The notes below the pieces were generated by a model. That model was not told the origin of the DNA and made no database searches. It was given only the letters and a program-made list of their open reading frames with translations. A stretch of DNA of 55,604 nucleotides from a virus (taxonomy: Duplodnaviria > Caudoviricetes), in the IMG/VR virus record IMGVR_UViG_3300004369_000019, positions 1-55,604 of that record, one strand, 5' to 3'. A program made the translations under genes and the position numbers. This document shows positions 1 through 55,604 of the stretch, piece after piece. Numbering within the stretch: the stretch's first letter is position 1; the number at the start of each line of letters is the position of its first letter.

Positions 1-1
1 T

Positions 2-622
2 TACACCACCTGCACCATACCATTCATAGTTAATGGAAATCATCTGCTGTTTTGTAGCATCAGCAGTTACACCAGTGTATCCATTACCATCAAACTTTTC
101 ACCATTCCAGTTTTCTCTGGTTACTCTTGTTTCTGTGGTGATACCAGTTGCACTGCTGCGAATTACATAAGAATATGTGCCTCCATCATCCTCAAAGTAA
201 GCACCATCAGTCTCATTAAACAATCCAAATCTTCTGCGAATACCGACTTGTGGTGTTTCTAGACGAACTGCAAATGCGAGAGTTGCTGGTCTACCAGGAA
301 TGTATCTCATTACCTGTTTAGTCTGTCTGATAATCTTACTACCAGCAGTGGAACCAACTTCCATAACCACATTACTGGAAGCAGGATTATGAGTAGCAGT
401 TGCAACACCAACTAGACTCTCATCCCAAACATCAGTCTCCTTACCATACTGGAAAGTATTGAAGAAAACTGTTTGGAAGGGAGCAACCTTTAGTCTGTTA
501 TTGTCGGAAAACTGAGGTCTCCAGTCAGTCTGGTTTCCCCAGTGATCTGCAATATTAAAAACCTCAAAGAGACTTCTCTCTTGATTCAAGAAGTCTTGAG
601 TTTGTTTATTCCACTGAGCCAT
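2..622 (-). CDS. Conserved cyanophage protein, probably virion structural (partial, runs off the window edge)
   Basis: Not in the ORF track. I read ATG at 622 and an open frame to the edge: MAQWNKQTQDFLNQERSLFEVFNIADHWGNQTDWRPQFSDNNRLKV...RYIPGR...YEWYGAG. Confidence 0.75.
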   Translation of the reverse strand, partial: MAQWNKQTQDFLNQERSLFEVFNIADHWGNQTDWRPQFSDNNRLKVAPFQTVFFNTFQYGKETDVWDESLVGVATATHNPASSNVVMEVGSTAGSKIIRQTKQVMRYIPGRPATLAFAVRLETPQVGIRRRFGLFNETDGAYFEDDGGTYSYVIRSSATGITTETRVTRENWNGEKFDGNGYTGVTADATKQQMISINYEWYGAGGV

Positions 623-625
623 AAT

Positions 626-946
626 TTAGTCAATCCACTCTAGTTTTGAAGGATGGTATCTTCTTGTGTTTTTAATGTTGAAATTCTTTTCTTCTACTGG
701 ATAAATGTTTTGAACCATTGCTCCAGGATAATCTTTCTGTAATTGTTCCCCAAGTTCTTGTTTGGTTGGAATACCATTCTTAGATACCATCTCAAGTCGA
801 TAGATGCTACCCATCCAAGTAACATCTGCAACATAATTCTCACCAACCTGTTTTGATTCTTCAGGTGGAGAGTTTACATATAAGTTTCCGTTGAAGTCGC
901 CAGAGATATTGACTGACTCCGATATAAATTGTTTGAAGGATTTCAT
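626..946 (-). CDS. Probable head-internal protein (106 aa) with a capsid-targeting-like N-terminus
   Basis: Likely start is the ATG at 946, overlapping the upstream stop (TGATG). N-terminus MKSFKQFISE resembles the T4 internal-protein targeting sequence MKTYQEFIAE. Confidence 0.6.
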   Translation of the reverse strand: MKSFKQFISESVNISGDFNGNLYVNSPPEESKQVGENYVADVTWMGSIYRLEMVSKNGIPTKQELGEQLQKDYPGAMVQNIYPVEEKNFNIKNTRRYHPSKLEWID

Positions 947-1575
947 CAGCAGTTCCAAGCTCTAAGGGATTTATTGATTCTGCTATCTGGATCGTTAGCA
1001 GTTTTAGAAGAAGTAAGTTTCTTCTTCATACCTTTCATTCTTGCACAGAATGATGCTCTTCTCTTATTTCCAACTTTTTTTGAGGGTGCTTTAAGGTCAG
1101 AACCAGGGTTCTCTCTTTCATAAGACTTACGTCCTTTTTCATTGAGACCCCCCTCAGGGTTCTTACCCGACTTTTTTGTCCAAGAAGCTCCTTCCTCTAG
1201 ATCAACTTCTTCTGCATATAAGAAAGTTTCGCCAGGTTCCTTTTCAATAACAGAAGTGTACTTGACTTTAGATCCAGGATAAATTCCTTGCATCTGTGCT
1301 TCGACTTCTTTTCTTGATGGAAGTTTTGCCTGAGGGAAGAACATTTTTAAGACATATGTTCTCCCTTTCCAGGTCACAACAACCATCATAAGATTGCCGA
1401 TCTTTGAAGGAATTCTAGTTGCTTCTCCAATAATACCAGATTCTACAGCAGCATCATGCTGTTCTTTATCTGATGCATCATCTACACTATAACGATCCCA
1501 CATTTTAGGACCGTAACCACACTCCTTTCTAGTTTCCTTCTTCTTGCAAAGTCGGCAATACTTTTTATCAGACAT
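946..1575 (-). CDS. Conserved phage protein with a basic DUF6321-like C-terminal domain
   Basis: 209 aa. C-terminus GKNPEGGLNEKGRKSYEREN...RRASFCARMKG...SRINKSLRAWNC; N-terminal CxxC-x8-C. Confidence 0.65.
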   Translation of the reverse strand: MSDKKYCRLCKKKETRKECGYGPKMWDRYSVDDASDKEQHDAAVESGIIGEATRIPSKIGNLMMVVVTWKGRTYVLKMFFPQAKLPSRKEVEAQMQGIYPGSKVKYTSVIEKEPGETFLYAEEVDLEEGASWTKKSGKNPEGGLNEKGRKSYERENPGSDLKAPSKKVGNKRRASFCARMKGMKKKLTSSKTANDPDSRINKSLRAWNC

Positions 1576-1592
1576 TATAGAAAAAGACTCTT

Positions 1593-3788
1593 TTAGTTAT
1601 TTAGGAGAGACTTTAGTTCGTCAATCTGCTTCTGTTGATCCTTAACGGCTTCAATCAGAAGAGCAACCATATTTTGGTATGCAACTGACTTGACTCCAAG
1701 AGCATCTTCATAAACAACATCAGGTACGATCTTCTCAACTTCTTGTGCGATAACACCTAAACAATGATCTCCAGTTTTCTTATGATCATATTCAACACCA
1801 CGAAGTTGCTTAACCTTTTCAAGTGCATCTTCAATAGTCTCAACGTTTTCTTTCAATCTTTCATCAGAGTTTGCAGTAACAGTACCACCGCAAACTAAGT
1901 TAGTTCCATCGAAGGTTAAGTTAGCAGAAGTTGTTGCAATATTAGATGCGTTCTTAAATAACACTTGGTTTGCAGAACCAAGAGCATTAATATCCGTAGC
2001 ATCGATGGTAACAGTTGCTTTAGAACCAGCAGATTCGGAAACAATACTAGTAATTGCAGTTCCTTCAAAATTTATTATTGTTGCTTCTGCAACTACTTGC
2101 GAATCATCATCTTGCACTTCAACACCAGAAATAATTCCTGTTAATTGAGAACCATCTCCTATAAATTGTCCACTAGTACTAGTTACATCACCAGAAACAG
2201 TTATATCATTAGGGAATCCTAGAATAATTCTTCCTTCATTTCGTGTAACCGTAATTTCATTCGGTGTTCCATCGGCAGCCATAATTGCTCCGGTAGTAAC
2301 ACTTGCAAGACCAATATGACCAGAACCTAAACTATTATAATTTTCTTCAAAGTGACCACCATAGAAAGAAACTATTCCTTCTTCTCCAACAACAGTAGTT
2401 CCTAATGATATTGTATTTGTTGTAATAATACCTGTAACTCTACCATACTGATCTACTTGAAATGATTCAACAAATCTATCAGATCTACTAGTCGAATCAG
2501 CAAATGAAACTGTTACTTGTGCTAGATTAAGATCATCATCATTAACAACAATTGCGCTAGAATCTAAACTTACAACATCAAATCTGTTACCAACCTTGAT
2601 CAGACCTTTACCAGCTTGTATTTCGCCAGGACTAGAGAACTGGGTAAATTCTAGTGCGCTAACACCGATAGAAACTGGTTCTTTGGTAATCAACACAAAA
2701 CCACCACCAGAATTATCATTACCGTTCAGAACGAACGAGAACGCACCCGAGATAATTTCGGAACTTTCGTCGAAGTCAACAGCACGGGTCAGTTCCCATG
2801 ATGTTGATCCACTTCCAAGTCTAGTAACGGTATAATATCCATTCTCAAATGTATTTCCAATTCCATTAGAACCCTGATCCTTTACAAGAATACGATCAGA
2901 TACTAATAATCCGTTAAATCTATCAACAAGACCTGTTCCAGCAATACCTGTTGTATTAATATTACCATTTGATTGTGCGAAAAGAATAGCACCAATACCA
3001 TCAGGTGGTGTATCTACGTTATCATAGTATGCTACAAGTGCTTCTGTTGTTGCTGCCGATACCGCTTTCTGAACAACAAGACCAGCAGTTGCGAAGTTGT
3101 CCACATAGGCTTTTGTGGCAAGTTCCTGATCTACTATGGGTGTTAAAGTATCTACAGTAGCATAATGTCTAATACCAAATATAGATCCTCCAACACTAAC
3201 AGCTCCACCAACCTCTAATTTATATTGCATTAAGGTAGATCCAATTCCCACTCTACCTGTAGAATCGTTATAAAAAAGATCTGCAGACCCACCAAAAATT
3301 CCTCCATCATTATATTGAACTTGTCCGTTAGTACCACCAGGATCTACATTAGCAATAGTAATAGTAGCACCAATACCAGAAGAAGTTGCAGTGATAAGAT
3401 CACCAACAAAATTAATATCTCTTACACTTTCTGCAGAACCTACAATTGTTCCTTCTTCTCTAATAGTAACACCAAGATCAGCAACCCCCTCAAGAGATTT
3501 CCATGTTACGGAAGTTCCACCCAGAGATACTAATATTTGATTATCAGAACCCATCGTACCATCATAAGCAAATAGTTCCTTATGAATCCTAATGGTTCCA
3601 GTGTCTACATCGGCAGCAGGAGTATCAATATTTCTACCTTCTATTCCATGTGTAGAACCGATACCAACACTACCACCAATTGCAACGTTACCAATAACGT
3701 CCAATACTCTAGTGTTCTCACTGTAATCAGTGATGCCGATTCCAAAAGATCTTTCTCTTCCAGATAGGAATTTACCGTAATTAGCCAT
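1593..3788 (-). CDS. Tail fibre protein with C-terminal peptidase S74 intramolecular chaperone
   Basis: 731 aa, G/S/T-rich, with LATKAYVD and ILVKDQ...ENGYY fibre motifs. Ends NSDERLKENVETIEDALEKVKQLRGVEY...GVIAQEVEK..P..V...VAY..MVALLIEAVK plus a coiled coil. Confidence 0.88.
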   Translation of the reverse strand: MANYGKFLSGRERSFGIGITDYSENTRVLDVIGNVAIGGSVGIGSTHGIEGRNIDTPAADVDTGTIRIHKELFAYDGTMGSDNQILVSLGGTSVTWKSLEGVADLGVTIREEGTIVGSAESVRDINFVGDLITATSSGIGATITIANVDPGGTNGQVQYNDGGIFGGSADLFYNDSTGRVGIGSTLMQYKLEVGGAVSVGGSIFGIRHYATVDTLTPIVDQELATKAYVDNFATAGLVVQKAVSAATTEALVAYYDNVDTPPDGIGAILFAQSNGNINTTGIAGTGLVDRFNGLLVSDRILVKDQGSNGIGNTFENGYYTVTRLGSGSTSWELTRAVDFDESSEIISGAFSFVLNGNDNSGGGFVLITKEPVSIGVSALEFTQFSSPGEIQAGKGLIKVGNRFDVVSLDSSAIVVNDDDLNLAQVTVSFADSTSRSDRFVESFQVDQYGRVTGIITTNTISLGTTVVGEEGIVSFYGGHFEENYNSLGSGHIGLASVTTGAIMAADGTPNEITVTRNEGRIILGFPNDITVSGDVTSTSGQFIGDGSQLTGIISGVEVQDDDSQVVAEATIINFEGTAITSIVSESAGSKATVTIDATDINALGSANQVLFKNASNIATTSANLTFDGTNLVCGGTVTANSDERLKENVETIEDALEKVKQLRGVEYDHKKTGDHCLGVIAQEVEKIVPDVVYEDALGVKSVAYQNMVALLIEAVKDQQKQIDELKSLLNN
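1598..1604 (-). promoter_or_regulatory. T4-type late promoter CTAAATA
   Basis: TATTTAG on + strand, 23 nt upstream of the 1575 start, overlapping the end of the fibre gene. Confidence 0.6.
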
Positions 3789-3810
3789 GATTTATAAGTT
3801 AAAATTAGAA

Positions 3811-4155
3811 TTAGAAGTTAGAAGTTTCTAGAATTGATGAAAGAAATTTCATGTCCGATCCTGCATCTACAGAAACAGCGATCTTATCTCCTGTTTCTAA
3901 AACTAGTTTTCCAGGAAGAAGATTGACCGTATCTCCTGCAGGAACAGGAAAATCATTTACAATTGGTGTTGTGGTTGTATCAGTGCTGTCGTAGTAACTA
4001 AAAGTAATTTTTCTAGTTACTGTTCCAGTATTGATAGCTTGCGCCAAAAGGAATACTGATGTATATCCTGTTGGTGCTGTATAGATTTGAACGTCTGATG
4101 TTGTGGGCGTATTAGTAATTGTTCTAAAATTATTAATCGCAATTTGAGCAGCCAT
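3811..4155 (-). CDS. Small beta-rich virion structural protein
   Basis: 114 aa with IYTAPTGYTSV and KLVLETGDKI motifs typical of cyanophage structural islands. Confidence 0.6.
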   Translation of the reverse strand: MAAQIAINNFRTITNTPTTSDVQIYTAPTGYTSVFLLAQAINTGTVTRKITFSYYDSTDTTTTPIVNDFPVPAGDTVNLLPGKLVLETGDKIAVSVDAGSDMKFLSSILETSNF

Positions 4156-4159
4156 TTAA

Positions 4160-7100
4160 TTAGTCTCCTAGTGCTAGAATGAATGGTGTTACGTTATTGA
4201 ATAGTGACTTCAGATAGGTTCTACCTGTAATCGTTCCACTTGCTTGGTTGATGGTAACACCATCACCAATTCTAAAGTTACCTGCTTGGTCGGTAGAGGT
4301 ATAAATGACCTCACCACCATCTTCTTTAACAACCTCATTTTCTTGAATTGTTACACCACCAACACCAGGTCTTGCGGTAAAGATATCATTACCTGCACCA
4401 ACATATTCAAATGAGTGAGAAGATGTGATCTGTAAACTTTGGCGACTTAGATAAACTGTATCGCCAATTGATACATTATTATTTAACCCCTGAATAATTG
4501 TGATAGTTGAAAGACCTGCTTGTGGTAAAGTTGCAGATAAAACCTTGTAATATAAAGGATCTGCTTTTGTTACCTCTGCTGTTGCTTGTGTACCACCACC
4601 AGGAGGTGCTGCAATAGACACATTTGGAGTAAGAGTTTCATATTGAGTACCAGTATTGATTAATGTAATCGCAGTAATTGCTCCATTTTCTACAGTTGGA
4701 ATTGCTTGTGCGCCAATTCCATTTGGTCCTGTTGGAGCCTCAATAGTAATAATCGCATCATTTGGAGTGTTATATCCAGTTCCACCATTTGTAATGGTGA
4801 TAGTATTCAGAGAATAATAAAGTTTATCAATGTAGAACACTTGACCATCATAAGGTCTTTGTGTTCCAACTCCACTTACTTCTAAAGTAATATCATTCGC
4901 GGGTGCAGCAGATTCAACTTTCGCAGTTTGTCTATAGATAGACTTAGTTGTGTTATCACTAATACCTTGAGAAATCAAACCAATTCTTCCAAATGAAGAG
5001 TTTGAGTTTGTAAGATCACATTGTCCACCACTTCTTGTTACAATCGCTTCATCGCAACAAATTGTAAAGATAGACACTAACTGAGCGTAAGATCCGTTAG
5101 TGATTGATACTCCAATTCCTCTCTGGTTGTACTGAGTATAAGAGTCAACCGACATGGAACCCTGAACACCAATCTCATCCTCATCACCAGGTTCTGCAGC
5201 AAAACCATCGATCTTAAGACCAATACTGTCGAAAATAAAGTTCGTACAGTTTCTTACATACGGACCTTTAAAGACTTGTCCAACTCCAGGACTGAAGTTT
5301 GGATCAGAATCTTCACCTTCGGCAGGACCATAACCAGCACCATTAAATCCTTCAAATCTAGTAGTAATACCAGTTGGATTTACAGGACTTTGAATTGCGG
5401 TAATTCCTCCACCAACAATTGAAGTAACGATACCAATAACAGTATCGATAGAACTCATTACATTTTTACATCCAGCAGGACTTGTATTACTGTTGACTCT
5501 AGGATCATATTGAATAGACTCATCTTTAACTTGACCGCCACCAAAACTAGCATCTGTTTTAGTAAATGGTTGGAACTTCAGAATGTTACCGGTATTATCA
5601 GTATATGTATGCGAAATTTCAGTAGGTCCGAAGTTTGTTGTGAATGTTGTAGGTCCGACAATTGTATCAACATTAAAGATATTTCCAAATGTTCCATCTG
5701 GGAATACTGTTGTTGTAATCCCGATGAAAGCACTTCCACCACCAATGTAAGTATGATCTAGTGTCGAAACACCAGTATTAACGGTAATAGAACTTGCAAT
5801 AGAAAGTGTTGGGAAATTATTCAGATTTCCTGCACCAACGTGAGTTGTAACAATACCAATCAGACTATCAATAGAAGAACGAATATCTGCACAACCTAAA
5901 GGATCTGTATTGACTCCAACTGCAGGATCCGCAGTAATTGTTGTATCTCTATAATTAAGAACATTATTAATAGCTAATTTTGAATATGCTGCAATAGAAG
6001 AGAATGCAGTTACAGACTCTGACTCTTCACCAATTAATCCACCACTAATAGGATCACCAGTAGCAGTAAAATACTTTCTTGTAGTTTCTCTAATATTTTT
6101 ATTACTATCTGTTCTCAAATCATTGATTAGAGCATCAACAACATATGCAATGTCTCTTCTGCACTTAAATTCTCCACCTGGGAAGTTACCGTAATTAATT
6201 GTAAGACCATTGATAACATTAAGATTTTCTGACTCAATAGCTTCTGTTGCAATACCAACTAAGTTATCAATAGATGCTTGAACATCACTGCAAGAATATG
6301 TCTCACTATTTCCGATAGCAGGACTTCCATCACCAAAATAACTGGATCCGCCAGAAACTGTAGTATCTTTAGTTGATAACTGGTTAGCAACCGCCAATTT
6401 CATCTGATCTCTTGCTGTGTCGAAAGCGAGAATAGATTGTACTTCTTCACCATCAAGACCATTGGTAAGGAAAGTTCCAGAAGCATCAAAATACTTCTTA
6501 GCAAAAGCAATTGAATAATTATTTCCACTGGTAAAAATATCTGTCGAAACAGCATCTACAAGATAGTTCAAGTCTCTCTTACACTTATCTTCAGTTCCAG
6601 ATAATGCGGGATATTCTGTGACCATTGTGGTCCATGCTGTTCCAACAATCTCACCTTTGTTTTGTTGAATCAGACGATATGCATCTTTATATCTGGAAGT
6701 TGTTGTTATTGAGGAATCTCCTGGGAAGAAGAAATCTGGATGAACAATTGCAATATTTGCAAGAGCCTTATCTGTGATTTCTAACTTGTTGCCTGCAATT
6801 AAATTCGCAGAATCTTGATATCTATCTCCACCAACTTTCTCTACTGGGAAGTCATAACCAACAGCACCTGATGGGAAGAACTGAGTTGAAAGACCTCCAC
6901 CAGAATCACATTGGAATACTAAATTTTCTAGGCGAACTTTTCCATCATTTGTAATATATGCTGGATCATTATCGGAATTACCAGATCCACTTGCAGTAAA
7001 TCCAATCGTAGTAAATCCAGTGATTCTATCGTAAACGGCAGAATTAATTCCTACTTCTGGTGTATAATATCTCTGTACCTTAATTGTTCCCGATAAACCA

Positions 7101-9220
7101 CCATTGGCTCCAAGACCAGTACCAATTCTTGCTACAAATGAAGCATCAGAAAGTTTATCATCTACAATCAAATTATCAAAATCGCTACCAGTTGTAGAAG
7201 TAACTGTAATACCATTACCAGACTTTAATTCATGATCAGTAGATGTTTCAAATGTAGTAATACCTGTAACACTATCATAATCGACAGTAATAATTGTAAT
7301 TTCATCTCCAGGAGATCCTGAAGGGCATGTAAATCCTAGTCCAGTAATCTCAACGGAATCGTCTTTAGAAAGATCGTGATCATATCTGGTTGTAACCGTC
7401 GCAAAACCAGTATTACTATCATAAACAATTGTATCAATTGGAGTTGTATATCCAATAGAAACTCCACCCCATGTCGTATTGTTAATTACGCATCGAACGA
7501 TGTCTTGAGCATAATCAACAGCACGAATCGTTTGAGTTACTTCATCAATTGGAGAATTATTAAGAGTTCCTGCTACGAATGAAGAAACACCAACTGCAGC
7601 TAAATCGCTGTCGAAGTAAGTCTTACCAGCAGCAACGACTTTTGTGGATCCACCTCTTGTAATATCGTAGCAAACTGCCTTAAGAATATCTCTTACATCT
7701 CTAGAGCAACGGAACGTATCAAGGTTAATACCAGTGATAATTCCAACAACACCAGAAGAAGATCCTGTACCAACAGCATTTGTTGTAATTCCTGCAAGAT
7801 AACTAATGCTATTACCAACACCAGTACACCATCCTGTTCCTACAATAATTCTATCGTTAGAATCATTATAAAGATATTTCTTATTTCTTCTTGTAGAATC
7901 AATTGCTTGAGTATAACTAGTAGAATAATTATTATATTTTTCTACCGTTCCACCAGTATCATAGGTGTGAGTAATTGAAGAAACGCCAACATTTGTTTTG
8001 AAAGTATTTACTCCAACATATTCTGTTACTGTAAAGTACTCTCCGTTTGTACCATCTGGGAAAATAGTTGTAGTAATTCCACTACCTCCAGGGCAGGTAA
8101 ATGCAATTCCAGCTAGTTCAACAATATCACCAGTTGTTACACCATGACCAACAGAGGTAACGGTAGCGATACCAGTTAGATTATCATAAACAAATCCAGT
8201 AACGTTTGTAGTACCACCAGCACCAACACTAGCCCATGGTCTCTGGTTGATTACATATGTTGCGATACCAACAGCACGCTCAATAGCAGCTACAGTAGCA
8301 TCGGCAATACTATATCCATTTGTATCAACACCATCAACATGATCTAAAGCACCACCAGCAGTAAAGTAAGATAATGCTGCACCTACCGACTTTAAATTAC
8401 CAGTAGATTTTAAATCATATGCAATTGCTTTAAATATATCCTTAACATCATCTTTGCAGTCCTGGGGAGCTCCTGGAGTTACGACAAACGCTGGATTTTT
8501 ATAGTCGGTACTTGTAATATAACCAACAGCTTCTTGTGCAATAAAATCAAGGTTTGCCTCAAGAGCAGTTGCACCATCTTGTGCAAGGTGTGTTCCTGCA
8601 TAACCACTATAACCACTGGTCAGGAATCCAACTGCTTCTCTTGCGATAAAGTCTGAGTTGACGCGAATGAGTCTTGCTGCGTCAAAATATCTATCGGATG
8701 CTACACTCTCAAGAGGTCTAAAAGCAACTGCAGCAGATCCAGAATCCATAGATCCTGTAAATCCAAGGTCAGTTAAGTGACATCCATCATTAACCCAAAA
8801 TAAATCTTTGTCTGCATTTGCTGGAGAAACAATACAGTTTCTTAATTCGAGACCTTCTACAGATACATTTTTATCCAGTATAATTGGATTTTGCTCAACA
8901 TATACACCAGGATAAACCTTAATAGTATCAAAGATTTCTGCTATTTCGGCAGCGGCTTTGATTGATAGTTTTGCATCTCTTTCATTTAAACCTGTATTAG
9001 CATCATCACCTTCTTTACATACAAAAATAGTTTTACCTAGAGATCCTCCAGCACCCACTCGGATAACACGAGTTGCAATTCCAACACCTGCTGTATCTTG
9101 CTTTAAGAATACTTCTCCATCAAAAGCATTTACAGCTAACTCACCGATAGCAAGTTGTGCGGTAGTTGGGATTTTACCGGATACTGTTGACCTTTTTAAA
9201 CGAATCTGAGGATCTGCCAT
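4160..9220 (-). CDS. Large fibre-like virion protein (1686 aa): Mtd_N-like N-terminus, beta-helix segments and four nested phycobiliprotein-like domains
   Basis: N-terminus IRLKRSTVSGKIPTTAQLAIGELAVN; GDDANTG...SIKAA...IKVYPGVYVE beta-helix start; four C-x-[RD]-D helices (C255, C505, C880, C1020); C-terminal SHSFEYVGAG...STDQAGNFRIG. Confidence 0.8.
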   Translation of the reverse strand: MADPQIRLKRSTVSGKIPTTAQLAIGELAVNAFDGEVFLKQDTAGVGIATRVIRVGAGGSLGKTIFVCKEGDDANTGLNERDAKLSIKAAAEIAEIFDTIKVYPGVYVEQNPIILDKNVSVEGLELRNCIVSPANADKDLFWVNDGCHLTDLGFTGSMDSGSAAVAFRPLESVASDRYFDAARLIRVNSDFIAREAVGFLTSGYSGYAGTHLAQDGATALEANLDFIAQEAVGYITSTDYKNPAFVVTPGAPQDCKDDVKDIFKAIAYDLKSTGNLKSVGAALSYFTAGGALDHVDGVDTNGYSIADATVAAIERAVGIATYVINQRPWASVGAGGTTNVTGFVYDNLTGIATVTSVGHGVTTGDIVELAGIAFTCPGGSGITTTIFPDGTNGEYFTVTEYVGVNTFKTNVGVSSITHTYDTGGTVEKYNNYSTSYTQAIDSTRRNKKYLYNDSNDRIIVGTGWCTGVGNSISYLAGITTNAVGTGSSSGVVGIITGINLDTFRCSRDVRDILKAVCYDITRGGSTKVVAAGKTYFDSDLAAVGVSSFVAGTLNNSPIDEVTQTIRAVDYAQDIVRCVINNTTWGGVSIGYTTPIDTIVYDSNTGFATVTTRYDHDLSKDDSVEITGLGFTCPSGSPGDEITIITVDYDSVTGITTFETSTDHELKSGNGITVTSTTGSDFDNLIVDDKLSDASFVARIGTGLGANGGLSGTIKVQRYYTPEVGINSAVYDRITGFTTIGFTASGSGNSDNDPAYITNDGKVRLENLVFQCDSGGGLSTQFFPSGAVGYDFPVEKVGGDRYQDSANLIAGNKLEITDKALANIAIVHPDFFFPGDSSITTTSRYKDAYRLIQQNKGEIVGTAWTTMVTEYPALSGTEDKCKRDLNYLVDAVSTDIFTSGNNYSIAFAKKYFDASGTFLTNGLDGEEVQSILAFDTARDQMKLAVANQLSTKDTTVSGGSSYFGDGSPAIGNSETYSCSDVQASIDNLVGIATEAIESENLNVINGLTINYGNFPGGEFKCRRDIAYVVDALINDLRTDSNKNIRETTRKYFTATGDPISGGLIGEESESVTAFSSIAAYSKLAINNVLNYRDTTITADPAVGVNTDPLGCADIRSSIDSLIGIVTTHVGAGNLNNFPTLSIASSITVNTGVSTLDHTYIGGGSAFIGITTTVFPDGTFGNIFNVDTIVGPTTFTTNFGPTEISHTYTDNTGNILKFQPFTKTDASFGGGQVKDESIQYDPRVNSNTSPAGCKNVMSSIDTVIGIVTSIVGGGITAIQSPVNPTGITTRFEGFNGAGYGPAEGEDSDPNFSPGVGQVFKGPYVRNCTNFIFDSIGLKIDGFAAEPGDEDEIGVQGSMSVDSYTQYNQRGIGVSITNGSYAQLVSIFTICCDEAIVTRSGGQCDLTNSNSSFGRIGLISQGISDNTTKSIYRQTAKVESAAPANDITLEVSGVGTQRPYDGQVFYIDKLYYSLNTITITNGGTGYNTPNDAIITIEAPTGPNGIGAQAIPTVENGAITAITLINTGTQYETLTPNVSIAAPPGGGTQATAEVTKADPLYYKVLSATLPQAGLSTITIIQGLNNNVSIGDTVYLSRQSLQITSSHSFEYVGAGNDIFTARPGVGGVTIQENEVVKEDGGEVIYTSTDQAGNFRIGDGVTINQASGTITGRTYLKSLFNNVTPFILALGD
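5410..8692 (-). other. Four phycobiliprotein/globin-like helical domains inside the 1686-aa protein
   Basis: Repeated RYxDA..LI..N..I...A helix, KCxRD..Y..DA...D...G helix and C..V..SI..LvGI helix, collinear with phycocyanin beta as I recall it. Confidence 0.7.
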
Positions 9221-9273
9221 CTATCTCCATATTTGGTATATACCGTAAACCTAATAGAAATTAGGTGCTATCT

Positions 9274-9280
9274 TATTTAG
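9274..9280 (-). promoter_or_regulatory. Late promoter CTAAATA
   Basis: In the intergenic gap upstream of the 9220 start; a GGAG RBS precedes the ATG. Confidence 0.6.
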
Positions 9281-9294
9281 TATTCTTAGTATTC

Positions 9295-12200
9295 TTAGTA
9301 TTCCCCACCGTCTATAGTAATATTTACTAAAGTTCTGGTTGAATCTGCACATTCAATAATATCAGAAGTTCCTACGCAATCAGAAATTGTTATTGATTTT
9401 GCAACTAATTTTGCATATTGATTGATAGATAATACTTCAGATGATTCTGAAACATCTGAGGCAATTCCAATAGAACCCAAAGAATCATCCCAGAAAATAG
9501 CAGCTTTCTTTGCGCTAACATCATAATAATTTAAAACTAAACCAACATCTTTATTTTCATCAGAAGTAGGAATAACTAAATCTGTAAAGGGTGATATTGT
9601 ACTTATTCCTAAACCAAGTTCTAATAATCTATCTTTAAATTTAACATTTGCAGAGAGTACGTTAAAATCATCGCCTTTAACAATTAAATTACCATTTACT
9701 GTTAAAGTAGAAACAATTCCAGCATTACCACCAGATTCTAATGTTATAGAAGTAGTTTGATCCGCTGCATTAATGTTATTAGATCCTACTGTTATATCAC
9801 CAGCAACTGTTGTATTTGCAGATCCATCCATCGTAATATTGACGGAATTATCAGACGCTCTGATATTATCGCCATTAACTCTAAGATCTCTTTCAATCTG
9901 AGTATAATTTGTATCAAGCGTAATATTTGTTATACCAGCACCAGACTGAATACTATTTCCCTCAACCTTTAGTGTTCCTGCTATAGAAGTTAGAGAAGGA
10001 GCAAGAGAAATATTTAAACTTCCATTAGATCCTCTAATCTCATCTCCATTAACTTGAATATCTCCAGCAAATATAGTGTTTAGGTTTGTAACCATTGTAA
10101 TATTGGTTACACCACCAGCAACTCTGATATCATTACCATCGACTTGAATATCTCCAGTAAATCTAGTCAAGTCGGCACCGGTCATAATAATATTTTCCTG
10201 ACCATCAGATGCCTGAATAGCGTTACCATCAATTCTAATGTCGCCCGCAAATCTTACAATTGGATTTCTGAAAGAAGTAAAACCTACAGGAGATCCTATT
10301 GTAATTTGATCTCCTAGTGCAAAAGCATTAATTGTTGTAGAATTTGAATTACATAGATTAAACGTTGCATTTCTAACATCAAAAGTACTACCATTCATTG
10401 CAATATCATTTGCAAATTCTGTTAAGGTATTACCATTGATTGTAATATTTTCAAGTCCATTTACATTTTTAATTGCAGCGGTAGTAATTCCAATCGCTCC
10501 TAATAATATATCTCCTCTTACCGAAGTTAAATAGGTATTAATCGTTGAAACACCAATTGTAGATCCAATGGATAAAGATCTTTGATCATTACTAAACATT
10601 TCAATAGTATTGATTCCATCTTCAAAGAATTTTAAATTCTTACTTGTAAGAGATGATGGATTCATCGATATTACGAGATCTTCAGAACCCGCACCATCTA
10701 CATATAGATTTCCTCCAATCAATAAATTATCTGTGAACGGATTATATCTCAGTCCAAGCTCACCATCACCACCAGCAGATCCATCATCAACAAATACGGA
10801 ACTTTCTATATTTCCACCAGTACTATCAGTAAGCATAACTTGATAGTACTGATCAGTAGTAGCAGTACCAACATCGATTGCTTTTGCCCTCAAAGACGTT
10901 GTTGCTGTTCCTAAAATATCTTCAATAGCAGTTAACTGCCTTATAGTTACTGTGTCTATTGTAGATTCATTTTGAAGATCTACTCCATTATAAAATATTG
11001 CACTTCCAGGTGTTCCGCTATGATATAATGCACCAGTAAAAGTTGCAATACCAGAAACAGATAAATTGTTTATTACTGCCTCAGTATTAATAGCAACTGT
11101 ATTAGCAGAAATTTCATTTGTATATACACTAAACCATTTATATGAGGGATCTCCCAGATTATATCCTGAATCTGTTGTAGGAACAATAGCACTATCTACT
11201 TGAGTATTAAATCTAATAATGTGTGTAGAAACACCGATTACTTCACCTGGATTACCAAGGTCAATAGAAGATGATCTTATTAATGTTGTTCCACCATCGA
11301 ACGAGGTAGGAGCCACTTGAAAATCTCTACAAGATACCAAACCAGTGGTCATCAATTCATTTACTACATGAAGATTATCTCCAAATATTCCTCCCCCAGA
11401 AACTTGCAATGCGGGAGCATTAGTTCCAGTAACTCCGATGCTAGTAAAATCAAATGCTTTTTGAGCATTATCAATAAAAAATAAATTTTGAAAAGTTGAG
11501 AGACCAACTGGTCCTCCAGAAACGTATATGTCTCCAATTTCACATGGTCCTTCATTAAATCTCACTCCAGACTGAACTATTAATCCAGGTCCAGCTGCAG
11601 CAGATGGTACAAAAATTTCACCATCATCATTAATAATAATTCCATTGGTTCTAATATTTCCATCTGCTTGATAAACTGATCCAGCAATACCAATTCCGCC
11701 TGCAACAGTAACAAGTCCAGAATCTATCGAAGAAGATACTCTATCTGCTTCTGGAAGACCACCATCAGTTATTCTGACTGGTCCTTGTAATTTAATTTGA
11801 CCTCCACCAACATTTAAAGCATCCCGAGCATTTAATCCTGCTATCGATAAATCTCCTCCACCATTAATAGAAAGTGGAATAGTCGATTGTACAATTCCCC
11901 CACTAGAATTTCCAATACTTATTGATGCGTTATTGATAGCAAGAGATATGTGTGTTGTACCTATACCAACTCCAGACTGAACATCAGTATCAATTACTAT
12001 ATTACCACCTATATTTGTTATACCAAGAGGAATGATTAATGCATCTGTATCTTGTGGTGCTGAATCATACTCACCAGCCGTTATAGTAATTGTTGATCCA
12101 AAACTACCTATTCCTTCTACTCTTATTTCCCCTTCTATTTCAACTCCACCACCAAGATTTTCAGAATTTTTTGAAAATAAAGATCCATTTGAAGAAACCA

Positions 12201-12393
12201 CCTGAAAAAATCTCGTTATATCAGTGGTTCCTATTCCAACTGCTGGGTTTAGTTCTAATCCAGTGTAAGCAGATGCTCCAATAGCAAGAACTTGGTTAAA
12301 CTGATAAGAAGCGCCCAGATTTATTTCCTGAGTATGATCTTCAATGCCAATATAAGCGGCTAATTGAGATAGTTCTCTATTGTTCCTTGCCAT
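9295..12393 (-). CDS. Tail fibre-like structural protein with ~30-aa beta repeats
   Basis: 1032 aa, I/G/S/T-rich. Repeats FAGDIRIDGNAIQASDGQENIIM / FTGDIQVDGNDIRVAGGVTNITM / FAGDIQVNGDEIRGSNGSLNISL and others; ends IDGGEY. Confidence 0.75.
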   Translation of the reverse strand: MARNNRELSQLAAYIGIEDHTQEINLGASYQFNQVLAIGASAYTGLELNPAVGIGTTDITRFFQVVSSNGSLFSKNSENLGGGVEIEGEIRVEGIGSFGSTITITAGEYDSAPQDTDALIIPLGITNIGGNIVIDTDVQSGVGIGTTHISLAINNASISIGNSSGGIVQSTIPLSINGGGDLSIAGLNARDALNVGGGQIKLQGPVRITDGGLPEADRVSSSIDSGLVTVAGGIGIAGSVYQADGNIRTNGIIINDDGEIFVPSAAAGPGLIVQSGVRFNEGPCEIGDIYVSGGPVGLSTFQNLFFIDNAQKAFDFTSIGVTGTNAPALQVSGGGIFGDNLHVVNELMTTGLVSCRDFQVAPTSFDGGTTLIRSSSIDLGNPGEVIGVSTHIIRFNTQVDSAIVPTTDSGYNLGDPSYKWFSVYTNEISANTVAINTEAVINNLSVSGIATFTGALYHSGTPGSAIFYNGVDLQNESTIDTVTIRQLTAIEDILGTATTSLRAKAIDVGTATTDQYYQVMLTDSTGGNIESSVFVDDGSAGGDGELGLRYNPFTDNLLIGGNLYVDGAGSEDLVISMNPSSLTSKNLKFFEDGINTIEMFSNDQRSLSIGSTIGVSTINTYLTSVRGDILLGAIGITTAAIKNVNGLENITINGNTLTEFANDIAMNGSTFDVRNATFNLCNSNSTTINAFALGDQITIGSPVGFTSFRNPIVRFAGDIRIDGNAIQASDGQENIIMTGADLTRFTGDIQVDGNDIRVAGGVTNITMVTNLNTIFAGDIQVNGDEIRGSNGSLNISLAPSLTSIAGTLKVEGNSIQSGAGITNITLDTNYTQIERDLRVNGDNIRASDNSVNITMDGSANTTVAGDITVGSNNINAADQTTSITLESGGNAGIVSTLTVNGNLIVKGDDFNVLSANVKFKDRLLELGLGISTISPFTDLVIPTSDENKDVGLVLNYYDVSAKKAAIFWDDSLGSIGIASDVSESSEVLSINQYAKLVAKSITISDCVGTSDIIECADSTRTLVNITIDGGEY
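9735..10430 (-). repeat. About 7 degenerate 30-31 aa fibre-shaft repeats
   Basis: Consensus F/IAGDIxVxGNxIxxxxGxxNITM visible in the translation; boundaries approximate. Confidence 0.7.
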
Positions 12394-12417
12394 GTTGGTA
12401 GATCTTTCCTATGTTTG

Positions 12418-12424
12418 TATTTAT
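12418..12424 (-). promoter_or_regulatory. Late promoter ATAAATA
   Basis: TATTTAT on + strand, 25 nt upstream of the 12393 start. Confidence 0.6.
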
Positions 12425-12759
12425 CAGATAGATACTGTAAATAGAGTTCCATCAGTGTGTACACCAACTCTATATTGAGTTCCCGTAGAATCAGTCAAAA
12501 TCAATCCTTTAGAGGTATCTACGCCAACTCTTGCATCACCATTGATGTCCAAATTTGCTGTAGGTTGAGTGCTACCAATACCTACAGAATATCCAGTTCC
12601 AACAATAACATCTGATTGAACTTTACCTCCAATCGTGACATCCGTACTAATCGCAACAGTATTTGCGTTTAGATTAAGATTAGTTGGACTTGTTAAATTG
12701 GGGGTGCCAGATGAACCAATCAGTTTTATCTTCTTTACACCAAAATCCTTATTAGCCAT
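12424..12759 (-). CDS. Small fibre-associated structural protein
   Basis: 111 aa; VGIGSTQPTANLDING and GLILTDSTGTQYRVGV..DGTL fibre motifs. Confidence 0.6.
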   Translation of the reverse strand: MANKDFGVKKIKLIGSSGTPNLTSPTNLNLNANTVAISTDVTIGGKVQSDVIVGTGYSVGIGSTQPTANLDINGDARVGVDTSKGLILTDSTGTQYRVGVHTDGTLFTVSI

Positions 12760-12773
12760 AAGTCTTTTCTAGT

Positions 12774-12780
12774 TATTTAT
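12774..12780 (-). promoter_or_regulatory. Late promoter ATAAATA
   Basis: Overlaps the stop of the S8 gene, 15 nt upstream of the 12759 start. Confidence 0.55.
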
Positions 12781-14708
12781 TCGTATGATAAATTGATTCC
12801 CTCAAGAGTTATATTTTCCATAGAAACTTTATCATCATTAGCATATGGGTTATAAGTAACTCTTGGATCTGCACCTCTTAAATTATAACTTCCAGTCCAA
12901 TAATTTGTTTGAGTGTCGTCATTAATTGCAGAATAAAAACCATCACCAGAACTAGAAGATGTAGTTACTGGTAAAATAGTAGTGCCATGATCTTTTAACC
13001 AATTCTTCACATCTCTTGATGTTGCCTTTGGATTTGCCTCTAGAAATAGTGCAATTAAACCACATGCAACGGGAGATGCAGCAGAAGTTCCACTAAAAGA
13101 TGCGTCATAAAATCTAGTGTCATCATATCTTTCATAGTCAACATAACTAGCAACACCATTAGTTCCAGCAGCTAAAGTTTCATTTGCTGGAGCCCAAACA
13201 TCAATACCAGGACCATTATTTGAATATGATGCTTGATATTCTGCACCAGCAATAGTTAAAGTATCTTCTAATGCACCGACACATACAACGGGATGAAAAT
13301 CTTTTGTTTCATCAAATCCAATTCCTTGAGGGTTCATCCAATCTCTATGATTGCAAGGAACTGTTGTTGATGGAAATTCATCTCTAGGGTCTGTTGTACT
13401 AAAGTAATCATCTTCAAGATAATTCAAACGATCTGGATCATCTGCACCAATACCAAGTCTTTGATTATTATTACCTGCTGCAGCAACATAAATGACACCT
13501 TCTAACATCATTTCATTAGCAGCAGCATCAGTTGAATTGGAACGTGAAGAAGTTGACCAAGACCTATATGCACCAGGGATTTGATTTATCAATCCACTTT
13601 TCATTGCAGTAACTTGATCTGTTACTGCTGCATTTCCAATAAATGAACCTGTTGAACCTCTGAATTTATAGATTACAGTATCACTAGATGAAAATGCTGC
13701 TTGATAACCCCAACTACCATTAATAATTGTTGGATTTTTTCTACCAGTTGATGAATTGACTGGTTTTAGACGTTGCCAAAGTTTCATCGCATCATAATTA
13801 GTTTCAGCACCCATTGAAACATTATCATCACCAATACCAGGCATATTCCAAATATTTGCTTCAAAAGCATTACCAAAGTTTTTACCTGCAACTAAAGAAG
13901 CACAAGCAGTTCCATGTCCACTTGTTAAACTATTAGTTCCATCTAAAGATGAACCCATAGATCTTGCTTCAGTATAGTTTGATGATACGAAAATAGTTCC
14001 TTCTGATTGAAACTGTGCAGATCTATTAGAACTATTTGTCCACCAATCTCTAGATGCTGATTCTTGTCCTGTTACTCTACCATCTGCTCTTGTAGTTGTA
14101 TATCCATTAGAGATAAAGTAATCTGGATCAATATAATATGGTCCATCAAGAATAATGTCTCTGACTCTTGATTGACCATTTGCATCCATAAACTCTGGAT
14201 GATATTGCAAAACTCCAGAGTCATGAATAATTACATCTACATTTCTTCCAGTAAGAGAATATGAAACATCACCTTCTTGAACTGCAACAGTACTACTATT
14301 ATCTGAGAAAAATTCTCCACTTTTTCTAACCGTTGGTCTTGCTACACCCCAATTAGATCTATTTTCTTCTGCAGAAGTTGGACCTGTAACTGGTATAGAT
14401 TGAGAAACTAAATCCCGATAAAACTTTACATTCTTCTTAAATCTTTTTGTAGCAAAATCTGGTTTTGGATATGCATCTGGATTGTGTGTTGGAGATAATT
14501 CAATCCATTTAACATGTGGATGGTTAGCAATTTCTGCTGCTTCTTCTTCAGTTAGTTCATAAGTTCCTCTGGTAGGACTATGATTTTTAGAATCAGCACA
14601 TGTAACTTGTCTGTCTGGAATATTATCTTGATTAGAATCTACAATTAAAGCATCATGAATCTCAGACCAATATTCCGGACTCGTAACAGCTAATGTGTAT
14701 TTTTTCAT
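12777..14708 (-). CDS. Subtilisin-family (S8) serine protease
   Basis: Catalytic Asp (VDVIIHDSGV), His (GHGTACASLVAG), oxyanion Asn (VAAAGNN) and Ser (FSGTSAASP) all present; propeptide-like N-terminus. Confidence 0.9.
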   Translation of the reverse strand: MKKYTLAVTSPEYWSEIHDALIVDSNQDNIPDRQVTCADSKNHSPTRGTYELTEEEAAEIANHPHVKWIELSPTHNPDAYPKPDFATKRFKKNVKFYRDLVSQSIPVTGPTSAEENRSNWGVARPTVRKSGEFFSDNSSTVAVQEGDVSYSLTGRNVDVIIHDSGVLQYHPEFMDANGQSRVRDIILDGPYYIDPDYFISNGYTTTRADGRVTGQESASRDWWTNSSNRSAQFQSEGTIFVSSNYTEARSMGSSLDGTNSLTSGHGTACASLVAGKNFGNAFEANIWNMPGIGDDNVSMGAETNYDAMKLWQRLKPVNSSTGRKNPTIINGSWGYQAAFSSSDTVIYKFRGSTGSFIGNAAVTDQVTAMKSGLINQIPGAYRSWSTSSRSNSTDAAANEMMLEGVIYVAAAGNNNQRLGIGADDPDRLNYLEDDYFSTTDPRDEFPSTTVPCNHRDWMNPQGIGFDETKDFHPVVCVGALEDTLTIAGAEYQASYSNNGPGIDVWAPANETLAAGTNGVASYVDYERYDDTRFYDASFSGTSAASPVACGLIALFLEANPKATSRDVKNWLKDHGTTILPVTTSSSSGDGFYSAINDDTQTNYWTGSYNLRGADPRVTYNPYANDDKVSMENITLEGINLSYE

Positions 14709-16423
14709 CAGATCATCGTCTCCCTAGTAAATCTATAAGTAACAATTCCACTAACTCCAGTTTCAGGTGTCCACCAAAGTTCTACATTACCAGACTTGAC
14801 GGTTGCACCAACAGAAACCAGAAGAGAATCACTATACATAATTGCATATTCCTGTGAATATGCAGTGGAATCATCATCCATAACAAGAATCTTTTGAGAT
14901 TGAATTCCTGATGAGTGTTGGAAGAATAATGTATATTCTGAAGTTACAAAGTCTGAAGATGTATATGAATTTGCAGTATATGCAACACCAGAAGAAGCTG
15001 AGAATGTTCCCACTCCAGTTTCAATACCATAAACATTATTAACTTGAATAGAAGTTAATGGATTGGTTGTACCGAGACCAACATGACTTGCTGTAGTATG
15101 AATACCTGGATTTGTTTGATCATCGCTAAATTTACCACCAACAGGAATACTAATTCCTGTTAGTGCTGATCCATCAATAGCAGGAAGTGCTCCTGTAAGT
15201 TGCCCAGCAGGAATACTTGTAAGACCAGCACCAGAACCAGAGTAAGATGTAGCAGTAACTACTCCAGTAAATGACCCTCCACCATCAACTGTTAATTTTG
15301 CTGTTGGATTTGTGGTTCCAATACCAACACTAGAAAGTGTGTGAATACCAACATCAGTTGAATCCCAATATGTTTGAGTATTTACTCTTACAGTTACAAC
15401 TCCTGCTTGAATTGGATCAACACTAAATCCATCTGCAAAACTAATTGTTGCTGCAGTTCCAACAATTGAACCGTCTTCCTGAACTTCTACACCAGTTCCA
15501 ATAGAAACAATATTGGTAAGTCCAGATCCATCACCATATAGTGTTGTAGCTGTTAATGATCCAGAAACATTAACATTATTAAAATCACTTGTTCCTGTGG
15601 TATTAATTCCAGAGTTAATCGTTATCGTAGATCCCGCACCACTTGCCGTTGCTTGTACAGCATTTCCAGTAAAATTAATAGAAGTTACTGAACCTTGAAT
15701 TACATCATCATCTCTAATAATAGTTGATCCACCAGAAGCACCGCTTGCATATACAGTTACTCCAGCTCCACTACCAACAGCAGTAACGGCAACCCCAATA
15801 AAGTTTATTGAATTAACACCATTATCATTACCAACTATGACTCCTTCTTCTAGAACCGTAATTCCAAGGATACCGGTATTTCCAGAACCAACAGCAGCAG
15901 GGTTATACGCAAGTAATTCTACAAAATCACCTACAAAACACTCCTCATTTAAAACAATATTTACGCCATTGTTAGCAATATAATCTGTTGTATCAGTAAC
16001 TCCATCTCCTTTTAACTTAACACCGTTTACATATACATCAACATATCCAATGTTATATGCGTATGTAAAAGTTGTTTGATCATCTATTGCAGTAAATGCT
16101 TGAGAAGATCTAACAGTAGTTGGAAAAGTTGCCCATTCAACACCATCACCAGTTGATCTTAAATACTGTCCAGGTTGACCACTGGTCGAACCAATTGTTA
16201 AAGGATCTCCAGTGAACTGAAGTTGATTAAAGGTTGATATGCCACTAACTCTTAAATTTCTAGTTGCCTCAAAATCAGTACATCCTATTGATCCGATTAC
16301 TCTAAGTTCTACGTCTGGAAAAATTGTACCAACGCCAACCTTATTCTCATCAGAATCAACATAAAAAGTATTTGTATCAACTTCTAGTCCGTTTTTGACT
16401 ACAAAATTCTTCTGAATACCCAA
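14708..16423 (-). CDS. Fibre/baseplate-associated structural protein (TTG start)
   Basis: 571 aa; KNFVVKNGLEV N-terminus, VDVYVNGVKL domain, VGIGTTNPT repeats. Starts at TTG after GGGGATAGTGAACC. Confidence 0.72.
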   Translation of the reverse strand: MGIQKNFVVKNGLEVDTNTFYVDSDENKVGVGTIFPDVELRVIGSIGCTDFEATRNLRVSGISTFNQLQFTGDPLTIGSTSGQPGQYLRSTGDGVEWATFPTTVRSSQAFTAIDDQTTFTYAYNIGYVDVYVNGVKLKGDGVTDTTDYIANNGVNIVLNEECFVGDFVELLAYNPAAVGSGNTGILGITVLEEGVIVGNDNGVNSINFIGVAVTAVGSGAGVTVYASGASGGSTIIRDDDVIQGSVTSINFTGNAVQATASGAGSTITINSGINTTGTSDFNNVNVSGSLTATTLYGDGSGLTNIVSIGTGVEVQEDGSIVGTAATISFADGFSVDPIQAGVVTVRVNTQTYWDSTDVGIHTLSSVGIGTTNPTAKLTVDGGGSFTGVVTATSYSGSGAGLTSIPAGQLTGALPAIDGSALTGISIPVGGKFSDDQTNPGIHTTASHVGLGTTNPLTSIQVNNVYGIETGVGTFSASSGVAYTANSYTSSDFVTSEYTLFFQHSSGIQSQKILVMDDDSTAYSQEYAIMYSDSLLVSVGATVKSGNVELWWTPETGVSGIVTYRFTRETMI

Positions 16424-16458
16424 GGTTCACTATCCCCTTTACTGATTTTAGTTTTAGT

Positions 16459-16466
16459 TATTTATA
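16459..16466 (-). promoter_or_regulatory. Perfect T4 late promoter TATAAATA
   Basis: TATTTATA on + strand, intergenic. Confidence 0.75.
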
Positions 16467-19166
16467 TTAAGTTGGGTCGTGATATGCCTGCCATTCTGCA
16501 AATACGCTGAACTCGCTATTTGTATCATGAACAATCTTGAATTCTACAATATCAAAGTGATTTGCTGCACCTGTTACTGTACCAACTGGTTGAGCACCAT
16601 TTCTCCAGAGAATATTTGTTGGTGTCTGACCATTGACTTTAACAACAACACTTCCTTCATTCCAATCATTAGCACCATCAGTAAATGTAATTAATGTTGC
16701 TCTTGTAGAGTATTGGAAAGATGTTGGGAGATTTGCAAGTTCAATTGTACCAATACCATTATCAGCTTCACCACCAATTACTGAAGGTGCTGTAGCAAAG
16801 TCCCAATAAAGAGTGTCTGTTACTCCACCAGTCCATGCGACACCGGTAATATTATTGAAGTCTCCTCCATTTCTTAAATTAGTATCAGAATCTAGTTCAT
16901 CATAAACAAATCCAGCAAATGTCGTTATACCAGAAATACTTACGTTATCTAAGTTTGTATGACCATCTACATCTAATTCTACAAAATCTCCATCTCCAAC
17001 AAATGTTGTTGCGGTGATTACTCCAGCAACAGAGACATTATCTAAGTTTGTATGACCATCTACATCTAATTCTACAAAATCTCCATCTCCAACAAATGTT
17101 GTTGCTGTTACAACACCAGCAATGCTTACGTTATCGAGATTTGTGTGACCGTCCACATCAATATCACCAGTAAATGTAGAAATACCAGTGATACTTAAAG
17201 TATCCGCAGTAAATGTTCCATATACTGTTGCACCTGATCCGGCAGTTGCAAATTTTTCTACATTATCGTAGTAAAGTCTTACTGGACCATTTGTAACAAA
17301 TCTAGCTTTTGTTTCGGTAACATAATCGGAAGCGTTCGGTCCTGAACCTGATGCATCGGCAATAATAACTTCGTTACTACCAGCAATGTATACATTTCCA
17401 GTACCTCCTCTATCAAAGACATATGAATTAGCTCCATTATGTACAATCCCAAAATCAAGTCCTTCTCCAAAATAAATACCAGCACCATCTTGTTCTGTTA
17501 ATCGGATATCACCTCTAAAAGTAGATACTCCAGAAACATTTAGGTCATGAGTTAAGATACCTGTTTGTAGAACTGTTGTTAGACCAACAGTAGTAACACC
17601 AGAAATGTTTACATTGTCTAGTTCGGTATGCCCATCAACATCCAAATCTGCTTGAGCAGTAATATTTCCAGAAAGTGTAGAAACACCAGATACGTTGATA
17701 GTTGTACCACTAATATTTCCAGTAACATTTAGAGATGCATTATTAAGATCTAAGAGATTAAAATGAGTTGTTACTCCAGCAATACTTACATTATCAAGAT
17801 TGGTATGTCCGTCTACATCTAAGTCAGTCTGAGCAGTGATGTTACCTGATACCGTAAGTCCTGTTAATGTACCAACAGAAGTTATATTGGTTTGCGATGC
17901 TGTATTAACTGTTCCTTCTAAATTACCAGTAAATGTAGTAGCCGTGATAGCACCAGAAACATTTACATTATCAAGATTTGTATGACCATCTACATCAATA
18001 TCACCGGTAAATGTAGAAATACCTGCTCTCAAAGTAGCAGCGTTAATATTTCCGGTAACATCAATAGAGGCATTATTAATATCCAATAGATCTGTAAATG
18101 TTGTTACACCACTAATAGAAACATTTGCTAAAGAAGTTCCTCCAGTTATAGTTGTAAATCCATCAACATTTACATTTGTTAGTTCAGAAGTACCTTGAAC
18201 ATCTAATTGTCCTGTTATATCTACATCAGATAGTGTAACAACACCTGTAAAAGTAGATGCTCCAGATACATTAACTGTCGCGCAATTTATGTTCCCAGAA
18301 ACATCAATAGATGCATCATTGATATCTAAATTAGAAGCAAACGTTGTAACACCAGAAACATTAAGACCAGCAAGAGTACCTACGTTTTCTAATGAAGAAT
18401 TAGTTACACCTGCTCCAAGAGAATCGGAAGATAATACATTTGTTGTATTAATCTTAAAGGTCTTATTAGAAGCAAGATCGATATTTTCGGATGAAGTCCA
18501 AGAATCTGTTGCATCTACCCAATTAAATGTTTTATTTCCTTCTCCAGATTCTAGTGTGATACCACCACCATCAGAGGATGCATCGGTAAGAGATCCACTA
18601 GCAAGAATAATATTTTTATCGTCTACAGTTAAAGTAGTGGAATTTATGGTTGTTGTATCACCCTCTACTTGAAGATCACCCTGAATTACAACTGTTCCTG
18701 TATTTGTCCCAATACCAGCAGGATCAATTGTAAGTGTTGCTGGTCCACTAATTGTATTTGAAGATATTCTAATAGCAGAAGCTTCTGCTCCGGTTGTTAA
18801 TGTAGAAGCGGTTAGGATTCCAGACGCATTTAATGTGTTAATTTCTGCATGACCAAATATATCAATATCAGCATTGAGATCAATATTAGAACCAAATGTA
18901 GCGATTCCGCTTACGTTTAAACTTGTAAAATCATTTGGAGCATTAGCAATAGCAGACTCTATGGTTGCAGTTGTAGTTGTATCTAAACCAGCGATGTTTT
19001 TCAGTTCAAATGCACCACTAATAACTTCTGTAGCTCCAATAGAAACCGCCTCTCCACTAAGAGCTCCAGATGCTGTAATGACTCCAGAGAGGACGATACC
19101 CTTGTCGAAAACTGGGGCACCATTACCATCTCTATTTCTTATAGTATCAACGTATAATGAGGACAT
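16467..19166 (-). CDS. Long tail fibre subunit with DVDGHTNLDNV repeats
   Basis: 899 aa; six DVDGHT(N/E)LDNV repeats; C-terminal ILWRNGAQP...DIVEF adaptor-like domain. Confidence 0.8.
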   Translation of the reverse strand: MSSLYVDTIRNRDGNGAPVFDKGIVLSGVITASGALSGEAVSIGATEVISGAFELKNIAGLDTTTTATIESAIANAPNDFTSLNVSGIATFGSNIDLNADIDIFGHAEINTLNASGILTASTLTTGAEASAIRISSNTISGPATLTIDPAGIGTNTGTVVIQGDLQVEGDTTTINSTTLTVDDKNIILASGSLTDASSDGGGITLESGEGNKTFNWVDATDSWTSSENIDLASNKTFKINTTNVLSSDSLGAGVTNSSLENVGTLAGLNVSGVTTFASNLDINDASIDVSGNINCATVNVSGASTFTGVVTLSDVDITGQLDVQGTSELTNVNVDGFTTITGGTSLANVSISGVTTFTDLLDINNASIDVTGNINAATLRAGISTFTGDIDVDGHTNLDNVNVSGAITATTFTGNLEGTVNTASQTNITSVGTLTGLTVSGNITAQTDLDVDGHTNLDNVSIAGVTTHFNLLDLNNASLNVTGNISGTTINVSGVSTLSGNITAQADLDVDGHTELDNVNISGVTTVGLTTVLQTGILTHDLNVSGVSTFRGDIRLTEQDGAGIYFGEGLDFGIVHNGANSYVFDRGGTGNVYIAGSNEVIIADASGSGPNASDYVTETKARFVTNGPVRLYYDNVEKFATAGSGATVYGTFTADTLSITGISTFTGDIDVDGHTNLDNVSIAGVVTATTFVGDGDFVELDVDGHTNLDNVSVAGVITATTFVGDGDFVELDVDGHTNLDNVSISGITTFAGFVYDELDSDTNLRNGGDFNNITGVAWTGGVTDTLYWDFATAPSVIGGEADNGIGTIELANLPTSFQYSTRATLITFTDGANDWNEGSVVVKVNGQTPTNILWRNGAQPVGTVTGAANHFDIVEFKIVHDTNSEFSVFAEWQAYHDPT
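16945..17105. repeat. Recent in-frame tandem duplication (93-bp period, 68 bp identical)
   Basis: 16945-17012 and 17038-17105 are identical (TTATCTAAGTTTGTATGACC...AATGTTGTTGC). Confidence 0.9.
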
Positions 19167-19189
19167 TCTCGTCTTTTTTTAGTATGTTT

Positions 19190-19675
19190 TTATTTAGTAA
19201 GGGTAGGCTCGGATGGCCATTTAATATTCCAAGGAAATCCTGGTTGATCACTTATTCTTCTTAATTGTTCTCTATATTCTATCCAAGCACTAATAAAATC
19301 ACCTGAATAGTCACTATTTTCTATAACATCATATAACATAATCCAATCACTTGATCTTAATTTTCCAGTTCTTATAGATCTAACTTCATTTTTTTTCTCT
19401 TCTAAGCAAGATTCTATTTCTTGAGAAGACATTGCTACAGTCTTCCACGTCTGAATATATATTCCTCTCTCATCTTTTCTTGGAATATCTTCAACGCATT
19501 TCATATATCTTAAAGGTTCTGGAGATTTAGTATATTCAAAAATTCCAAAACCAAAAGATTCAACAGATTCTGGCGTTAAAATCTTTGGAAAAGATGTGGT
19601 TTTGAATAGCGATCTGAAATTTTTTTCATCAACAGGATTTCCAACAGGAACTCCATTTTCTAATTTTATTAACAT
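19190..19675 (-). CDS. Phage tail fibre assembly chaperone
   Basis: C-terminal VRSIRTGKLRSSDW...AWIEYREQLRRISDQPGFPWNIKWPSEP signature. Confidence 0.85.
   Translation of the reverse strand: MLIKLENGVPVGNPVDEKNFRSLFKTTSFPKILTPESVESFGFGIFEYTKSPEPLRYMKCVEDIPRKDERGIYIQTWKTVAMSSQEIESCLEEKKNEVRSIRTGKLRSSDWIMLYDVIENSDYSGDFISAWIEYREQLRRISDQPGFPWNIKWPSEPTLTK
19191..19197 (-). promoter_or_regulatory. Late promoter CTAAATA
   Basis: Overlaps the upstream stop, 25 nt before the 19166 start. Confidence 0.55.
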
Positions 19676-19687
19676 TTAAAATCTCTA

Positions 19688-20587
19688 CTATATCTCTTGA
19701 GTATTTAGTGAAGGGAACTGTCTAACATTCCCTGGCCAAATTATACGGACAACTCCATTACCACCACTTCCTCCAGCAAGATAGAGGTTAGGAGATCCAA
19801 ATTTAACGAACCCAGATCTTCCACCACCACCATACAATCCACCGTTTAGATCTCCATTTGTACCACCACTACCACCTCCAGCAGCAGTTGCATTTCCTAA
19901 ACCAGATGCTGACGAAGCACCAGATCCTCCTGTTCCGTTAGATCCCAGACCAAAAATTCCTGTTCCTCCTCCAGAAGAAGCTCTTCCTGGTTGAGTTGTA
20001 GTGTATGTTTGATCATAAGAACCACCACCTCCACCACCGGCGCCGCCAGTTCCATCACTACCGGATGAAGCTAATGATGAAGATCCACCAGATCCTCCAT
20101 TTCCACCATCACCAGAATATCCTCCAGCACCACCACCTCCGGCACCACTAGAATCGGTAGAACCACCGTTACCACCACCATCACCACCAGATTTAGTACC
20201 TCCAGTACCGTTAGCAAAACCACCATTTGCAGTAATAGTGATTACTCCATTAGAAAAACTAGATGCTCCTCCATTATTGCCGGAAAGTGGAGATGTATCT
20301 GATCCCTGACTTTCTCCACCAGATCCAACAACTACTGTATATGTTTCTCCAGGAACAACTTCAATATTATTTGCGTAGACAAGAGAACCCCCTCCGCCAC
20401 CAGGATAAACTCCTAGAGAAACTACGGGACTTGCTCCACCACCAATACAGACAACACTTACATTTCGTACTTTTGGAGGAGCAATCCAGGAATGTGTACC
20501 TGGAGTTGTAAATACTTGTTCATCATCATTTGGAGATGCCGCAAGAATTGCTGACGACATCATCATAAATTGAGATAAAAAATTCAT
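19688..20587 (-). CDS. Glycine-rich fibre-tip adhesin-like protein
   Basis: 299 aa; FTTPGTHSWIAP..V..VSVVCIGGG, many GGGG runs, GGSGGNGVVRIIW. Lies next to the chaperone and fibre genes. Confidence 0.7.
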   Translation of the reverse strand: MNFLSQFMMMSSAILAASPNDDEQVFTTPGTHSWIAPPKVRNVSVVCIGGGASPVVSLGVYPGGGGGSLVYANNIEVVPGETYTVVVGSGGESQGSDTSPLSGNNGGASSFSNGVITITANGGFANGTGGTKSGGDGGGNGGSTDSSGAGGGGAGGYSGDGGNGGSGGSSSLASSGSDGTGGAGGGGGGSYDQTYTTTQPGRASSGGGTGIFGLGSNGTGGSGASSASGLGNATAAGGGSGGTNGDLNGGLYGGGGRSGFVKFGSPNLYLAGGSGGNGVVRIIWPGNVRQFPSLNTQEI

Positions 20588-20910
20588 GAGGATACTGTTG
20601 GATTTACTATTATTGAACCTTCAACCAATTTCATAATTTTATTGGTAGATGAATTTTGAGAAATTATATCAAAATAATTTCTCCCTTCGGTTAAATCATC
20701 AGTTACACTATTACCCATTGATATAACAACTGCATTGTTGGTTGTATCGATATGAGTATCAAAACTATATGAAGTACTTGCGGTTTCGTGTTTTCTTATT
20801 TTTGCTGTTACTGTTTCTGTTCCATCTAAAGTAGTCAAAGCTATCGCAACTTTTTTTTCAAAGTCAGTTCCTTTATATATTACTAAAGATGTTACTGCAG
20901 GAACACTCAT
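20584..20910 (-). CDS. Conserved small virion protein
   Basis: 108 aa; LVIYKGTDF...AKIRKH...GRNYFDI...LVEG.IIV.PTV. Confidence 0.6.
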   Translation of the reverse strand: MSVPAVTSLVIYKGTDFEKKVAIALTTLDGTETVTAKIRKHETASTSYSFDTHIDTTNNAVVISMGNSVTDDLTEGRNYFDIISQNSSTNKIMKLVEGSIIVNPTVSS

Positions 20911-20932
20911 TGATTTTTTTATAGATATAAAC

Positions 20933-21352
20933 TTATTTATTATCTTGTTGCTGTTTCAATAATTTTGCTAGATCTGCTGTAGATCCAACAAAAAGAGCAT
21001 TAGTAACATTCGTCGGTCCTTTTGATGATTCTTCTTCAACTTCTTTAAGTTTTTTCTGAAGTTCCATCAATTTATCCGTTGCATCTGCAACATTTTTAAT
21101 TAATTGACCAGCAACCTCATACGCTCTTGCTTGTTCCGTTTCTTGAGCCAATTCAAGAATACCATTAATTGCTTCTTGACCTTTTTCAATTAAAGAATAA
21201 AGATTTCCTCTCGTATAATCATAGTCTTTTTTAATATCATTAGAGGTTGCTTTTATTTGTTCAATTTTCTTTTCGGGAATCGAAGGTTCTACTTCAACTA
21301 TATCCGCAGAAACATTAAAGGTATCATCTAGTTCTTCAAACTTATTACTCAT
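20933..21352 (-). CDS. gp16: Terminase small subunit
   Basis: DYDYTRGNLYSLIEKGQEAINGILELAQE..RAYEVAGQLIK...NALFVGSTADL; directly follows gp15. Confidence 0.9.
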   Translation of the reverse strand: MSNKFEELDDTFNVSADIVEVEPSIPEKKIEQIKATSNDIKKDYDYTRGNLYSLIEKGQEAINGILELAQETEQARAYEVAGQLIKNVADATDKLMELQKKLKEVEEESSKGPTNVTNALFVGSTADLAKLLKQQQDNK

Positions 21353-22350
21353 AACGAATTACCACTAAATCCAAAATCATCTCCTATTTCAATCTTCGCG
21401 TTATCTGCTTCAGTAATAAGTTTAACTCCTGTTCCACTAACATGGTCAATAACAGAAGTTGAATAGTAACCTCTGGTTACTCTTAATTTGTTTCCAGTTA
21501 CATCAGACACATATACGGTTTCTTCTCCAATTGATAATTTGTCTCCAGGTGAAATTCCTGAAGAAGAAACAACTTCAAGAACTGTTTCTGTCTTAAGTAA
21601 ATCTTTAAGTAAAGTAGTTGTATTTGTATCTGAATAACTCTTGGTTGCAACAGGTTCAGAGGAATATCTAACATCAATTTGCCTTGATCCCACTTCGCCA
21701 GCACCAAAACCAATAGTAGATTTTCTGATAATATCTGTAACACTTGCGGAAGAAATCGGTCCAAAAATATATGTTTTTGCAGTAAACCTTAAAGTATAAA
21801 TTAAAGATCTTCTAGTTTCAAAATTTCCTTCATATTGATCATCTATCGACACAGAATTCAAAATAACTGGAATATCTCTTTTTTCGCCAATAGTGTCTAT
21901 TAAATTCACAGTCATTGTGTACTGTGGTTGAAAATATGGTAAGATCTGCTCAACAATTTGAAGCATATCATCATTTATTTTCGTGTATATGCTTAATTCA
22001 AAATCAACATTATATGGAACAGGCATATAATTTTTTCTAATGTCTTTTCCATCACTACTTATTGCTGATAGAAATGTTTGAGTGGTTGTTACCTTTCTTG
22101 ATGAATCATATCCAATACCAGTCATCTCAAAAGACATTCTTGGTAATGTAATTTGAGTAGATCTATTTAAATCTGGAGATTGCTCAAGTCTTGCAAGAAA
22201 CTTTTGCATTGGTCCATATGCAAGAGGGACTTTTACAACAGAAGTAACATTATCCTCAGAATCTGTTTTTTTAATGGATATATCATTAAAAAGTGTTCCG
22301 AATGATATTACTGTTTTTCTTAATATCTCGTTGTAAAAGTACTCAAACAT
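21349..22350 (-). CDS. gp15: Tail sheath stabiliser / tail completion protein
   Basis: YFYNEILRKTVISFGTLFN, VPLAYGP..KFLARL, LPRMSFE, LQIVEQILPYFQP. Confidence 0.93.
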   Translation of the reverse strand: MFEYFYNEILRKTVISFGTLFNDISIKKTDSEDNVTSVVKVPLAYGPMQKFLARLEQSPDLNRSTQITLPRMSFEMTGIGYDSSRKVTTTQTFLSAISSDGKDIRKNYMPVPYNVDFELSIYTKINDDMLQIVEQILPYFQPQYTMTVNLIDTIGEKRDIPVILNSVSIDDQYEGNFETRRSLIYTLRFTAKTYIFGPISSASVTDIIRKSTIGFGAGEVGSRQIDVRYSSEPVATKSYSDTNTTTLLKDLLKTETVLEVVSSSGISPGDKLSIGEETVYVSDVTGNKLRVTRGYYSTSVIDHVSGTGVKLITEADNAKIEIGDDFGFSGNSL

Positions 22351-22393
22351 GAGATTAAATGATAATTATATACTATTTAACAAAAAATGGCTT

Positions 22394-23845
22394 CTATGGT
22401 CTTCCAAAAGGATTAATTTCACTAAAATCTAAAATATCATCTGCTTCGGATTCTATTTCAGAATTAGAAGCGAATGGATTTGGTATATTCAATGAATCTG
22501 CTATTGAATTTGGAGTTGCTTTATGTCTAGCTCCTGATTCTTCTCCGATAAATTCATCATAAATGTTAAACTCTCCAGTTAATCTGTAAAGTTGCAACTC
22601 ATTAGTTGTAGAATTCCAATATTTAACAACACCTGTAGTAGAACTGCTAGATCCAACAACAGTTTCTCCTATTTTATAATTACCAGACCCATTTAAATAT
22701 GGGTCTTCAATAGTTATCGTTGGGGGATTTGTTGTAGCATATCCAGCTCCAGCATCAAGTATTTGAATCGATGTAATTGTACCTAATCCACTTACAACAG
22801 CTTCGGCAATTGCTGTTGTACCAGATCCTGTAGGAGCACTAAATGTTATAGTTGGAAGTCCGGAATATCCACTTCCACTATCTGTTACTGTGATAATTCC
22901 AACAACTCCAGCTGTAGTAGATGCTGTTGCTACAAATCCAGACCCATCACCACCACCAATTGCTTGTATTAGAGGATCTGATGTATATCCATATCCAGTA
23001 TTAGTTAATCTAACTCCCTGAATCCTAGATTTATCGTCATTAGTATTGCAATAATCTACAATTCCAGAAATCATAGTTGCTACACCCACAGCAGTATATC
23101 CTGTTCCTGCGGGAGCTGAAGAAAATACAATATCTGGAGTAGAAGAATATCCATTTCCTCTATTTGTAATAGTAATATATCTAACACCACCATTAAAAAC
23201 AGTTGCTACGGCAGAAGCAGTAGATCCTACACCAAGCATGGTATAAGATCTAGATCCTGATGTAAGACCTCCAATACCAAGAGACGAAGATCCTGCTACA
23301 GAAGAATCTCCGAGAATAGCAGCATCTATAGTTTCTACATCAGTATCAATAATTTCATCACCATAACGGAATAATTCACATCTTAATTCATAAACATAAT
23401 TTTTTTGTAACTGATAAAATGGCTTCTCATGTTCAACAAATTTAATTTCAAATATTCTTCCACCCAAAGGAAAATAAATTAAATCTCCTTCTTTAGGTCT
23501 TTTTGATAATTTAATATTACTCTTATTTTCGATTAGAGGTTTAATATATTCTTCATAACGTTCTTTTGAAATGATAAGAGTTAAATCATCTTGCGATTGA
23601 ATACCAAATTTACTCATTATTTCGCCAGAACCTTCATATCCTTCACTAGTATCTACATATGCTTCAATAGGATATGCATCTCTAAATTCAGAATCTACTA
23701 CTTCTCTTATAACGGTTTTTTCATTTACATATAATCTTGGAATGTAGTAAACATCCACTCCATACATCCGAAGTTGCTCATTGACTAAATCTTGAATCAG
23801 ATTTTGTTCTGATTTTGATCCTTGTAGAAAAAATGGATTGAGCAT
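22394..23845 (-). CDS. gp14: Neck protein (head closure) with an extended G.GY-repeat insertion
   Basis: MLNPFFLQGSKSEQNLIQDLVNEQLRMYG, RPKEGDLIYFPL, FVEHEKPFYQL; ends DFSEINPFG. Confidence 0.92.
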   Translation of the reverse strand: MLNPFFLQGSKSEQNLIQDLVNEQLRMYGVDVYYIPRLYVNEKTVIREVVDSEFRDAYPIEAYVDTSEGYEGSGEIMSKFGIQSQDDLTLIISKERYEEYIKPLIENKSNIKLSKRPKEGDLIYFPLGGRIFEIKFVEHEKPFYQLQKNYVYELRCELFRYGDEIIDTDVETIDAAILGDSSVAGSSSLGIGGLTSGSRSYTMLGVGSTASAVATVFNGGVRYITITNRGNGYSSTPDIVFSSAPAGTGYTAVGVATMISGIVDYCNTNDDKSRIQGVRLTNTGYGYTSDPLIQAIGGGDGSGFVATASTTAGVVGIITVTDSGSGYSGLPTITFSAPTGSGTTAIAEAVVSGLGTITSIQILDAGAGYATTNPPTITIEDPYLNGSGNYKIGETVVGSSSSTTGVVKYWNSTTNELQLYRLTGEFNIYDEFIGEESGARHKATPNSIADSLNIPNPFASNSEIESEADDILDFSEINPFGRP

Positions 23846-23851
23846 ATCTTA

Positions 23852-24670
23852 TTATCCTATCATATCTAATGGAGGCATTTCATAATAAGTGGGCATTTTC
23901 TCCAAAATATTATCAATTTCTTTCTGAGCATCATCGAATAATTGTCTACCATTTAATTCAATACCACCAGGAAGTTTAACTCCTTGGAATTTAATAAGAT
24001 TCATTCCCCATTGACGCTTTATGAGAGCTGTAAGATATTGCTTCAAGAAAGAATCATTATAGACTTTTGAATATGTCGCTGGATCAGCAATAGCGTAGCA
24101 ATCCATCACCAAATATTCATTAGCAATTACAGTTGACCAATCCATATCAATGTATAATCTTCCTTTTCTTTGATTAAATCTAATCTTCTTTTGTGTGGTA
24201 AGTAAATGGTCAATATCAGACAAGAACGTATTGACCATTTTATAAGTCAATAATTCTGTAGCTCCCCAATAATGAACATCATTCAAGAATAATTGATATT
24301 TGAAATTAAACATCCCGCTAGAAATGTTATTTGATCCATCAAAATGAAGAACTCTTTCAACTCCAATTACACCATCTGGAAGAGGTAAATAATTTGAATT
24401 TTCTTCATAATCATAATCAATACTATTACTACTTACTGTTGATGTAGTTATCCCTGAAGTACCTTTCCCTCTATCAATATCGGTTTGAGTAAGTTTGTAC
24501 TTTAGATAAGTTCTTTCAACACCGTCAAAGTGGCGCTCCTGAAAGAACTGAAGCGCATCATCCACAAGATCATCTATTTGTTCATCTGCAACGTTAATTT
24601 CCAATACAGGAGCACCTAGCTGCCTCTTGCAGTAATCTATTAGTGTTTGTCTGGATGATGGTTGAGCCAT
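23852..24670 (-). CDS. gp13: Neck protein (head-tail adaptor)
   Basis: LIDYCKRQLGAPVLEINV...ERHFDG...KRQWGMNLIKFQGVKLPGGIELNG. Confidence 0.93.
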   Translation of the reverse strand: MAQPSSRQTLIDYCKRQLGAPVLEINVADEQIDDLVDDALQFFQERHFDGVERTYLKYKLTQTDIDRGKGTSGITTSTVSSNSIDYDYEENSNYLPLPDGVIGVERVLHFDGSNNISSGMFNFKYQLFLNDVHYWGATELLTYKMVNTFLSDIDHLLTTQKKIRFNQRKGRLYIDMDWSTVIANEYLVMDCYAIADPATYSKVYNDSFLKQYLTALIKRQWGMNLIKFQGVKLPGGIELNGRQLFDDAQKEIDNILEKMPTYYEMPPLDMIG

Positions 24671-24855
24671 TATTTTGAAATGTCTATGGACGGTAATACC
24701 GAAAGAGTTTCTTGTTGTTTGAAGTATAACTTAACGTAACTTTTAGCTACATTTCGGAGAACTTTAATATCATCTATACTATCTATATCTCTAGAAAGTT
24801 TTTCATATTGAAAAGACTTGGACACACTTTGCAGACTGATATCATCTGGATTCAT
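24670..24855 (-). CDS. Small helical protein, possible NblA-like helix-loop-helix
   Basis: Likely ATG at 24855 (MNPDDISLQSVSKSFQYEKLSRDIDSIDDIKVLRNVAKSYVKLYFKQQE). The NblA resemblance is by pattern only. Confidence 0.55.
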   Translation of the reverse strand: MNPDDISLQSVSKSFQYEKLSRDIDSIDDIKVLRNVAKSYVKLYFKQQETLSVLPSIDISK

Positions 24856-25126
24856 TTTGCAACTCCTCAATTTGTTTTTTCATTTCTGTTATCTGTCTTT
24901 TCAAATTATCTAATTGCGATTGAATAGAATCTGTTTTTTCTAATTCTCTTTCTTTTGCAAGCTTAGCAGACAAATATGCTTGATATTCATCATAATTTGC
25001 AGAAATAACAGCGCCACTTTGAGAATCTTTAAAAAGAGTCTCATGACCTTTTACTCTAGTATAATGACCTTCATCATATTCGTCATCATTGTTTATATCA
25101 TAATCAAGATAAAGTTCTTCTCTCAT
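24842..25126 (-). CDS. Conserved small coiled-coil protein
   Basis: RVKGHETLFKDSQSGAVI motif followed by a coiled coil; usual position upstream of gp13. Confidence 0.65.
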   Translation of the reverse strand: MREELYLDYDINNDDEYDEGHYTRVKGHETLFKDSQSGAVISANYDEYQAYLSAKLAKERELEKTDSIQSQLDNLKRQITEMKKQIEELQNESR

Positions 25127-25128
25127 AA

Positions 25129-27633
25129 TTACGCAAGAGCTATAACTCGTAAGTCTCTCATTCTAACAGGATAAGTAGTATCTTCTGTAGTAGCAACTAA
25201 TTTTATTCCAAATGCTTTGAATGATGGTAGTTTATTAATTGAGAACTTAAACTCTTTGTATGTTAAATCTTCAGGTTTAAATCCAATAGAGTCTGTTAGT
25301 TTTACTTTTTTATCAGTTGTTCCATCACTTTTAGAAATATCAATTACTTCTCCCCTTTCATTCAAGTTTGCATACCCTGGGAAAGGATAATAAATCATTT
25401 CCTCTTTAGCTTCATCAGATATAGAGTAAAAAGCTCTTATATCACTTTTTGTGTTAACATATGCAGTCAAGAAAACTTGAATAGAAGTAGCAGGAGTTTC
25501 TAAAGCAATTGGTCTTGTAGCATAAACAAAAGCATGTGGATCGTTTTCTAAATCAGATGTTCTTTCATCTGTAATATAATCATCTATTGGTTTATTCATT
25601 CTATTTCCAATTAAAATGACCGAGCAACGATCCAAATCAATTACAGGAGAAAGAGTAGGAGTAGTTGTAGTTAAATTGACTGAAAGATTTAAAGACTTAT
25701 TTCCTTCAATTCCTTCAACTCCATCTAATAATTCTGTTTCATTAATTCTTGAACATATTATTCTTGGAGAACTGAGATATGTTTCTTCTGTTGTCGAGAT
25801 AGTTTCAAATTCAGTAGCAAGGAAAGATTCTTGATTACCACCAACACTTCTTCCAGTAATAGACCTCAAATTAATTTCAATATCAGTTCCAGTGAGTTCC
25901 GCAACTTTAATTTCTGGGTCAATAATTTCATATTGAATATTTTGTGTAGCATTTATATCATCTCCACCAGAAGACTTAGTTTCCCTAATAAACAAATCTG
26001 GATATCCGTCAATATTATTTGATCTATCAACTCCAGATTCTTGCATATCTATTTTTATATGATAGTAATCCAAATCTATTGGATTATCTACAGTTGCATC
26101 TTGCAATTCATGGGTCTTATTCAATCTTCTTAAAGAAATACCATTACATTCATACTTTACAACATCAACTCCTTTTTCATATTCAGATCCTTTAGTTCCA
26201 TCAACTTCTCTAATAATTCCTGTTAAAGTATTGCTACTAATTCCTGTATATCCAATAATTTCTTCTTCAATTTCAATATATCCTGGATTTGTAGAAGAAA
26301 CACCTACGTTTTCAAAAGTTGCAAATACGCTAAGTCCAGTTGTTTCATTAATTAACATATTCTCCAATTGAATTGGAGCCGTTGAATCTTCTAGAACATC
26401 AGCAGCCAAATCTACACTTGGATGATCAGCATCTACATCAGCGATAGTAACTACATTTTCCTCAGCATACATCCCATGATTGGGATGATTTACTTTTATG
26501 TGAAGTCCATCATGTATAATTGTAGAATCTGTTGTAAGCACACCACCACCATTCAAGGCTGTTACTATTCCACTAGAATTTTCATATTGAATAGTAGTTC
26601 CAGCACCAGTTAAGAATAATCCTTGAATATCATCTACTATGATTTCATTAATGTTTCCTAATTCGGAAACAGTAAGTCTTAAATTTCTACCTAAACCTGT
26701 TCCAACAGTATTTGCGGTTACGAGATCGCCAACTGCAAATCCAGTTCCACCATCAACAATAGTTGCTCCTACAGCAACACCATTTTGAATGGTTAAATTG
26801 CATGTAGCATTTTTTCCTAGTCCAGTAACTTTAGTTAATGGTACATCAAAATAAGTTAATCCGCCAGCAGAGGGAGTATATCCAATTCCAGCATTAAAAA
26901 TTGTTAATGAAGAAGCAGCTCCAGCATTTCCAATATAGTTACCAGCAGCATCACTACTACCTTGTTGAGAAACTGTAACTCCAGTTGTAAATCCTACATC
27001 GTTTATACCGGTGCTTAAAAGTAGTCTTTCCTGACGCGATTCAAACTCAAATGCATCTCCATCTAAAATAGCAATTTGTTGGTTTCCTAAATCAAGTTCT
27101 GGATTGTAAAAATTTATATTTCCAGAATTTTCTTTAAAGTTTGCCCTACTAAGAGTAAATTTTAAATCTTCAGTTTCGGATGGAGTCCAAACAGCTCCAT
27201 TTTGAGATCTAAAGAAATTTCCAGAGTTTGGGTTTGCTGATACAAAAACTCTTTTAGAAGTAGCATCATTCAGTTTTGTAACATCAGTGTCTCCCATTTT
27301 TGCAACCCAGACTGAATAGTCTTTACTGTTGCAAAGTAAAACAATTGCATGAAAAGTCTCGCCTTTTAAAAAAACGGGAGATGGAAATGTAAATCTAGTC
27401 GGTCCAGCAGCATCAGGAGACACAACAATTTCCGGTGGATTTAATGTTACTGAAGAAAATGGATATATGTCTGTTGCTGAAGGAAGTCCATTTACAGTTG
27501 GTCTCAACTGCAACGTCACAGGAGACGAACTATCTCCTTCATAAAAGAAAATATCAACAGATGTAGCAAAAATCCCCTTTGGATTATCTACATAAAATGT
27601 TTGTGCTAAGGGATCAATTAAACTATTTGCCAT
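25129..27633 (-). CDS. Virion structural protein, C-terminal part of a VrlC/DUF4815-type protein
   Basis: Begins DPLAQTFYV..GIFATSVDIFF, contains SQNGAVWTP...DLKFTL, ends RDLRVIALA. As I recall, these motifs form the C-terminal half of single large cyanophage VrlC-like proteins. Confidence 0.75.
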   Translation of the reverse strand: MANSLIDPLAQTFYVDNPKGIFATSVDIFFYEGDSSSPVTLQLRPTVNGLPSATDIYPFSSVTLNPPEIVVSPDAAGPTRFTFPSPVFLKGETFHAIVLLCNSKDYSVWVAKMGDTDVTKLNDATSKRVFVSANPNSGNFFRSQNGAVWTPSETEDLKFTLSRANFKENSGNINFYNPELDLGNQQIAILDGDAFEFESRQERLLLSTGINDVGFTTGVTVSQQGSSDAAGNYIGNAGAASSLTIFNAGIGYTPSAGGLTYFDVPLTKVTGLGKNATCNLTIQNGVAVGATIVDGGTGFAVGDLVTANTVGTGLGRNLRLTVSELGNINEIIVDDIQGLFLTGAGTTIQYENSSGIVTALNGGGVLTTDSTIIHDGLHIKVNHPNHGMYAEENVVTIADVDADHPSVDLAADVLEDSTAPIQLENMLINETTGLSVFATFENVGVSSTNPGYIEIEEEIIGYTGISSNTLTGIIREVDGTKGSEYEKGVDVVKYECNGISLRRLNKTHELQDATVDNPIDLDYYHIKIDMQESGVDRSNNIDGYPDLFIRETKSSGGDDINATQNIQYEIIDPEIKVAELTGTDIEINLRSITGRSVGGNQESFLATEFETISTTEETYLSSPRIICSRINETELLDGVEGIEGNKSLNLSVNLTTTTPTLSPVIDLDRCSVILIGNRMNKPIDDYITDERTSDLENDPHAFVYATRPIALETPATSIQVFLTAYVNTKSDIRAFYSISDEAKEEMIYYPFPGYANLNERGEVIDISKSDGTTDKKVKLTDSIGFKPEDLTYKEFKFSINKLPSFKAFGIKLVATTEDTTYPVRMRDLRVIALA

Positions 27634-27667
27634 TTATTTTACGTGAGACACATCTTAATAGTTAACT

Positions 27668-27919
27668 TTATTTATTCTTTAAAGTATCTATTTCTTTTTT
27701 TAACTCTTTTATACACTCAACCAAAACCGGTATCATCTGTATATAATCAACAGACAAATACCCATCTTCCTCATAAACCATCTCTGGAAATTCTTTTTTA
27801 ACTTCTTGGGCTATGAGTCCGTGCTCATAGCCCTTTCTTCCATGATATTTTACCATTTTATCATCCCACTCATAAAACATACCATTCAATTTACACACTT
27901 TATTCAAAGAAGAAGTCAT
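27668..27919 (-). CDS. Stand-alone peptidase S74 chaperone body lacking the catalytic Ser/Lys segment
   Basis: ATG at 27919 (or TTG at 27931): SLNKVCKLNGMFYEW...HGLIAQEVKKEFPEMV...LSVDYIQMIPVLVECIKELKKEID. Collinear with the S74 domain of the 731-aa fibre but without SDxxLK. Confidence 0.82.
   Translation of the reverse strand: MTSSLNKVCKLNGMFYEWDDKMVKYHGRKGYEHGLIAQEVKKEFPEMVYEEDGYLSVDYIQMIPVLVECIKELKKEIDTLKNK
27669..27675 (-). promoter_or_regulatory. Late promoter ATAAATA
   Basis: Overlaps the stop of the S74 fragment gene, upstream of the 27633 start. Confidence 0.55.
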
Positions 27920-27927
27920 AATATAAT

Positions 27928-30900
27928 TCAAATTCTAATCAATCTATTTAGTGCATTTCTAATAATCATAATGTTTGTCTTCAGTAAGAAGTCAGACCTT
28001 CTTCCTCTTCTTCCACCTCCTCTTTCACCTCCTCTTCTAGCAGGTCTACCTCCCGGACGTGGTGGACGTGGAGCAGGTCTTGGTCTAGGTCTTGGTGCAG
28101 GTCTTGGTGGATAACCACTTCCTAATGCTCTTCTCCTATTTGCGCTTGGTGCTGGACTTGGTGCTGGTCTTGGACGTGTTCTCCGTCTTGGTGGTGTTGG
28201 TCTTGGATGATACTTCTTAATACTTCCTCTCTTAAGTGGAAGTTTATTGATGGGGAATCCTTCTCCTTTCTTCTCAAATTTCTTCTCACCACGCTTGGTA
28301 ACTTTCTTAGATGCCTTTGGATGCTGTGTAGCAATTAGAGTTGCTCCATACTTCCACAATTGAGGTTCACCCTTATTGTAGAATCCATAATCTTTATCCT
28401 CTGGTTTAATTATATCAATTCTATTACTCTTCACACCCTTCTTCTGAAGTTTTCTTGCCTTCTTAGTGGTATCAATTATAACCATTTCGCCATTTCTCTT
28501 TTGACGAACTGCAATTGAAGTTGTCTTTTTTTTACCTCCTATTGGTCTTGCAGGTTTTCCTCTACCAGGATACTTCTTAGGGGGAAGTGGATATCCTTCT
28601 GCTTTAAATGCTTTCTTAGCGTCTTTGTTTCCTCCTCTTTCCCTAATCTGGTCAAAAGTTAAATATCTAGTTTTACCTTTGTTTTTACCTTTTTTAATTG
28701 TATAAGGAACATACCAAACAGGAAGTGCTTTTCCTTTCTTATCAAAGACGTATTTAACTTTAGCAGTTTTAATCTTTGGTCTAGGTCTCTTGCCTGAAGG
28801 CGGTGTAGGTTGAGGATCTCCTGTAGGATTCCCTTTGTTAGGGAGATTCACTGGAGGAAACGGGTCTTCGTGGGGTTTTGGCTCCTCCGGTGGTGGTGGT
28901 GGTGGTGGTTTCCTCTTGTTGTGAGAAAGTAGACCTTCTGAAATATAAGTATGAGCACCTTCAACTGTGATATGAACAACTGGTCCATTTTCAACAGTTT
29001 CAATACTCTTCAATGTTTGTCCAGAAACTTCATCACCGACTTCCATGTCTCTGGCTTCTTTCCAAGAGTCACCAACACGGAACTTGTGGTAAATTGAACA
29101 AGTTATTTCACTTTCACTAAAGATTAACTTGAGTTTTTCAACATCTTCTACAATAGAAGCATGAATGACTGGATAATCGCCATATTCAAAAGTATCTTCA
29201 TGATATGTTTTGACCATATCACCGACTACCAGATCTCCTGCTCTCTTCTGAGAACCATCGTGCATTAAAATTAATGCATTAGGATCTGGACATACCACCG
29301 GGGGTCGTGGGCGAATCGGGTCACCGCCGCCATCGGGACCTGGATCAATAGGATCAGGTTCTGGAACAACTGGATATTGTGGTCTTTGAGGTTGTGGACC
29401 TGGTGGTTGTGGTCTCGGTCTTGGTCTAGGTCTTGTAGGCTGAGTGGGTACGCCTGGTCCTCTTGGTCCTGGACGAGGACGTGGATCTGGTTCTGGTCTT
29501 GGTGGTTTTGGTTTTTTCTTAGTACACTTGAGAAGAACTTTTGGATCACCAACTTCAGCGATAGGAAGTAAAGTACATTTCCGACTCTTAGGAATTTTCC
29601 ATCTTCTAACATAGAATCTTTTCGCAACATCACTACCAACGCAAGTAAATTGATCTTCTGCTGCGGTTGTTATTTCACCTTCTCTTTCACTATTAGTTGG
29701 TGAGTCAACTAATCTAAAAGTTTTAACTCCAGCCGTAAATGTACGCCCAAATTTATTCTTTCTTACACCATCTGCCTTTGGTAGGAAGAAGTTTCCTCTT
29801 AATTGACCATTTTCGTCAGTAACAAATTTTTTATTAACAATTTTACATATTGCTTTACTTGTCTGACCCTTTAACTTCATTCCAGCGCCAGTAATAAATC
29901 CCCAATACTTTCCTTTAGACTGTAAAGTCATGATAAAAGTATCAATATTCAATATTGTAGAATTTGATGCGTAACTAGTAGGCATCAAAGTCTGACTATA
30001 TGGATTTACCCTATAGAATTTTGTTGGTGCATTAAAAGGTCCATCCAGATGATTTATCTTACATACTCTAGAAGAAAATCTAGTATGATGTCTCCAGCCT
30101 CTTATGGCCTTCATTTGAACTTTTCTTTTTCTTACTTTAATTGCAAGTGTATTATGGACTCTAAATCTTCTTCTCTTAGCAGCAATAACTGTTTCCCCAA
30201 CTTGGAAAGTTCCCTTAACCATTTGTATTTCTAATAGTTTGGGGAAAGAAGTATTTGATACTGGAATATCATCAAAGAAAGGATATACCCTTGTAAAGGG
30301 TTTCATTTTGACGGCTCTAAATTCAATATTCCGCATTCTCATCCATTTGCGGAAAGTTACAGATACAAATCTTGCGCCAACTTTTACTCTCTTAGCCCAG
30401 AATGGGTTTTTAATCGGAACTGCACCTATTCCATCTTTATTAATTTTAATTTTTCTCTGCCCAAATATTCTTTTTCTTAATCTCTTTCTATCACCTTTTC
30501 TGTTTGGTCGATCTCCTTTAACTTTATCGCCTCTTCTATCTGGAACACCTTTCCAATGATTTCTCCAATCTCTCCAAGTAACTCCACCCCAACCCCAATT
30601 GGGGTTGTTTTTCATTTTCCTCATTTGTCGATTGGTAAACCAGTATTTACCTCTTCTATTATTAAATCCTACACAACCACCTCTATTTTGTTGAACCCAT
30701 GCATCGGTTTCTGGTTGAAGCGTAAGTTCTCCCTGATAAAATATATCGACAATAGTATTAATTGGAACGTTCTGTGTTGCATATGGTTGTACAATTTCAA
30801 CTTGCTCATCATAGTCTAATGTGATTACTCTTCCAGTTTTTCTAACACCTTCACCAATTAAATTAGAATCATATTCTGGATCCAAATTAACAGAATCTAC

Positions 30901-33900
30901 TACATCTGTTCCAATTCCAAGATTATTAAATGTACCTAACTCTAAATCAATTTGAGTTGTATAAGGAGCGGCTCTTAATTCTCTCTTTTCAGTATCAACA
31001 GAGTTTTTATTAATTGTAATTTTTAATTGATTTTCTGCTGTAGAGAAATCATCAACAAAGAAACCAGATTTAAATCTATCTAAACCTGTAACGGAGTCTG
31101 TTACCTTAAGAGCAGCCGTGCTACTCTCAAGCATACTTAAAGAAGTATAATATTCAAGTTTTTTAATACGATCTTCAAGATCTCCAATATCATCCATACT
31201 GTAGCGTTTATATTCCGCTACTTCAATTCTTGCATCATCAACGTCTTCTAAGAAAGCTGGTAATGAAATAGTAGCAATTTCAATTGCATTTTCTTTTGAT
31301 GCAGGAACAACTGGTTCTTCTGCTGCAGCTCCCTCCACATTGTGGAAAACACCAGTTTCATCCAAGAAAATTTTATCAACTCTTGGAAGGAAAAATTCAT
31401 AATCTATAACTATTAATTCATCTGATGCAAGAATATGTTGTGATGAATTTCCATCTCCATCAAAAGATCTTCCAAAGAATTCAAATGGTGAGCGTCCACC
31501 TTCAACGACATTATACGCATCTACTCTAGGTCTTAAATCAATAATGTCAGCATGTCTGATTTCATCAGTTTCTGGAATATCCTTATACTTGAAGTTTTTA
31601 TAAGAATTTACAGTTGTAATATCTCCAGTATCTGCAACACCATAATCAGCATAAGAATATAAAATTTTTAACTTTCTCTTTGATGGTTTAACATCTTTTT
31701 TTCTCTTTATATAAGCATAATCATAAATTGTATCTCGATATCCATCTTCTAGCTCATATTTATCAGTTACATTATTATCAGCACCACTTAGTTTTACTAC
31801 TGTAGCAGTTATTTGACTATCTTGAAAACCAATATTTTCTCCTGCTTCAAATGAATCGTCATTTATTAGAACATATGAAATAGTAGTATCATTTACTCTT
31901 TCAATTACCATTCCAATTGCTTCGGATTTAGCACCTTGAAATCTTTCTCCAATAGCAACATCTCTTGTAGTATTTGTTATTCCTCCGATATTAGATAATT
32001 CTAATCTTAGAATATCCGGTTCATTAGTATCATCAGACTCATAGATAGCTAATACATCTGTAACATCAGGTCTAAATAAACAAATTTCTTCATCTTGAAC
32101 ACGAGTTCCATATGGATAATTTCCATATGTTAGACCATCATTTATTGTTGTTGATCCTATTCCAGAACCTCTATCTCTAGACTTATCAATTACAATACTA
32201 CCAACTTTAGTAATAATCTTTACTTTATTTTTTAGATTATTCTTTGTTAGTGTTGCTAGTAATTTTCCTGTTGTATTTGAACCTAAACCTTTAATTGTAA
32301 CTTGTGTAAAATCAGAAGAAAAATCAAATTTATCTTCAGTTAATTCTTCTATAGAACCATCGTCTCTAGTCAAGATATATCTTGATGGATTGAATGGTAA
32401 GAAAGCGCGATCCGTTCCTGCTTGTATTGCAGCAGTCACATTATTGGTAATAGTTACGTCAAAAACTTCTCTGATATCTATAGAAGACTCTACAAGATCT
32501 ACATTACTAACATAATCTTTCGGAAGTTCTGTGTATAGTTTTGCTTCTTCATCAGATCCTTCTAGTCCTTCCTGGAATTTTGCCTGAATCTTTTTAAAGT
32601 CAGATGGAGTAATTTCACTTGTTGGTAGAGAACCTTGATTAATATCTGTAACAGTGGTTATACCACTAATTCTCATGTTAGTTTTTGCTACAGCAGTAAC
32701 CTGAGAATAAGTTATTAATTCTGAATTTTGAGGATTTGTATAAGATACATAATCTCCTACATCAAATATCTTATCTAAATTTACAGTTGCTGAACTTACT
32801 GTAGAAACTCCACCAACTGCTGTTGATATGGAAACTGATCCAATTACATCATTTGTAGCGAATAGTTTAGTATCCGCGTTAAAATACGTTCCATTGGAAT
32901 TTGTTCCATGAACAGATCTAACATTGCTTATACCAAATTCTGTTGATTTTTTAACAACTCTTGAATTTTCTTCAACGCCGTTAAAAATTAATTTTTCACC
33001 AACATTAAATCTTCCATTTACATCATATACAGTTGCAATTCCAGAATTACTAACATCAAATCTTAAGTGTGCTATCGATCCAGTAGCTTTTCCTTTTATA
33101 TGAATTGGAGTTGTTAATGTAACTGGAGCATTAAGTTCCAATTCTACATATGGTCTAACGTCATATAATGCTAAATCGAAGACATTAAGATCCAAATTAG
33201 TAGCATCATATGAACCATCTTCTAATTCATAATCCCATACTCTAGCAACTCCAATTTCTTTACCTGCTGCAATAGTTTGAGCAGTTCCTACTCTTTCATC
33301 TCTAAGTGTAACATAAAAACTTGTTTGAATTCCTATAGTTGGATATCCATATACTCGATTTAATTGTAAAGTAGGTCCAGTATTATACTTTATCTGCTGA
33401 TCTAGTAGTTTTTTAGTTGTTCTTGGTTTTTTAAAATCTAGATATGTTGGAGTTGGAATTTCAGTCTCAAATCCATTTACATATGCTTTTAATGGAGAAA
33501 TTTTATAAACTCCAAGATCGTCATCTGGTTGTTGACCTTGAATTGTAGTTTGTCCTTGATCATAAACTCCATCATTTCCTTCTTTATCATTCAAGGATTC
33601 TAAGACATCGATATCCGGAGCGGCAACATAAAAATCTCCAGCAATATCATCTACTATTTCCGCTAATCTCTTATCAAATTCTGTTTGCTGAGCACTTCTA
33701 TTTCTATTAACTACTTCTCCATTGATAACTTCCATGATCTGAATGAAGTTTTCAAGATCATCGTTTTCATCTAAATCTATTTTTACCAGGTCAATATCTA
33801 TCTTAAATCGATCTGCTCCAGGTGCTGTGAAATTTGAAAATCCCTGAGCGTTATCTAAAAGGTTTTCATCATCAACATACGTTACAATTTCTTCATTAAC

Positions 33901-34629
33901 TATAAATCCAATTTTATATGTTGGTTGGTCATCATATTGATCTAGTAATAATGTTTTTTCTTCACATTCTACAAAATGACCTCTAATATAATAAACACCT
34001 TCATTAATATGAACAGCAGATCCTATTTCGTTTGGGTTTGTTGAAATGCACTGAAGGACAGGATCTAATGAATTAAAAATAATTACATTTGATAGATCTT
34101 CTTGAACTGCTGCATTTGGATCATCATTTTCAAATTCTTCTGCTAAGTTATTCGTGGTTTGGAAACCATCTTCAGTTAAAAGTACTTCTCCGGCAGTAAA
34201 ACCTGTAAATGATTTTGTTGATGCATCAGAACTTAGGTATCTAATATAAAAAGTATGTAATCCTCTCTCAGAAGTTGTTGCTGGTTGATAAGAGTCAATT
34301 TTAGCTCTAATTCCAGATGTTTGACCAACAATAATCTCACCAACAAGATCGGCAGCATATTCTAGAATTCCTTTTCCGTTATAAGTTTCTTCAACGATAA
34401 CGCATGGATATTTCTCATAATATTGAACTTCACCACCAGAAATTGCTCTACCTTCTTTAAAAAAATGATCTCCAAACTTTTCAATCTGAGATTGAAGTAT
34501 TGACTGGAGAGTTGTTAGCTCTCTAGCCTGAATTGGATAACCAGGTTTAAATAGGACGCGATAAAAATCATCGTCCCTGTCAAAATCATCATAATAAGGA
34601 GCGGTATTTAAGTTAAATTCCTGTGGCAT
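27928..34629 (-). CDS. VrlC/DUF4815-type virion structural protein with C-terminal Hint domain, basic cargo and S74 N-fragment
   Basis: N-terminus NLNTAPYYDDFD....YRVLFKPGYPIQARELTTLQSILQ.Q; APGADRFKI; YSM.DIG.LEDRIKKLEYYTSLS; DRFKSGFFVDDF. Follows gp8. Confidence 0.85.
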   Translation of the reverse strand: MPQEFNLNTAPYYDDFDRDDDFYRVLFKPGYPIQARELTTLQSILQSQIEKFGDHFFKEGRAISGGEVQYYEKYPCVIVEETYNGKGILEYAADLVGEIIVGQTSGIRAKIDSYQPATTSERGLHTFYIRYLSSDASTKSFTGFTAGEVLLTEDGFQTTNNLAEEFENDDPNAAVQEDLSNVIIFNSLDPVLQCISTNPNEIGSAVHINEGVYYIRGHFVECEEKTLLLDQYDDQPTYKIGFIVNEEIVTYVDDENLLDNAQGFSNFTAPGADRFKIDIDLVKIDLDENDDLENFIQIMEVINGEVVNRNRSAQQTEFDKRLAEIVDDIAGDFYVAAPDIDVLESLNDKEGNDGVYDQGQTTIQGQQPDDDLGVYKISPLKAYVNGFETEIPTPTYLDFKKPRTTKKLLDQQIKYNTGPTLQLNRVYGYPTIGIQTSFYVTLRDERVGTAQTIAAGKEIGVARVWDYELEDGSYDATNLDLNVFDLALYDVRPYVELELNAPVTLTTPIHIKGKATGSIAHLRFDVSNSGIATVYDVNGRFNVGEKLIFNGVEENSRVVKKSTEFGISNVRSVHGTNSNGTYFNADTKLFATNDVIGSVSISTAVGGVSTVSSATVNLDKIFDVGDYVSYTNPQNSELITYSQVTAVAKTNMRISGITTVTDINQGSLPTSEITPSDFKKIQAKFQEGLEGSDEEAKLYTELPKDYVSNVDLVESSIDIREVFDVTITNNVTAAIQAGTDRAFLPFNPSRYILTRDDGSIEELTEDKFDFSSDFTQVTIKGLGSNTTGKLLATLTKNNLKNKVKIITKVGSIVIDKSRDRGSGIGSTTINDGLTYGNYPYGTRVQDEEICLFRPDVTDVLAIYESDDTNEPDILRLELSNIGGITNTTRDVAIGERFQGAKSEAIGMVIERVNDTTISYVLINDDSFEAGENIGFQDSQITATVVKLSGADNNVTDKYELEDGYRDTIYDYAYIKRKKDVKPSKRKLKILYSYADYGVADTGDITTVNSYKNFKYKDIPETDEIRHADIIDLRPRVDAYNVVEGGRSPFEFFGRSFDGDGNSSQHILASDELIVIDYEFFLPRVDKIFLDETGVFHNVEGAAAEEPVVPASKENAIEIATISLPAFLEDVDDARIEVAEYKRYSMDDIGDLEDRIKKLEYYTSLSMLESSTAALKVTDSVTGLDRFKSGFFVDDFSTAENQLKITINKNSVDTEKRELRAAPYTTQIDLELGTFNNLGIGTDVVDSVNLDPEYDSNLIGEGVRKTGRVITLDYDEQVEIVQPYATQNVPINTIVDIFYQGELTLQPETDAWVQQNRGGCVGFNNRRGKYWFTNRQMRKMKNNPNWGWGGVTWRDWRNHWKGVPDRRGDKVKGDRPNRKGDRKRLRKRIFGQRKIKINKDGIGAVPIKNPFWAKRVKVGARFVSVTFRKWMRMRNIEFRAVKMKPFTRVYPFFDDIPVSNTSFPKLLEIQMVKGTFQVGETVIAAKRRRFRVHNTLAIKVRKRKVQMKAIRGWRHHTRFSSRVCKINHLDGPFNAPTKFYRVNPYSQTLMPTSYASNSTILNIDTFIMTLQSKGKYWGFITGAGMKLKGQTSKAICKIVNKKFVTDENGQLRGNFFLPKADGVRKNKFGRTFTAGVKTFRLVDSPTNSEREGEITTAAEDQFTCVGSDVAKRFYVRRWKIPKSRKCTLLPIAEVGDPKVLLKCTKKKPKPPRPEPDPRPRPGPRGPGVPTQPTRPRPRPRPQPPGPQPQRPQYPVVPEPDPIDPGPDGGGDPIRPRPPVVCPDPNALILMHDGSQKRAGDLVVGDMVKTYHEDTFEYGDYPVIHASIVEDVEKLKLIFSESEITCSIYHKFRVGDSWKEARDMEVGDEVSGQTLKSIETVENGPVVHITVEGAHTYISEGLLSHNKRKPPPPPPPEEPKPHEDPFPPVNLPNKGNPTGDPQPTPPSGKRPRPKIKTAKVKYVFDKKGKALPVWYVPYTIKKGKNKGKTRYLTFDQIRERGGNKDAKKAFKAEGYPLPPKKYPGRGKPARPIGGKKKTTSIAVRQKRNGEMVIIDTTKKARKLQKKGVKSNRIDIIKPEDKDYGFYNKGEPQLWKYGATLIATQHPKASKKVTKRGEKKFEKKGEGFPINKLPLKRGSIKKYHPRPTPPRRRTRPRPAPSPAPSANRRRALGSGYPPRPAPRPRPRPAPRPPRPGGRPARRGGERGGGRRGRRSDFLLKTNIMIIRNALNRLIRI
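27945..27951 (-). promoter_or_regulatory. Candidate late promoter CTAAATA inside the 3' end of the 2233-aa gene
   Basis: 26 nt upstream of the 27919 ATG, the same spacing as other late promoters in this window. Confidence 0.5.
28918..29292 (-). other. Hint / bacterial intein-like (BIL) domain, 125 aa (C1780-N1904)
   Basis: Block A CPDPNALILMHDGSQKRAGDLVVGDMV; block B ITCSIYHKF; W.EARDMEVGD; blocks F/G VVHITVEGAHTYISEGLLSHN. Residue +1 is Lys; no endonuclease domain. Confidence 0.9.
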
Positions 34630-34635
34630 GATTTC

Positions 34636-36189
34636 TTAGAATTGCAAAATAACTTTAACGTCTTCTTTTTGACTCTTTGATCTTGTGATCGCCGGTCTGT
34701 TATCGACATATATGATGTCTCCTGAATATTTCTTTACTTCTGGAGGTGCAACACCATTCGTAAAATATTGTCCTAGATTGTAGGTAGTACTATTTATAGA
34801 TGTTGTTAGACCTGTGAAGTCTTCATCTATGTCTAATTCAATTGATCCACCGGAGATAGTCAAATTTCCAGTATCACCAATATCATTAGTAAATCTATGC
34901 TGAATATATCCATATTCTGGTATTCTCTGAGAACCATCTGTATTGAATCCAACTTGAGATTTATCCTGCCAGTATTTCAAAACTCCAGTTGTTTCGTCAT
35001 AAGATACTACTCTTCCAACAGCTGTGCTTCCTAAACCAACAGTTTGAGTTATTTCAGAATCAAACTCAAATGCAGCAGAACTATATCCAACTCCTGTTAA
35101 TTTTAATGCATAAACCGCACTAACTTTATCTTCAACAAGAAGTTCATTAGAACCATTTTTAGTTGGATTATGAACTATTCCAACTCTTGCGATTTGGTTT
35201 CCAACAACAAAATCTGGATTATCAGAATCATTTTCAATCCTTGTATATAAGAGAATATTGGTTGAACCAAGTTCTTTATAAATGTCTGCTCCATGTCCTC
35301 CTGGAGGAGGAATAATTACATCAAATGTTGGGATTTTATCTCCAAAATTTAAAGATGAATTTGTTAAATCTACTCTTCCGTGAGTATATCCTTCTCCACC
35401 ATCAGAAACGGTTATACTATCAACTTCAGATTCATTATTAATAATAATAGTACATTCTGCTCCTTCTCCATCGCCACTGATAGGTATATTATTGTAAGTT
35501 ACACCACCAGTTCCTAGTCCTGATCCTCTATCCGTAATAGTTACGATTTTAATTTGACCACTTGTTTGTGCAGTATCTCGCATAGAATCAAATGTTGTAT
35601 CAGTATCCCAATTTTTAGGAACAGGAATAAAATTAATCGAGTCAAATTTTACAATGTCCGCTGGTTTAATAGTGTATAGATATTTCCATACATACCCATC
35701 TCCACTATCTCCAGGAATCTGTGGTTCCAAATCTGTAAATAAAGGTTCGTCAAGAGATGGTCTTCCTTCTGGATTTTCTGGATCAGATCCATTTTGTAGG
35801 CAAATATAAACTCTGAAGTCACTATTGATAATATAAAAGTTTGATGAATAAAGACTTGTAGCGTTTGATGGTTTAGATAAGTTTGTTCTACTGATATCAT
35901 GGCGATACATATCGTAAGTAGTACCAGAACTCCAAGTAATTTTTCTAATTACCTGACGAATATCTTGTGAAGAAATTCTTTTAAGAGCAATCATGGTATC
36001 CCAATAATCAAATTCTTGCTCAAAAGAATCTTTTGGAGCAGGAGGAGATACATCCCAATTGCTAACAACATCTGTGGGATTTGGAAGTCCTATAAATGCG
36101 TAGAAAACATTATTTTCCGCATCTTCTGCAAGATCCAGAAAATTTTGCGAATTCAAAATTCTAATTTGATCAGTTATAATAGCGGACAT
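34636..36189 (-). CDS. gp8: Baseplate wedge subunit
   Basis: MSAIITDQIRILN; W.SGTTYDMYRHD; VYICLQNG; DGYVWKYLYTI; YVDNRPAITRS..QKEDVKVILQF. Confidence 0.9.
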   Translation of the reverse strand: MSAIITDQIRILNSQNFLDLAEDAENNVFYAFIGLPNPTDVVSNWDVSPPAPKDSFEQEFDYWDTMIALKRISSQDIRQVIRKITWSSGTTYDMYRHDISRTNLSKPSNATSLYSSNFYIINSDFRVYICLQNGSDPENPEGRPSLDEPLFTDLEPQIPGDSGDGYVWKYLYTIKPADIVKFDSINFIPVPKNWDTDTTFDSMRDTAQTSGQIKIVTITDRGSGLGTGGVTYNNIPISGDGEGAECTIIINNESEVDSITVSDGGEGYTHGRVDLTNSSLNFGDKIPTFDVIIPPPGGHGADIYKELGSTNILLYTRIENDSDNPDFVVGNQIARVGIVHNPTKNGSNELLVEDKVSAVYALKLTGVGYSSAAFEFDSEITQTVGLGSTAVGRVVSYDETTGVLKYWQDKSQVGFNTDGSQRIPEYGYIQHRFTNDIGDTGNLTISGGSIELDIDEDFTGLTTSINSTTYNLGQYFTNGVAPPEVKKYSGDIIYVDNRPAITRSKSQKEDVKVILQF

Positions 36190-36219
36190 TTTTTACTTTA
36201 GCGGTAAAATTTTTCTAAT

Positions 36220-36226
36220 TATTTAG
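36220..36226 (-). promoter_or_regulatory. Late promoter CTAAATA
   Basis: Overlaps the gp7 stop, upstream of gp8. Confidence 0.55.
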
Positions 36227-39200
36227 ACGTTATAATTAAGTGATTTTAAAGGATTCTTCCTTCTTAACATTGGAGAAGTATTAATACCTGTAACTCCATT
36301 ATCTCTCTTAATATTGTATACCTCTGGATAAGGTCTAACAATATTATCAAGTCTTCCCCAAGAGAAAGTTCCAAATGTTTGTCTAGAGAGGAATGAAGTA
36401 ATTCCTAAAGACTCATAAGTTTCAACAACAGTAACAACTTTTGTATTAGTATCTATGATCAATGTTGCATCATCCGCAACAGTAGTAGATACTCCAAATC
36501 CAATTGAATATGATCCATACCTTGTTAAACTCGCAATAAAGTCATCGCTAAGAACAATTATAGGAATATCTGTTGCAATATCATGAACTTGGTATACATT
36601 ATCAATATAATCTTTACCATCCACTAAATCAGAACCATCTGTTTCAATAGAAGTCAATCCAGCACCAGATATTCCAATGATTGAATCTCTGATAACAAAG
36701 TAATCTCCCGTTCCAATACCACTGTAGATAATTGTATTTCCACTTCCAACAATACTTTCATCCTTTAATGGAGAATTTTCTGGAATTGAGAATTCAAAAA
36801 CTAAACCTTGCGAAGACCCAGCTCCAATAGTTGTTGTTCCAACACCAATAACTTCACCAAAATCACCAGCATAATCAACTCTAAAGACAGTTTCTGATCT
36901 TGGAGTTGGTGGAGAAATTAGAACTGCTGGTGGATGGTTATCATCATAACCAGTTCCTCCTGCAGATACAGTAATAGTTGTTAATTGCCCAGAAGCAATA
37001 GCAGCAGAAGCTGTTGCTTGATCTCCACCATCTTCTACTGGTTTTCCTATAGAAATAGTTGGAATCTTGAAATATCCACTACCAGTATTTGTTACTGTAA
37101 TTTGGGTAACAATACCTGCTGTAACAGATGCAGTAGCTAATGCTTCTGAGGTATCATCTTGATCAATAATATCAACAGTGCTTACATATAAATCTGTTGT
37201 GTTTTCTTTTTGGTTATCAAAGAATGTTTTTACACCTTCAATCCATATTTGAGTGCTTGCTGCACCAACATCATAAATCAATGTAGTTAATGGAAGTATA
37301 GATGCTTCATAGATATCTCTATCTTTAGTAATTTCTTGACCATCGATGATAGCATCGGATGTTGCTCGACACCAGTTAACTGACCTTTCTATAAATGGAT
37401 CATCACTAATTCCAACACCACCATATAAAAATGTATCTACAGAATCCGTAGAAGTAACTTCTTTTACAGAACGGTCAGTCTGATCGAGATCTGGTTCATC
37501 ACTGAGCATTGTTAAAAGATCTCCAGCAGATACTGTCTCTAAGATATCTACAAATTCAACATCAATATCTCCAGTTCCTTTATAGAATAGAATCTTGCAA
37601 GAATCTCCTAATGCAGGAGCTTCAGTGAATCTAATAGTACTTCCTCCTGGGAACAAGTAAGCTTCTCCAGGAACTTGAAGAACGTCATTGATAAAAACAA
37701 GGAGAGTTGCTTGAACGTCGATTAAAGATCCTTTTCCTGCTTTAATTGATGTTCTAACACCATTGAATTTAATTGCAAATCTTGTTTTTTCTCCATTAAA
37801 TTGATCACTGATATCATCAATTACATCAAGATCTCCAATAGTCCATCCAGTAAATTGGTCAGTTTCAGTTTTGGTAATATAGAAATTGAACTCATTAAAA
37901 TCTAATGTTGTTGGTAACGTTAAAGTTGGTTCAGCGGAAGGAGATTCAATTACCGGAGCATATGCAGATCCATCACCAATAATTGTGGTAATAATTCCAA
38001 CTAAGTTATAAATTGAAGATGCAACATCAGAACAGCAGTCCACACTATAAGAAGGACTGCAATCAGTATCATAATCAATTGTAGTATCTGTATACTGAGT
38101 AACCGATACTGCTATTCCTTGATATGATACTGGTAAAATTTGATTGTTTATAACGTATGTTGAAATACCAGCAAGATAATCATATGTTGCAATAGTTTCT
38201 GTAGTCTCTCCGGTAACATAGTTTAGTGGTCCATTCCAATACTTATTACCAGCTGCAACAGAATTAAAGTTTCCGCCAAAGAAGAGATCATTTGCTAAGG
38301 CATCAACAATATATCCAGTGTCTCTTTCGCACTTAGTTTCATCGTAATCTGGGTTAGAAAGTAGAGAAGGATATGTAGCCGTTGCATATCCAACAGCTTC
38401 TTTAATCAAGAATTGCCTATTGTAAGCAAGGAGATTTCCAGCATCAGCAAATCTTCCATGATACATGTAAGGAATTCCATCTGTTCCACCAACAGAAACT
38501 GTTAATACATTGTTGATTTCATATCCATATCCAACATTTTTTATTTCAAAGTCAGTTACACTAGATCCTTCTCCAACAACAACACTAACCTTTGCAGCTC
38601 TTCCTCCAGTATCTCCAATTGAAGTTGTGGAATATGTTGTAGCAAGATTATCATATGGAAGAGGATCATCAAAGTCCACTGTAAAGTATTTTTCAACCTT
38701 ACCGCCAGAACTATAAGAGTAAGAATCTGTAGTGACTCCAGTATTAACTTCAAACTCAGTACCACTATTAACTGCTCTTACACTTAAATATTCTATTATG
38801 GGACTATTAATAATTTCTCCCACTCCAGAAAGAACAACTTCATTACCAACAGATAATCCATGTGCAGTAGATGTTGTAACTGTTGTTAACCCAGTTGTTG
38901 TAGTATGACCAACAGTAGATATATCTCTAGGAACATAGAATACATCAGAATTTGTAACAGCTACTCCAGTAACTCTTCCTCTAGTAACAAGAGCAGTTCC
39001 TATTGCAACTTTACTGGAGGATTCTACAGTTTCTTCGCGAATATAAACTTCGATATTGGTTTGAATTCCAGTTCTATATCCACCACCAACATTAGAAATG
39101 TTAATCGCACTGATAGTTCCTGCAGAAGAAACTGTAGCGGTTCCAGCAGCAGAAACTAACGATTGATATCCAAATCCTTTGGTAGATCCAACAGAAACAA

Positions 39201-42200
39201 TTCTTCCACCAACAGGAAGACCCTTGATAATAATATCATCTTCTCTATCATATTCACTTTCATCAAATATGATATTTGTAGACCCACCACTTTCTTCTAA
39301 AGTATAGTTTCCTTCAATATCAACATTAGACTGATCTACTTTAGGTGACTGGAAAAGATCGTTTACTGTGATGATAGCATTACTTGCGGAAATTCCATCA
39401 ATACTTTGTCCACCAACTTTTAATTCAAAAGAACTTTGAATTCCAGTAAATTGATCTTCAATTCCATCAAACACATAGTTTTTATAATATGGATCATTTG
39501 TTGTATCAACATCTGCATTTCTCATGAAAGTTCTTCCACTAAATCTAGAGAAAGTTGTAATTCCCGTATAATCTCTTTGATCTGGACGGTTATCTGGAAG
39601 CCCAACTGGTGTTTTTCCATATGGAGCATCAGCGAAACTAATTGTATTATCAACAATATTATAGTTACCAATGATTTTGGTCATTAAATCATACTGTCCA
39701 TGATTCGCCAACTTTGTACCAAGAACTGCTCTCTGAACGTAAATATCATTATCAGATCCACCATATCCAACTATGGTGACTCTAACAATTTCATCATTTA
39801 TTTGTAGAAAATCTCCAGTGAAGAATTTCTCTGGTTCTGAAACTATAGTAAGAACATCTTCGACTGTAGTAAATCCGTTAAGAAGAGATGTAGTAGTAGC
39901 TGTAGATACAATCGGAGACTGTATCATATTATCAATGGTTACTAAAGATTTAGGATTTTGATTTTTTGCAGTTATATAGTGTTCGGATCCAACACCAACA
40001 CTTATAATATCAAGGGGTGTTGGTCTTAATGCTAAAGCATCTGTAGCAGAAGCGGCTACTTTAACCAGCAGTTCATCTTCTTTGATTATGAATAATGAAG
40101 AAGGTAACTTATCAGTGCTTCCTATTCCTGGAATTGTTGTGGTAGCAATTCCAATTGGTTCATTTGTAGAATCATAAGAATATATGACTTCCTCTCCAGT
40201 TACAAAGAAATGCTGAGGTAATTCAATAGTGTTTTCTGTTACACTAGTAATAGCAATGTTAGATCCATCAAATTCTTTCTGGAAAATTGGATTACCTTTA
40301 TGGAAAAGTTCAAAATCTCTCTTAATTTCATTTTGAGTTCCAATGTATTCTGAGTTACCAGTTAATATCTCACCATTAGTAAGATTAATTTCAGTTACAT
40401 CATTTGAAAGATCTCTTATTCCGATATGATGTGCATACACTCTAACTTCAGCATCAATTGAAGATCCTGCTGTAAAATAAATGTTTGTTACTGTTCCTGC
40501 AACTCCTGCAGTAACTATACCAACTTCGCTATCAGTAAATAATTGACCAAATTCTGTATAATAAGCTGTTGTTGCTGTAGATGCAACAACTACCTCAGAA
40601 AGTTGATATTTTTGATTCGTGTTATCATCAATACTAACAATATAGTAACCACTACTGTAATCATTAATTCCAGTAATACCATTATCATAAGAAGCAATAA
40701 TATTTCCTCCTGTACTTTCTGTGCTTGCTATAGATGTGAAAGTAGATTCAATGAGTGTGGTAGACATATTGGTCTCACCAGGTGTTGTAAATCCAGACTC
40801 TGAGGAAGCCAAGGATACTCTCATAACATTAACATCTGCATTCAATAACACGTTAGGAATAAGGTCAACTTTAATATTTGATCCATCAATGTATGCATTG
40901 TATGTTCCTATTCCATCAGTAGAATATTCTGTTAAAGTAGTTGTTAATTGACCATAATCTTGAATAGTAACGTCAGATCCATCATGAATAACAGAAATTT
41001 CATCAAATTCATATACTTGAGTACTATCTTCTACTTGAACAAGTAATTTTGAAGATCTATAATCTAATGGTATGGTTGCAATAGTTGTTGTTGCTCCAGA
41101 AGAAACTGAAGAATTTTCTAAGTAAACAGTAGCAACGTTTCCAAATACGGTTGATCCAATTCCTGATGTATAATCATCGATGTTATAAGTAACAAAGCTT
41201 AAATCATAATCATTGACCAAATATTTGTTTGGATAGAATTTGAATTGACCTTCATCCTCAAAAATAGAGAAATCAAAAGATCCTAAGTCTCCAACTGTTT
41301 CAACTCTTCCGTATTGATTGACATAGAAATTGTTATCATCATGTATGGTTGTTACGATATAAACTTGTCTTTCTCCAGTAAATCTACTATCTCTTGAGAA
41401 TACGATGTATTTTCTAGCTCTACTATCTGCAAGTTTAAAATTATCAATTACACTAAATCTATCTGATCTTGGTTCACTGTTAAATTGATCGCTAATATCA
41501 TCAATAATAAGAACTCTATTACCAACAGATTTATTAAAATCTTGAAGTTCTCTGCTATTGAAAACCATTCCGGTTGAGAATCTCTTCGATCCAATTAAAG
41601 TTGTCTCATCAACAACAATATCAAAATCATAAACACAATTTGTATTTACAACTCTACTGAAATCTGCAACAGAAACAAAATCTCCTCCATCTTGCGATGT
41701 CGATATTCCTGTATAAGAAAGATCTCTAGACTCTATACTGTAATCACTAAATCTCTTCCATCCAACAAGGTGATTTAATCTTCCAACTTCGTCTTCCCAA
41801 ATATTTTCAGAAACTGTACTTTGAATACTGTAAGAGAAGTGCTGATAATAGTCACTATCATGAATCTTATATTCATTGTAATTAAGGAATCCTTTAGTAT
41901 CAGTCCACTCTTTAGTAATTATAGCAGAAGATCTAATATCATAATAAAGTTCTGTTAATTGAATATCATTAATTTTACCAACGGTTCCACTTTTTGCTCC
42001 TTCGACATCTTCATTAAGTTCAAATGTTTGTTGTCCAAAATATTTTAATACTTCTGATCCAGAATCATATCTTTGGACTTCTCCTTTAGATCCTGTTGTT
42101 CTTCCTGTTATTATTTCTCCAGGTATAAATTCATTTCTTTTTGTTTTTACAACAAATGTTGGGAAATATACTTCAGGAACAACAATTCCTGTTGCACTGA

Positions 42201-45200
42201 TATCATCATATTCTCCAAGAGTTTCTACACTTCCAACAACTGGAGACATATCAAATTTTATGGATCCAAGAGATCCTCCGAAGTTTGGATCTATTTCTGT
42301 TATTTTATATAATGAATATTCAAAATCAGAACTATTGAAAGATCTTCCAGAACTTCCTAAAGTTTTTGAAGCACATCCTTCGATTAAAACCTTCTTACCA
42401 ACTTCAAATGGGAAATCAAAACCAGCACTAAAACTAGTCTTGAATGTTAAAGTAGCTATTTTAGTAGAATTATCGAAAGTCAAAGATTTGATACTAAATC
42501 CATTTGAGTTATTGGTTGGAATTATTTGTGGAGTATTATTTGATAATTCGTTTGTATTTTTAACTATGAATACAGATCCACTTAATTCATATTTTAATAT
42601 AAGATCTGTTAGAACTTTATTTGATGCTGTATCCTTTACGATTAAATCTGGAGCAACAGTATAGTTAATTCCTGATGTTTCTCTAGTGATTGTATCAAAA
42701 GAAAGTTTTTGATCAAGAATTAATACATCTGGAAGTTTAGCAGTTGGCTTTAATGTAACATCTGTTGGATAATCCCAACCAACATCTTCAGTTTTAAATA
42801 CTTTTTTACCACCAATCGAATCAGTTACAATTCTAACCTTTGCTCCAGATCCTGTTTCAGTTGCAACCGTGACTATTCCAACAATTGATTTATATCCAAA
42901 TCCACCATTAGCAACATATACATCGTGTATTGGTCCAGTTGCATTAATAGATCTTGTAACATAATTCAAAGAAGAATCTGTAGATGTAAAAGAAGTTATT
43001 CCTGGATAAGATCTGGGACTATCATAAACAAAAGAAGATGTGGAAGTAGAGACAACAACATGACCACCAGATAGTCCTTGCTCTGTTATCTCTATTTGAC
43101 CTGGATTTTGAACTCTGTAGGAATCAACTATAGAACCAGACTTTAATTCTGAAATTCCTTTAACTTCTTTAGGACTTAATACATAATATAAAAATCTTGG
43201 AGTTAGTCCGTTTACAGTTATTTCAACTTTAGCATCATTATCAACACCTATCCGTCCAGTTTGTTTAACAACAAAATTTCCAAATTGATCTGTAATATAT
43301 TCGTTTTGATAAGATGAATCTGTATAAATTTTAAAATCAAATGCAGTTAGTTGTGTAGTTCCATCAACATACGAGAGAGATGAATCTCCTAAATTAAATC
43401 TTATTGTTTTGTCTCGATTAACTTTTAATTTGGGATGAACAGTTCTCAAAAATACATTACCTGCAGTAGAAAATCTTATTGTGTTTCCGAGATTGCTAAT
43501 AATAGTTGTCGTTCCAAGTCCAACAGCTTGATCATAATATTCATAAAGATTAAATTTATTTCTACTTACATATTCTGTAAAATAGAATTTGTCTTTAAGA
43601 AGATCTGGAGTATCTGTAAATTGCACAAGCACCTTATCACCATCTTCAAAACCATGATCTTCAACAGTTATTTCATTGGTTGATGTATTAATTCCTGCAG
43701 ATGGTATGAATACTTGATTAACTAAGGTTCTCTTAGTTGCATCATTATAATAAACATCGAATTCTTCAACCCCACCTGGTCTTATGAATATTCTAAATTT
43801 ATCTCCAACTTCCATACCATGAGTTTCTGCTGTAGATACAGTAACTCTGGACTTAGATACTTCTAAAGGCATGAATTCAAAAGCTGTCTTAAAGCTATGA
43901 TTTTCCCCTGTACCTAATCCAACAAAATACAATAAATCTACATCAATATCAGTTCCAGCAACACCAACATATGACTGATCATATCCTGGTTTTGTTATTG
44001 TGGAAATTCCAATTTCATTTGTAGATATTCCTATTAAATCTTTTGTTAATCTTACAGCAAATAGTGATTGACCATCACTGAGATGAGTAGATCCAATACC
44101 TGTAGTTGATACTGCTAGAGGATCTCCAGTATTTGAATAGTATATTAATTCATCATTAGTCTGTATACCATGACCTGGAAAATATAATGCTCTAGTTGGA
44201 ATATTTAAATATGTTGCTCCAGATCCAGGATTATTAAAATACAAATTAGTAGTTATTCCCGTTCCTGCTGTCGTTCCAATTCCAACTGTTTCTTCTGGAT
44301 TAAAATAAATCTCTCTATTTACTGTAGAAAAATCACCTAAGTTTAAACTTATTTTAAAATGAGTTGGTAAAATAGTTGCTTTATTTTCCAATGAATGTGC
44401 AGATCCAACTGTACCATCATGCTCTCTTAAAACTCTTAATCTAGAATTTTTCTTATCTATATTAAGAATTTTCATTTTTTCATCATTTATAATAAAAATA
44501 TCATTTGGATATACCGAGACATTATTTTCTTTAATAGGAAAATAAATTACAGGACCAGTAGTAGCAGCATCCGCAATATCTCTTGTTAAAGTAAAAATTT
44601 TATTTTCGACAATAACAGCAGCTTGAGTATCTACAGCAATTGCAGATGCCGTAGATACTCCAACAACATCTACAAAATTATCATTAGTCAGTCCATGTTC
44701 TTGCTCACAAAATATAATTGTTTTACCATTAGCAACTTGATATCCTTGAGCTACTGGTATATACGTTTCCGTAACAGCTAAAGAAGTTATAGTTTTTCCT
44801 TTAATTTCGGATACAAAAGCAACAGCTCCTGTTCCACCAGTACCCACATTATCTACAAAAGAAATTGGATCTTTTACTTTGTAATTATCTCCGGAATCTA
44901 AAACATCTATATCATCAACTGATCCAGCAGAAAGATCAGTGATTTTTGAAAAATGAGCATCAAATTGATTTGGTTGGATAAGATACTCATATCCACTATA
45001 CCATTGTTTTAAATTATATGGAGTTACATTTCTCCTACATCCATATTCTTGAAAATCAAATTCAACTTGATTTGTATCTTTTGCAGTATTATAGTTAAAA
45101 AGTATTGGAGTGTATTCAAAATCGTCTCCAACTATATAAGGAAAAGCTGGGAGTTTGTTTTGTGAAAATTGACCTTCCGCTTGGACGATTTCACCTATGG

Positions 45201-48200
45201 TCATGAAATATGCATAAACTCCATTAGGAAACTCTGGAGTTATACAAAATCTACCATTATTTCTATCTAAATCCCCATTCCCTCTGAATTGATAATCATT
45301 AATAAAAAGTCCTAATTTAAAATTTGGTCTATTATCTTGTTCTTCTAATTCATATCCAGAAGTCATTCTACGAACTTGACCACCTTCTGGAGTATCATAT
45401 CCATATGGTCCATAAATGGGACTACCATCATAAGCCCAACCAATAATTGGTGAATGATATGGATCCGATGCAAAATCATTATTTAAATCAGTTCTATATT
45501 TTTGAACGCCCTCTTCAAACTTTTTAGCATAACACAAATTTCTTAATTTTCTAGGCGGATATATATGCGTATATTGCATCTCAAAGTCTTTATCAATACT
45601 TCTTACAAGATATCCGTCATCACTAGTAATTGATTGCTCATCAATAAGTCTTGCAACTTGATCAAAAGTCCATTTTTTAATTTTAAACTGTAACTGAGCT
45701 CCGACTCCAGGAGAATTTATTACAACTGATGGATTACTACCGTAATTATTTCCTTTACCATTTATATAAACTCCGCTAATTTTTCCTCCAGAAACAATCG
45801 GTGATATTTCTGCACTTGATGTTCTAAATCGATTACCTTGTTCATTCAATTGGAACAATTCAATATCTGGAGTTGCATTATAATTAGTTCCTCCAGAAAC
45901 AACAACTACATTTTCTAATCTTCCATCAAAAATAATTGGATTTAATACTGCACCATCTCCAGTGAGTATAGAATAATTTGGTTGTCTTTCAGAGTTAATA
46001 ACATTTTCAGACCCATAATTACTTCCACCATCAACTACATCTACTCTTATAACTTCACCTCTAAAAATAGGATCTATCTTTGCTTTAGCAGTATTTTCTA
46101 CTTTTCGAGAAACATCTAAAATTCCATTTATTTCTATAGTAATTGGAACATCTTTAAATATATGATATCCCGATGGGGCAGAACCTAACTCTACAATTCT
46201 ACCAAGTTTTGCATAATAATCTGATCCACCAAGACTTAGATCAGTATTTTTCTCATAAAGAGAAAAAGAATTGTCGGTTGTCTTAATAACATAATAAGTA
46301 GATGATGTAGAAAGACCTGCAATAGGCTCACTTCCTGTGTATTGGTATACAACTTCATCACCATTGTTAAATAAATGATTTGATTTTGAAATACTATAAG
46401 CGGATGTACTTATACCAGATGAAGTAACTGTAACTACATTATTTCTGTATCCTTCTCCTGGTTGAGTAATTTCAACTCTTCGTAAAGAAAATTTTGGTGC
46501 TGTTGATGTAAAAATGTGATTACCAACACCACGTGTTGTTATACCTACTGTGTTTATTCCCGCAGCAGCGTCAAATGGTGACTCATGTAATGTAAACTTA
46601 GTAGTATTGATTGGATTAATATAATATACATTACCGTCTACTAATCCCCCTAAAGCAGTTTGACCTTGACTAGAGTAAATTACTTCATCATCATCTCTGA
46701 AGTTATGAGGATTTTCTGAAATAATAGATCCATCGGAAAGAGAAACTTTGGTAGAAAGATCAGATCTAAAAGTAACTACATGATTTACAGACTGTAAAAT
46801 TGGCTCAACTTCTGCAGCTTTAGTTGGATTTCCTCCACTTATAATAATACTATCAATTTTTATATAATCAATTCCAGGATATGTAACATTTACTCTTTGT
46901 AGCAGTCCTCTTACACATACATTTCCTGAGAAATTTGATCCGGAAGAATCAATAACACTTAACTCTGGAGGATTTATTACGTCGTAACCCTCTCCTCCAC
47001 TGTTAACAACTACTTCTTCAATTTCTCCATAAAAACAAGCATCTTTAGATTTGTAAGATATAATCTCAACTCCATTTTTAAATATTCCAACTCTTTCTTG
47101 AGGTAAAATTTCATAATCAACTTCGTCTATTGTATAATTTTTTTGATCTCTTATTTTTCTTATTGCATATTGTGGAGATAATTTTAATTGCTGATTACTG
47201 GCACCAATATTACTGATTCTCACTAATTTAGCAAAGTCTGCAAAACCATTAAATGTAACAAAAAATTGAGATTCTAAATTACTTCTACTTTTAGAAAGTC
47301 TAAAAGAATCATCATCAATTTTGAATATAAAATAATAACCAACTAGATCAAGAGTATTTTCTTCGGAAAATGAAGAATCATACCATACAGCATCTCCCGT
47401 ATAAAAACCATGTTTATTTGAAGTTATAATAGTAGAATTTACAAAAGTTCCCTTAATTATAACATCTCTATAATTTAATTCTAGATCATCATTAAAATAA
47501 TTTGGAAGAGAATTCGTCGCCACATAAACACTGTTTTCTAAATCTACATATGTGTTTTGAACGTTTGCAATAAATTCAGTATTTTTTGCTTTTGTTATAA
47601 ATCTCTTTACATAATAAGCTTCTACAATTTCTCTATCATTGATAATTCTAAATGAATTATCTGGTGTTGGACCAGAAAATACTTCAAAAACTTTTTCTAT
47701 TCTTTCTAAAGAACCGTCTAAATTTCTAACATCACAATTAACTAATACTGATTCGCCACCATTAATTCTACACTTATCATAAGTAGTAATTGAATAATTT
47801 AAATTTCCTTCGTCAGATAATTCAAAAACCCTATTTGATATAGCATGGTTGTACATCCATTCTGTTGTTCTGATATCATCTGTCTCTTTTCCTAACGTCC
47901 ATACCTTAGCATAATCTCCTATTTCGCTAAATGAAGAAGATCTTATTTCTTTGATCTCTCCAAGAACTCCAGAAACTCTCATTCTTACTTCTTTTTCTTC
48001 ATTATCATAAGAGTAAACATAAGAATTTACTCCAATAGTCCACCCAGATTCAATTGGTTTTGTTACTCCAGTTACATTTAAAAACTGATTTAAGTTAACT
48101 CCATTATAATTAACGAGCATGAATGTATCTTGAATTCCAGCATCTTCATCCCCATTAAATAAAACTAATAGCTCTCCCTCTGCAGCAAATCCTACTGTAG

Positions 48201-49197
48201 AATCAACAGTAATTGTACTGGATCCAATTGAAACAGATTCTAAAGTTTGTGTTTGTGAATGTAAGCTAAATTCTCCAAATACTGTTCCTTGTGTACTTAA
48301 ATCTCTGTTATATCCATAATCTAAGCTAATAACATAATAATCATTTCCATTTTTTTCAATATTCTTTACTCCTACAACTGTTCCATAAGATGTCGGAATA
48401 TCTCCATCTTTTTCTTGATATAATACCCTATTTAAAATTTGACTTGGATCTCCTGATATCTCTTCAACTACTAAGTCTAAAGTTTTTCTATAGTCAGCAG
48501 ATGATGGCTTGATTAAGAAATCTCTTGGTCTTATTATTTTTGCAGTAGTTCCATACAGAGCTTTAAATAAAATATTGAAAGAATCATCTCCACCCTTAGT
48601 GCTATAAAAATCTTTTATTTGTTTAATAAAAAGACTTCTATTTAATTTTTCTGTAAAAGTTACATCTTCAAATCCAGGAGCAAATTGAATTTTTAGTTTA
48701 GTAAAAAATTCATCAAGCAATAAAGCATTTAAATTATTTACTAAAGCTCCAGAAAGATGATCATCAATTGTCGTTTCTGAGAATTCTAAAACATCAGTTT
48801 TATCAAAAACAGTATAACTAGTAACTCCACTAAAACCTCTAATACATTCTTCAAAAGAAGTTTCAGTTTTAGATTTATAGTAAATTATCTCATCATCTAT
48901 TTTTAACATCCCATTTTCAAAAGGATATCCTTTTGTAGATGTTACATAAACAACATCATCAAAAGCACCCAGATCTTGTGTTAATTCTGTTGTGCTAATA
49001 GAATCAGCTACAAAATCTAACCTTGTGTATGAATCTGGATTTGTTAATAAATCATATGCTTGTCCAGGATTTTCTAGATACTCGTAGTATTGTTGTAGAA
49101 ACTCAACAAAAAAAGGATAATCTTCTCTCGCAAATAGAGGTAACTGACTCTCTACTATGGAGGATAATTTGACTTTGTTGCGAGAACTTCCGTGCAT
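36223..49197 (-). CDS. gp7: Baseplate wedge initiator, giant cyanophage type (4324 aa)
   Basis: Between gp6 and gp8. KLSSIVESQLP.F.REDYP.FVEFLQQYY; IKQIKDFYSTKG; HSPIIGWAYDG.PIYGPYG; IHDSDYYQ.FSYSI.S. Confidence 0.85.
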   Translation of the reverse strand: MHGSSRNKVKLSSIVESQLPLFAREDYPFFVEFLQQYYEYLENPGQAYDLLTNPDSYTRLDFVADSISTTELTQDLGAFDDVVYVTSTKGYPFENGMLKIDDEIIYYKSKTETSFEECIRGFSGVTSYTVFDKTDVLEFSETTIDDHLSGALVNNLNALLLDEFFTKLKIQFAPGFEDVTFTEKLNRSLFIKQIKDFYSTKGGDDSFNILFKALYGTTAKIIRPRDFLIKPSSADYRKTLDLVVEEISGDPSQILNRVLYQEKDGDIPTSYGTVVGVKNIEKNGNDYYVISLDYGYNRDLSTQGTVFGEFSLHSQTQTLESVSIGSSTITVDSTVGFAAEGELLVLFNGDEDAGIQDTFMLVNYNGVNLNQFLNVTGVTKPIESGWTIGVNSYVYSYDNEEKEVRMRVSGVLGEIKEIRSSSFSEIGDYAKVWTLGKETDDIRTTEWMYNHAISNRVFELSDEGNLNYSITTYDKCRINGGESVLVNCDVRNLDGSLERIEKVFEVFSGPTPDNSFRIINDREIVEAYYVKRFITKAKNTEFIANVQNTYVDLENSVYVATNSLPNYFNDDLELNYRDVIIKGTFVNSTIITSNKHGFYTGDAVWYDSSFSEENTLDLVGYYFIFKIDDDSFRLSKSRSNLESQFFVTFNGFADFAKLVRISNIGASNQQLKLSPQYAIRKIRDQKNYTIDEVDYEILPQERVGIFKNGVEIISYKSKDACFYGEIEEVVVNSGGEGYDVINPPELSVIDSSGSNFSGNVCVRGLLQRVNVTYPGIDYIKIDSIIISGGNPTKAAEVEPILQSVNHVVTFRSDLSTKVSLSDGSIISENPHNFRDDDEVIYSSQGQTALGGLVDGNVYYINPINTTKFTLHESPFDAAAGINTVGITTRGVGNHIFTSTAPKFSLRRVEITQPGEGYRNNVVTVTSSGISTSAYSISKSNHLFNNGDEVVYQYTGSEPIAGLSTSSTYYVIKTTDNSFSLYEKNTDLSLGGSDYYAKLGRIVELGSAPSGYHIFKDVPITIEINGILDVSRKVENTAKAKIDPIFRGEVIRVDVVDGGSNYGSENVINSERQPNYSILTGDGAVLNPIIFDGRLENVVVVSGGTNYNATPDIELFQLNEQGNRFRTSSAEISPIVSGGKISGVYINGKGNNYGSNPSVVINSPGVGAQLQFKIKKWTFDQVARLIDEQSITSDDGYLVRSIDKDFEMQYTHIYPPRKLRNLCYAKKFEEGVQKYRTDLNNDFASDPYHSPIIGWAYDGSPIYGPYGYDTPEGGQVRRMTSGYELEEQDNRPNFKLGLFINDYQFRGNGDLDRNNGRFCITPEFPNGVYAYFMTIGEIVQAEGQFSQNKLPAFPYIVGDDFEYTPILFNYNTAKDTNQVEFDFQEYGCRRNVTPYNLKQWYSGYEYLIQPNQFDAHFSKITDLSAGSVDDIDVLDSGDNYKVKDPISFVDNVGTGGTGAVAFVSEIKGKTITSLAVTETYIPVAQGYQVANGKTIIFCEQEHGLTNDNFVDVVGVSTASAIAVDTQAAVIVENKIFTLTRDIADAATTGPVIYFPIKENNVSVYPNDIFIINDEKMKILNIDKKNSRLRVLREHDGTVGSAHSLENKATILPTHFKISLNLGDFSTVNREIYFNPEETVGIGTTAGTGITTNLYFNNPGSGATYLNIPTRALYFPGHGIQTNDELIYYSNTGDPLAVSTTGIGSTHLSDGQSLFAVRLTKDLIGISTNEIGISTITKPGYDQSYVGVAGTDIDVDLLYFVGLGTGENHSFKTAFEFMPLEVSKSRVTVSTAETHGMEVGDKFRIFIRPGGVEEFDVYYNDATKRTLVNQVFIPSAGINTSTNEITVEDHGFEDGDKVLVQFTDTPDLLKDKFYFTEYVSRNKFNLYEYYDQAVGLGTTTIISNLGNTIRFSTAGNVFLRTVHPKLKVNRDKTIRFNLGDSSLSYVDGTTQLTAFDFKIYTDSSYQNEYITDQFGNFVVKQTGRIGVDNDAKVEITVNGLTPRFLYYVLSPKEVKGISELKSGSIVDSYRVQNPGQIEITEQGLSGGHVVVSTSTSSFVYDSPRSYPGITSFTSTDSSLNYVTRSINATGPIHDVYVANGGFGYKSIVGIVTVATETGSGAKVRIVTDSIGGKKVFKTEDVGWDYPTDVTLKPTAKLPDVLILDQKLSFDTITRETSGINYTVAPDLIVKDTASNKVLTDLILKYELSGSVFIVKNTNELSNNTPQIIPTNNSNGFSIKSLTFDNSTKIATLTFKTSFSAGFDFPFEVGKKVLIEGCASKTLGSSGRSFNSSDFEYSLYKITEIDPNFGGSLGSIKFDMSPVVGSVETLGEYDDISATGIVVPEVYFPTFVVKTKRNEFIPGEIITGRTTGSKGEVQRYDSGSEVLKYFGQQTFELNEDVEGAKSGTVGKINDIQLTELYYDIRSSAIITKEWTDTKGFLNYNEYKIHDSDYYQHFSYSIQSTVSENIWEDEVGRLNHLVGWKRFSDYSIESRDLSYTGISTSQDGGDFVSVADFSRVVNTNCVYDFDIVVDETTLIGSKRFSTGMVFNSRELQDFNKSVGNRVLIIDDISDQFNSEPRSDRFSVIDNFKLADSRARKYIVFSRDSRFTGERQVYIVTTIHDDNNFYVNQYGRVETVGDLGSFDFSIFEDEGQFKFYPNKYLVNDYDLSFVTYNIDDYTSGIGSTVFGNVATVYLENSSVSSGATTTIATIPLDYRSSKLLVQVEDSTQVYEFDEISVIHDGSDVTIQDYGQLTTTLTEYSTDGIGTYNAYIDGSNIKVDLIPNVLLNADVNVMRVSLASSESGFTTPGETNMSTTLIESTFTSIASTESTGGNIIASYDNGITGINDYSSGYYIVSIDDNTNQKYQLSEVVVASTATTAYYTEFGQLFTDSEVGIVTAGVAGTVTNIYFTAGSSIDAEVRVYAHHIGIRDLSNDVTEINLTNGEILTGNSEYIGTQNEIKRDFELFHKGNPIFQKEFDGSNIAITSVTENTIELPQHFFVTGEEVIYSYDSTNEPIGIATTTIPGIGSTDKLPSSLFIIKEDELLVKVAASATDALALRPTPLDIISVGVGSEHYITAKNQNPKSLVTIDNMIQSPIVSTATTTSLLNGFTTVEDVLTIVSEPEKFFTGDFLQINDEIVRVTIVGYGGSDNDIYVQRAVLGTKLANHGQYDLMTKIIGNYNIVDNTISFADAPYGKTPVGLPDNRPDQRDYTGITTFSRFSGRTFMRNADVDTTNDPYYKNYVFDGIEDQFTGIQSSFELKVGGQSIDGISASNAIITVNDLFQSPKVDQSNVDIEGNYTLEESGGSTNIIFDESEYDREDDIIIKGLPVGGRIVSVGSTKGFGYQSLVSAAGTATVSSAGTISAINISNVGGGYRTGIQTNIEVYIREETVESSSKVAIGTALVTRGRVTGVAVTNSDVFYVPRDISTVGHTTTTGLTTVTTSTAHGLSVGNEVVLSGVGEIINSPIIEYLSVRAVNSGTEFEVNTGVTTDSYSYSSGGKVEKYFTVDFDDPLPYDNLATTYSTTSIGDTGGRAAKVSVVVGEGSSVTDFEIKNVGYGYEINNVLTVSVGGTDGIPYMYHGRFADAGNLLAYNRQFLIKEAVGYATATYPSLLSNPDYDETKCERDTGYIVDALANDLFFGGNFNSVAAGNKYWNGPLNYVTGETTETIATYDYLAGISTYVINNQILPVSYQGIAVSVTQYTDTTIDYDTDCSPSYSVDCCSDVASSIYNLVGIITTIIGDGSAYAPVIESPSAEPTLTLPTTLDFNEFNFYITKTETDQFTGWTIGDLDVIDDISDQFNGEKTRFAIKFNGVRTSIKAGKGSLIDVQATLLVFINDVLQVPGEAYLFPGGSTIRFTEAPALGDSCKILFYKGTGDIDVEFVDILETVSAGDLLTMLSDEPDLDQTDRSVKEVTSTDSVDTFLYGGVGISDDPFIERSVNWCRATSDAIIDGQEITKDRDIYEASILPLTTLIYDVGAASTQIWIEGVKTFFDNQKENTTDLYVSTVDIIDQDDTSEALATASVTAGIVTQITVTNTGSGYFKIPTISIGKPVEDGGDQATASAAIASGQLTTITVSAGGTGYDDNHPPAVLISPPTPRSETVFRVDYAGDFGEVIGVGTTTIGAGSSQGLVFEFSIPENSPLKDESIVGSGNTIIYSGIGTGDYFVIRDSIIGISGAGLTSIETDGSDLVDGKDYIDNVYQVHDIATDIPIIVLSDDFIASLTRYGSYSIGFGVSTTVADDATLIIDTNTKVVTVVETYESLGITSFLSRQTFGTFSWGRLDNIVRPYPEVYNIKRDNGVTGINTSPMLRRKNPLKSLNYNV
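37970..38454 (-). other. Phycobiliprotein-like domain inserted in gp7
   Basis: RFADAGNLLAYNRQFLIKEAVGYATATYPSL...TKCERDTGYIVDALANDLFFGG (C3623)...YVINNQ...DCCSDVASSIYNLVGII (C3721/C3722). Confidence 0.72.
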
Positions 49198-49235
49198 TGC
49201 TTTATCTTATCGTTGTTTGAATCTCTTTTTTTGAA

Positions 49236-51155
49236 TTAATTACGAATTAAATCATTTTCAAAATCAGCATAACTAGAACTTCTAATATATGTAGACCCGG
49301 AAAGATCAGTCCCTGACGAAATTTTATCTATAATTCCTGTAACAATGCTTTTTGAGACATCTAACTGTAAATATAAATCTTGCAGTCCTATCACATCATT
49401 AGATTCTGGTGCGGCAGATATTTCAATAACAGGAGTGTCATTAAAAAGTGTTTTAGTTGTACTTTCTATATCAATATTATAAAGAATTATTTCTCCTTTA
49501 ACATAATCAATAGTTCCAACTTCTCTTGCAATTTGAGTCTCTGTTTTTCCTAGTAATCTAAACACGACAACTTTTCCATTTACTCCATCATCAGAAGGGA
49601 TATCCCCAAGATAAACTGTCCCCTCAATTCCATCAACAGAAAATCCACTAGATCTAATATTATAATTTCCAGATTCATGCAAAATTCTTATTGGATTTCC
49701 AAAACAAATTTCATAAGTTGCAACAGAATTTAATGTAGTTACAATATCTCTCCTCATCTGAACATTTGTTATATTTGATGTAATTGATCTATGACTATTA
49801 TCAATTATATTAAGTAATTTACTATATTTAAATCTAGATCCTGGTCCATTCATTTCCGCAGATTTTGAGTACGCATTTAAACTATCTGTAACCAAACTTT
49901 GTACAGCAGCTGCTGAAGAAACTTTATTTGAATCAAAGTAAGCTGATGTTTCTACTTCAATGTATAAAAACTTCATATCAACCAATTGAATATCAACACC
50001 AACAACAGCATATGATCTTAAATTAGTAATTAAATTTCTTTTATCCAAATCAGTCAAAAATTGACTATACTTTGGTTTTATTGCTAGAAAAACTCTACCA
50101 AATTGTGGAGGATTCATAGTCTCTCCACCATAAGCAGAAACAATCTCAGCTTCTGGATAGACTGTAGGAACTATTGCTTCCCAATCTGCTGTTGTTACTG
50201 CTCTATTTTGCGCTGCATATATTCTTGGTGCATATTTTTTAATTGAATCTATAGATTCAATTTCTTCACCAAATCTTGAAGATGCTACTGTTTCTATAGG
50301 ACTTATTCCAGTAGTAACTCTATCGCCATTGTTATCTTCTAATTTTCCAGTAAAAGTAAATCCTCTTACTCCATTACCAGCAACTCCTTTACTAATAACA
50401 TAACTTACATCAACTACGTTTCCTGGTTCTAGAGATTTACCAAAAATATTATCACCAAATATTAATTCATATCTTTGATCCTGAACTTCTTGAATAAAGA
50501 AAATATTTGCATTTTCTTTTGCTTCAAATAAATTATTGATTAATCTAAATTTATCTCCACCAACTAATGTGGCGTTTTTCCTAACCCTAACTTCTAAAGT
50601 AGATGTATCAACACCACTATTTTCTAAAATAATTCTCGGATCTCTAACTTCTGGATTATATACATGAGACTCTGATACTAATACTCCCTCTACTACTTCA
50701 ATATCCGCAAATAATGCAGTATTTCCAACAACAGGTACGGTAACGTCATCCTTAACAACAAAAGTATATGTTCCTTGACCAGAAGAACTAGATGATATAA
50801 CACATAATCCTTTATGAAGTTTAATAGTTACTGGTTTAATTTCACTTTCTTTATACTGAACAACAAATGAGATAGTTGCTCTTGCACCTTTTTTAGATCT
50901 TGGTACATAACCAATATTTCTTGCTAACGAAACTACATTCTCTCTTAGAGTAGCACTATCAATAAACACCTCATTGCTAACCATGTTAGCATTGAAAGAT
51001 GCAATATATGTATTGTATGCAAGAGTGTCTATTAAGACTGAAAGGTTTGATCCCTCAAAGTCGTAATCAGTAAAAGTAGAATTGGCTTTTAAATGATCAA
51101 TGATGGACTTTTTAATGTCCGCATAATCTAAATTTGAAAAGTTAACTAACGACAT
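49236..51155 (-). CDS. gp6: Baseplate wedge subunit
   Basis: LDYADIKKS...FTDYDFEGSNLSVLIDTLAYNTY...EVFIDSATLRENVVSLAR.IGYVPRS; QNRAVT..D. Confidence 0.95.
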   Translation of the reverse strand: MSLVNFSNLDYADIKKSIIDHLKANSTFTDYDFEGSNLSVLIDTLAYNTYIASFNANMVSNEVFIDSATLRENVVSLARNIGYVPRSKKGARATISFVVQYKESEIKPVTIKLHKGLCVISSSSSGQGTYTFVVKDDVTVPVVGNTALFADIEVVEGVLVSESHVYNPEVRDPRIILENSGVDTSTLEVRVRKNATLVGGDKFRLINNLFEAKENANIFFIQEVQDQRYELIFGDNIFGKSLEPGNVVDVSYVISKGVAGNGVRGFTFTGKLEDNNGDRVTTGISPIETVASSRFGEEIESIDSIKKYAPRIYAAQNRAVTTADWEAIVPTVYPEAEIVSAYGGETMNPPQFGRVFLAIKPKYSQFLTDLDKRNLITNLRSYAVVGVDIQLVDMKFLYIEVETSAYFDSNKVSSAAAVQSLVTDSLNAYSKSAEMNGPGSRFKYSKLLNIIDNSHRSITSNITNVQMRRDIVTTLNSVATYEICFGNPIRILHESGNYNIRSSGFSVDGIEGTVYLGDIPSDDGVNGKVVVFRLLGKTETQIAREVGTIDYVKGEIILYNIDIESTTKTLFNDTPVIEISAAPESNDVIGLQDLYLQLDVSKSIVTGIIDKISSGTDLSGSTYIRSSSYADFENDLIRN

Positions 51156-51156
51156 T

Positions 51157-51567
51157 TTATCTTAGTGGTTGGAATACAAACTCTAATGTTTCTATATCTG
51201 GACTAATTCCAATTATTCTGTATGTTATCTTAATATCTACCGAATTTGAATCATATGGACTTGCATTAACTACTACATCATCCAACTCTACTCTTGGTTC
51301 AAACTCCTTAATAGTTTGTTTTATCTCTGAACGTATAACTTCTCTGGAGTTTTCATCCAAAGAATTTGTAAATAATAATGCATTAACTCCACAACCAATA
51401 TCTGGTTCAAAAAATCTCTCTCCGCGTATTGTGGAGACTAAATTCCTAACAGCCCTTGATATTGCACGAGAATTTGATAAAGAAACACAGTCACCCGTTG
51501 TGGGATTTTTAACAAATGAAAGGCTAATATCTTTAAATTGCTTGGAAGTAACCAGTTCTAAAGGCAT
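51157..51567 (-). CDS. gp25: Baseplate wedge subunit / sheath initiator
   Basis: FKDISLSF..NP; AVRNLVST.RGERFFEPDIG; FEPRV. Confidence 0.93.
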   Translation of the reverse strand: MPLELVTSKQFKDISLSFVKNPTTGDCVSLSNSRAISRAVRNLVSTIRGERFFEPDIGCGVNALLFTNSLDENSREVIRSEIKQTIKEFEPRVELDDVVVNASPYDSNSVDIKITYRIIGISPDIETLEFVFQPLR

Positions 51568-51588
51568 TAATTTATATCATAATATGTT

Positions 51589-51595
51589 TATTTAT
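51589..51595 (-). promoter_or_regulatory. Late promoter ATAAATA
   Basis: Intergenic, 22 nt upstream of gp25. Confidence 0.65.
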
Positions 51596-51603
51596 TACCA
51601 ATT

Positions 51604-51765
51604 TCACTCATAAAGTGTTTCTGGTTCACTATCATTAGTGAAAATTTCACTCTCTTTGCGAACTTTTGTTTTTTTAGGATCCGAATCATCGTTAAGGATC
51701 TCACGAATTAGTTTTTCGTCTTGCTTTGCAGCTAAATTATCCAAAAAATCGTTTTCAAATAGCAT
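51604..51765 (-). CDS. Small acidic hypothetical protein (53 aa)
   Basis: Not in the track. AGGAGG RBS, then MLFENDFLDNLAAKQDEKLIREILNDDSDPKK...TLYE*; ATAAATA at 51783-51789. Confidence 0.7.
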   Translation of the reverse strand: MLFENDFLDNLAAKQDEKLIREILNDDSDPKKTKVRKESEIFTNDSEPETLYE

Positions 51766-51785
51766 ATTTCCTCCTTTTTTTGTAT

Positions 51786-52541
51786 TTATTGGGTATCAAG
51801 ATGACGACCCTCTTGTGATTTATACATATCTATTGGATTTTCTTCTTCTTTGACTGTGTACCAGTCGTAGTCAGCGATTGTTGGTTCTTCTTTTTTACGT
51901 TCTTTTGCTGTTTTCCAAAAATATTCGTCCTCTCGACCCATACCAAGTCGATCAAAACCGTTCTCAACACTATATTCTATGGTTGAAACCTTGAAATCAG
52001 GCATTTTTGGTTCTTCTGGAGTCAATGAGTTGTCGAAAATGCGTAATCTATTGTTTGGATATAGTGCATATTGACCATTATTGAGTTGAATTAGGTTATG
52101 TGACTTATGTTCTGCTGGATTTTCACTTGTAGCATAATCAATTACATCAGGATCTTGATGATAGTTGTCTATTGTACAGATATAAGTACCTTTTTGAATT
52201 CCATGATCGCGGGTATAGCATTCAAAATCCATACTTCCAATGAATTGCTTAGTGACTGCTACGACCCCATAATCCATACAATTCCAGAATTGGAGGTTAG
52301 GTAGCGACATATCAGGTTCGGGCGCTTCCGGGCGATTTAAGAAGGCACTGATGGGCAATTTGTCGTACATTGCCGCATATTCTGGTAGATAAGTTTCAAA
52401 GTAAAATGCTCTTCCTGGTATACTCTTACAACTAACCCATACACCCTTTACATATTCCCCATGACCGCTCTGATGATCTGTTAAGTATTCTTTTCGGACC
52501 CATACTTCAACAGATGGTAAATTACAAATCAAAGCAGCCAT
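51786..52541 (-). CDS. Conserved cyanophage hypothetical protein
   Basis: 251 aa; NLPSVEVWVRKEYL.DHQ.GHGE...LQFWNC...EHKS...GQYALYPNNR. Confidence 0.75.
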   Translation of the reverse strand: MAALICNLPSVEVWVRKEYLTDHQSGHGEYVKGVWVSCKSIPGRAFYFETYLPEYAAMYDKLPISAFLNRPEAPEPDMSLPNLQFWNCMDYGVVAVTKQFIGSMDFECYTRDHGIQKGTYICTIDNYHQDPDVIDYATSENPAEHKSHNLIQLNNGQYALYPNNRLRIFDNSLTPEEPKMPDFKVSTIEYSVENGFDRLGMGREDEYFWKTAKERKKEEPTIADYDWYTVKEEENPIDMYKSQEGRHLDTQ

Positions 52542-52576
52542 AGTGAGACTTTCCGGTGAGTTTCCGGATATTTATT

Positions 52577-52599
52577 AAAAAAGCGCCCCGAAGGACGCT
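52577..52599 (-). terminator. Rho-independent terminator with UUCG tetraloop
   Basis: Minus strand AGCGTCC-TTCG-GGGCGCT-TTTTT, immediately followed by an ATAAATA late promoter (52569-52575). Confidence 0.85.
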
Positions 52600-52606
52600 C
52601 TGAATA

Positions 52607-52747
52607 TTATTTACCTTGACCTCTATAAGGTTTCCGCTTGTTATTGCGAGAAGTAGCGGCATACTTTGTATGTTCTCCATCACCTTGCCGAGTCTTCTTA
52701 GGAGTTGTTTCAATGATGTCTTTGTTTGCGTTAAACCGTACAGCCAT
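52607..52747 (-). CDS. Small basic protein (46 aa)
   Basis: Not in the track. MAVRFNANKDIIETTPKKTRQGDGEHTKYAATSRNNKRKPYRGQGK*; ends just before the terminator. Confidence 0.75.
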   Translation of the reverse strand: MAVRFNANKDIIETTPKKTRQGDGEHTKYAATSRNNKRKPYRGQGK

Positions 52748-52749
52748 GA

Positions 52750-52911
52750 TTAATCTTCAAATAGTGGATCTAATTTAATGAGAGTGGGATCGAGTGAAGC
52801 AGCAGGGTCTTCATAATATGCATCCGCATATAATTGCATTAACTCTGCTGCCGACTCTGGGGAAATTCTCTCTTGTAAAAGTTTTTCCCCATAGTACACA
52901 TTATACAACAT
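52750..52911 (-). CDS. Small hypothetical protein (53 aa)
   Basis: Not in the track. TGATG coupling to the glycosyltransferase stop; MLYNVYYGEKLLQERISPESAAELMQLYADAYY...LFED*. Confidence 0.7.
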   Translation of the reverse strand: MLYNVYYGEKLLQERISPESAAELMQLYADAYYEDPAASLDPTLIKLDPLFED

Positions 52912-53690
52912 CAGATGACTCTTATCTTCTCATGTCCAACACGAATTCGTGGATCACACCAAATCTCAAATCCTTCTTCCTTTGCATCAAGACAGAATGA
53001 AACATCTTCTCCACACATATCTTGTACTGCACCAGACTCAAAGACTTGCATCTTAGGAGCAAACCAAGGATACTCCAGACTTTCAAATACTCCCTTCTTA
53101 ATAAGTACCCAACCAAAACCAGTGTAATCTACAGTAAATGGTTTCTTACGCTTCGACATTGTTTCAATGGTTTCATGATTCATCACACCACCATTGTTAC
53201 GGAAATCATCTTCTTCCAACCAATGTGCAACAGATGAAGTTTTACCATCTTCAGTCAAATACCAACCAGCAACAACTTCCTTCTCATCACCTTCTGCAGG
53301 TAATGCAAGATCACACAATTGCCAGAACTTTTCAGTGTTGAATACAATATCACTATCAATCCACAACTGATAATCGTAAGGGAGTTTACCATCCCAAGGA
53401 ATCTGCTTAGGACCACGAAGAACATTTGCACCGAGTACTTTACAACGTGCAAAGTTAACCATTGAACTATAGTCTTGACTGATCTGAATACTCAGACCAC
53501 TCTGTACTAGATCAAAACATAGTTGTACAAATGATTTCAAAAATGTATATGAGCATCCACGTCCAGGAAGACAAAATACAATTGTCTTCCCTCGCATTCT
53601 TTCTTTAATTGCTTGATAGTCCCATTCGGGACCTGCTGCTTTTTTTGCCACCCTTGGCGTTGCAGCTTTTACAGTAAATCCTTTAGCCAT
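52911..53690 (-). CDS. GT-A fold (family 2-like) glycosyltransferase
   Basis: IVFCLPG; SMVNFARC; LWIDSD (DxD); YTGFGWVLIK.GVFE; GEDVSFC; IWCDP.I.VGH. Confidence 0.85.
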   Translation of the reverse strand: MAKGFTVKAATPRVAKKAAGPEWDYQAIKERMRGKTIVFCLPGRGCSYTFLKSFVQLCFDLVQSGLSIQISQDYSSMVNFARCKVLGANVLRGPKQIPWDGKLPYDYQLWIDSDIVFNTEKFWQLCDLALPAEGDEKEVVAGWYLTEDGKTSSVAHWLEEDDFRNNGGVMNHETIETMSKRKKPFTVDYTGFGWVLIKKGVFESLEYPWFAPKMQVFESGAVQDMCGEDVSFCLDAKEEGFEIWCDPRIRVGHEKIRVI

Positions 53691-53725
53691 AAGAGAATAA
53701 AAACCTCAAATCAATTCTAACGTCT

Positions 53726-53732
53726 TATTTAG
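53726..53732 (-). promoter_or_regulatory. Late promoter CTAAATA
   Basis: Intergenic, upstream of the glycosyltransferase. Confidence 0.6.
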
Positions 53733-53738
53733 TGTAAG

Positions 53739-53927
53739 TCAATAACTCGCTTCCTCATATTGAGGAACCGTAACCTCTTCATATGAAAGATCTTTAATAG
53801 TATAGTCCGATTTCATTAATCCAACAAGGGCATATACTGTATTCCATGTTGTCTTGAATTCTTCCTCACTAATACAACTCATAATACATTGCTTCTTTGC
53901 ATAAATGTGAAAAACCTTTTCGTTCAT
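53739..53927 (-). CDS. Conserved hypothetical protein (62 aa)
   Basis: FHIYAK..C....ISEEEF..TW.....VGLM.....DLSYEEV. Confidence 0.7.
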   Translation of the reverse strand: MNEKVFHIYAKKQCIMSCISEEEFKTTWNTVYALVGLMKSDYTIKDLSYEEVTVPQYEEASY

Positions 53928-54158
53928 TTTTTTACTCCGGAAATTTTTTAACTATTGGGGTCTTCAAGACACATTATATATCACACATTCCTTTTAGTCA
54001 ATTTTTATACCAAAAAATTTTTTTATGGATTCGTTATCTCTCTCTCGTTTTTGGTTCGTTGTAGGTTGGGGTAGTTAGGCGTTTTTAGCTAAGGGCGGCA
54101 ATTCTTTACATTTAAGACCCATAATTAACTGTCCTAAGTGTTAACGAATACGAATAAT

Positions 54159-54187
54159 AAAAAAGGAGACTGTTAGACAGTCCCCTT
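54159..54187 (-). terminator. Rho-independent terminator
   Basis: Minus strand AAGGGGACTG-TCTAA-CAGTCTCCTT-TTTT, 10 nt after the stop at 54197. Confidence 0.8.
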
Positions 54188-54196
54188 ATTCGTGTC

Positions 54197-54943
54197 TCAA
54201 TAACTGATAACCTCAGCGTTACAATCATTCAAAAGATTTTTAACTTTGTCCTGCTGCAATTTCATAACTACAGAAGAATTAGCGTTTGCTTTGCTGTTAC
54301 CGAGAAAAGCATTGATTCCATTATTCGATGTTACTCTCAGGCGCAATCCACAATCGACAACATTACCCTCAGCGGTAACAAAGTAGATAGAGCGAGAAGA
54401 TTTACCGCCGCCCTGAAGAACAATAGAAGCGCGATTGTTCAGAAGATTGATAACAGGGTGCTGCGCTACTTTGAACTTATAGAGGTTGCGATTCTCGGTG
54501 TCGTTGATAATAACGTCCATGTCCTTATGTGAATCAAACTCCTTAAGGAGGATGTCTCTCAGGTCATCATAATCGATGCTATCTAATGCTAACTCACAGA
54601 GTGCATTAAAGCTATCGCGCATCTTCAAAATGAACTCTTCGTCGCAGCGAATTGATGTAGGTAACTGCCGCAACTCCTGCATGTTAGATAGGAAGTGTTT
54701 GAAGGTATCACCTAGAGCAGCATTATGTGCTGTAGTGTTAAACCAATCAAACGATCCGTTGTTGATACCTTTCTTACGCTTAATGCTGATTTTGTTATGA
54801 CCAGCAACGGCATCTTCTTTTAACTTAGTGCCGCCGCGCTTCTCTACAGTTTCACTATAGAGATTGAGGTCGTTAAGTAATGCTACTGTGTTGCCCTCGT
54901 TAGCAACACCGTCGCGATGAACTTGGCCAGTTGTGTTGTACAT
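54197..54943 (-). CDS. Hypothetical protein, possible PD-(D/E)xK restriction-like endonuclease
   Basis: Likely ATG at 54943. GVANE helix, then KEDAV...KISIKRK fits an E...D...SxK nuclease pattern; weak. Confidence 0.5.
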   Translation of the reverse strand: MYNTTGQVHRDGVANEGNTVALLNDLNLYSETVEKRGGTKLKEDAVAGHNKISIKRKKGINNGSFDWFNTTAHNAALGDTFKHFLSNMQELRQLPTSIRCDEEFILKMRDSFNALCELALDSIDYDDLRDILLKEFDSHKDMDVIINDTENRNLYKFKVAQHPVINLLNNRASIVLQGGGKSSRSIYFVTAEGNVVDCGLRLRVTSNNGINAFLGNSKANANSSVVMKLQQDKVKNLLNDCNAEVISY

Positions 54944-55013
54944 AGTGATCGACACTGAATAAAGAGAATTGAGGGAGGTTAGGGGAACCTCAGTTTAGAC
55001 GCATACCTGAGAA

Positions 55014-55169
55014 TTAGGAAGGGTTTGCATAGAACAGGTTGTGAATCTTAGCACGGATGCTATACACATCCTCTTTATCATAATCATCATTATCGAGTGC
55101 ATTTCCGATAAAGTTGTATATCATGTCCCACTCAGTTTCTGTAAAGAATGTTTGCATAGTTGAGGTCAT
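55014..55169 (-). CDS. Small acidic early-type protein (51 aa)
   Basis: Not in the track. GGAG RBS; MTSTMQTFFTETEWDMIYNFIGNALDNDDY...FYANPS*. Confidence 0.65.
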   Translation of the reverse strand: MTSTMQTFFTETEWDMIYNFIGNALDNDDYDKEDVYSIRAKIHNLFYANPS

Positions 55170-55253
55170 TAGTTGTCTCCAAAAATGAAATGAGTGTTAC
55201 TTAAGAGTGATAGATTCAGTTCAGGCGCATACCATCAAAGAAGGGAATAGTCT

Positions 55254-55403
55254 TTAATCAAGGCAGATAAAATCGTAGTCAATAATGTCCTCACCTTCTT
55301 CAAGATTCAGACATTCAGCAATGGCATCTGGAATGAACTTGCGAGGATGACTATTCTCATCAATCTCGATTTCAATTTTAACAACCCAGGTTTTAGTAGT
55401 CAT
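55254..55403 (-). CDS. Small acidic early-type protein (49 aa)
   Basis: Not in the track. MTTKTWVVKIEIEIDENSHPRKFIPDAIAECLNLEEGEDIIDYDFICLD*. Confidence 0.65.
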   Translation of the reverse strand: MTTKTWVVKIEIEIDENSHPRKFIPDAIAECLNLEEGEDIIDYDFICLD

Positions 55404-55497
55404 AATCAACGGAATGCACCGAGTGATAGGAAAGTGGAAGGAAATGTGTGCTGGGAGGAGTATATTTAATGACCCCTACTCTCAGGGTCAGTGTAAC

Positions 55498-55602
55498 TCA
55501 GAAGTCGAACACGTCAGAGTTAAGTTGAATCACATTCACCCTAGGGTCAGAGAACTTAACACCGTCACCAGTGGTAGCATTACCAACCAACTCTAGGAAG
55601 GT
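55498..55602 (-). CDS. 3' end of a gene entering from beyond the window
   Basis: Open frame TFLELVGNATTGDGVKFSDPRVNVIQLNSDVFDF*, followed by a hairpin at 55470-55490. Confidence 0.5.
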   Translation of the reverse strand, partial: TFLELVGNATTGDGVKFSDPRVNVIQLNSDVFDF

Positions 55603-55604
55603 TT

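Follow-up and report, generated by a model that had tools for sequence, protein, structure and literature searches.

The stretch of DNA analysed here (the window, 55,604 nucleotides of IMG/VR record IMGVR_UViG_3300004369_000019) carries on its minus strand a gene for a protein of 1686 residues, and the span 5410-8692, which had drawn attention in an earlier note on this DNA, corresponds to residues 177-1270 of that protein (ORF 4160-9220). The peptides quoted in the earlier note were all present in the translation, and the cysteines were found at the positions it gave, namely C255 (CKDD), C505 (CSRD), C880 (CKRD), C1020 (CRRD), C465, C977, C1110 and C1251. In the PHROG search, the protein matched phrog_17885, 'tail fiber protein', at an E value of 1.9e-241, together with phrog_4527 and phrog_5342, and its match to phrog_3442 over residues 1211-1684 reached an E value of 0. 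Genes nearby encode baseplate wedge, sheath stabiliser, head closure and fibre assembly proteins, and the annotation of relatives of the protein reads tail, short tail fibre or virion structural protein. The gene resembles the tail-fibre genes, long and short, and the gp7 baseplate wedge gene of T4-type cyanomyoviruses in lying among baseplate, sheath-stabiliser and fibre genes and in the PHROG tail-fibre assignment of its C-terminal part. Judging from the gene and from the annotations of the relatives, the product is predicted to be a virion protein of a marine T4-like cyanomyovirus, either a fibre or attached to the baseplate. Megablast of the fibre gene against phages gave four short matches only, at 75-80%, which indicates that there is no close sequenced isolate. 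A neighbouring ORF of 4324 residues matches phrog_2885, 'baseplate wedge subunit', and holds a fifth copy of the domain described below, with KCERD and with CC directly before the last helix. ORF 51786-52541 was considered as a bilin reductase and dropped; it matches phrog_3704 ('ferredoxin', auxiliary metabolic genes) and no Pfam or NCBIfam family.

Table 1. Predicted features of the fibre gene and of the neighbouring baseplate gene, with positions in the window (PBP, phycobiliprotein; D1 to D4, PBP-like domains; i-E, E value of the HMM piece).
Feature	Positions	Strand	Basis
Whole gene, 1686-residue virion fibre/tail-type protein (P0001)	4160..9220	-	ORF list and translation; PHROG tail-fibre families
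C-terminal tail-fibre-type region, residues 1307-1686	4163..5302	-	phrog_17885 on 1307-1686, phrog_3442 on 1211-1684
D1 piece a, residues 174-209, helices A/B, Asp39-equivalent D180	8594..8701	-	HMM 6-41, i-E 4.6e-4
D2 piece a, residues 215-291 (probably to about 340), helices A/B to F, D215, C255-K-D-D258	8348..8578	-	HMM 12-82, i-E 4e-9
Beta-rich 'FTC' insert domain, residues 335-445, in D2 G-H loop	7886..8218	-	Between D2 pieces; phrog_1276 on 335-438
D2 piece b, residues 450-487, Cys155-equivalent C465 and helix H	7760..7873	-	HMM 127-165, weak alone, i-E 0.11
D1 piece b, residues 502-592, helices E to G, C505-S-R-D508	7445..7717	-	HMM 43-115, i-E 6.3e-8
D3 piece a, residues 799-829, helices A/B, D803	6734..6826	-	HMM 8-38, i-E 6.8e-4; helices H4-16, H18-32 in 346-residue model
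D4, residues 836-999, complete uninterrupted PBP-fold domain, D846, C880-K-R-D883, C977	6224..6715	-	HMM 2-165, i-E 2e-69
D3 piece b, residues 1007-1132, helices E to H, C1020-R-R-D1023, C1110	5825..6202	-	HMM 33-165, i-E 7.4e-37; helices H221-336 of 346-residue model
D1 piece c, residues 1231-1272, Cys155-equivalent C1251 and helix H	5405..5530	-	HMM 116-164, i-E 1.4e-5
Fifth uninterrupted domain copy, residues 3584-3747 (from upstream stop codon) of 4324-residue gp7-like baseplate wedge protein	37966..38457	-	HMM 8-165, i-E 2.8e-26

The fibre protein was said in the earlier note to contain four helical domains, and this count was right; the HMM coordinates place them in a nested and not a tandem arrangement (Table 1). 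The pieces complement one another along the domain profile, as 6-41 with 43-115 and 116-164 in D1, 12-82 with 127-165 in D2, 8-38 with 33-165 in D3, and 2-165 in the unbroken D4. The same outer-inner-outer order was found in 40 of 44 related loci. Partial copies of the beta-rich 'FTC' insert domain lie at residues 590-660, 725-802 and 1140-1220. A model of residues 795-1140, which comprise two domains in 346 residues, had a pTM of 0.88, and the fold search with this model returned alignments to the inner domain only (model residues 16..202) and none to the split D3. From the profile pieces and the model, we consider it quite probable that four PBP-fold domains are nested one inside another. 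In the central 1100 residues, the B-E and G-H loops would be the points of insertion and beta-rich domains would lie at the turns, so that the chain would run out and back.

The fold of D4 was assessed on a stretch chosen beforehand, at about residues 835-1000, and AlphaFold and Foldseek gave a globin-type PBP fold rather than a non-globin one. The AlphaFold2 model of residues 835-1005 (pLDDT 88.1, pTM 0.88) contains the globin-type core with helices A-B-E-F-G-H. The Foldseek matches listed were all PBP beta chains, the best being 3v57_B (E 9e-4, TM 0.64). The best VIA match was 7s96_B, with Z 17.4 and an rmsd of 2.0 Å over 135 aligned residues (model 5..162 on chain 32..177), and the 50 VIA matches listed were all PBPs, except one titled merely 'Bacterial fluorescent protein'. 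Over the VIA and Foldseek matches listed, Z ranged from 15 to 17.4, 130-141 residues were covered and the rmsd was about 2-3 Å, with an identity between phage domain and PBPs of about 15-21% in the structure searches. The N-terminal X/Y helices are missing, as had been claimed: the structural alignments of residues 835-1005 begin at PBP residue 23-34, the HMM domain starts with the first helix of the core, and before D4 there are only the A/B helices of the outer domain. Because the domain has no X/Y helices, the usual alpha-beta pairing surface of PBPs is missing, and we believe that canonical alpha-beta, trimer or rod assembly is unlikely in the virion context.

At the sequence level, PF00502 ('Phycobilisome protein') was the sole Pfam family matched by the 1686-residue protein, with a score (12.3 bits, E 0.17 for the whole protein; 17.9 bits, E 0.0032 for residues 795-1005 alone) below the curated cut-off of 22.2 bits. 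The two closest relatives scanned were also below it, with 15.8 and 15.9 bits. The cut-off was passed by 11 of the 13 homologues scanned, with 29.6-42.2 bits and whole-protein E values of 1e-7 to 1e-10; these scores are sums over repeats, and no single stretch of the 13 relatives passes alone. Precomputed PF00502 matches were present in 76 among 120 homologues listed, and 12 of 56 single domain copies matched the family at E <= 0.01, with one other family matched once. In the profile comparison with hhalign, C-phycocyanin alpha was matched with a probability of 90.6% (E 1.3e-6), C880 falling on the bilin cysteine, and the match to the beta chain was weak (probability 8.4%, E 0.004). When the domain profile was run against PDB sequences at E <= 10, only 8 matches appeared, all of them C-phycocyanin alpha chains over the KCxRD-type motif with E 0.2-0.75; phmmer with the whole 1686-residue protein gave no match in the PDB sequences at E <= 10, and the ESM Atlas gave no usable match to the domain.

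The best sequence-level match is C-phycocyanin alpha (CpcA), on whose bilin site the phage K-C-x-R-D-(I/L)-G-(Y/F)-(Y/F) falls. TIGR01338 (CpcA) was the top NCBIfam match for three relatives (E 5.4e-11 to 1.3e-6), whose 28.5-42.8 bits against an equivalog cut-off of 269.45 bits mean that the domain is not a CpcA; residues 795-1140 of the 1686-residue protein had no NCBIfam match. Unlike the phage domain, CpcA has no counterpart of the beta-type second cysteine site in the loci fetched. With the PBP beta subunits (CpcB, CpeB and the cryptophyte beta chains) the phage domain shares globin-type helices A to H, Cys-x-Arg-Asp on the long central helix and the 'MK.A' and 'NG' positions, and probably also a second cysteine that directly precedes the last helix and an Asp on the first helix of the core. 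In contrast to PBP beta, the phage domains are embedded in a 1686-residue virion protein, interrupted by other domains, 15-21% identical and below the Pfam cut-off. The profile alignments to PBP chains also bore out the claim that the helices are collinear with those of PBPs. We firmly believe that the domains are true, diverged homologues of the light-harvesting PBP subunits of the host and share their fold. No description of a PBP-like domain in cyanophage fibre or virion proteins was found in the main texts of the literature searched.

Both bilin-attachment sites had been proposed to be kept in these domains, and the alignments agree for the first and tentatively for the second. The first cysteine motif is equivalent to Cys84-x-Arg-Asp, since profile alignments put C880-K-R-D on the motif around the bilin cysteine in phycocyanin alpha and beta. 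The second cysteine appears to lie directly before the last helix, as beta-Cys155 does, according to the structural ranges and to a forced global profile alignment (probability 0.7%) in which C977 falls on beta-Cys153, the cysteine of 'GDCS'. The Asp of the 'RLDA' helix is probably kept as well, with D846 on the 'KRLDA' Asp in the same forced alignment of 0.7% probability and with its counterparts in the HMM pieces. Equivalents of Cys84, Asp87, Asp39 and Cys155 are present in all four domains of this protein and that of Arg86 in three, D2 having Asp in its place. Each domain appears to keep candidate residues whose one job in real PBPs is to hold a bilin.

Conservation of these sites was counted over 1170 domain pieces from 121 proteins. 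The Cys84-equivalent and the Asp87-equivalent were each present in 700 of 708 pieces, and C-x-R-D in 666 of 708; the 8 pieces without the Cys84-equivalent all lacked the Asp87-equivalent too. The Asp39-equivalent was found in 642/648 pieces and the Cys155-equivalent in 692/693. Sixteen columns are at least 80% conserved both in the phage set and in C-phycocyanin beta, and five of them are D39, C82, R84, D85 and C153. About 51 of the 166 domain columns are conserved at 80% or more, many of them without a PBP role. No function in PBPs is known for N854, L987, N946, D889, D894, N900, Y902 and Y910, yet these are just as invariant, so the bilin residues do not stand out by their high conservation. 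Many of the baseplate-type copies in other phages have T, D or L at the Arg86-equivalent. Relatives in which F-x-R-N replaces C-x-R-D still keep the second cysteine, which argues, indirectly, against an obligatory disulfide between the two. Large insertions directly adjoin both candidate bilin sites and could obstruct a lyase. For comparison, the core-membrane linker ApcE has a PBP-fold domain within a large multidomain protein, with an insertion in the B-E loop and lyase-free bilin attachment, so an embedded and interrupted PBP domain can still be pigmented. ApcE differs from the phage protein with its four nested virion copies in being a cellular component of the phycobilisome with one PBP domain.

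The PBP-like domain was detected in 298 of 50,697 phage records, all of them cyanophages by name, bar one whose name begins with 'Marine'. The gp6 control was found in 1236 records, 777 of them with non-cyanophage names; unlike the 298 records of the domain, they include T4-like phages of enterobacteria, Vibrio and others. Among these 50,697 phage records, the domain occurs only in cyanophages, that is, in phages of PBP-bearing hosts. In metagenomes, 965 protein clusters at 50% identity hold the domain. The database names of the domain-bearing proteins are merely 'tail protein', 'structural protein' or 'hypothetical'.

In many cyanomyoviruses, a bilin lyase gene occurs although the partners of its operon are absent. 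Of phage cpeT, PMC3037559 says that its role is 'unresolved', and it terms the role of pcyA/pebS 'a mystery'. Phage lyases are described in part of PMC10665884 as T-type, or as S-type in cluster C. In this study, 12 of 17 isolate genomes had both the domain and CpeT, two had the domain only, none had CpeT only and three had neither. The naive Fisher value of 0.015 for these counts ignores kinship and is invalid as it stands: the three genomes without either feature group together, with this phage, on the gp6 tree, so the association amounts to one or two events. A test of co-occurrence with cpeT and pebS had been suggested earlier. Co-occurrence with cpeT was seen, with few independent events. 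P-SSM2 has bilin reductase genes (as stated in PMC2984593) and no domain, so phage bilin synthesis is not tied to the domain. In S-PM2, Syn1 and S-RSM4, cpeT is located upstream of the giant PBP-domain gene at a distance of 0.7-1.45 kb, and in the first two of these a 2OG-Fe(II) oxygenase gene separates it from the fibre gene; cpeT is also near the domain locus in an IMG/VR contig that is 96% complete. S-ShM2 and P-SSM7 have Cys-bearing domain copies and no CpeT match, and P-SSM4 has a CpeT-like ORF and two long domain copies that both lack both cysteines. In the window, which is 26% of a genome, no cpeT was found. Co-occurrence and synteny with cpeT lend circumstantial support, from a small sample, to the reading that the domains bind bilin.

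For several cyanomyoviruses, adsorption takes place only in the light and does not depend on photosynthesis by the host. According to the part of PMC6628666 on this subject, P-HM1 and P-HM2 fail to adsorb in darkness, S-PM2 requires light and not photosynthesis for adsorption, and P-SSM2 and P-SSP7 adsorb in darkness, P-SSM2 less well than in light. We found 10 domain matches in S-PM2 and 3 each in P-HM1 and P-HM2. In P-SSM2 the domain was absent in an unfiltered six-frame search (best E 0.29; controls 1e-21 to 1e-215), and it was also absent from P-SSP7. Presence of the domain matches the need for light in four myoviruses, two of which are one species. This match is circumstantial support for a role in light sensing, drawn from four phages and few independent events.

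As the most likely reading, we propose that the virion carries bilin covalently bound to its PBP-like domains, and we put the probability of this at about 45%. The domains would be chromophorylated inside the infected cell; the Cys84-type site may be served by host S/U-type lyases or by autocatalysis, and the Cys155-type site by the phage's own or a host T-type lyase (CpeT/CpcT), so that the released virion would then bear covalently bound bilin. More speculatively, light absorbed by the bilin might alter the fibre and favour adsorption in the light. Such gating of adsorption through a virion bilin is doubtful, and the complete scheme, in which the virion is a biliprotein, phage CpeT loads the Cys155-type sites of the fibre and baseplate domains and the bilins gate adsorption to daylight, also seems unlikely to hold in full.

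The strongest alternative is a structural module free of pigment, to which we would give a little under an even chance. The PBP fold captured from the host would serve as a stiff helical brick that can be nested to build a stalk whose length is adjustable, and the Cys, Asp and Arg residues would serve folding, packing, metal binding or cross-links formed after release in oxygenated sea water. Such a brick would be under strong structural constraint in any case, as the roughly 51 of 166 columns conserved at 80% or more show. It is also consistent with the variation of the Arg86-equivalent between R, T, D and L in many copies, with the persistence in P-SSM4 of copies without either cysteine, with the two domain-bearing isolates that have no CpeT match, and with an identity to PBPs of about 15-21%, which probably lies far under the identity that known lyases have been shown to tolerate. 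The literature searched gave no report of cyanomyoviruses with coloured particles. However, this explanation does not account for the survival, at about 99%, of four bilin-holding residues of two PBP sites while the rest has diverged to about 17% identity, nor for the joint loss of the Cys84- and Asp87-equivalents in 8 of 8 pieces, nor for the way in which the domain tracks cpeT in 15 of the 17 genomes and adjoins it in three. The version with a Cys-Cys disulfide is unlikely, because the second cysteine is kept after the first is lost and the two bilin sites of PBPs are far apart.

It is less probable still, and we think improbable, that the pocket has been kept for a ligand other than a covalent, light-sensing bilin, for example to hold a free tetrapyrrole non-covalently, to give the particle a photoprotective or redox role, or to recognise a surface molecule of the host by the old bilin cleft. 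The conserved pocket residues might hold another ligand, the fibre and baseplate proteins in which the domain is found make contact with the host, and the oxygenase gene that S-PM2 and Syn1 carry next to cpeT would suit this explanation. Against it, both thiols are near-invariant, which indicates covalent chemistry rather than mere binding, the link to cpeT fits bilin transfer best, and there is no evidence for any alternative ligand. Finally, the chance resemblance of a generic helical bundle that shares the short C-x-R-D motif with PBPs can practically be set aside: no single stretch passes the Pfam threshold alone, PDB sequence matches reach only E 0.2-0.75 and helical models can, by VIA's own note, score a Z of about 14 with helical chains to which they are unrelated, but the VIA and Foldseek matches listed are all PBP-type (Z 15-17.4, 130-141 residues, rmsd about 2-3 Å), 11 relatives have whole-protein Pfam E values of 1e-7 to 1e-10, hhalign gives 90.6% for phycocyanin alpha, collinear shared residues lie in three separate helices and both bilin sites, and the domain is confined to phages of PBP-bearing hosts.

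A pigment-protein domain in fibre and baseplate, with both candidate attachment sites intact, could be one concrete answer to two puzzles, the lone bilin lyase gene and the light-dependent adsorption of cyanomyoviruses. If the complete scheme is true, no earlier case of a light sensor on a virus particle would precede the virion biliprotein, and cpeT would have a purpose, though not necessarily ho1, pebS and pcyA, as P-SSM2 has bilin reductases and no domain. If pigment is never bound, the domain would still be a clear example of how a photosynthesis protein of the host has become a building block of the virion, with an unusual self-nested domain architecture and potential as a scaffold for engineered fluorescent or modular proteins.

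The results showed that the repeated domains of the 1686-aa fibre-type protein are almost certainly true homologues of phycobiliproteins (PBPs) and share their fold. The only Pfam family matched by this protein was PF00502, but the match was under the 22.2-bit cut-off, with 12.3 bits (E 0.17) for the whole protein and 17.9 bits (E 0.0032) for residues 795-1005 alone. Of 7108 candidates, 368 proteins reached E <= 0.001 in the search with residues 795-1140, and a precomputed PF00502 match was present in 76 of 120 listed relatives. When 13 relatives were re-scanned, 11 scored above that threshold, at 29.6-42.2 bits and E-values of 7.7e-7 to 1e-10, and the two closest scored below it (15.8 and 15.9 bits); each score was the sum over several repeats, and a single stretch never passed. 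Single domain copies matched PF00502 at E <= 0.01 in 12 of 56 cases, and another family in just one (E 0.0053). The NCBIfam model of C-phycocyanin alpha was the top match in three relatives at E 5.4e-11 to 1.3e-6, with scores far under the equivalog cut-off, and no NCBIfam match was found for residues 795-1140 of the protein in the window. At E <= 10, the profile of 56 phage domain copies matched eight PDB sequences. Each was a C-phycocyanin alpha chain whose E-value (0.2-0.75) was not significant by itself, and K-C-x-R-D-l-G-y-f was aligned to the bilin-cysteine motif.

For comparison, phycocyanin alpha and beta alignments were built from the cpcBA loci of cyanobacterial genomes. The alignment of 97 phage copies was matched by hhalign to alpha with a probability of 90.6% (E 1.3e-6, 57 columns) and to beta with a probability of 8.4% (E 0.004, 59 columns), and C880 fell on the bilin cysteine in both. 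A forced global alignment to beta paired D846 with the 'KRLDA' Asp and C977 with the 'GDCS' Cys, and had helix G 'MK.A' in register; because its probability was 0.7%, it was used as a guide only.

The AlphaFold2 model of residues 835-1005, made with the 56-copy alignment, had six helices, a pLDDT of 88.1 and a pTM of 0.88. In the Foldseek search against PDB, all rows listed were PBP beta chains, the best being 3v57_B (E 9e-4, TM 0.64). VIA-align placed model residues 5..162 on residues 32..177 of 7s96_B (Z 17.4, rmsd 2.0 Å, 135 residues), and the 50 listed entries were PBP-type chains at Z 15.4-17.4, with one exception titled only 'Bacterial fluorescent protein'. Therefore, the fold of D4, one of four PBP-like domains (D1-D4), is that of the PBP globin core, with the X/Y helices missing, and the model, Foldseek and the VIA-align ranges bear out what the earlier note had proposed. 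The second cysteine of D4 (model residue 143) directly precedes the last helix (H144-163).

All peptides quoted in the earlier note were found in the translated ORF, and its eight cysteines were confirmed: C255 (CKDD), C505 (CSRD), C880 (CKRD), C1020 (CRRD), C465, C977, C1110 and C1251. The protein matched PHROG tail-fibre families, for example phrog_17885 (E 1.9e-241, residues 1307-1686). Its neighbourhood is a T4-like structural module with baseplate wedge subunits, a sheath stabiliser, head closure and fibre assembly proteins, as well as two giant proteins (2233 and 4324 aa). This viral contig of 55.6 kb makes up an estimated 26% of a genome. In the gp6 tree (17 rows, a single gene, S-RSM4 left out), the sister of its phage was S-SM2, a Synechococcus phage (support 100/98). 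Within the 2233-aa ORF, G+C rose to as much as 0.41, against about 0.33 on both sides, with an AT skew of -0.23. Elsewhere in the window, a 251-aa ORF matched phrog_3704 (E 1.2e-115), labelled 'ferredoxin' in the auxiliary-metabolic-gene category; Pfam and NCBIfam searches gave no match for it.

The four domains are very probably nested in one another. An HMM built from 97 copies of the phage domain matched the 1686-aa protein in eight pieces with complementary model coordinates, in the balanced-bracket order D1a (D2a [beta] D2b) D1b ([beta] D3a (D4) D3b [beta]) D1c. The insertion points were in the B-E loop and the G-H loop of the PBP-like domains, and the outer-inner-outer order around D4 was found again in related loci. 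Among 44 loci read through, four (L020, L022, L049 and L084) have a different downstream part and were for this reason not aligned. The other 40 loci plus the window were used to model residues 795-1140 (pLDDT 87.5, pTM 0.88). The fold search with this model returned the inner domain only, so the split domain is argued from sequence and a confident global model and not from a structural match. A beta-rich domain with 'F-(T/Q)-C' and 'FPDG' motifs is repeated at the turns of the array; its first and last partial copies are complementary halves, and therefore an insertion may split this domain too. Residues 335-438 and a 114-aa ORF just downstream of the fibre gene both matched phrog_1276. A fifth, uninterrupted PBP-like copy with KCERD was found in the 4324-aa gp7-like protein, which also has a YHYH domain (PF14240, E 1.6e-23).

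Coordinates of features in the window and in other phage records
Feature	Position	Strand	Residues (HMM positions)	Remark
1686-aa fibre-type protein	window 4160-9220	-
Span of proposed PBP-like domains	window 5410-8692		177-1270	residues of the 1686-aa ORF
D1			174-209 (6-41), 502-592 (43-115), 1231-1272 (116-164)
D2			215-291 (12-82), 450-487 (127-165)	second piece weak, i-E 0.11
D3			799-829 (8-38), 1007-1132 (33-165)
D4			836-999 (2-165)
Beta-rich domain	window 7886-8218		335-445
Beta-rich domain, partial copies			590-660, 725-802, 1140-1220
114-aa ORF	window 3811-4155
2233-aa ORF	window 27928-34629
G+C rise	window 28001-30000
gp7-like baseplate wedge protein	window 36223-49197	-		phrog_2885, 4324 aa
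Fifth PBP-like copy	window 37966-38457			in gp7-like protein
YHYH domain			1241-1334	of gp7-like protein
251-aa ORF	window 51786-52541	-
cpeT-giant gene-gp12 region, S-PM2	LN828717.1 154408-167723
cpeT-giant gene-gp12 region, Syn1	NC_015288.1 19938-33236
cpeT-giant gene-gp12 region, S-RSM4	NC_013085.1 162121-177047
P-SSM4, CpeT-like ORF and PBP-like copies, first range	NC_006884.2 16642-17064
P-SSM4, CpeT-like ORF and PBP-like copies, second range	NC_006884.2 74640-75179
cpeT, 96%-complete IMG/VR contig	6766-7269
Domain locus, same contig	9625-13101
L012, IMG/VR contig of 432,844 bases	347496-350633

These domains may carry a covalently bound bilin on the virion, and we put the probability of this at about 0.45. 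The equivalents of Asp39 (D180, D215, D803, D846), Cys84 (C505, C255, C1020, C880), Asp87 (D508, D258, D1023, D883) and Cys155 (C1251, C465, C1110, C977) were present in all four domains, and that of Arg86 in three (Asp in D2). The query and 120 homologues were surveyed in 1170 pieces, which are related and not independent. At the first, Cys84-type site, 708 pieces read C-x-R-D (666), C-x-D-D (28), other C-x-x-D (6), F-x-R-N (7) or Y-x-R-Y (1); Cys and Asp were each kept in 700, and the eight Cys-less pieces were also without Asp. The Asp39-equivalent was kept in 642/648 and the second, Cys155-type cysteine in 692/693. The F-x-R-N copies, in D4 relatives 67-69% identical, retained the second Cys. 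Cys and Asp were likewise retained in 14 isolate genomes, and in copies of the baseplate type Arg was often replaced (T, D or L). The phage set and phycocyanin beta had sixteen conserved columns in common, including D39, C82, R84, D85 and C153, residues known to hold the bilin in PBPs.

It is almost as probable that the domains are a pigment-free structural module. Conservation of 80% or more was seen in about 51 of 166 columns, many having no PBP role, and both candidate bilin sites are flanked by large insertions. In P-SSM4, both cysteines were missing from the two long copies, and the Asp was retained in one. According to a 2010 review, P-SSM2 has bilin reductases (PMC2984593). Since this phage is without the domain, bilin synthesis by phages is not bound to its presence. 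That the domains hold another ligand at these conserved sites is improbable, and that the likeness to PBPs is chance is very improbable.

The candidate bilin attachment was also considered together with the phage bilin lyase gene cpeT. The domain profile and Pfam CpeT (PF06206) were searched in 17 isolate cyanomyovirus genomes, and the two tended to occur together. Both were present in 12 (S-PM2, P-HM1, P-HM2, P-SSM4, S-SM1, P-RSM4, Syn33, Syn19, Syn1, S-SSM5, Syn9 and S-RSM4), the domain without CpeT in 2 (S-ShM2 and P-SSM7), CpeT without the domain in 0, and neither in 3 (P-SSM2, S-SM2 and S-SSM7). A naive one-sided Fisher test, with kinship ignored, gave 10/680 = 0.015. On the gp6 tree, the three phages with neither form one group with the phage of the window (92/95), and therefore the association represents one or two events only. 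Since the window's phage clusters with domain-less phages, the fibre gene was, on this single-gene tree, either lost more than once or gained by fibre-gene exchange. The exceptions to the lyase link were S-ShM2, P-SSM7 and P-SSM4. The CpeT-like ORF of P-SSM4 (148 aa) was over the Pfam cut-off, contrary to the same 2010 review, which gives cpeT as absent from this phage (PMC2984593).

In S-PM2, Syn1 and S-RSM4, a small hypothetical gene is followed in order by cpeT, tRNA genes, a 2OG-Fe(II) oxygenase, the giant PBP-domain gene and gp12, the short tail fibre; in S-RSM4 the place of the oxygenase is taken by an HNH endonuclease. The genes from cpeT to gp12 share one strand. The giant gene, T4-like GC 734, lies 1.45 kb (S-PM2), 0.7 kb (Syn1) and 0.95 kb (S-RSM4) from cpeT, and this order is conserved across three genera. 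A 96%-complete IMG/VR contig has both cpeT and a domain locus, and a cpeT-like ORF was present in a 37%-complete relative of the window's phage. In the literature, the role of phage cpeT is called 'unresolved', and for pcyA/pebS it is said to be 'a mystery' (PMC3037559). The phage lyases of clusters A and B are described as T-type and those of cluster C as S-type (PMC10665884), and the Cys153/155 position is described as served by T-type lyases (PMC10452541).

When 50,697 phage records were searched with the domain by tblastn, 298 matched, named by first word Synechococcus (227), Cyanophage (58), Prochlorococcus (12) and Marine (1). The gp6 baseplate protein of the window matched 1236 records, by first word 459 cyanophage (374 + 61 + 24) and 777 other (Klebsiella, Salmonella, Escherichia, Vibrio and more). 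A full HMMER search of 1.84 billion cluster representatives found 965 proteins at E <= 0.001, of which 607 reached 1e-10 and 244 reached 1e-30. Among the 150 listed, most had a length of 1000-8000 aa and as many as 34 stretches occurred in one protein. In BFVD, relatives go by the names 'Tail protein', 'Structural protein' or 'hypothetical'. The locus L012 had a short 40% match to domain residues 71-117; its contig, which is very long and classed as viral, may come from a jumbo phage or from a cell. In the main texts of the literature searched, which covered few subscription journals, we found no account of phage structural proteins with a PBP-like domain. This kind of domain is already known, and what is new is its place in the virion, its self-nesting and its possible pigment.

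Adsorption of some cyanophages depends on light. According to one study, P-HM1 and P-HM2 did not adsorb in the dark, P-SSM2 adsorbed in the dark, though less than in the light, the podoviruses P-SSP7 and P-GSP1 also adsorbed in the dark, and S-PM2 needs light, but not photosynthesis, for adsorption (PMC6628666). The domain had 10 matches in S-PM2 and 3 each in P-HM2 and P-HM1. It was not found in P-SSM2 with either profile, and an unfiltered six-frame HMM search over the complete genome of this phage reached an E of 0.29 at best, versus 1e-21 to 1e-215 in control loci. It was also searched for and not found in P-SSP7, S-SM2 and S-SSM7. Among four myoviruses, two of them of one species, the presence of the domain thus fits the need for light in adsorption.

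Follow-up and report, generated by a model that had tools for sequence, protein, structure and literature searches.

The 125-residue Hint domain encoded near the 3′ end of a 2233-aa open reading frame (ORF) in the window (the whole 55,604-nucleotide stretch of viral DNA analysed here) is probably a self-excising, BIL-like mobile passenger lodged in a tolerant linker of a VrlC-type baseplate protein, of which the cationic module that follows it is a resident part. A first-pass annotation of this DNA had read the same region as a device for setting free a polycationic cargo from a virion protein; a designed release of this kind is considered unlikely in light of the comparative evidence presented below. 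The relevant features, with the basis for each in parentheses, are as follows.

27928-34629, minus strand: giant ORF, 2233 aa (ORF list, translation, PF16075, VrlC relatives)
29293-29469, minus strand: hypervariable Pro-rich linker upstream of the Hint domain, residues 1721-1779 (composition, 39% Pro)
28918-29292, minus strand: BIL-like mini-Hint, 125 aa, C1780-N1904 (profiles, AF2, Foldseek, edge of DNA identity block)
28915-28917, minus strand: +1 Lys codon, K1905 (end of DNA identity block, +1 counts across the family)
28762-28914, minus strand: variable Pro-rich linker downstream of the Hint domain, approximately R1906-A1956 (alignment, AF2 pLDDT below 50)
28216-28761, minus strand: conserved core of the cationic module, approximately K1957-Y2138 (conserved in Hint-bearing and Hint-less orthologues, dN/dS)
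27997-28215, minus strand: Pro/Arg-rich linker ending RRGRRGRR, residues 2139-2211 (composition, alignment)
27931-27996, minus strand: first 22 residues of an S74 domain, including S2212 and K2217 (ungapped alignment; TGA stop at 27928-27930)
27668-27919, minus strand: 83-aa ORF, rest of the S74 domain (PF13884)
25129-27633, minus strand: 834-aa ORF, C-terminal part of VrlC (phrog_358 match)

A VrlC-type baseplate protein encoded by three ORFs

The virus is an uncultured marine T4-like myovirus, with the Synechococcus Kyanoviridae as its nearest named relatives, and the giant ORF supplies the first two thirds of its VrlC-type baseplate protein. The product of this ORF matches PF16075 (DUF4815; Pfam) with 179 bits against a cut-off of 30 and is approximately 40% identical to the "VrlC/structural protein" of Synechococcus myoviruses, while its residues 1277 to 1779 correspond to positions 1072 to 1383 of the PHROGs family phrog_358. 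Positions 1421 to 2055 of the 2056 in this family are matched by the 834-aa ORF (E 7.5e-173), whose C-terminal ending is shared with the VrlC of S-SM2, a protein of 2519 aa specified by one gene. The gene order, with gp8 upstream of the giant ORF, is also that of S-SM2.

VrlC, a single gene in S-SM2, is thus broken into three ORFs in the lineage of the window, and the gap is filled by a lineage-specific extension which comprises the Pro-rich linker, the cationic module, the Pro/Arg linker, the S74 head, and the 83-aa protein. The encoded version resembles the VrlC/DUF4815 proteins of cyano- and pelagimyoviruses in its N-terminal DUF4815 domain, its place after gp8, and its coverage of phrog_358 positions 1072 to 2055 (residues 1277-1779 together with the 834-aa ORF), whereas it differs from them in its division over three ORFs, in the presence of the linker, Hint, cationic module, and S74 extension, and in the strongly basic nature of its C-terminal third. 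In another lineage, VrlC is split in a different linker, with a Hint domain located just behind the new start.

The Hint domain and its cassette

C1780-N1904 constitutes a genuine HINT domain, as the first-pass annotation had proposed from the letters alone, and the coordinates given there proved exact when rechecked (C1780 codon, 29292-29290; N1904, 28920-28918; K1905, 28917-28915). The domain exceeds the cut-off of the NCBIfam model TIGR01443 (intein_Cterm; 18.6 bits versus 15.6) while remaining below those of the Pfam models Intein_splicing (PF14890; 25.6 versus 35.8) and PT-HINT (PF07591; 20.8 versus 27.7). Its AF2 model has a pLDDT of 94.1 and retrieved, with Foldseek, 66 PDB matches at an E value of 1e-3 or lower (down to 5e-11), which among the matches listed are inteins, BILs, or hedgehog domains throughout. 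When the region was compared with 50,697 phage records by tblastn, the Hint part alone found matches, at 27 to 31% identity to inteins. The anticipated residues are all in place, namely, Cys1 (C1780), the block B S1845-x-x-H1848, His1893, and the terminal His1903-Asn1904, as are the two departures that had been pointed out, a histidine (His1886) instead of the usual Asp at position F:4 and a lysine at +1. The Pro-rich character ascribed to the linkers holds as well.

The domain retains every residue required for both the N-S acyl shift and the cyclisation of Asn, and it is probably active. As it is devoid of a +1 nucleophile, canonical splicing is not expected, in agreement with the earlier prediction, and since F:4 is not Asp and varies among H, K, V, and F across relatives, the two reactions may be coupled in another way than in inteins. 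The domain is BIL-like, and its structural relatives among the BILs support the earlier choice of cleavage or ligation as the appropriate frame; its chemistry as a whole is deduced from the conserved residues and the known behavior of BILs. BIL domains possess intein-like terminal motifs without a +1 nucleophile and mostly cleave (PMC7664689).

Relatives of the Hint domain are encoded in 855 representative proteins (E value of 1e-3 or lower). Cys1 is present in 154 of the 155 domains compared, while 162 of 170 domain ends terminate in SHN and 7 more in xHN, and this near-100% retention (169/170 for xHN) spans clusters at or below 50% identity. In an alignment of 37 rows, neither the block B His nor the penultimate His varies. 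The +1 residue is Lys at 141 of the 170 ends, the remainder having mostly Lys at +2, and Cys, Ser, or Thr at just 3; among 22 proteins related to that of the window, all 16 which bear a Hint have Lys at +1. The dN/dS ratio of the domain is 0.12 to 0.21. Such retention bears on the notion that the Hint is inert and persists after maturation, forming a small globular spacer in the linker. The missing F:4 Asp, the absent +1 nucleophile, and the tolerance of these linkers to large insertions and deletions would agree with an inert domain, but a spacer would not hold Cys1 and xHN in this manner, and we regard this explanation as highly improbable.

Orthologous linkers hold zero, one, or two Hint copies, the last exemplified by two tandem Hints in the same linker of L007, and the domain is absent from 6 of the 22 related proteins (P0003 to P0007 and P0009). 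Among 10 viral-contig loci which reach the end of the gene, six are Hint bearing and four are Hint-less, although L001 and L002 are near identical, L003, L004, and L005 are indistinguishable in the tree, and L010 is a frameshifted copy of near-identical sequence, which leaves fewer independent cases than these counts. The tree of the flanking modules implies at least two gains or losses of the Hint, with weak support (81/55 and 84/87).

The Hint DNA has recently passed between phages that differ far more in their flanking genes. Between the window and L001, L006, and L008, it is 94 to 95.5% identical (91 to 94% at third positions), compared with 64 to 65% in the upstream module and 74.5 to 75% in the core of the presumed cargo; the corresponding dS values are 0.13 to 0.16 in the Hint and 1.1 to 1.8 in the flanks. 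The block of identity extends from the TGT of Cys1 to the +1 Lys codon, AAG(A/G), so the mobile unit runs from Cys1 to Asn and includes its own +1 Lys codon. The same edges are seen in metagenome contigs, in which likeness to the window is lost at 29292/29293 in runs from two studies, one of which shows it again from 28913. The Hint is therefore a passenger in a variable linker, rather than the co-evolved delivery device that had been envisaged. The site of insertion is the hypervariable Pro-rich linker, at which the Hint-less alleles are unalignable, and because the linker cannot be aligned between orthologues, a sharp-edged empty-site allele is not definable; none of the metagenome contigs joined precisely across the Hint as an empty site. 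Contig joints which skip approximately 1,300 bases were taken as spurious, their sides being only 21 to 22 letters long and consisting of Pro/Arg codon repeats. A search for a homing endonuclease or other transfer mechanism for the cassette found none.

With the BILs of bacteria, as represented by that of Clostridium thermocellum (C. thermocellum; 2LWY, Foldseek rank 5, E 1.5e-9; profile E 5.7e-8), the domain shares the HINT fold, the N-terminal Cys, the C-terminal His-Asn, the lack of Cys, Ser, or Thr at +1, and a location in variable, non-conserved regions with variable copy number. BILs were reportedly found by Amitai et al. in 2003 to occupy variable regions, with presence and copy number varying. 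In contrast to these domains of bacterial secreted proteins, the present Hint resides in a phage virion (baseplate) protein, has a near-invariant +1 Lys which travels with it, and displays a clear DNA signature of recent transfer. Class 1 mini-inteins (Spl DnaX, 7CFV, and the cyanophage-like gp41-1, 6QAZ) resemble it in size, fold, blocks A, B, F (His), and G, passage of TIGR01443, and mobile-element behavior, yet differ in that the Hint has Lys instead of Cys, Ser, or Thr at +1, remains below the Pfam Intein_splicing cut-off, is situated in a hypervariable linker and not in a conserved active-site region, and occurs in tandem copies. Within the part of the literature that was searched, no paper was encountered that describes a Hint or intein-like domain for VrlC or for the structural proteins of cyanophages.

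The cationic module and the divided S74 domain

The segment K1905-R2211 (R2211 codon, 27999-27997) comprises 307 aa, of which 28% are Lys or Arg and 18% Pro, with a pI of 11.3 and a net charge of +66. The strongly cationic nature assigned to it at the outset is thus borne out, but the charge does not begin behind the Hint, as the giant ORF is cationic from approximately residue 1321 onward (net +126 over residues 1321-2233). According to the AF2 model, the core contains two small folded subdomains (approximately residues 1956-2014 and 2037-2074; pLDDT of approximately 87 and 72, respectively) amid disordered K/R/P-rich sequence, the mean over the module being 54.6. No family match was obtained for the module in Pfam, NCBIfam, or PHROGs, and nothing usable in the ESM Atlas; a word-index search at near lengths returned just three fragments, blastn of the region against the 50,697 phage records returned no match, Foldseek with the AF2 model returned no match at an E value of 1e-3 or lower, and the best Z score in the wide VIA fold search was 3.2.

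The first-pass annotation regarded the Hint (N1904/K1905) and the S74 serine (R2211/S2212) as a built pair of autoproteolytic sites, one at each end of the cargo, which would free the 307-aa polycation in the manner of a polymorphic toxin for service as an effector, a DNA or membrane binder, or a scaffold. Both motifs are indeed present with conserved catalytic residues, and both cuts are chemically conceivable in Hint-bearing alleles. However, the same module, followed by the same tail, is present without a Hint in six of nine close orthologues and in 4 of the 10 loci (three of these four being indistinguishable in the tree), so the module cannot exist for the sake of release by the Hint. In this lineage, the K/R-rich module is conserved at a length of approximately 180 to 260 aa, and its dN/dS ratio of 0.12 to 0.17 indicates conservation under purifying selection as opposed to polymorphism, which identifies it, as judged from sequence comparison, as a resident and not as a payload brought by a Hint whose DNA is some ten times younger than its flanks. 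The module would thus represent a structural or binding part of the baseplate protein.

Elsewhere in the family, the picture is more varied. In P0010 and P0013, the Hint is the same but is followed by dissimilar C-terminal regions, the kind of diversity for which a survey of homologues had been suggested; the module of the window is itself conserved and independent of the Hint. Four small, extremely K/R-rich proteins (P0023 to P0026) carry two Hints each, and since these pair the Hint with K/R-rich segments, an association of Hint and polycation is still conceivable. Pretoxin-HINT domains (PF07591) similarly lie upstream of C-terminal regions which differ between proteins. The likeness does not extend further, as PT-HINT scores below its cut-off, the downstream module is conserved and also found Hint-less, and toxin and immunity genes are absent: the sole match to a toxin family was Tox-URI2 (E 0.11; 13.3 bits, cut-off of 20), and the gene downstream specifies the remainder of an S74 domain rather than an immunity protein.

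The second supposed release site is an incomplete S74 domain. The Ser recognized earlier is present, as part of a Ser-Lys dyad (S2212/K2217), in the S74 head motif SDxxxKxN(I/V), the role of this dyad being as described in PMC7824862, but merely 22 residues of the domain precede the stop codon, and the site could act only with the 83-aa protein. PF13884 finds no match in the giant ORF, whereas it matches the 83-aa ORF with 31.5 and 32.5 bits (cut-off of 22), over profile positions 13/14 to 58. The tail of the giant ORF aligns in register with the complete canonical S74 domain of the window, which is located in a fibre gene, with 8 identical and 14 positive positions of 22. BLASTP of the 27-aa tail against that domain gave no match with so short a query, for which reason an ungapped score was used instead, and this score was reached by none of 5,000 shuffles.

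The 83-aa ORF starts in another frame, at an ATG 8 nt past the stop, and its initial residues duplicate approximately 11 positions of the domain. This arrangement is remarkably constant: the stop is located 22 residues after the S74 Ser in 10 of 10 related loci, tails with such an S74 head end within 30 aa in all 14 proteins compared, and the junction of stop, 8 nt, and ATG is common to 11 of 11 sequences. A split S74 domain was also observed in a divergent locus of the P0008 type (L063), with a different frame offset. A programmed frameshift across the break was rejected in view of the fixed junction and the differing offset in L063, and a sequencing error was rejected in view of the conservation across loci. 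Relatives of the 83-aa ORF form 23 clusters of 54 to 125 aa, most of 83 to 88 aa, and the ORF has its PHROG matches at the C termini of many tail-fibre families. In PDB profile searches, the tail alone returned low-complexity matches only and the 83-aa ORF weak S74-type matches (E 0.24 to 0.42), while the predicted complex of three tails with three 83-aa proteins (score 0.01, mark 0.32) allows no verdict either way.

The head motif and the PF13884 match ally this pair with the S74 intramolecular chaperone of endosialidases and tail fibres, from which it differs in that the canonical domain is in one piece at the C terminus, while here it is divided over two ORFs with an overlap of approximately 11 residues in 10 of 10 loci. 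The S74 head and the 83-aa protein most likely cooperate in trans, serving as a trimerisation chaperone. No paper on a two-gene S74 domain was found in the part of the literature that was searched. With the Hint-less orthologues, the truncated S74 domain, and the age of the Hint DNA considered together, we find the release of a polycation by two paired sites distinctly unlikely.

Proposed chemistry of the cassette and its implications

It is proposed that, following translation, Cys1780 would form a thioester at the V1779/C1780 junction and that cyclisation of Asn1904 would cut the N1904/K1905 bond, whereby the cassette would remove itself. By analogy with characterised BILs, there is about an even chance that the main outcome is cleavage at both junctions, in which case the VrlC body and the cationic C-terminal module would persist as two chains of one assembly. 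A two-chain product would be tolerated, given that related phages in any event have VrlC split at linkers of this kind. As an alternative outcome, the flanks may be rejoined through the amine of K1905, which we hold to be possible but doubtful.

The near-invariant Lys at +1 (or else at +2) poorly fits a purely selfish cleaving element and so hints at a specific role. One candidate is ligation directed by Lys, in which the Cys1780 thioester would be taken, in the manner of BIL2, by the amine of the +1 Lys or of a Lys in a neighbouring virion protein, to give a rejoined and possibly isopeptide-branched chain or a covalent cross-link within the baseplate. BIL2, from the BUBL1 locus of Tetrahymena thermophila (6Y75, 6TMM), is the closest structure to the Hint according to Foldseek (E 5.4e-11, TM 0.79), occupying the first five ranks together with 2LWY, and its best PDB match from the single sequence (E 1.2e-4). 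In a profile search it is joint best, with a mini-intein, BIL2, and 2LWY falling within one order of magnitude. BIL2 is reported to form an isopeptide bond with a Lys epsilon-amine (PMC8616854, section 2.4); an acceptor of this type parallels the +1 Lys of the window, for which the role of nucleophile is putative. The likeness to BIL2 is modest, as this eukaryotic domain is 21% identical to the Hint and flanked by ubiquitin-like domains, and mini-inteins score about equally. BIL ligation without nucleophilic side chains was reportedly described by Aranko in 2013.

Ligation would be in keeping with the presence of the Lys codon within the transferred cassette, and Hint-bearing and Hint-less orthologues would then yield equivalent mature proteins. 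On the other hand, 17 of the 170 Hints end six residues or fewer from the protein terminus, where ligation would add only one to five residues, and the Lys could merely assist Asn cyclisation or be a neutral scar. Lys-directed ligation is accordingly rated improbable, and a similarly small chance is given to the broader proposal that Hint and Lys together form a Lys-dependent, ATP-independent ligase or splicing element of viruses, yielding a rejoined chain, possibly through an isopeptide bond, or a cross-link to a partner, comparable to the action of BIL2 on ubiquitin-like domains in Tetrahymena. If true, such chemistry would render the cassette harmless in any flexible linker and thus allow its spread between phages.

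The usual picture of inteins is that of parasites which occupy conserved enzyme sites, while BILs are regarded as oddities found in the secreted proteins of bacteria. The passenger described here belongs to a large Hint family (855 representative clusters) whose home is the flexible linkers in structural proteins of marine phages, where copies are single, arranged in tandem, or placed at the extreme end of a protein. It is unusual in having its own +1 Lys and in moving as an exact, domain-sized unit, no endonuclease being apparent. The lesson for annotation is not to interpret the cationic stretch and the S74 motif as a payload bounded by two sites of release. The conserved two-gene S74 domain suggests that a chaperone termed "intramolecular" is able to act in trans. 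The family opens to experiment both the role of an invariant, non-nucleophilic +1 residue in HINT chemistry and the means by which mini-Hints spread, and the cassette may offer a compact self-cleaving or ligating tag.

The three-piece VrlC gene and its S74 domain

The window, a 55.6-kb fragment of the virus record with an estimated completeness of 26%, carries all of its large genes on the minus strand and harbors a T4-type baseplate-to-neck module composed of gp6, a giant of 4324 aa standing where gp7 would, gp8, ORFs of 2233, 83, and 834 aa, a neck protein, and gp15. Among named phages, Synechococcus myoviruses are the nearest relatives, gp15 sharing 58.6% identity with that of S-SM2.

Features of the window considered here
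25129-34629, minus strand: VrlC in three ORFs (2233, 83, and 834 aa), as against a single gene in S-SM2
36223-49197, minus strand: 4324-aa ORF between gp6 and gp8, where S-SM2 has a gp7-like giant annotated as baseplate wedge subunit; placed by synteny alone
1593-3788, minus strand: 731-aa fibre-like ORF with a complete canonical S74 domain at 1710-1868 (62.9 bits, profile positions 1-58)

VrlC belongs, as described in PMC7029224, to the double-layered baseplate of cyano- and pelagimyophages. In S-SM2 it is specified by one gene of 2519 aa, whose end matches that of the 834-aa ORF. Residues 1277-1779 of the 2233-aa ORF cover positions 1072-1383 of the VrlC family phrog_358 and the 834-aa ORF covers positions 1421-2055, so that the linker, the Hint domain, the cationic module, and the S74 pieces fall within a gap of the family, the gene being divided into three. 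The linker at which VrlC is split differs among related phages, and covalent continuity across such linkers is, judging from these gene arrangements, evidently not essential; a cleaving passenger would then be tolerable. In a metagenomic lineage (L019 and L020), VrlC is broken at another linker, and 16 nt further on a new ORF begins with a leader of about 117 aa and a Hint.

The 2233-aa ORF stops 22 residues past S2212, and this tail aligns in register with the start of the complete S74 domain of the 731-aa ORF (8 identical and 14 positive of 22 residues; score reached by 0 of 5000 shuffles); the same phage, therefore, possesses S74 in one piece as well as in two. The remainder resides in the 83-aa ORF, whose start lies 8 nt past the stop and in another frame; its above-cut-off match to PF13884 spans positions 13/14-58, and approximately 11 positions of the domain are thereby encoded a second time. 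All 14 examined proteins with tails of this type end within 30 residues, and ORFs of the 83-aa type form 23 clusters (54 to 125 aa, most of 83 to 88 aa). The junction reads stop, 8 nt, and ATG in 11 of 11 sequences and recurs, with a different frame offset, in a divergent locus (P0008 type); this speaks against an assembly error, and likewise against a programmed frameshift, as the source of the break. In that locus, an extra 147-aa ORF without counterpart in the window (L063:9631-10071) separates the remainder of S74 from the C-terminal ORF of VrlC. Ser and Lys are the residues needed for S74 auto-cleavage according to PMC7824862. The first-pass annotation had paired the Hint domain with the S74 Ser as two sites that could release a 307-aa polycation from a virion protein; the Ser-Lys head of the latter site stands, but its domain is only begun in the 2233-aa ORF and is completed in the next.

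The cationic module

The supposed cargo, K1905-R2211, has a pI of 11.3 and a net charge of +66. Positive charge starts at about residue 1321 (+126 over 1321-2233 versus -101 over 1-1320), and the 2233-aa product is the sole basic protein among window ORFs of at least 250 aa, the remaining large virion ORFs all being acidic (pI 4.1 to 6.3). The basic C-terminal third looks like a lineage-wide cationisation rather than a local feature. In the P0008 lineage, the region homologous to residues 1321-2233 (window 27928-30669, minus strand) is neutral.

Of the 22 proteins retrieved with residues 1760-2233 as query, 16 carry the Hint; the six without it (P0003 to P0007 and P0009) share the C-terminal module, the Pro/Arg linker, and the RRGRRGRR-SDxxLKTNI tail. 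Ten viral-contig loci extend to the end of the gene, several of them near-identical and thus representing fewer independent cases; six carry and four lack the Hint. The module core is under purifying selection (dN/dS 0.12 to 0.17), and the module is predicted to form two small folded pieces amid disorder; family and fold searches with it gave no match. The module is, contrary to the initial proposal, a resident part of the protein that is not delivered by the Hint. A function hinging on release by the Hint would be lost in Hint-less phages, and a model in which the cargo is released by design does not fit these orthologues. Behind the Hint, the otherwise variable linker of P0002, P0004 to P0006, L001, and L006 to L008 contains a conserved Cys-flanked basic loop (C-R-R-K-G-K/R-G-K-R/K-R/K/G-C) that is absent from the window protein.

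The Hint domain as a mobile cassette

The Hint domain (C1780-N1904), whose initially assigned coordinates and residues match the sequence exactly, is flanked on both sides by Pro-rich stretches. Its family matches are weak and mutually consistent, and its relatives among representative proteins number 855 at E ≤ 1e-3, 323 at 1e-10, and 53 at 1e-30. The predicted model is confident (pLDDT 94.1), and its best structural matches are Tetrahymena BIL2 (ranks 1 to 4) and a C. thermocellum BIL (2LWY; rank 5), followed by mini-inteins. With a family profile, the scores of a mini-intein, BIL2, and 2LWY differ by no more than one order of magnitude. Catalytic positions comprise S1845-x-x-H1848 in block B, a retained His1893 in block F, S-H-N in block G, and a +1 Lys; position F:4, His1886 here, varies among relatives (H, K, V, or F).

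The Hint DNA of the window is 94 to 95.5% identical to that of loci L001, L006, and L008, versus 64 to 65% for the upstream module and about 75% for the cargo core, and synonymous divergence is 0.13 to 0.16 in the Hint versus 1.1 to 1.8 in the flanks. The high-identity block runs from the first base of the Cys1 codon to the +1 Lys codon, with sequences just outside not being alignable. These edges agree with those in metagenome contigs, where likeness breaks at 29292/29293 in runs from two studies and is restored at 28913 in one of them. A tree of the flanking modules, whose deep nodes are weakly supported, requires at least two Hint gains or losses. The mobile unit is thus, as judged by sequence comparison, Cys1 to Asn plus the Lys. 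Neither an endonuclease nor another vehicle for the cassette was observed. In L007 (2005-2910), two tandem Hints lie 45 residues apart in the same linker, which holds one in the window and none in L003.

Across 170 family proteins analysed by local profile search, Cys1 is retained by 154 of the 155 domains with coverage at the start, and 162 of 170 domains end in SHN. The +1 residue is Lys in 141 of 170 and Cys, Ser, or Thr in 3, the remainder being mostly aliphatic and then Lys. Seventeen of the 170 Hints end within six residues of the protein C terminus (e.g., ...SHNK-stop), a hedgehog-like architecture; in P0076, P0131, and P0157 (...SHNK-stop or ...SHNIK-stop), for example, the C-extein of one to five residues still includes Lys. 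The Hint precedes a DUF4214 region in P0013 and a different basic tail in P0010. In P0011 to P0022, which represent the back part of VrlC, it lies about 100 residues from the start; at the DNA level, VrlC is broken there at another linker, and the Hint follows shortly after the new start codon. Seven of the 80 VrlC loci examined, many of them cut short upstream, contain a Hint.

At least two domain rows occur in 23 of the 170 proteins. By eye, P0023 to P0026 contain two Hints each, with an insert of about 30 aa after an HE(K)DL motif in three of the eight; these sequences look like polyproteins of basic peptides with Hints as separators. They are small (475 to 612 aa), extremely K/R-rich, and end alike in ...YVSTLR. 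P0028 and P0127 contain another kind of truncated S74 head, SDIRLKTNIR.IGS.LNIVQ.YW.., after whose 25 aa the protein ends; in P0028 this head comes after a pair of adjacent Hints and a linker of PPYY repeats, and the combination of Hint and truncated S74, therefore, recurs in an unrelated protein.

Processing and the +1 lysine

The Hint would form a thioester at V1779|C1780, and Asn cyclisation would cut N1904|K1905, by which the domain would remove itself. Double cleavage has, in our estimation, an even chance of being the main outcome, since characterised BILs, which lack a +1 nucleophile, mainly give cleaved products (PMC7664689). A reading of such cleavage as purely selfish leaves the invariant +1 Lys unexplained. 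Ligation through the K1905 amine is a rather less probable outcome, of which a bolder form would be an isopeptide route like that reported for BIL2 in PMC8616854.

The components are of known kinds, namely, BIL and intein, S74, and VrlC. A literature search of partial coverage returned no description of a Hint family in phage virions that brings its own +1 Lys, of its domain-exact lateral transfer into linkers, or of a conserved two-gene S74, and each of the three appears to be a new form of these components. The point of greatest interest is the invariant +1 Lys.

Follow-up and report, generated by a model that had tools for sequence, protein, structure and literature searches.

A phycobiliprotein-like domain with a conserved candidate bilin-binding cysteine, inserted in the baseplate wedge protein gp7 of a T4-like marine cyanophage

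The window that we analyzed is the complete 55,604-nucleotide virus record IMGVR_UViG_3300004369_000019 (Duplodnaviria; Caudoviricetes). It contains a run of T4-type baseplate genes:

51157-51567, minus strand: gp25 baseplate wedge gene (phrog_261, E 4.6e-41)
49236-51155, minus strand: gp6 baseplate wedge gene (phrog_219, E 8.8e-182)
36223-49197, minus strand: gp7 baseplate wedge protein gene, 4324 amino acids without internal stops (open reading frame list and translation)
34636-36189, minus strand: gp8 baseplate wedge gene (phrog_438, E 1.2e-164)

We identify the 4324-residue protein as a T4-type gp7 from its profile match and from its position between gp6 and gp8. The profile phrog_2885, 'baseplate wedge subunit', matches residues 4 to 3509 (E 0, 2784 bits), and the N-terminus also has a weak match to the Pfam family Baseplate_wedge (E 0.0011; 18.9 bits, below the cut-off of 27). 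The same gene order, gp25-gp6-gp7-gp8, is found in the annotated genomes of P-HM1, Bellamy, DSL-LC03, and P-TIM68. Over about 3450 residues, the protein is colinear with the gp7 of Bellamy and P-TIM68 at 33 to 37% identity. This virus has no close isolate among 50,697 phage records, because a megablast search with 4 kb of gp7 matched none of them.

The C-terminal third of gp7 carries an inserted domain, and related copies occur in a second virion protein of the window:

38686-38895, minus strand: beta module upstream of the domain, gp7 residues 3435-3504 (similar to residues 349-429 of the fibre protein)
37927-38835, minus strand: segment of gp7 residues 3455-3757 that is replaced in Bellamy by about 34 amino acids (blastp blocks, otherwise colinear)
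37972-38454, minus strand: phycobiliprotein-like globin-core domain, gp7 residues 3582-3742, about 160 residues with predicted helices A-H and without the X-Y hairpin (AlphaFold2, Foldseek, VIA-align, hhalign)
4160-9220, minus strand: tail-fibre-like protein of 1686 amino acids with paralogous copies at about 8141-8602, 7337-7756, 6194-6715, and 5783-6223, plus fragments (blastp, HMM, PHROG tail fibre families)

A sequence-only reading of this DNA had placed the domain at 37970-38454. This is correct to within one codon, with the gene on the minus strand: the codon of residue 3582 (R) is 38452-38454 and that of residue 3742 is 37972-37974. The peptides quoted for it (RFADAGNLLAYNRQFLIKEAVGYATATYPSL, ETKCERDTGYIVDALANDLFFGG, and DCCSDVASSIYNLVGII) and its flanks, GGTDGIP and FNEFNFYIT, are all present in the gp7 translation. 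The same reading had called the gp7 copy uninterrupted and one of five, and both parts hold in substance. With the domain as query against all open reading frames of at least 60 amino acids in the window, blastp returned five high-scoring pairs in the 1686-residue frame (E 3.8e-15 to 5.6e-5), and a six-frame search of the window gave six places. The HMM finds a single copy in gp7, against four substantial copies and two fragments in the fibre protein. Two of the fibre copies have an alignment that passes from the first helices directly into a beta-type stretch, and the gp7 copy is therefore the uninterrupted one. It begins right after a beta-type region of gp7. The upstream beta module does resemble the fibre protein, as had been proposed (35% identity over 82 columns, fibre residues 349 to 429, pairwise E 2.3e-6).

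The domain is predicted to adopt a globin-type fold, on which its interpretation as a phycobiliprotein (PBP) relative had been made to hinge. An AlphaFold2 model, for which the input alignment contained phage copies alone and no templates were used, has six long helices (pLDDT 86.4, pTM 0.84). PBPs lead both fold searches with this model. In Foldseek against the Protein Data Bank (PDB), 31 of the 33 matches listed are titled as phycobiliproteins, one more is titled 'Bacterial fluorescent protein', and cytoglobin comes last at rank 50; TM scores are about 0.6, and the best E value is 3.4e-3, with no row at E ≤ 0.001. In VIA-align against 48,161 chains, the top eight rows are all of the PBP family (Z 15.6 to 12.2, on a scale where helical models frequently score about 14) and include the bilin-binding domain of the core-membrane linker ApcE (Z 13.1, rmsd 2.5 Å over 116 residues), which is likewise embedded in a large multidomain protein. 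Sensor globins follow at about Z 11. Together with a photocobilin globin domain, they span Z 10 to 11.6, placing them in the same fold class but below the PBPs.

Sequence profiles point to the same family. A single copy of the domain, searched with phmmer against PDB sequences, gave only chance-level lipase rows (E about 0.08), and a profile was therefore needed. With the A2 domain profile, all 29 matches are phycocyanin alpha (best E 0.0034), and KCxRDxG aligns over KC(84)xRDxGYY. With an E limit of 10, PF00502 matches 13 of 29 members of the domain family (lowest E 8.3e-5), and every other Pfam family matches at most one. The gp7 copy in the window matches no Pfam family even at E 10, and the six-frame PF00502 match of a related giant protein reaches 17.8 bits, under the cut-off of 22.2. 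A search of the ESM Atlas returned no usable match. Aligned with hhalign to a template of 11 PBPs from one Synechococcus genome, the domain scores a probability of 88.7% (E 2.5e-6, 98 columns). The raw score of 42.75 compares with 12.2 ± 2.3 in 200 column shuffles (maximum 21.5; none as high), about 13 standard deviations above these controls, and with 11.0 for the reversed template. Each of these lines is moderate alone. Taken together, profile, Pfam, hhalign, and fold-search comparisons bear out the proposed phycobiliprotein-like identity, and we conclude from sequence and predicted structure that the domain is a remote relative of the phycobiliproteins.

The relationship is nonetheless distant. 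Like the PBP subunits of PF00502 (CpcA/B, CpeA/B, and ApcA/B), the modeled domain has the globin-type helices A to H; unlike them, it lacks the N-terminal X-Y hairpin that forms the PBP alpha-beta monomer. The hhalign match spans PBP columns 32 to 138, and low-rmsd structural matches begin at residues 34 to 50. Fold alignments from Foldseek and VIA-align give only 13 to 18% identity to PBPs, and two positions that are invariant within the domain family, Asp62 and Tyr78, are not PBP signatures. The setting also differs, as PBPs are free phycobilisome subunits of 160 to 180 amino acids, whereas the phage domain is an insert in baseplate and fibre proteins of the virion.

Two groups of cysteines are relevant to a possible bilin attachment site:

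38269-38331, minus strand: motif C-x-R-D-x-G-x3-D-x4-D-x3-G-G-N with Cys3623, Arg3625, and Asp3626, which align with the PBP bilin site Cys84-Arg86-Asp87
38032-38061, minus strand: three cysteines in the loop that precedes the final helix; Cys3713 and Cys3721 co-vary as a pair, and Cys3722 is conserved within the gp7-type subfamily (codons and clade alignment)

A DNA pattern for the spaced motif (C-x-R-D...D...D...GGN) occurs once in the window and never in 100 shuffles. In all alignments, by HMMER and by hhalign, the C-x-R-D of the domain falls on Cys84, Arg86, and Asp87, a triad that is invariant in the 11 PBPs; in both families, it would lie on the E helix and is followed by a GG[TN] turn. 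The cysteine, arginine, and aspartate are kept in 1521, 1521, and 1564 of 1585 copies, respectively, and among 311 full copies, column conservation is 95% for C, 97% for R, and 98% for D. This cysteine is the only one in 207 of the 311 full copies, so that it cannot form an intradomain disulfide in most of them.

Four of the 17 cysteines in gp7 lie inside the domain. Cys3722 sits in the context D-C-[CS]-[SA]-D-V directly ahead of the last helix, resembling the GDC[AS][AS]L of beta PBPs. Note that beta subunits have Cys153, a second attachment cysteine in the G-H loop, just ahead of helix H; Cys3722 may belong to this position class, although the equivalence lies beyond the hhalign match, which ends at column 138. 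In the clade alignment, all 14 gp7-type and own-fibre copies that extend over this position have the corresponding C-[SAI]-[DN]-[VI] cysteine. Across the family, no more than 34 of 311 full copies have this second cysteine, which makes it a subfamily trait. Conservation among homologues, which the sequence-only reading had demanded of the cysteines, thus holds family-wide for the Cys84-type residue and, for the second, within the gp7-type and own-fibre copies but not across the family. Among the closest relatives, the equivalents of Cys3713 and Cys3721 are both present in six copies and both absent in four.

A heme-binding globin is a different expectation from the same fold. None of the 181 HMM columns is led by histidine, as a heme-ligating proximal residue would require; its top listed share is 0.11, as the third residue of column 99. 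The phage domain thus differs from sensor globins in lacking a conserved heme-ligating histidine, and we found no sequence-level match to sensor globins or photocobilins. These proteins are still precedents for globin-fold signaling modules within larger proteins.

The domain had been proposed to be mobile and exchanged between virion proteins, and the comparison of gp7 orthologues agrees. The domain HMM finds no domain in the gp7 of Bellamy and P-TIM68. Residues 5-3454 and 3758-4324 of our protein align by blastp with residues 2-3479 and 3514-4067 of Bellamy gp7, leaving the insert unmatched. In DSL-LC03, the gp7 domain occupies a different site, about 1000 residues earlier; P-HM1 gp7 has two copies; and in P0140, a metagenomic orthologue, the site used here holds a tandem run. 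The closest copies of the gp7 domain sit in a protein that is not gp7. Giant proteins carry up to 34 to 37 tandem copies, an arrangement that suggests structural repeats or an antenna rather than a sensor.

All 334 matching phage records among the 50,697 are named Synechococcus, Prochlorococcus, Cyanophage, or Marine, and a divergent copy used as query matched only Synechococcus or Prochlorococcus phages (23 of 23). Searching with a single domain protein gave seven close loci. A degenerate DNA pattern gave 25 loci in genome contigs (24 records titled MAG or bin, one strain assembly), of which 23 hold one to nine domain copies; the other two (L021 and L023) were rejected as chance matches with no domain inside. 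One of these contigs (L031) resembles Synechococcus phages in 118 of its 133 matching records. For another (L018), the sole match covers 3% of the contig and is to the fibre of a Pelagibacter phage, which is uninformative on host; the domain copy of this contig finds Synechococcus and Prochlorococcus phages only. Matching proteins in BFVD are labelled tail, structural, or uncharacterised, leaving the domain unnamed in public annotation, and our literature search found no description of it.

Cyanophages also carry genes of the pigment pathway that serves PBPs (cpeT, pebS, pcyA, and ho1), as separate genes outside this window. The roles of cpeT and the bilin synthesis genes are called 'unresolved' and 'a mystery' in a passage of PMC3037559. 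Our panel of 29 phage genomes comprises 21 with the domain and eight without; 18 records came from search hit lists and the accessions of P-SSM2, P-SSM4, and P-SSP7, and 11 more from nine GU0711xx accessions and a search hit list (two). We found cpeT in 19 of the 21 domain-positive phages (17 at E ≤ 1e-3, and two above the family cut-off after same-frame fragments were summed) and in none of the eight domain-negative phages. The exceptions are DSL-LC03, which has the domain and no cpeT, and ACG-2014f, with an 11-bit cpeT match only. In addition, a CpeT-like frame of 160 amino acids is encoded on a contig with a gp7 domain 85% identical to ours. Fisher tests give p values of 1e-5 to 1.2e-4, but kinship among the phages makes these tests invalid in this form. 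On a gp6 tree, which leaves out the podovirus P-SSP7, all seven domain-negative myoviruses fall within one 12-row clade, and each trait needs three changes. Of the three independent contrasts, cpeT is concordant in one to three and never opposite (sign test, p at least 0.25). The association is thus phylogenetically shallow, with about three independent contrasts. We also considered whether bilin reductase genes track the domain and rejected this (8 of 21 domain-positive and 3 of 8 domain-negative phages).

T-type lyases serve the Cys153-type site, whose candidate counterpart is confined to 34 of 311 full copies, and no phage lyase is known for the near-universal Cys84-type site; both points weigh against bilin attachment through CpeT. 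The structure of a phage CpeT was reportedly described by Gasper et al. in 2017. The ApcE domain attaches its bilin autocatalytically.

According to passages of PMC6628666, adsorption in the dark fails in P-HM1 and P-HM2 but occurs in P-SSM2 and P-SSP7, and S-PM2 is cited as light-dependent; the same source ascribes light-dependent adsorption to unidentified light-sensitive factors, either receptors of the host or tail fibres of the phage, and describes it as independent of host photosynthesis. Domain matches number four in P-HM1 (two of them in gp7), five in P-HM2, nine in S-PM2, and none in P-SSM2 and P-SSP7, a comparison that spans about four lineages.

The reading that we favor, at somewhat under an even chance, is that a PBP-derived globin-core module, shuffled among the baseplate and fibre proteins of T4-like cyanophages, receives a bilin on its conserved cysteine and perhaps aids light-dependent adsorption. 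The gp7 domain, inserted together with its beta module, is one member of this large module family. In the infected cell, the conserved cysteine or cysteines would take up phycoerythrobilin or phycocyanobilin by a thioether linkage, with the bilin supplied by host or phage bilin reductases. Attachment could be autocatalytic, as in the ApcE domain, or aided by host lyases or the phage T-type lyase CpeT. Baseplate and fibres of the finished virion would thereby be pigmented. At a more speculative level, light absorbed by this pigment might alter the module or its neighbors and so contribute to light-dependent adsorption.

A substantial though less probable alternative is that the module is free of pigment: an old capture of a host PBP gene that now serves as a helical spacer or receptor-binding unit, its C-x-R-D kept for folding or another contact. 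The tandem runs in giant proteins are typical of structural repeats, and, as with other building blocks of fibres, the domain has been shuffled together with beta modules. Its loss of the X-Y hairpin, its strong divergence from PBPs outside the site, its family-specific Asp62 and Tyr78, the failure of the window copy to match Pfam, and the retention of the domain by DSL-LC03 without cpeT all fit this account. It sits less well with a lone cysteine kept in 96% of copies of an extracellular protein, beside the arginine and aspartate that hold the bilin in PBPs, for which folding alone is a poor explanation, or with the observation that cpeT never occurs without the domain in the 29 phages.

It is improbable, in our view, that the cysteine serves some other chemistry, for instance by locking subunits together in tail assembly through an intermolecular disulfide or other cross-link, or by binding a metal or a different small ligand where the bilin once sat. 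The prevalence of single-cysteine copies would suit links between subunits, the two extra gp7-type cysteines that come and go together suggest that disulfides form in these proteins, and sensor globins and the photocobilin domain also score Z 10 to 11.6 in the fold search. Against this, there is no conserved histidine for heme, and the Arg-Asp pair beside the cysteine is specifically the bilin-contact pair of PBPs. That the resemblance is convergent or due to chance, the domain being an unrelated helical bundle, is very improbable: the single-search statistics are marginal (E 0.0034 for the PDB profile and 3.4e-3 for Foldseek, and helical models often reach high Z), but four different methods agree on one family and the same residue register, and no shuffled hhalign control comes near the observed score.

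The bilin-bearing module can also be read in a stronger form, which we consider unlikely: virions would be pigmented, with bilins attached to baseplate and fibre domains through CpeT and, in phages of Prochlorococcus hosts, phage bilin reductases, and these domains would act as a photoreceptor that gates adsorption or the baseplate triggering envisaged by the sequence-only reading. If true, this would be the first known case of a photoreceptor in a virus particle, and it would explain the light-dependent adsorption of S-PM2, P-HM1, and P-HM2 together with the long-unexplained cpeT, pebS, and pcyA.

More generally, a pigment-binding virion domain would answer why some cyanomyoviruses adsorb in the light only and why cyanophages carry cpeT and bilin genes, and it would give the PBP family a nonphotosynthetic, extracellular role. 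The presence of the pigment-attachment residues makes both virion pigment and light sensing testable. Even without pigment, the domain clearly shows the fold of a host light-harvesting protein put to use as a building block that is shuffled among phage tail proteins.

The domain lies in a 4324-residue protein whose frame matches phrog_2885 (E 0, residues 4-3509). Judged by sequence, this product is gp7, the T4-like baseplate wedge protein. Its neighborhood in the window is as follows:

34636-36189: gp8 gene, on the other flank of gp7 from gp6
36223..49197, minus strand: gp7 gene, a single open frame by translation, 4324 residues
38454-37972, minus strand: phycobiliprotein-like domain, gp7 residues 3582-3742, by codon positions
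49236-51155: gp6 gene, flanking gp7
51157-51567: gp25 gene, on the same side of gp7 as gp6

The gp25/gp6/gp7/gp8 order is identical in P-HM1, Bellamy, DSL-LC03, and P-TIM68. Every peptide quoted by the sequence-only reading, which had claimed a fifth phycobiliprotein-like domain here, was found in the gp7 translation. Megablast of the gp7 DNA against 50,697 phage records found no close isolate relative; by gp6, the nearest phages in our panel are P-TIM68, S-SM2, and Bellamy (49-50% identity). Gp7 also contains a YHYH domain (PF14240; residues 1241-1334, window 45196-45477, minus strand; E 1.6e-23, far over the Pfam cut-off), which is a further borrowed module within this giant protein. Another module is common to its C-terminal part (residues ~4000-4095, window 36913-37200, minus strand) and a 483-aa neck protein, head closure Hc2 (phrog_460; ORF 22394..23845, minus strand): gp7 matches phrog_460 (E 3.7e-17), and the neck protein matches phrog_2885 profile positions 3921-4036. 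Two large ORFs of the structural module (9295-12393, 1032 aa, and 14708-16423, 571 aa, both minus strand) matched no PHROG family at E <= 1e-10.

Taken singly, the gp7 domain sequence matched no Pfam family and nothing meaningful among PDB sequences. Every one of the 29 PDB sequences matched by a profile of A2, a 29-row alignment of phage copies only, is a phycocyanin alpha chain (best E 0.0034), and the phage K-C-x-R-D-x-G falls on K-C84-x-R-D-x-G-Y-Y of phycocyanin alpha. When A2 members were scanned singly, 13 of the 29 matched PF00502 (best E 8.3e-5), and no other family was matched by more than one. Alignment of A2 by hhalign with 11 phycobiliproteins of one Synechococcus genome gave a probability of 88.7% (E 2.5e-6, 98 aligned columns), in which the two families' invariant Cys, Arg, and Asp share columns; the score was 42.75, against a mean of 12.2 (sd 2.3, maximum 21.5) for 200 column shuffles of the template and 11.0 for the reversed template. 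AlphaFold2, run on A2 without templates, returned a confident, all-helical model (pLDDT 86.4, pTM 0.84). Among the 33 PDB matches listed by Foldseek, 31 are titled phycobiliproteins and one "Bacterial fluorescent protein," with cytoglobin at rank 50; TM is ~0.6, and the best E, 3.4e-3, is short of the tool's clear-match level. VIA-align over 48,161 chains ranked eight members of the phycobiliprotein family first (Z 15.6-12.2, values that by the tool's own caveat helical models often attain), including the bilin-binding domain of ApcE (rmsd 2.5 A over 116 residues), followed by a photocobilin domain (Z 11.6) and then sensor globins (Z ~11). None of these lines is strong singly; jointly, they converge on a single family with a single residue register. 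The phycobiliprotein-like domain first read from the sequence is thus supported in fold and homology, and profiles and model together make it very probably a true homolog of phycobiliproteins. Because the alignments start at phycobiliprotein column 32 or residue 34-50, the X-Y hairpin is absent. In phycobiliproteins this hairpin makes the alpha-beta monomer. The phage domain corresponds to the globin core only.

The domain is repeated within the window. As a query it matched five segments of the 1686-aa fiber-like protein (4160..9220, minus strand; E 3.8e-15 to 5.6e-5), and a six-frame search of the record found six places. By an HMM from relatives, the fiber-like protein holds four substantial copies and two fragments, and gp7 holds one complete copy. 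Two fiber copies pass in alignment from the first helices directly into a beta-type stretch, so the gp7 copy is the uninterrupted one. This agrees with the sequence-only reading, as do the repetition itself and a beta module shortly upstream of the domain (gp7 3435-3504) that is 35% identical over 82 columns to fiber residues 349-429. The fiber copies at residues ~214-353 and ~494-602 each seem to have a beta module set between the G-type helix and the last one, within the loop that bears Cys153 in beta phycobiliproteins. Detached last-helix pieces lie further on in the same protein, for example at residues 1225-1280.

Comparison of gp7 proteins points to movement of the domain. Bellamy gp7 is colinear with the gp7 described here (residues 5-3454 of the latter to 2-3479, and 3758-4324 to 3514-4067), with 34 residues in place of 303, and gp7 lacks the domain in both Bellamy and P-TIM68. 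The most similar isolate copy, in DSL-LC03 gp7 (48% identity), lies ~1000 residues earlier, and only ~10 residues occupy the window's insertion site in that protein. P-HM1 gp7 has two copies. Among metagenomic gp7 orthologs, P0149 (48% identical full-length) carries the domain at the identical site, and P0140 has a tandem run there. The closest copies overall (56-58% identity) occur in P0071, a 3437-aa protein that otherwise has nothing in common with gp7. This varying presence and position, together with the P0071 copies, supports mobility between virion proteins, as had been proposed from the sequence.

The Cys84-type cysteine of the C-x-R-D motif (Cys3623 in gp7) is present in 294 of 311 full-length copies, with Arg two residues on in 97% and Asp three residues on in 98%; among all 1585 copies covering the site, Cys, Arg, and Asp number 1521, 1521, and 1564. 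It is the sole cysteine in 207 of the 311, and therefore no intradomain disulfide is possible for it in most copies. Gp7 has 17 cysteines in 4324 residues, four of them in the domain, where the further three lie in the long loop preceding the last helix. Cys3722 (context D-C-C-S-D-V), immediately before that helix, is kept in all 14 covering copies of an alignment of the gp7 copy, seven close relatives, P0071, P0149, DSL-LC03, two P-HM1 copies, and two of the window's own fiber copies. Its context resembles G-D-C-[AS]-[AS]-L of beta subunits, and we infer that it may be equivalent to Cys153. Over the whole family, 34 of the 311 full copies have the second-cysteine motif; conservation of the cysteines among homologs, whose lack would by the earlier reading refute it, holds for the first cysteine and not, family-wide, for the second. 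Cys3713 and Cys3721 occur together in six copies and are both missing from four of the closest relatives, which suggests that they may form a loop disulfide. In a relative at 70% identity (locus L013, 2115-2660) and a metagenomic protein fragment (P0107), a scrambled, frameshift-like stretch falls precisely across C-x-R-D and the remainder of the domain is intact; these could be decaying copies or assembly errors.

Among 1.84 billion representatives, phmmer matched 1029 proteins at E <= 0.001 (308 at E <= 1e-30), of up to ~6400 residues and with as many as 34 matched stretches (37 by HMM); all named ones are labeled "hypothetical protein." Three metagenomic proteins (P0003, P0004, and P0005; 4799-6382 aa, contigs up to 122 kb), named only "hypothetical protein," consist mostly of this domain, which each of them holds in 30-37 copies. 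Among isolates, the module family was found only in phages of Synechococcus and Prochlorococcus: the domain occurs in 334 of 50,697 isolate phage records (267 Synechococcus, 56 Cyanophage, 10 Prochlorococcus, 1 Marine), and all 23 matches to a divergent freshwater-contig copy were phages of these two hosts. A specific degenerate pattern found 25 loci in 185,579 species genomes, 23 with true copies (G+C 32-44%). These look like mis-binned phage contigs: MAG or bin stands in the titles of 24 of the 25 records, and of the 133 records that match one of these contigs, 118 are Synechococcus phages. Matching BFVD structures are tail, fiber, or structural proteins of Synechococcus or uncultured phages, with no globin or phycobiliprotein annotation among them. 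Searches of the open full-text literature found no published description of such a domain. The observation made from the sequence is confirmed; fold, homology, conserved site, and mobility are supported.

For the domain and for pigment genes, we searched the whole records of 29 completely sequenced cyanophages, 28 myoviruses plus one podovirus, P-SSP7. By the A2 profile (E <= 0.001), 21 carry the domain and eight do not (Bellamy, P-TIM68, P-SSM2, P-SSP7, S-SRM01, S-SM2, S-SSM7, and S-8S55). CpeT (PF06206) was found at E <= 0.001 in 17 of the 29, all domain-positive; S-ShM2 and P-SSM7 pass the family cut-off once two same-frame halves are summed. Among other domain-positive phages, ACG-2014f has a match of 11 bits only, and no CpeT was found in the whole DSL-LC03 record. 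None of the eight domain-negative phages had a candidate, even at first look. Naive Fisher tests, which ignore kinship among phages, gave p 1e-5 to 1.2e-4. In the gp6 tree, a single well-supported clade of 12 rows, which includes the window, holds all seven domain-negative myoviruses, and domain and cpeT need three changes each. Only three independent contrasts exist, with cpeT concordant in one to three and opposite in none, so that significance is unreachable. The window covers only roughly one quarter of a genome; a contig with a gp7 domain 85% identical to the window's encodes a CpeT-like 160-aa frame (34.5 bits summed). An association with ferredoxin-dependent bilin reductases (PF05996) was rejected (8 of 21 domain-positive versus 3 of 8 domain-negative). 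Among domain-positive phages, PF05996 occurs in all 7 isolated on Prochlorococcus versus 1 of 14 on Synechococcus, a skew that would fit a need for bilin made by the phage in hosts that produce little of it and may equally be host-linked gene content. In P-SSM7 (GU071103.1, 13416-14535), the CpeT-like frame (13416-13832) adjoins a bilin reductase gene (13936-14535). What cpeT does in phages is "unresolved" according to excerpts of PMC3037559, which describe the part played by pcyA and pebS as "a mystery."

According to excerpts of PMC6628666, dark adsorption is seen with P-SSM2 and P-SSP7 and not with P-HM1 or P-HM2; light-dependent adsorption may stem from light-sensitive host receptors or phage tail fibers, and for S-PM2 it was independent of host photosynthesis. 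Domain matches number four in P-HM1, five in P-HM2, and nine in S-PM2, with none in P-SSM2 and P-SSP7. Domain presence is thus concordant with light-dependent adsorption as given in those excerpts, over only about four lineages.

We show that a virion baseplate protein contains an inserted phycobiliprotein-derived globin core whose Cys-Arg-Asp site is intact. Bilin binding and photosensing are both hypotheses. That the domain cysteine bears a bilin in the virion has, in our estimate, slightly less than an even chance. Attachment could be autocatalytic, as in ApcE, whose bilin-binding domain is among the best structural matches. Alternatively, host lyases could act, or phage CpeT at the Cys153-type site kept in the gp7-type subfamily. 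The up to 37 copies per protein suggest structural or antenna-like use of the domain rather than sensing. As a light sensor, which we consider improbable, the pigment would influence adsorption or the triggering of the baseplate.
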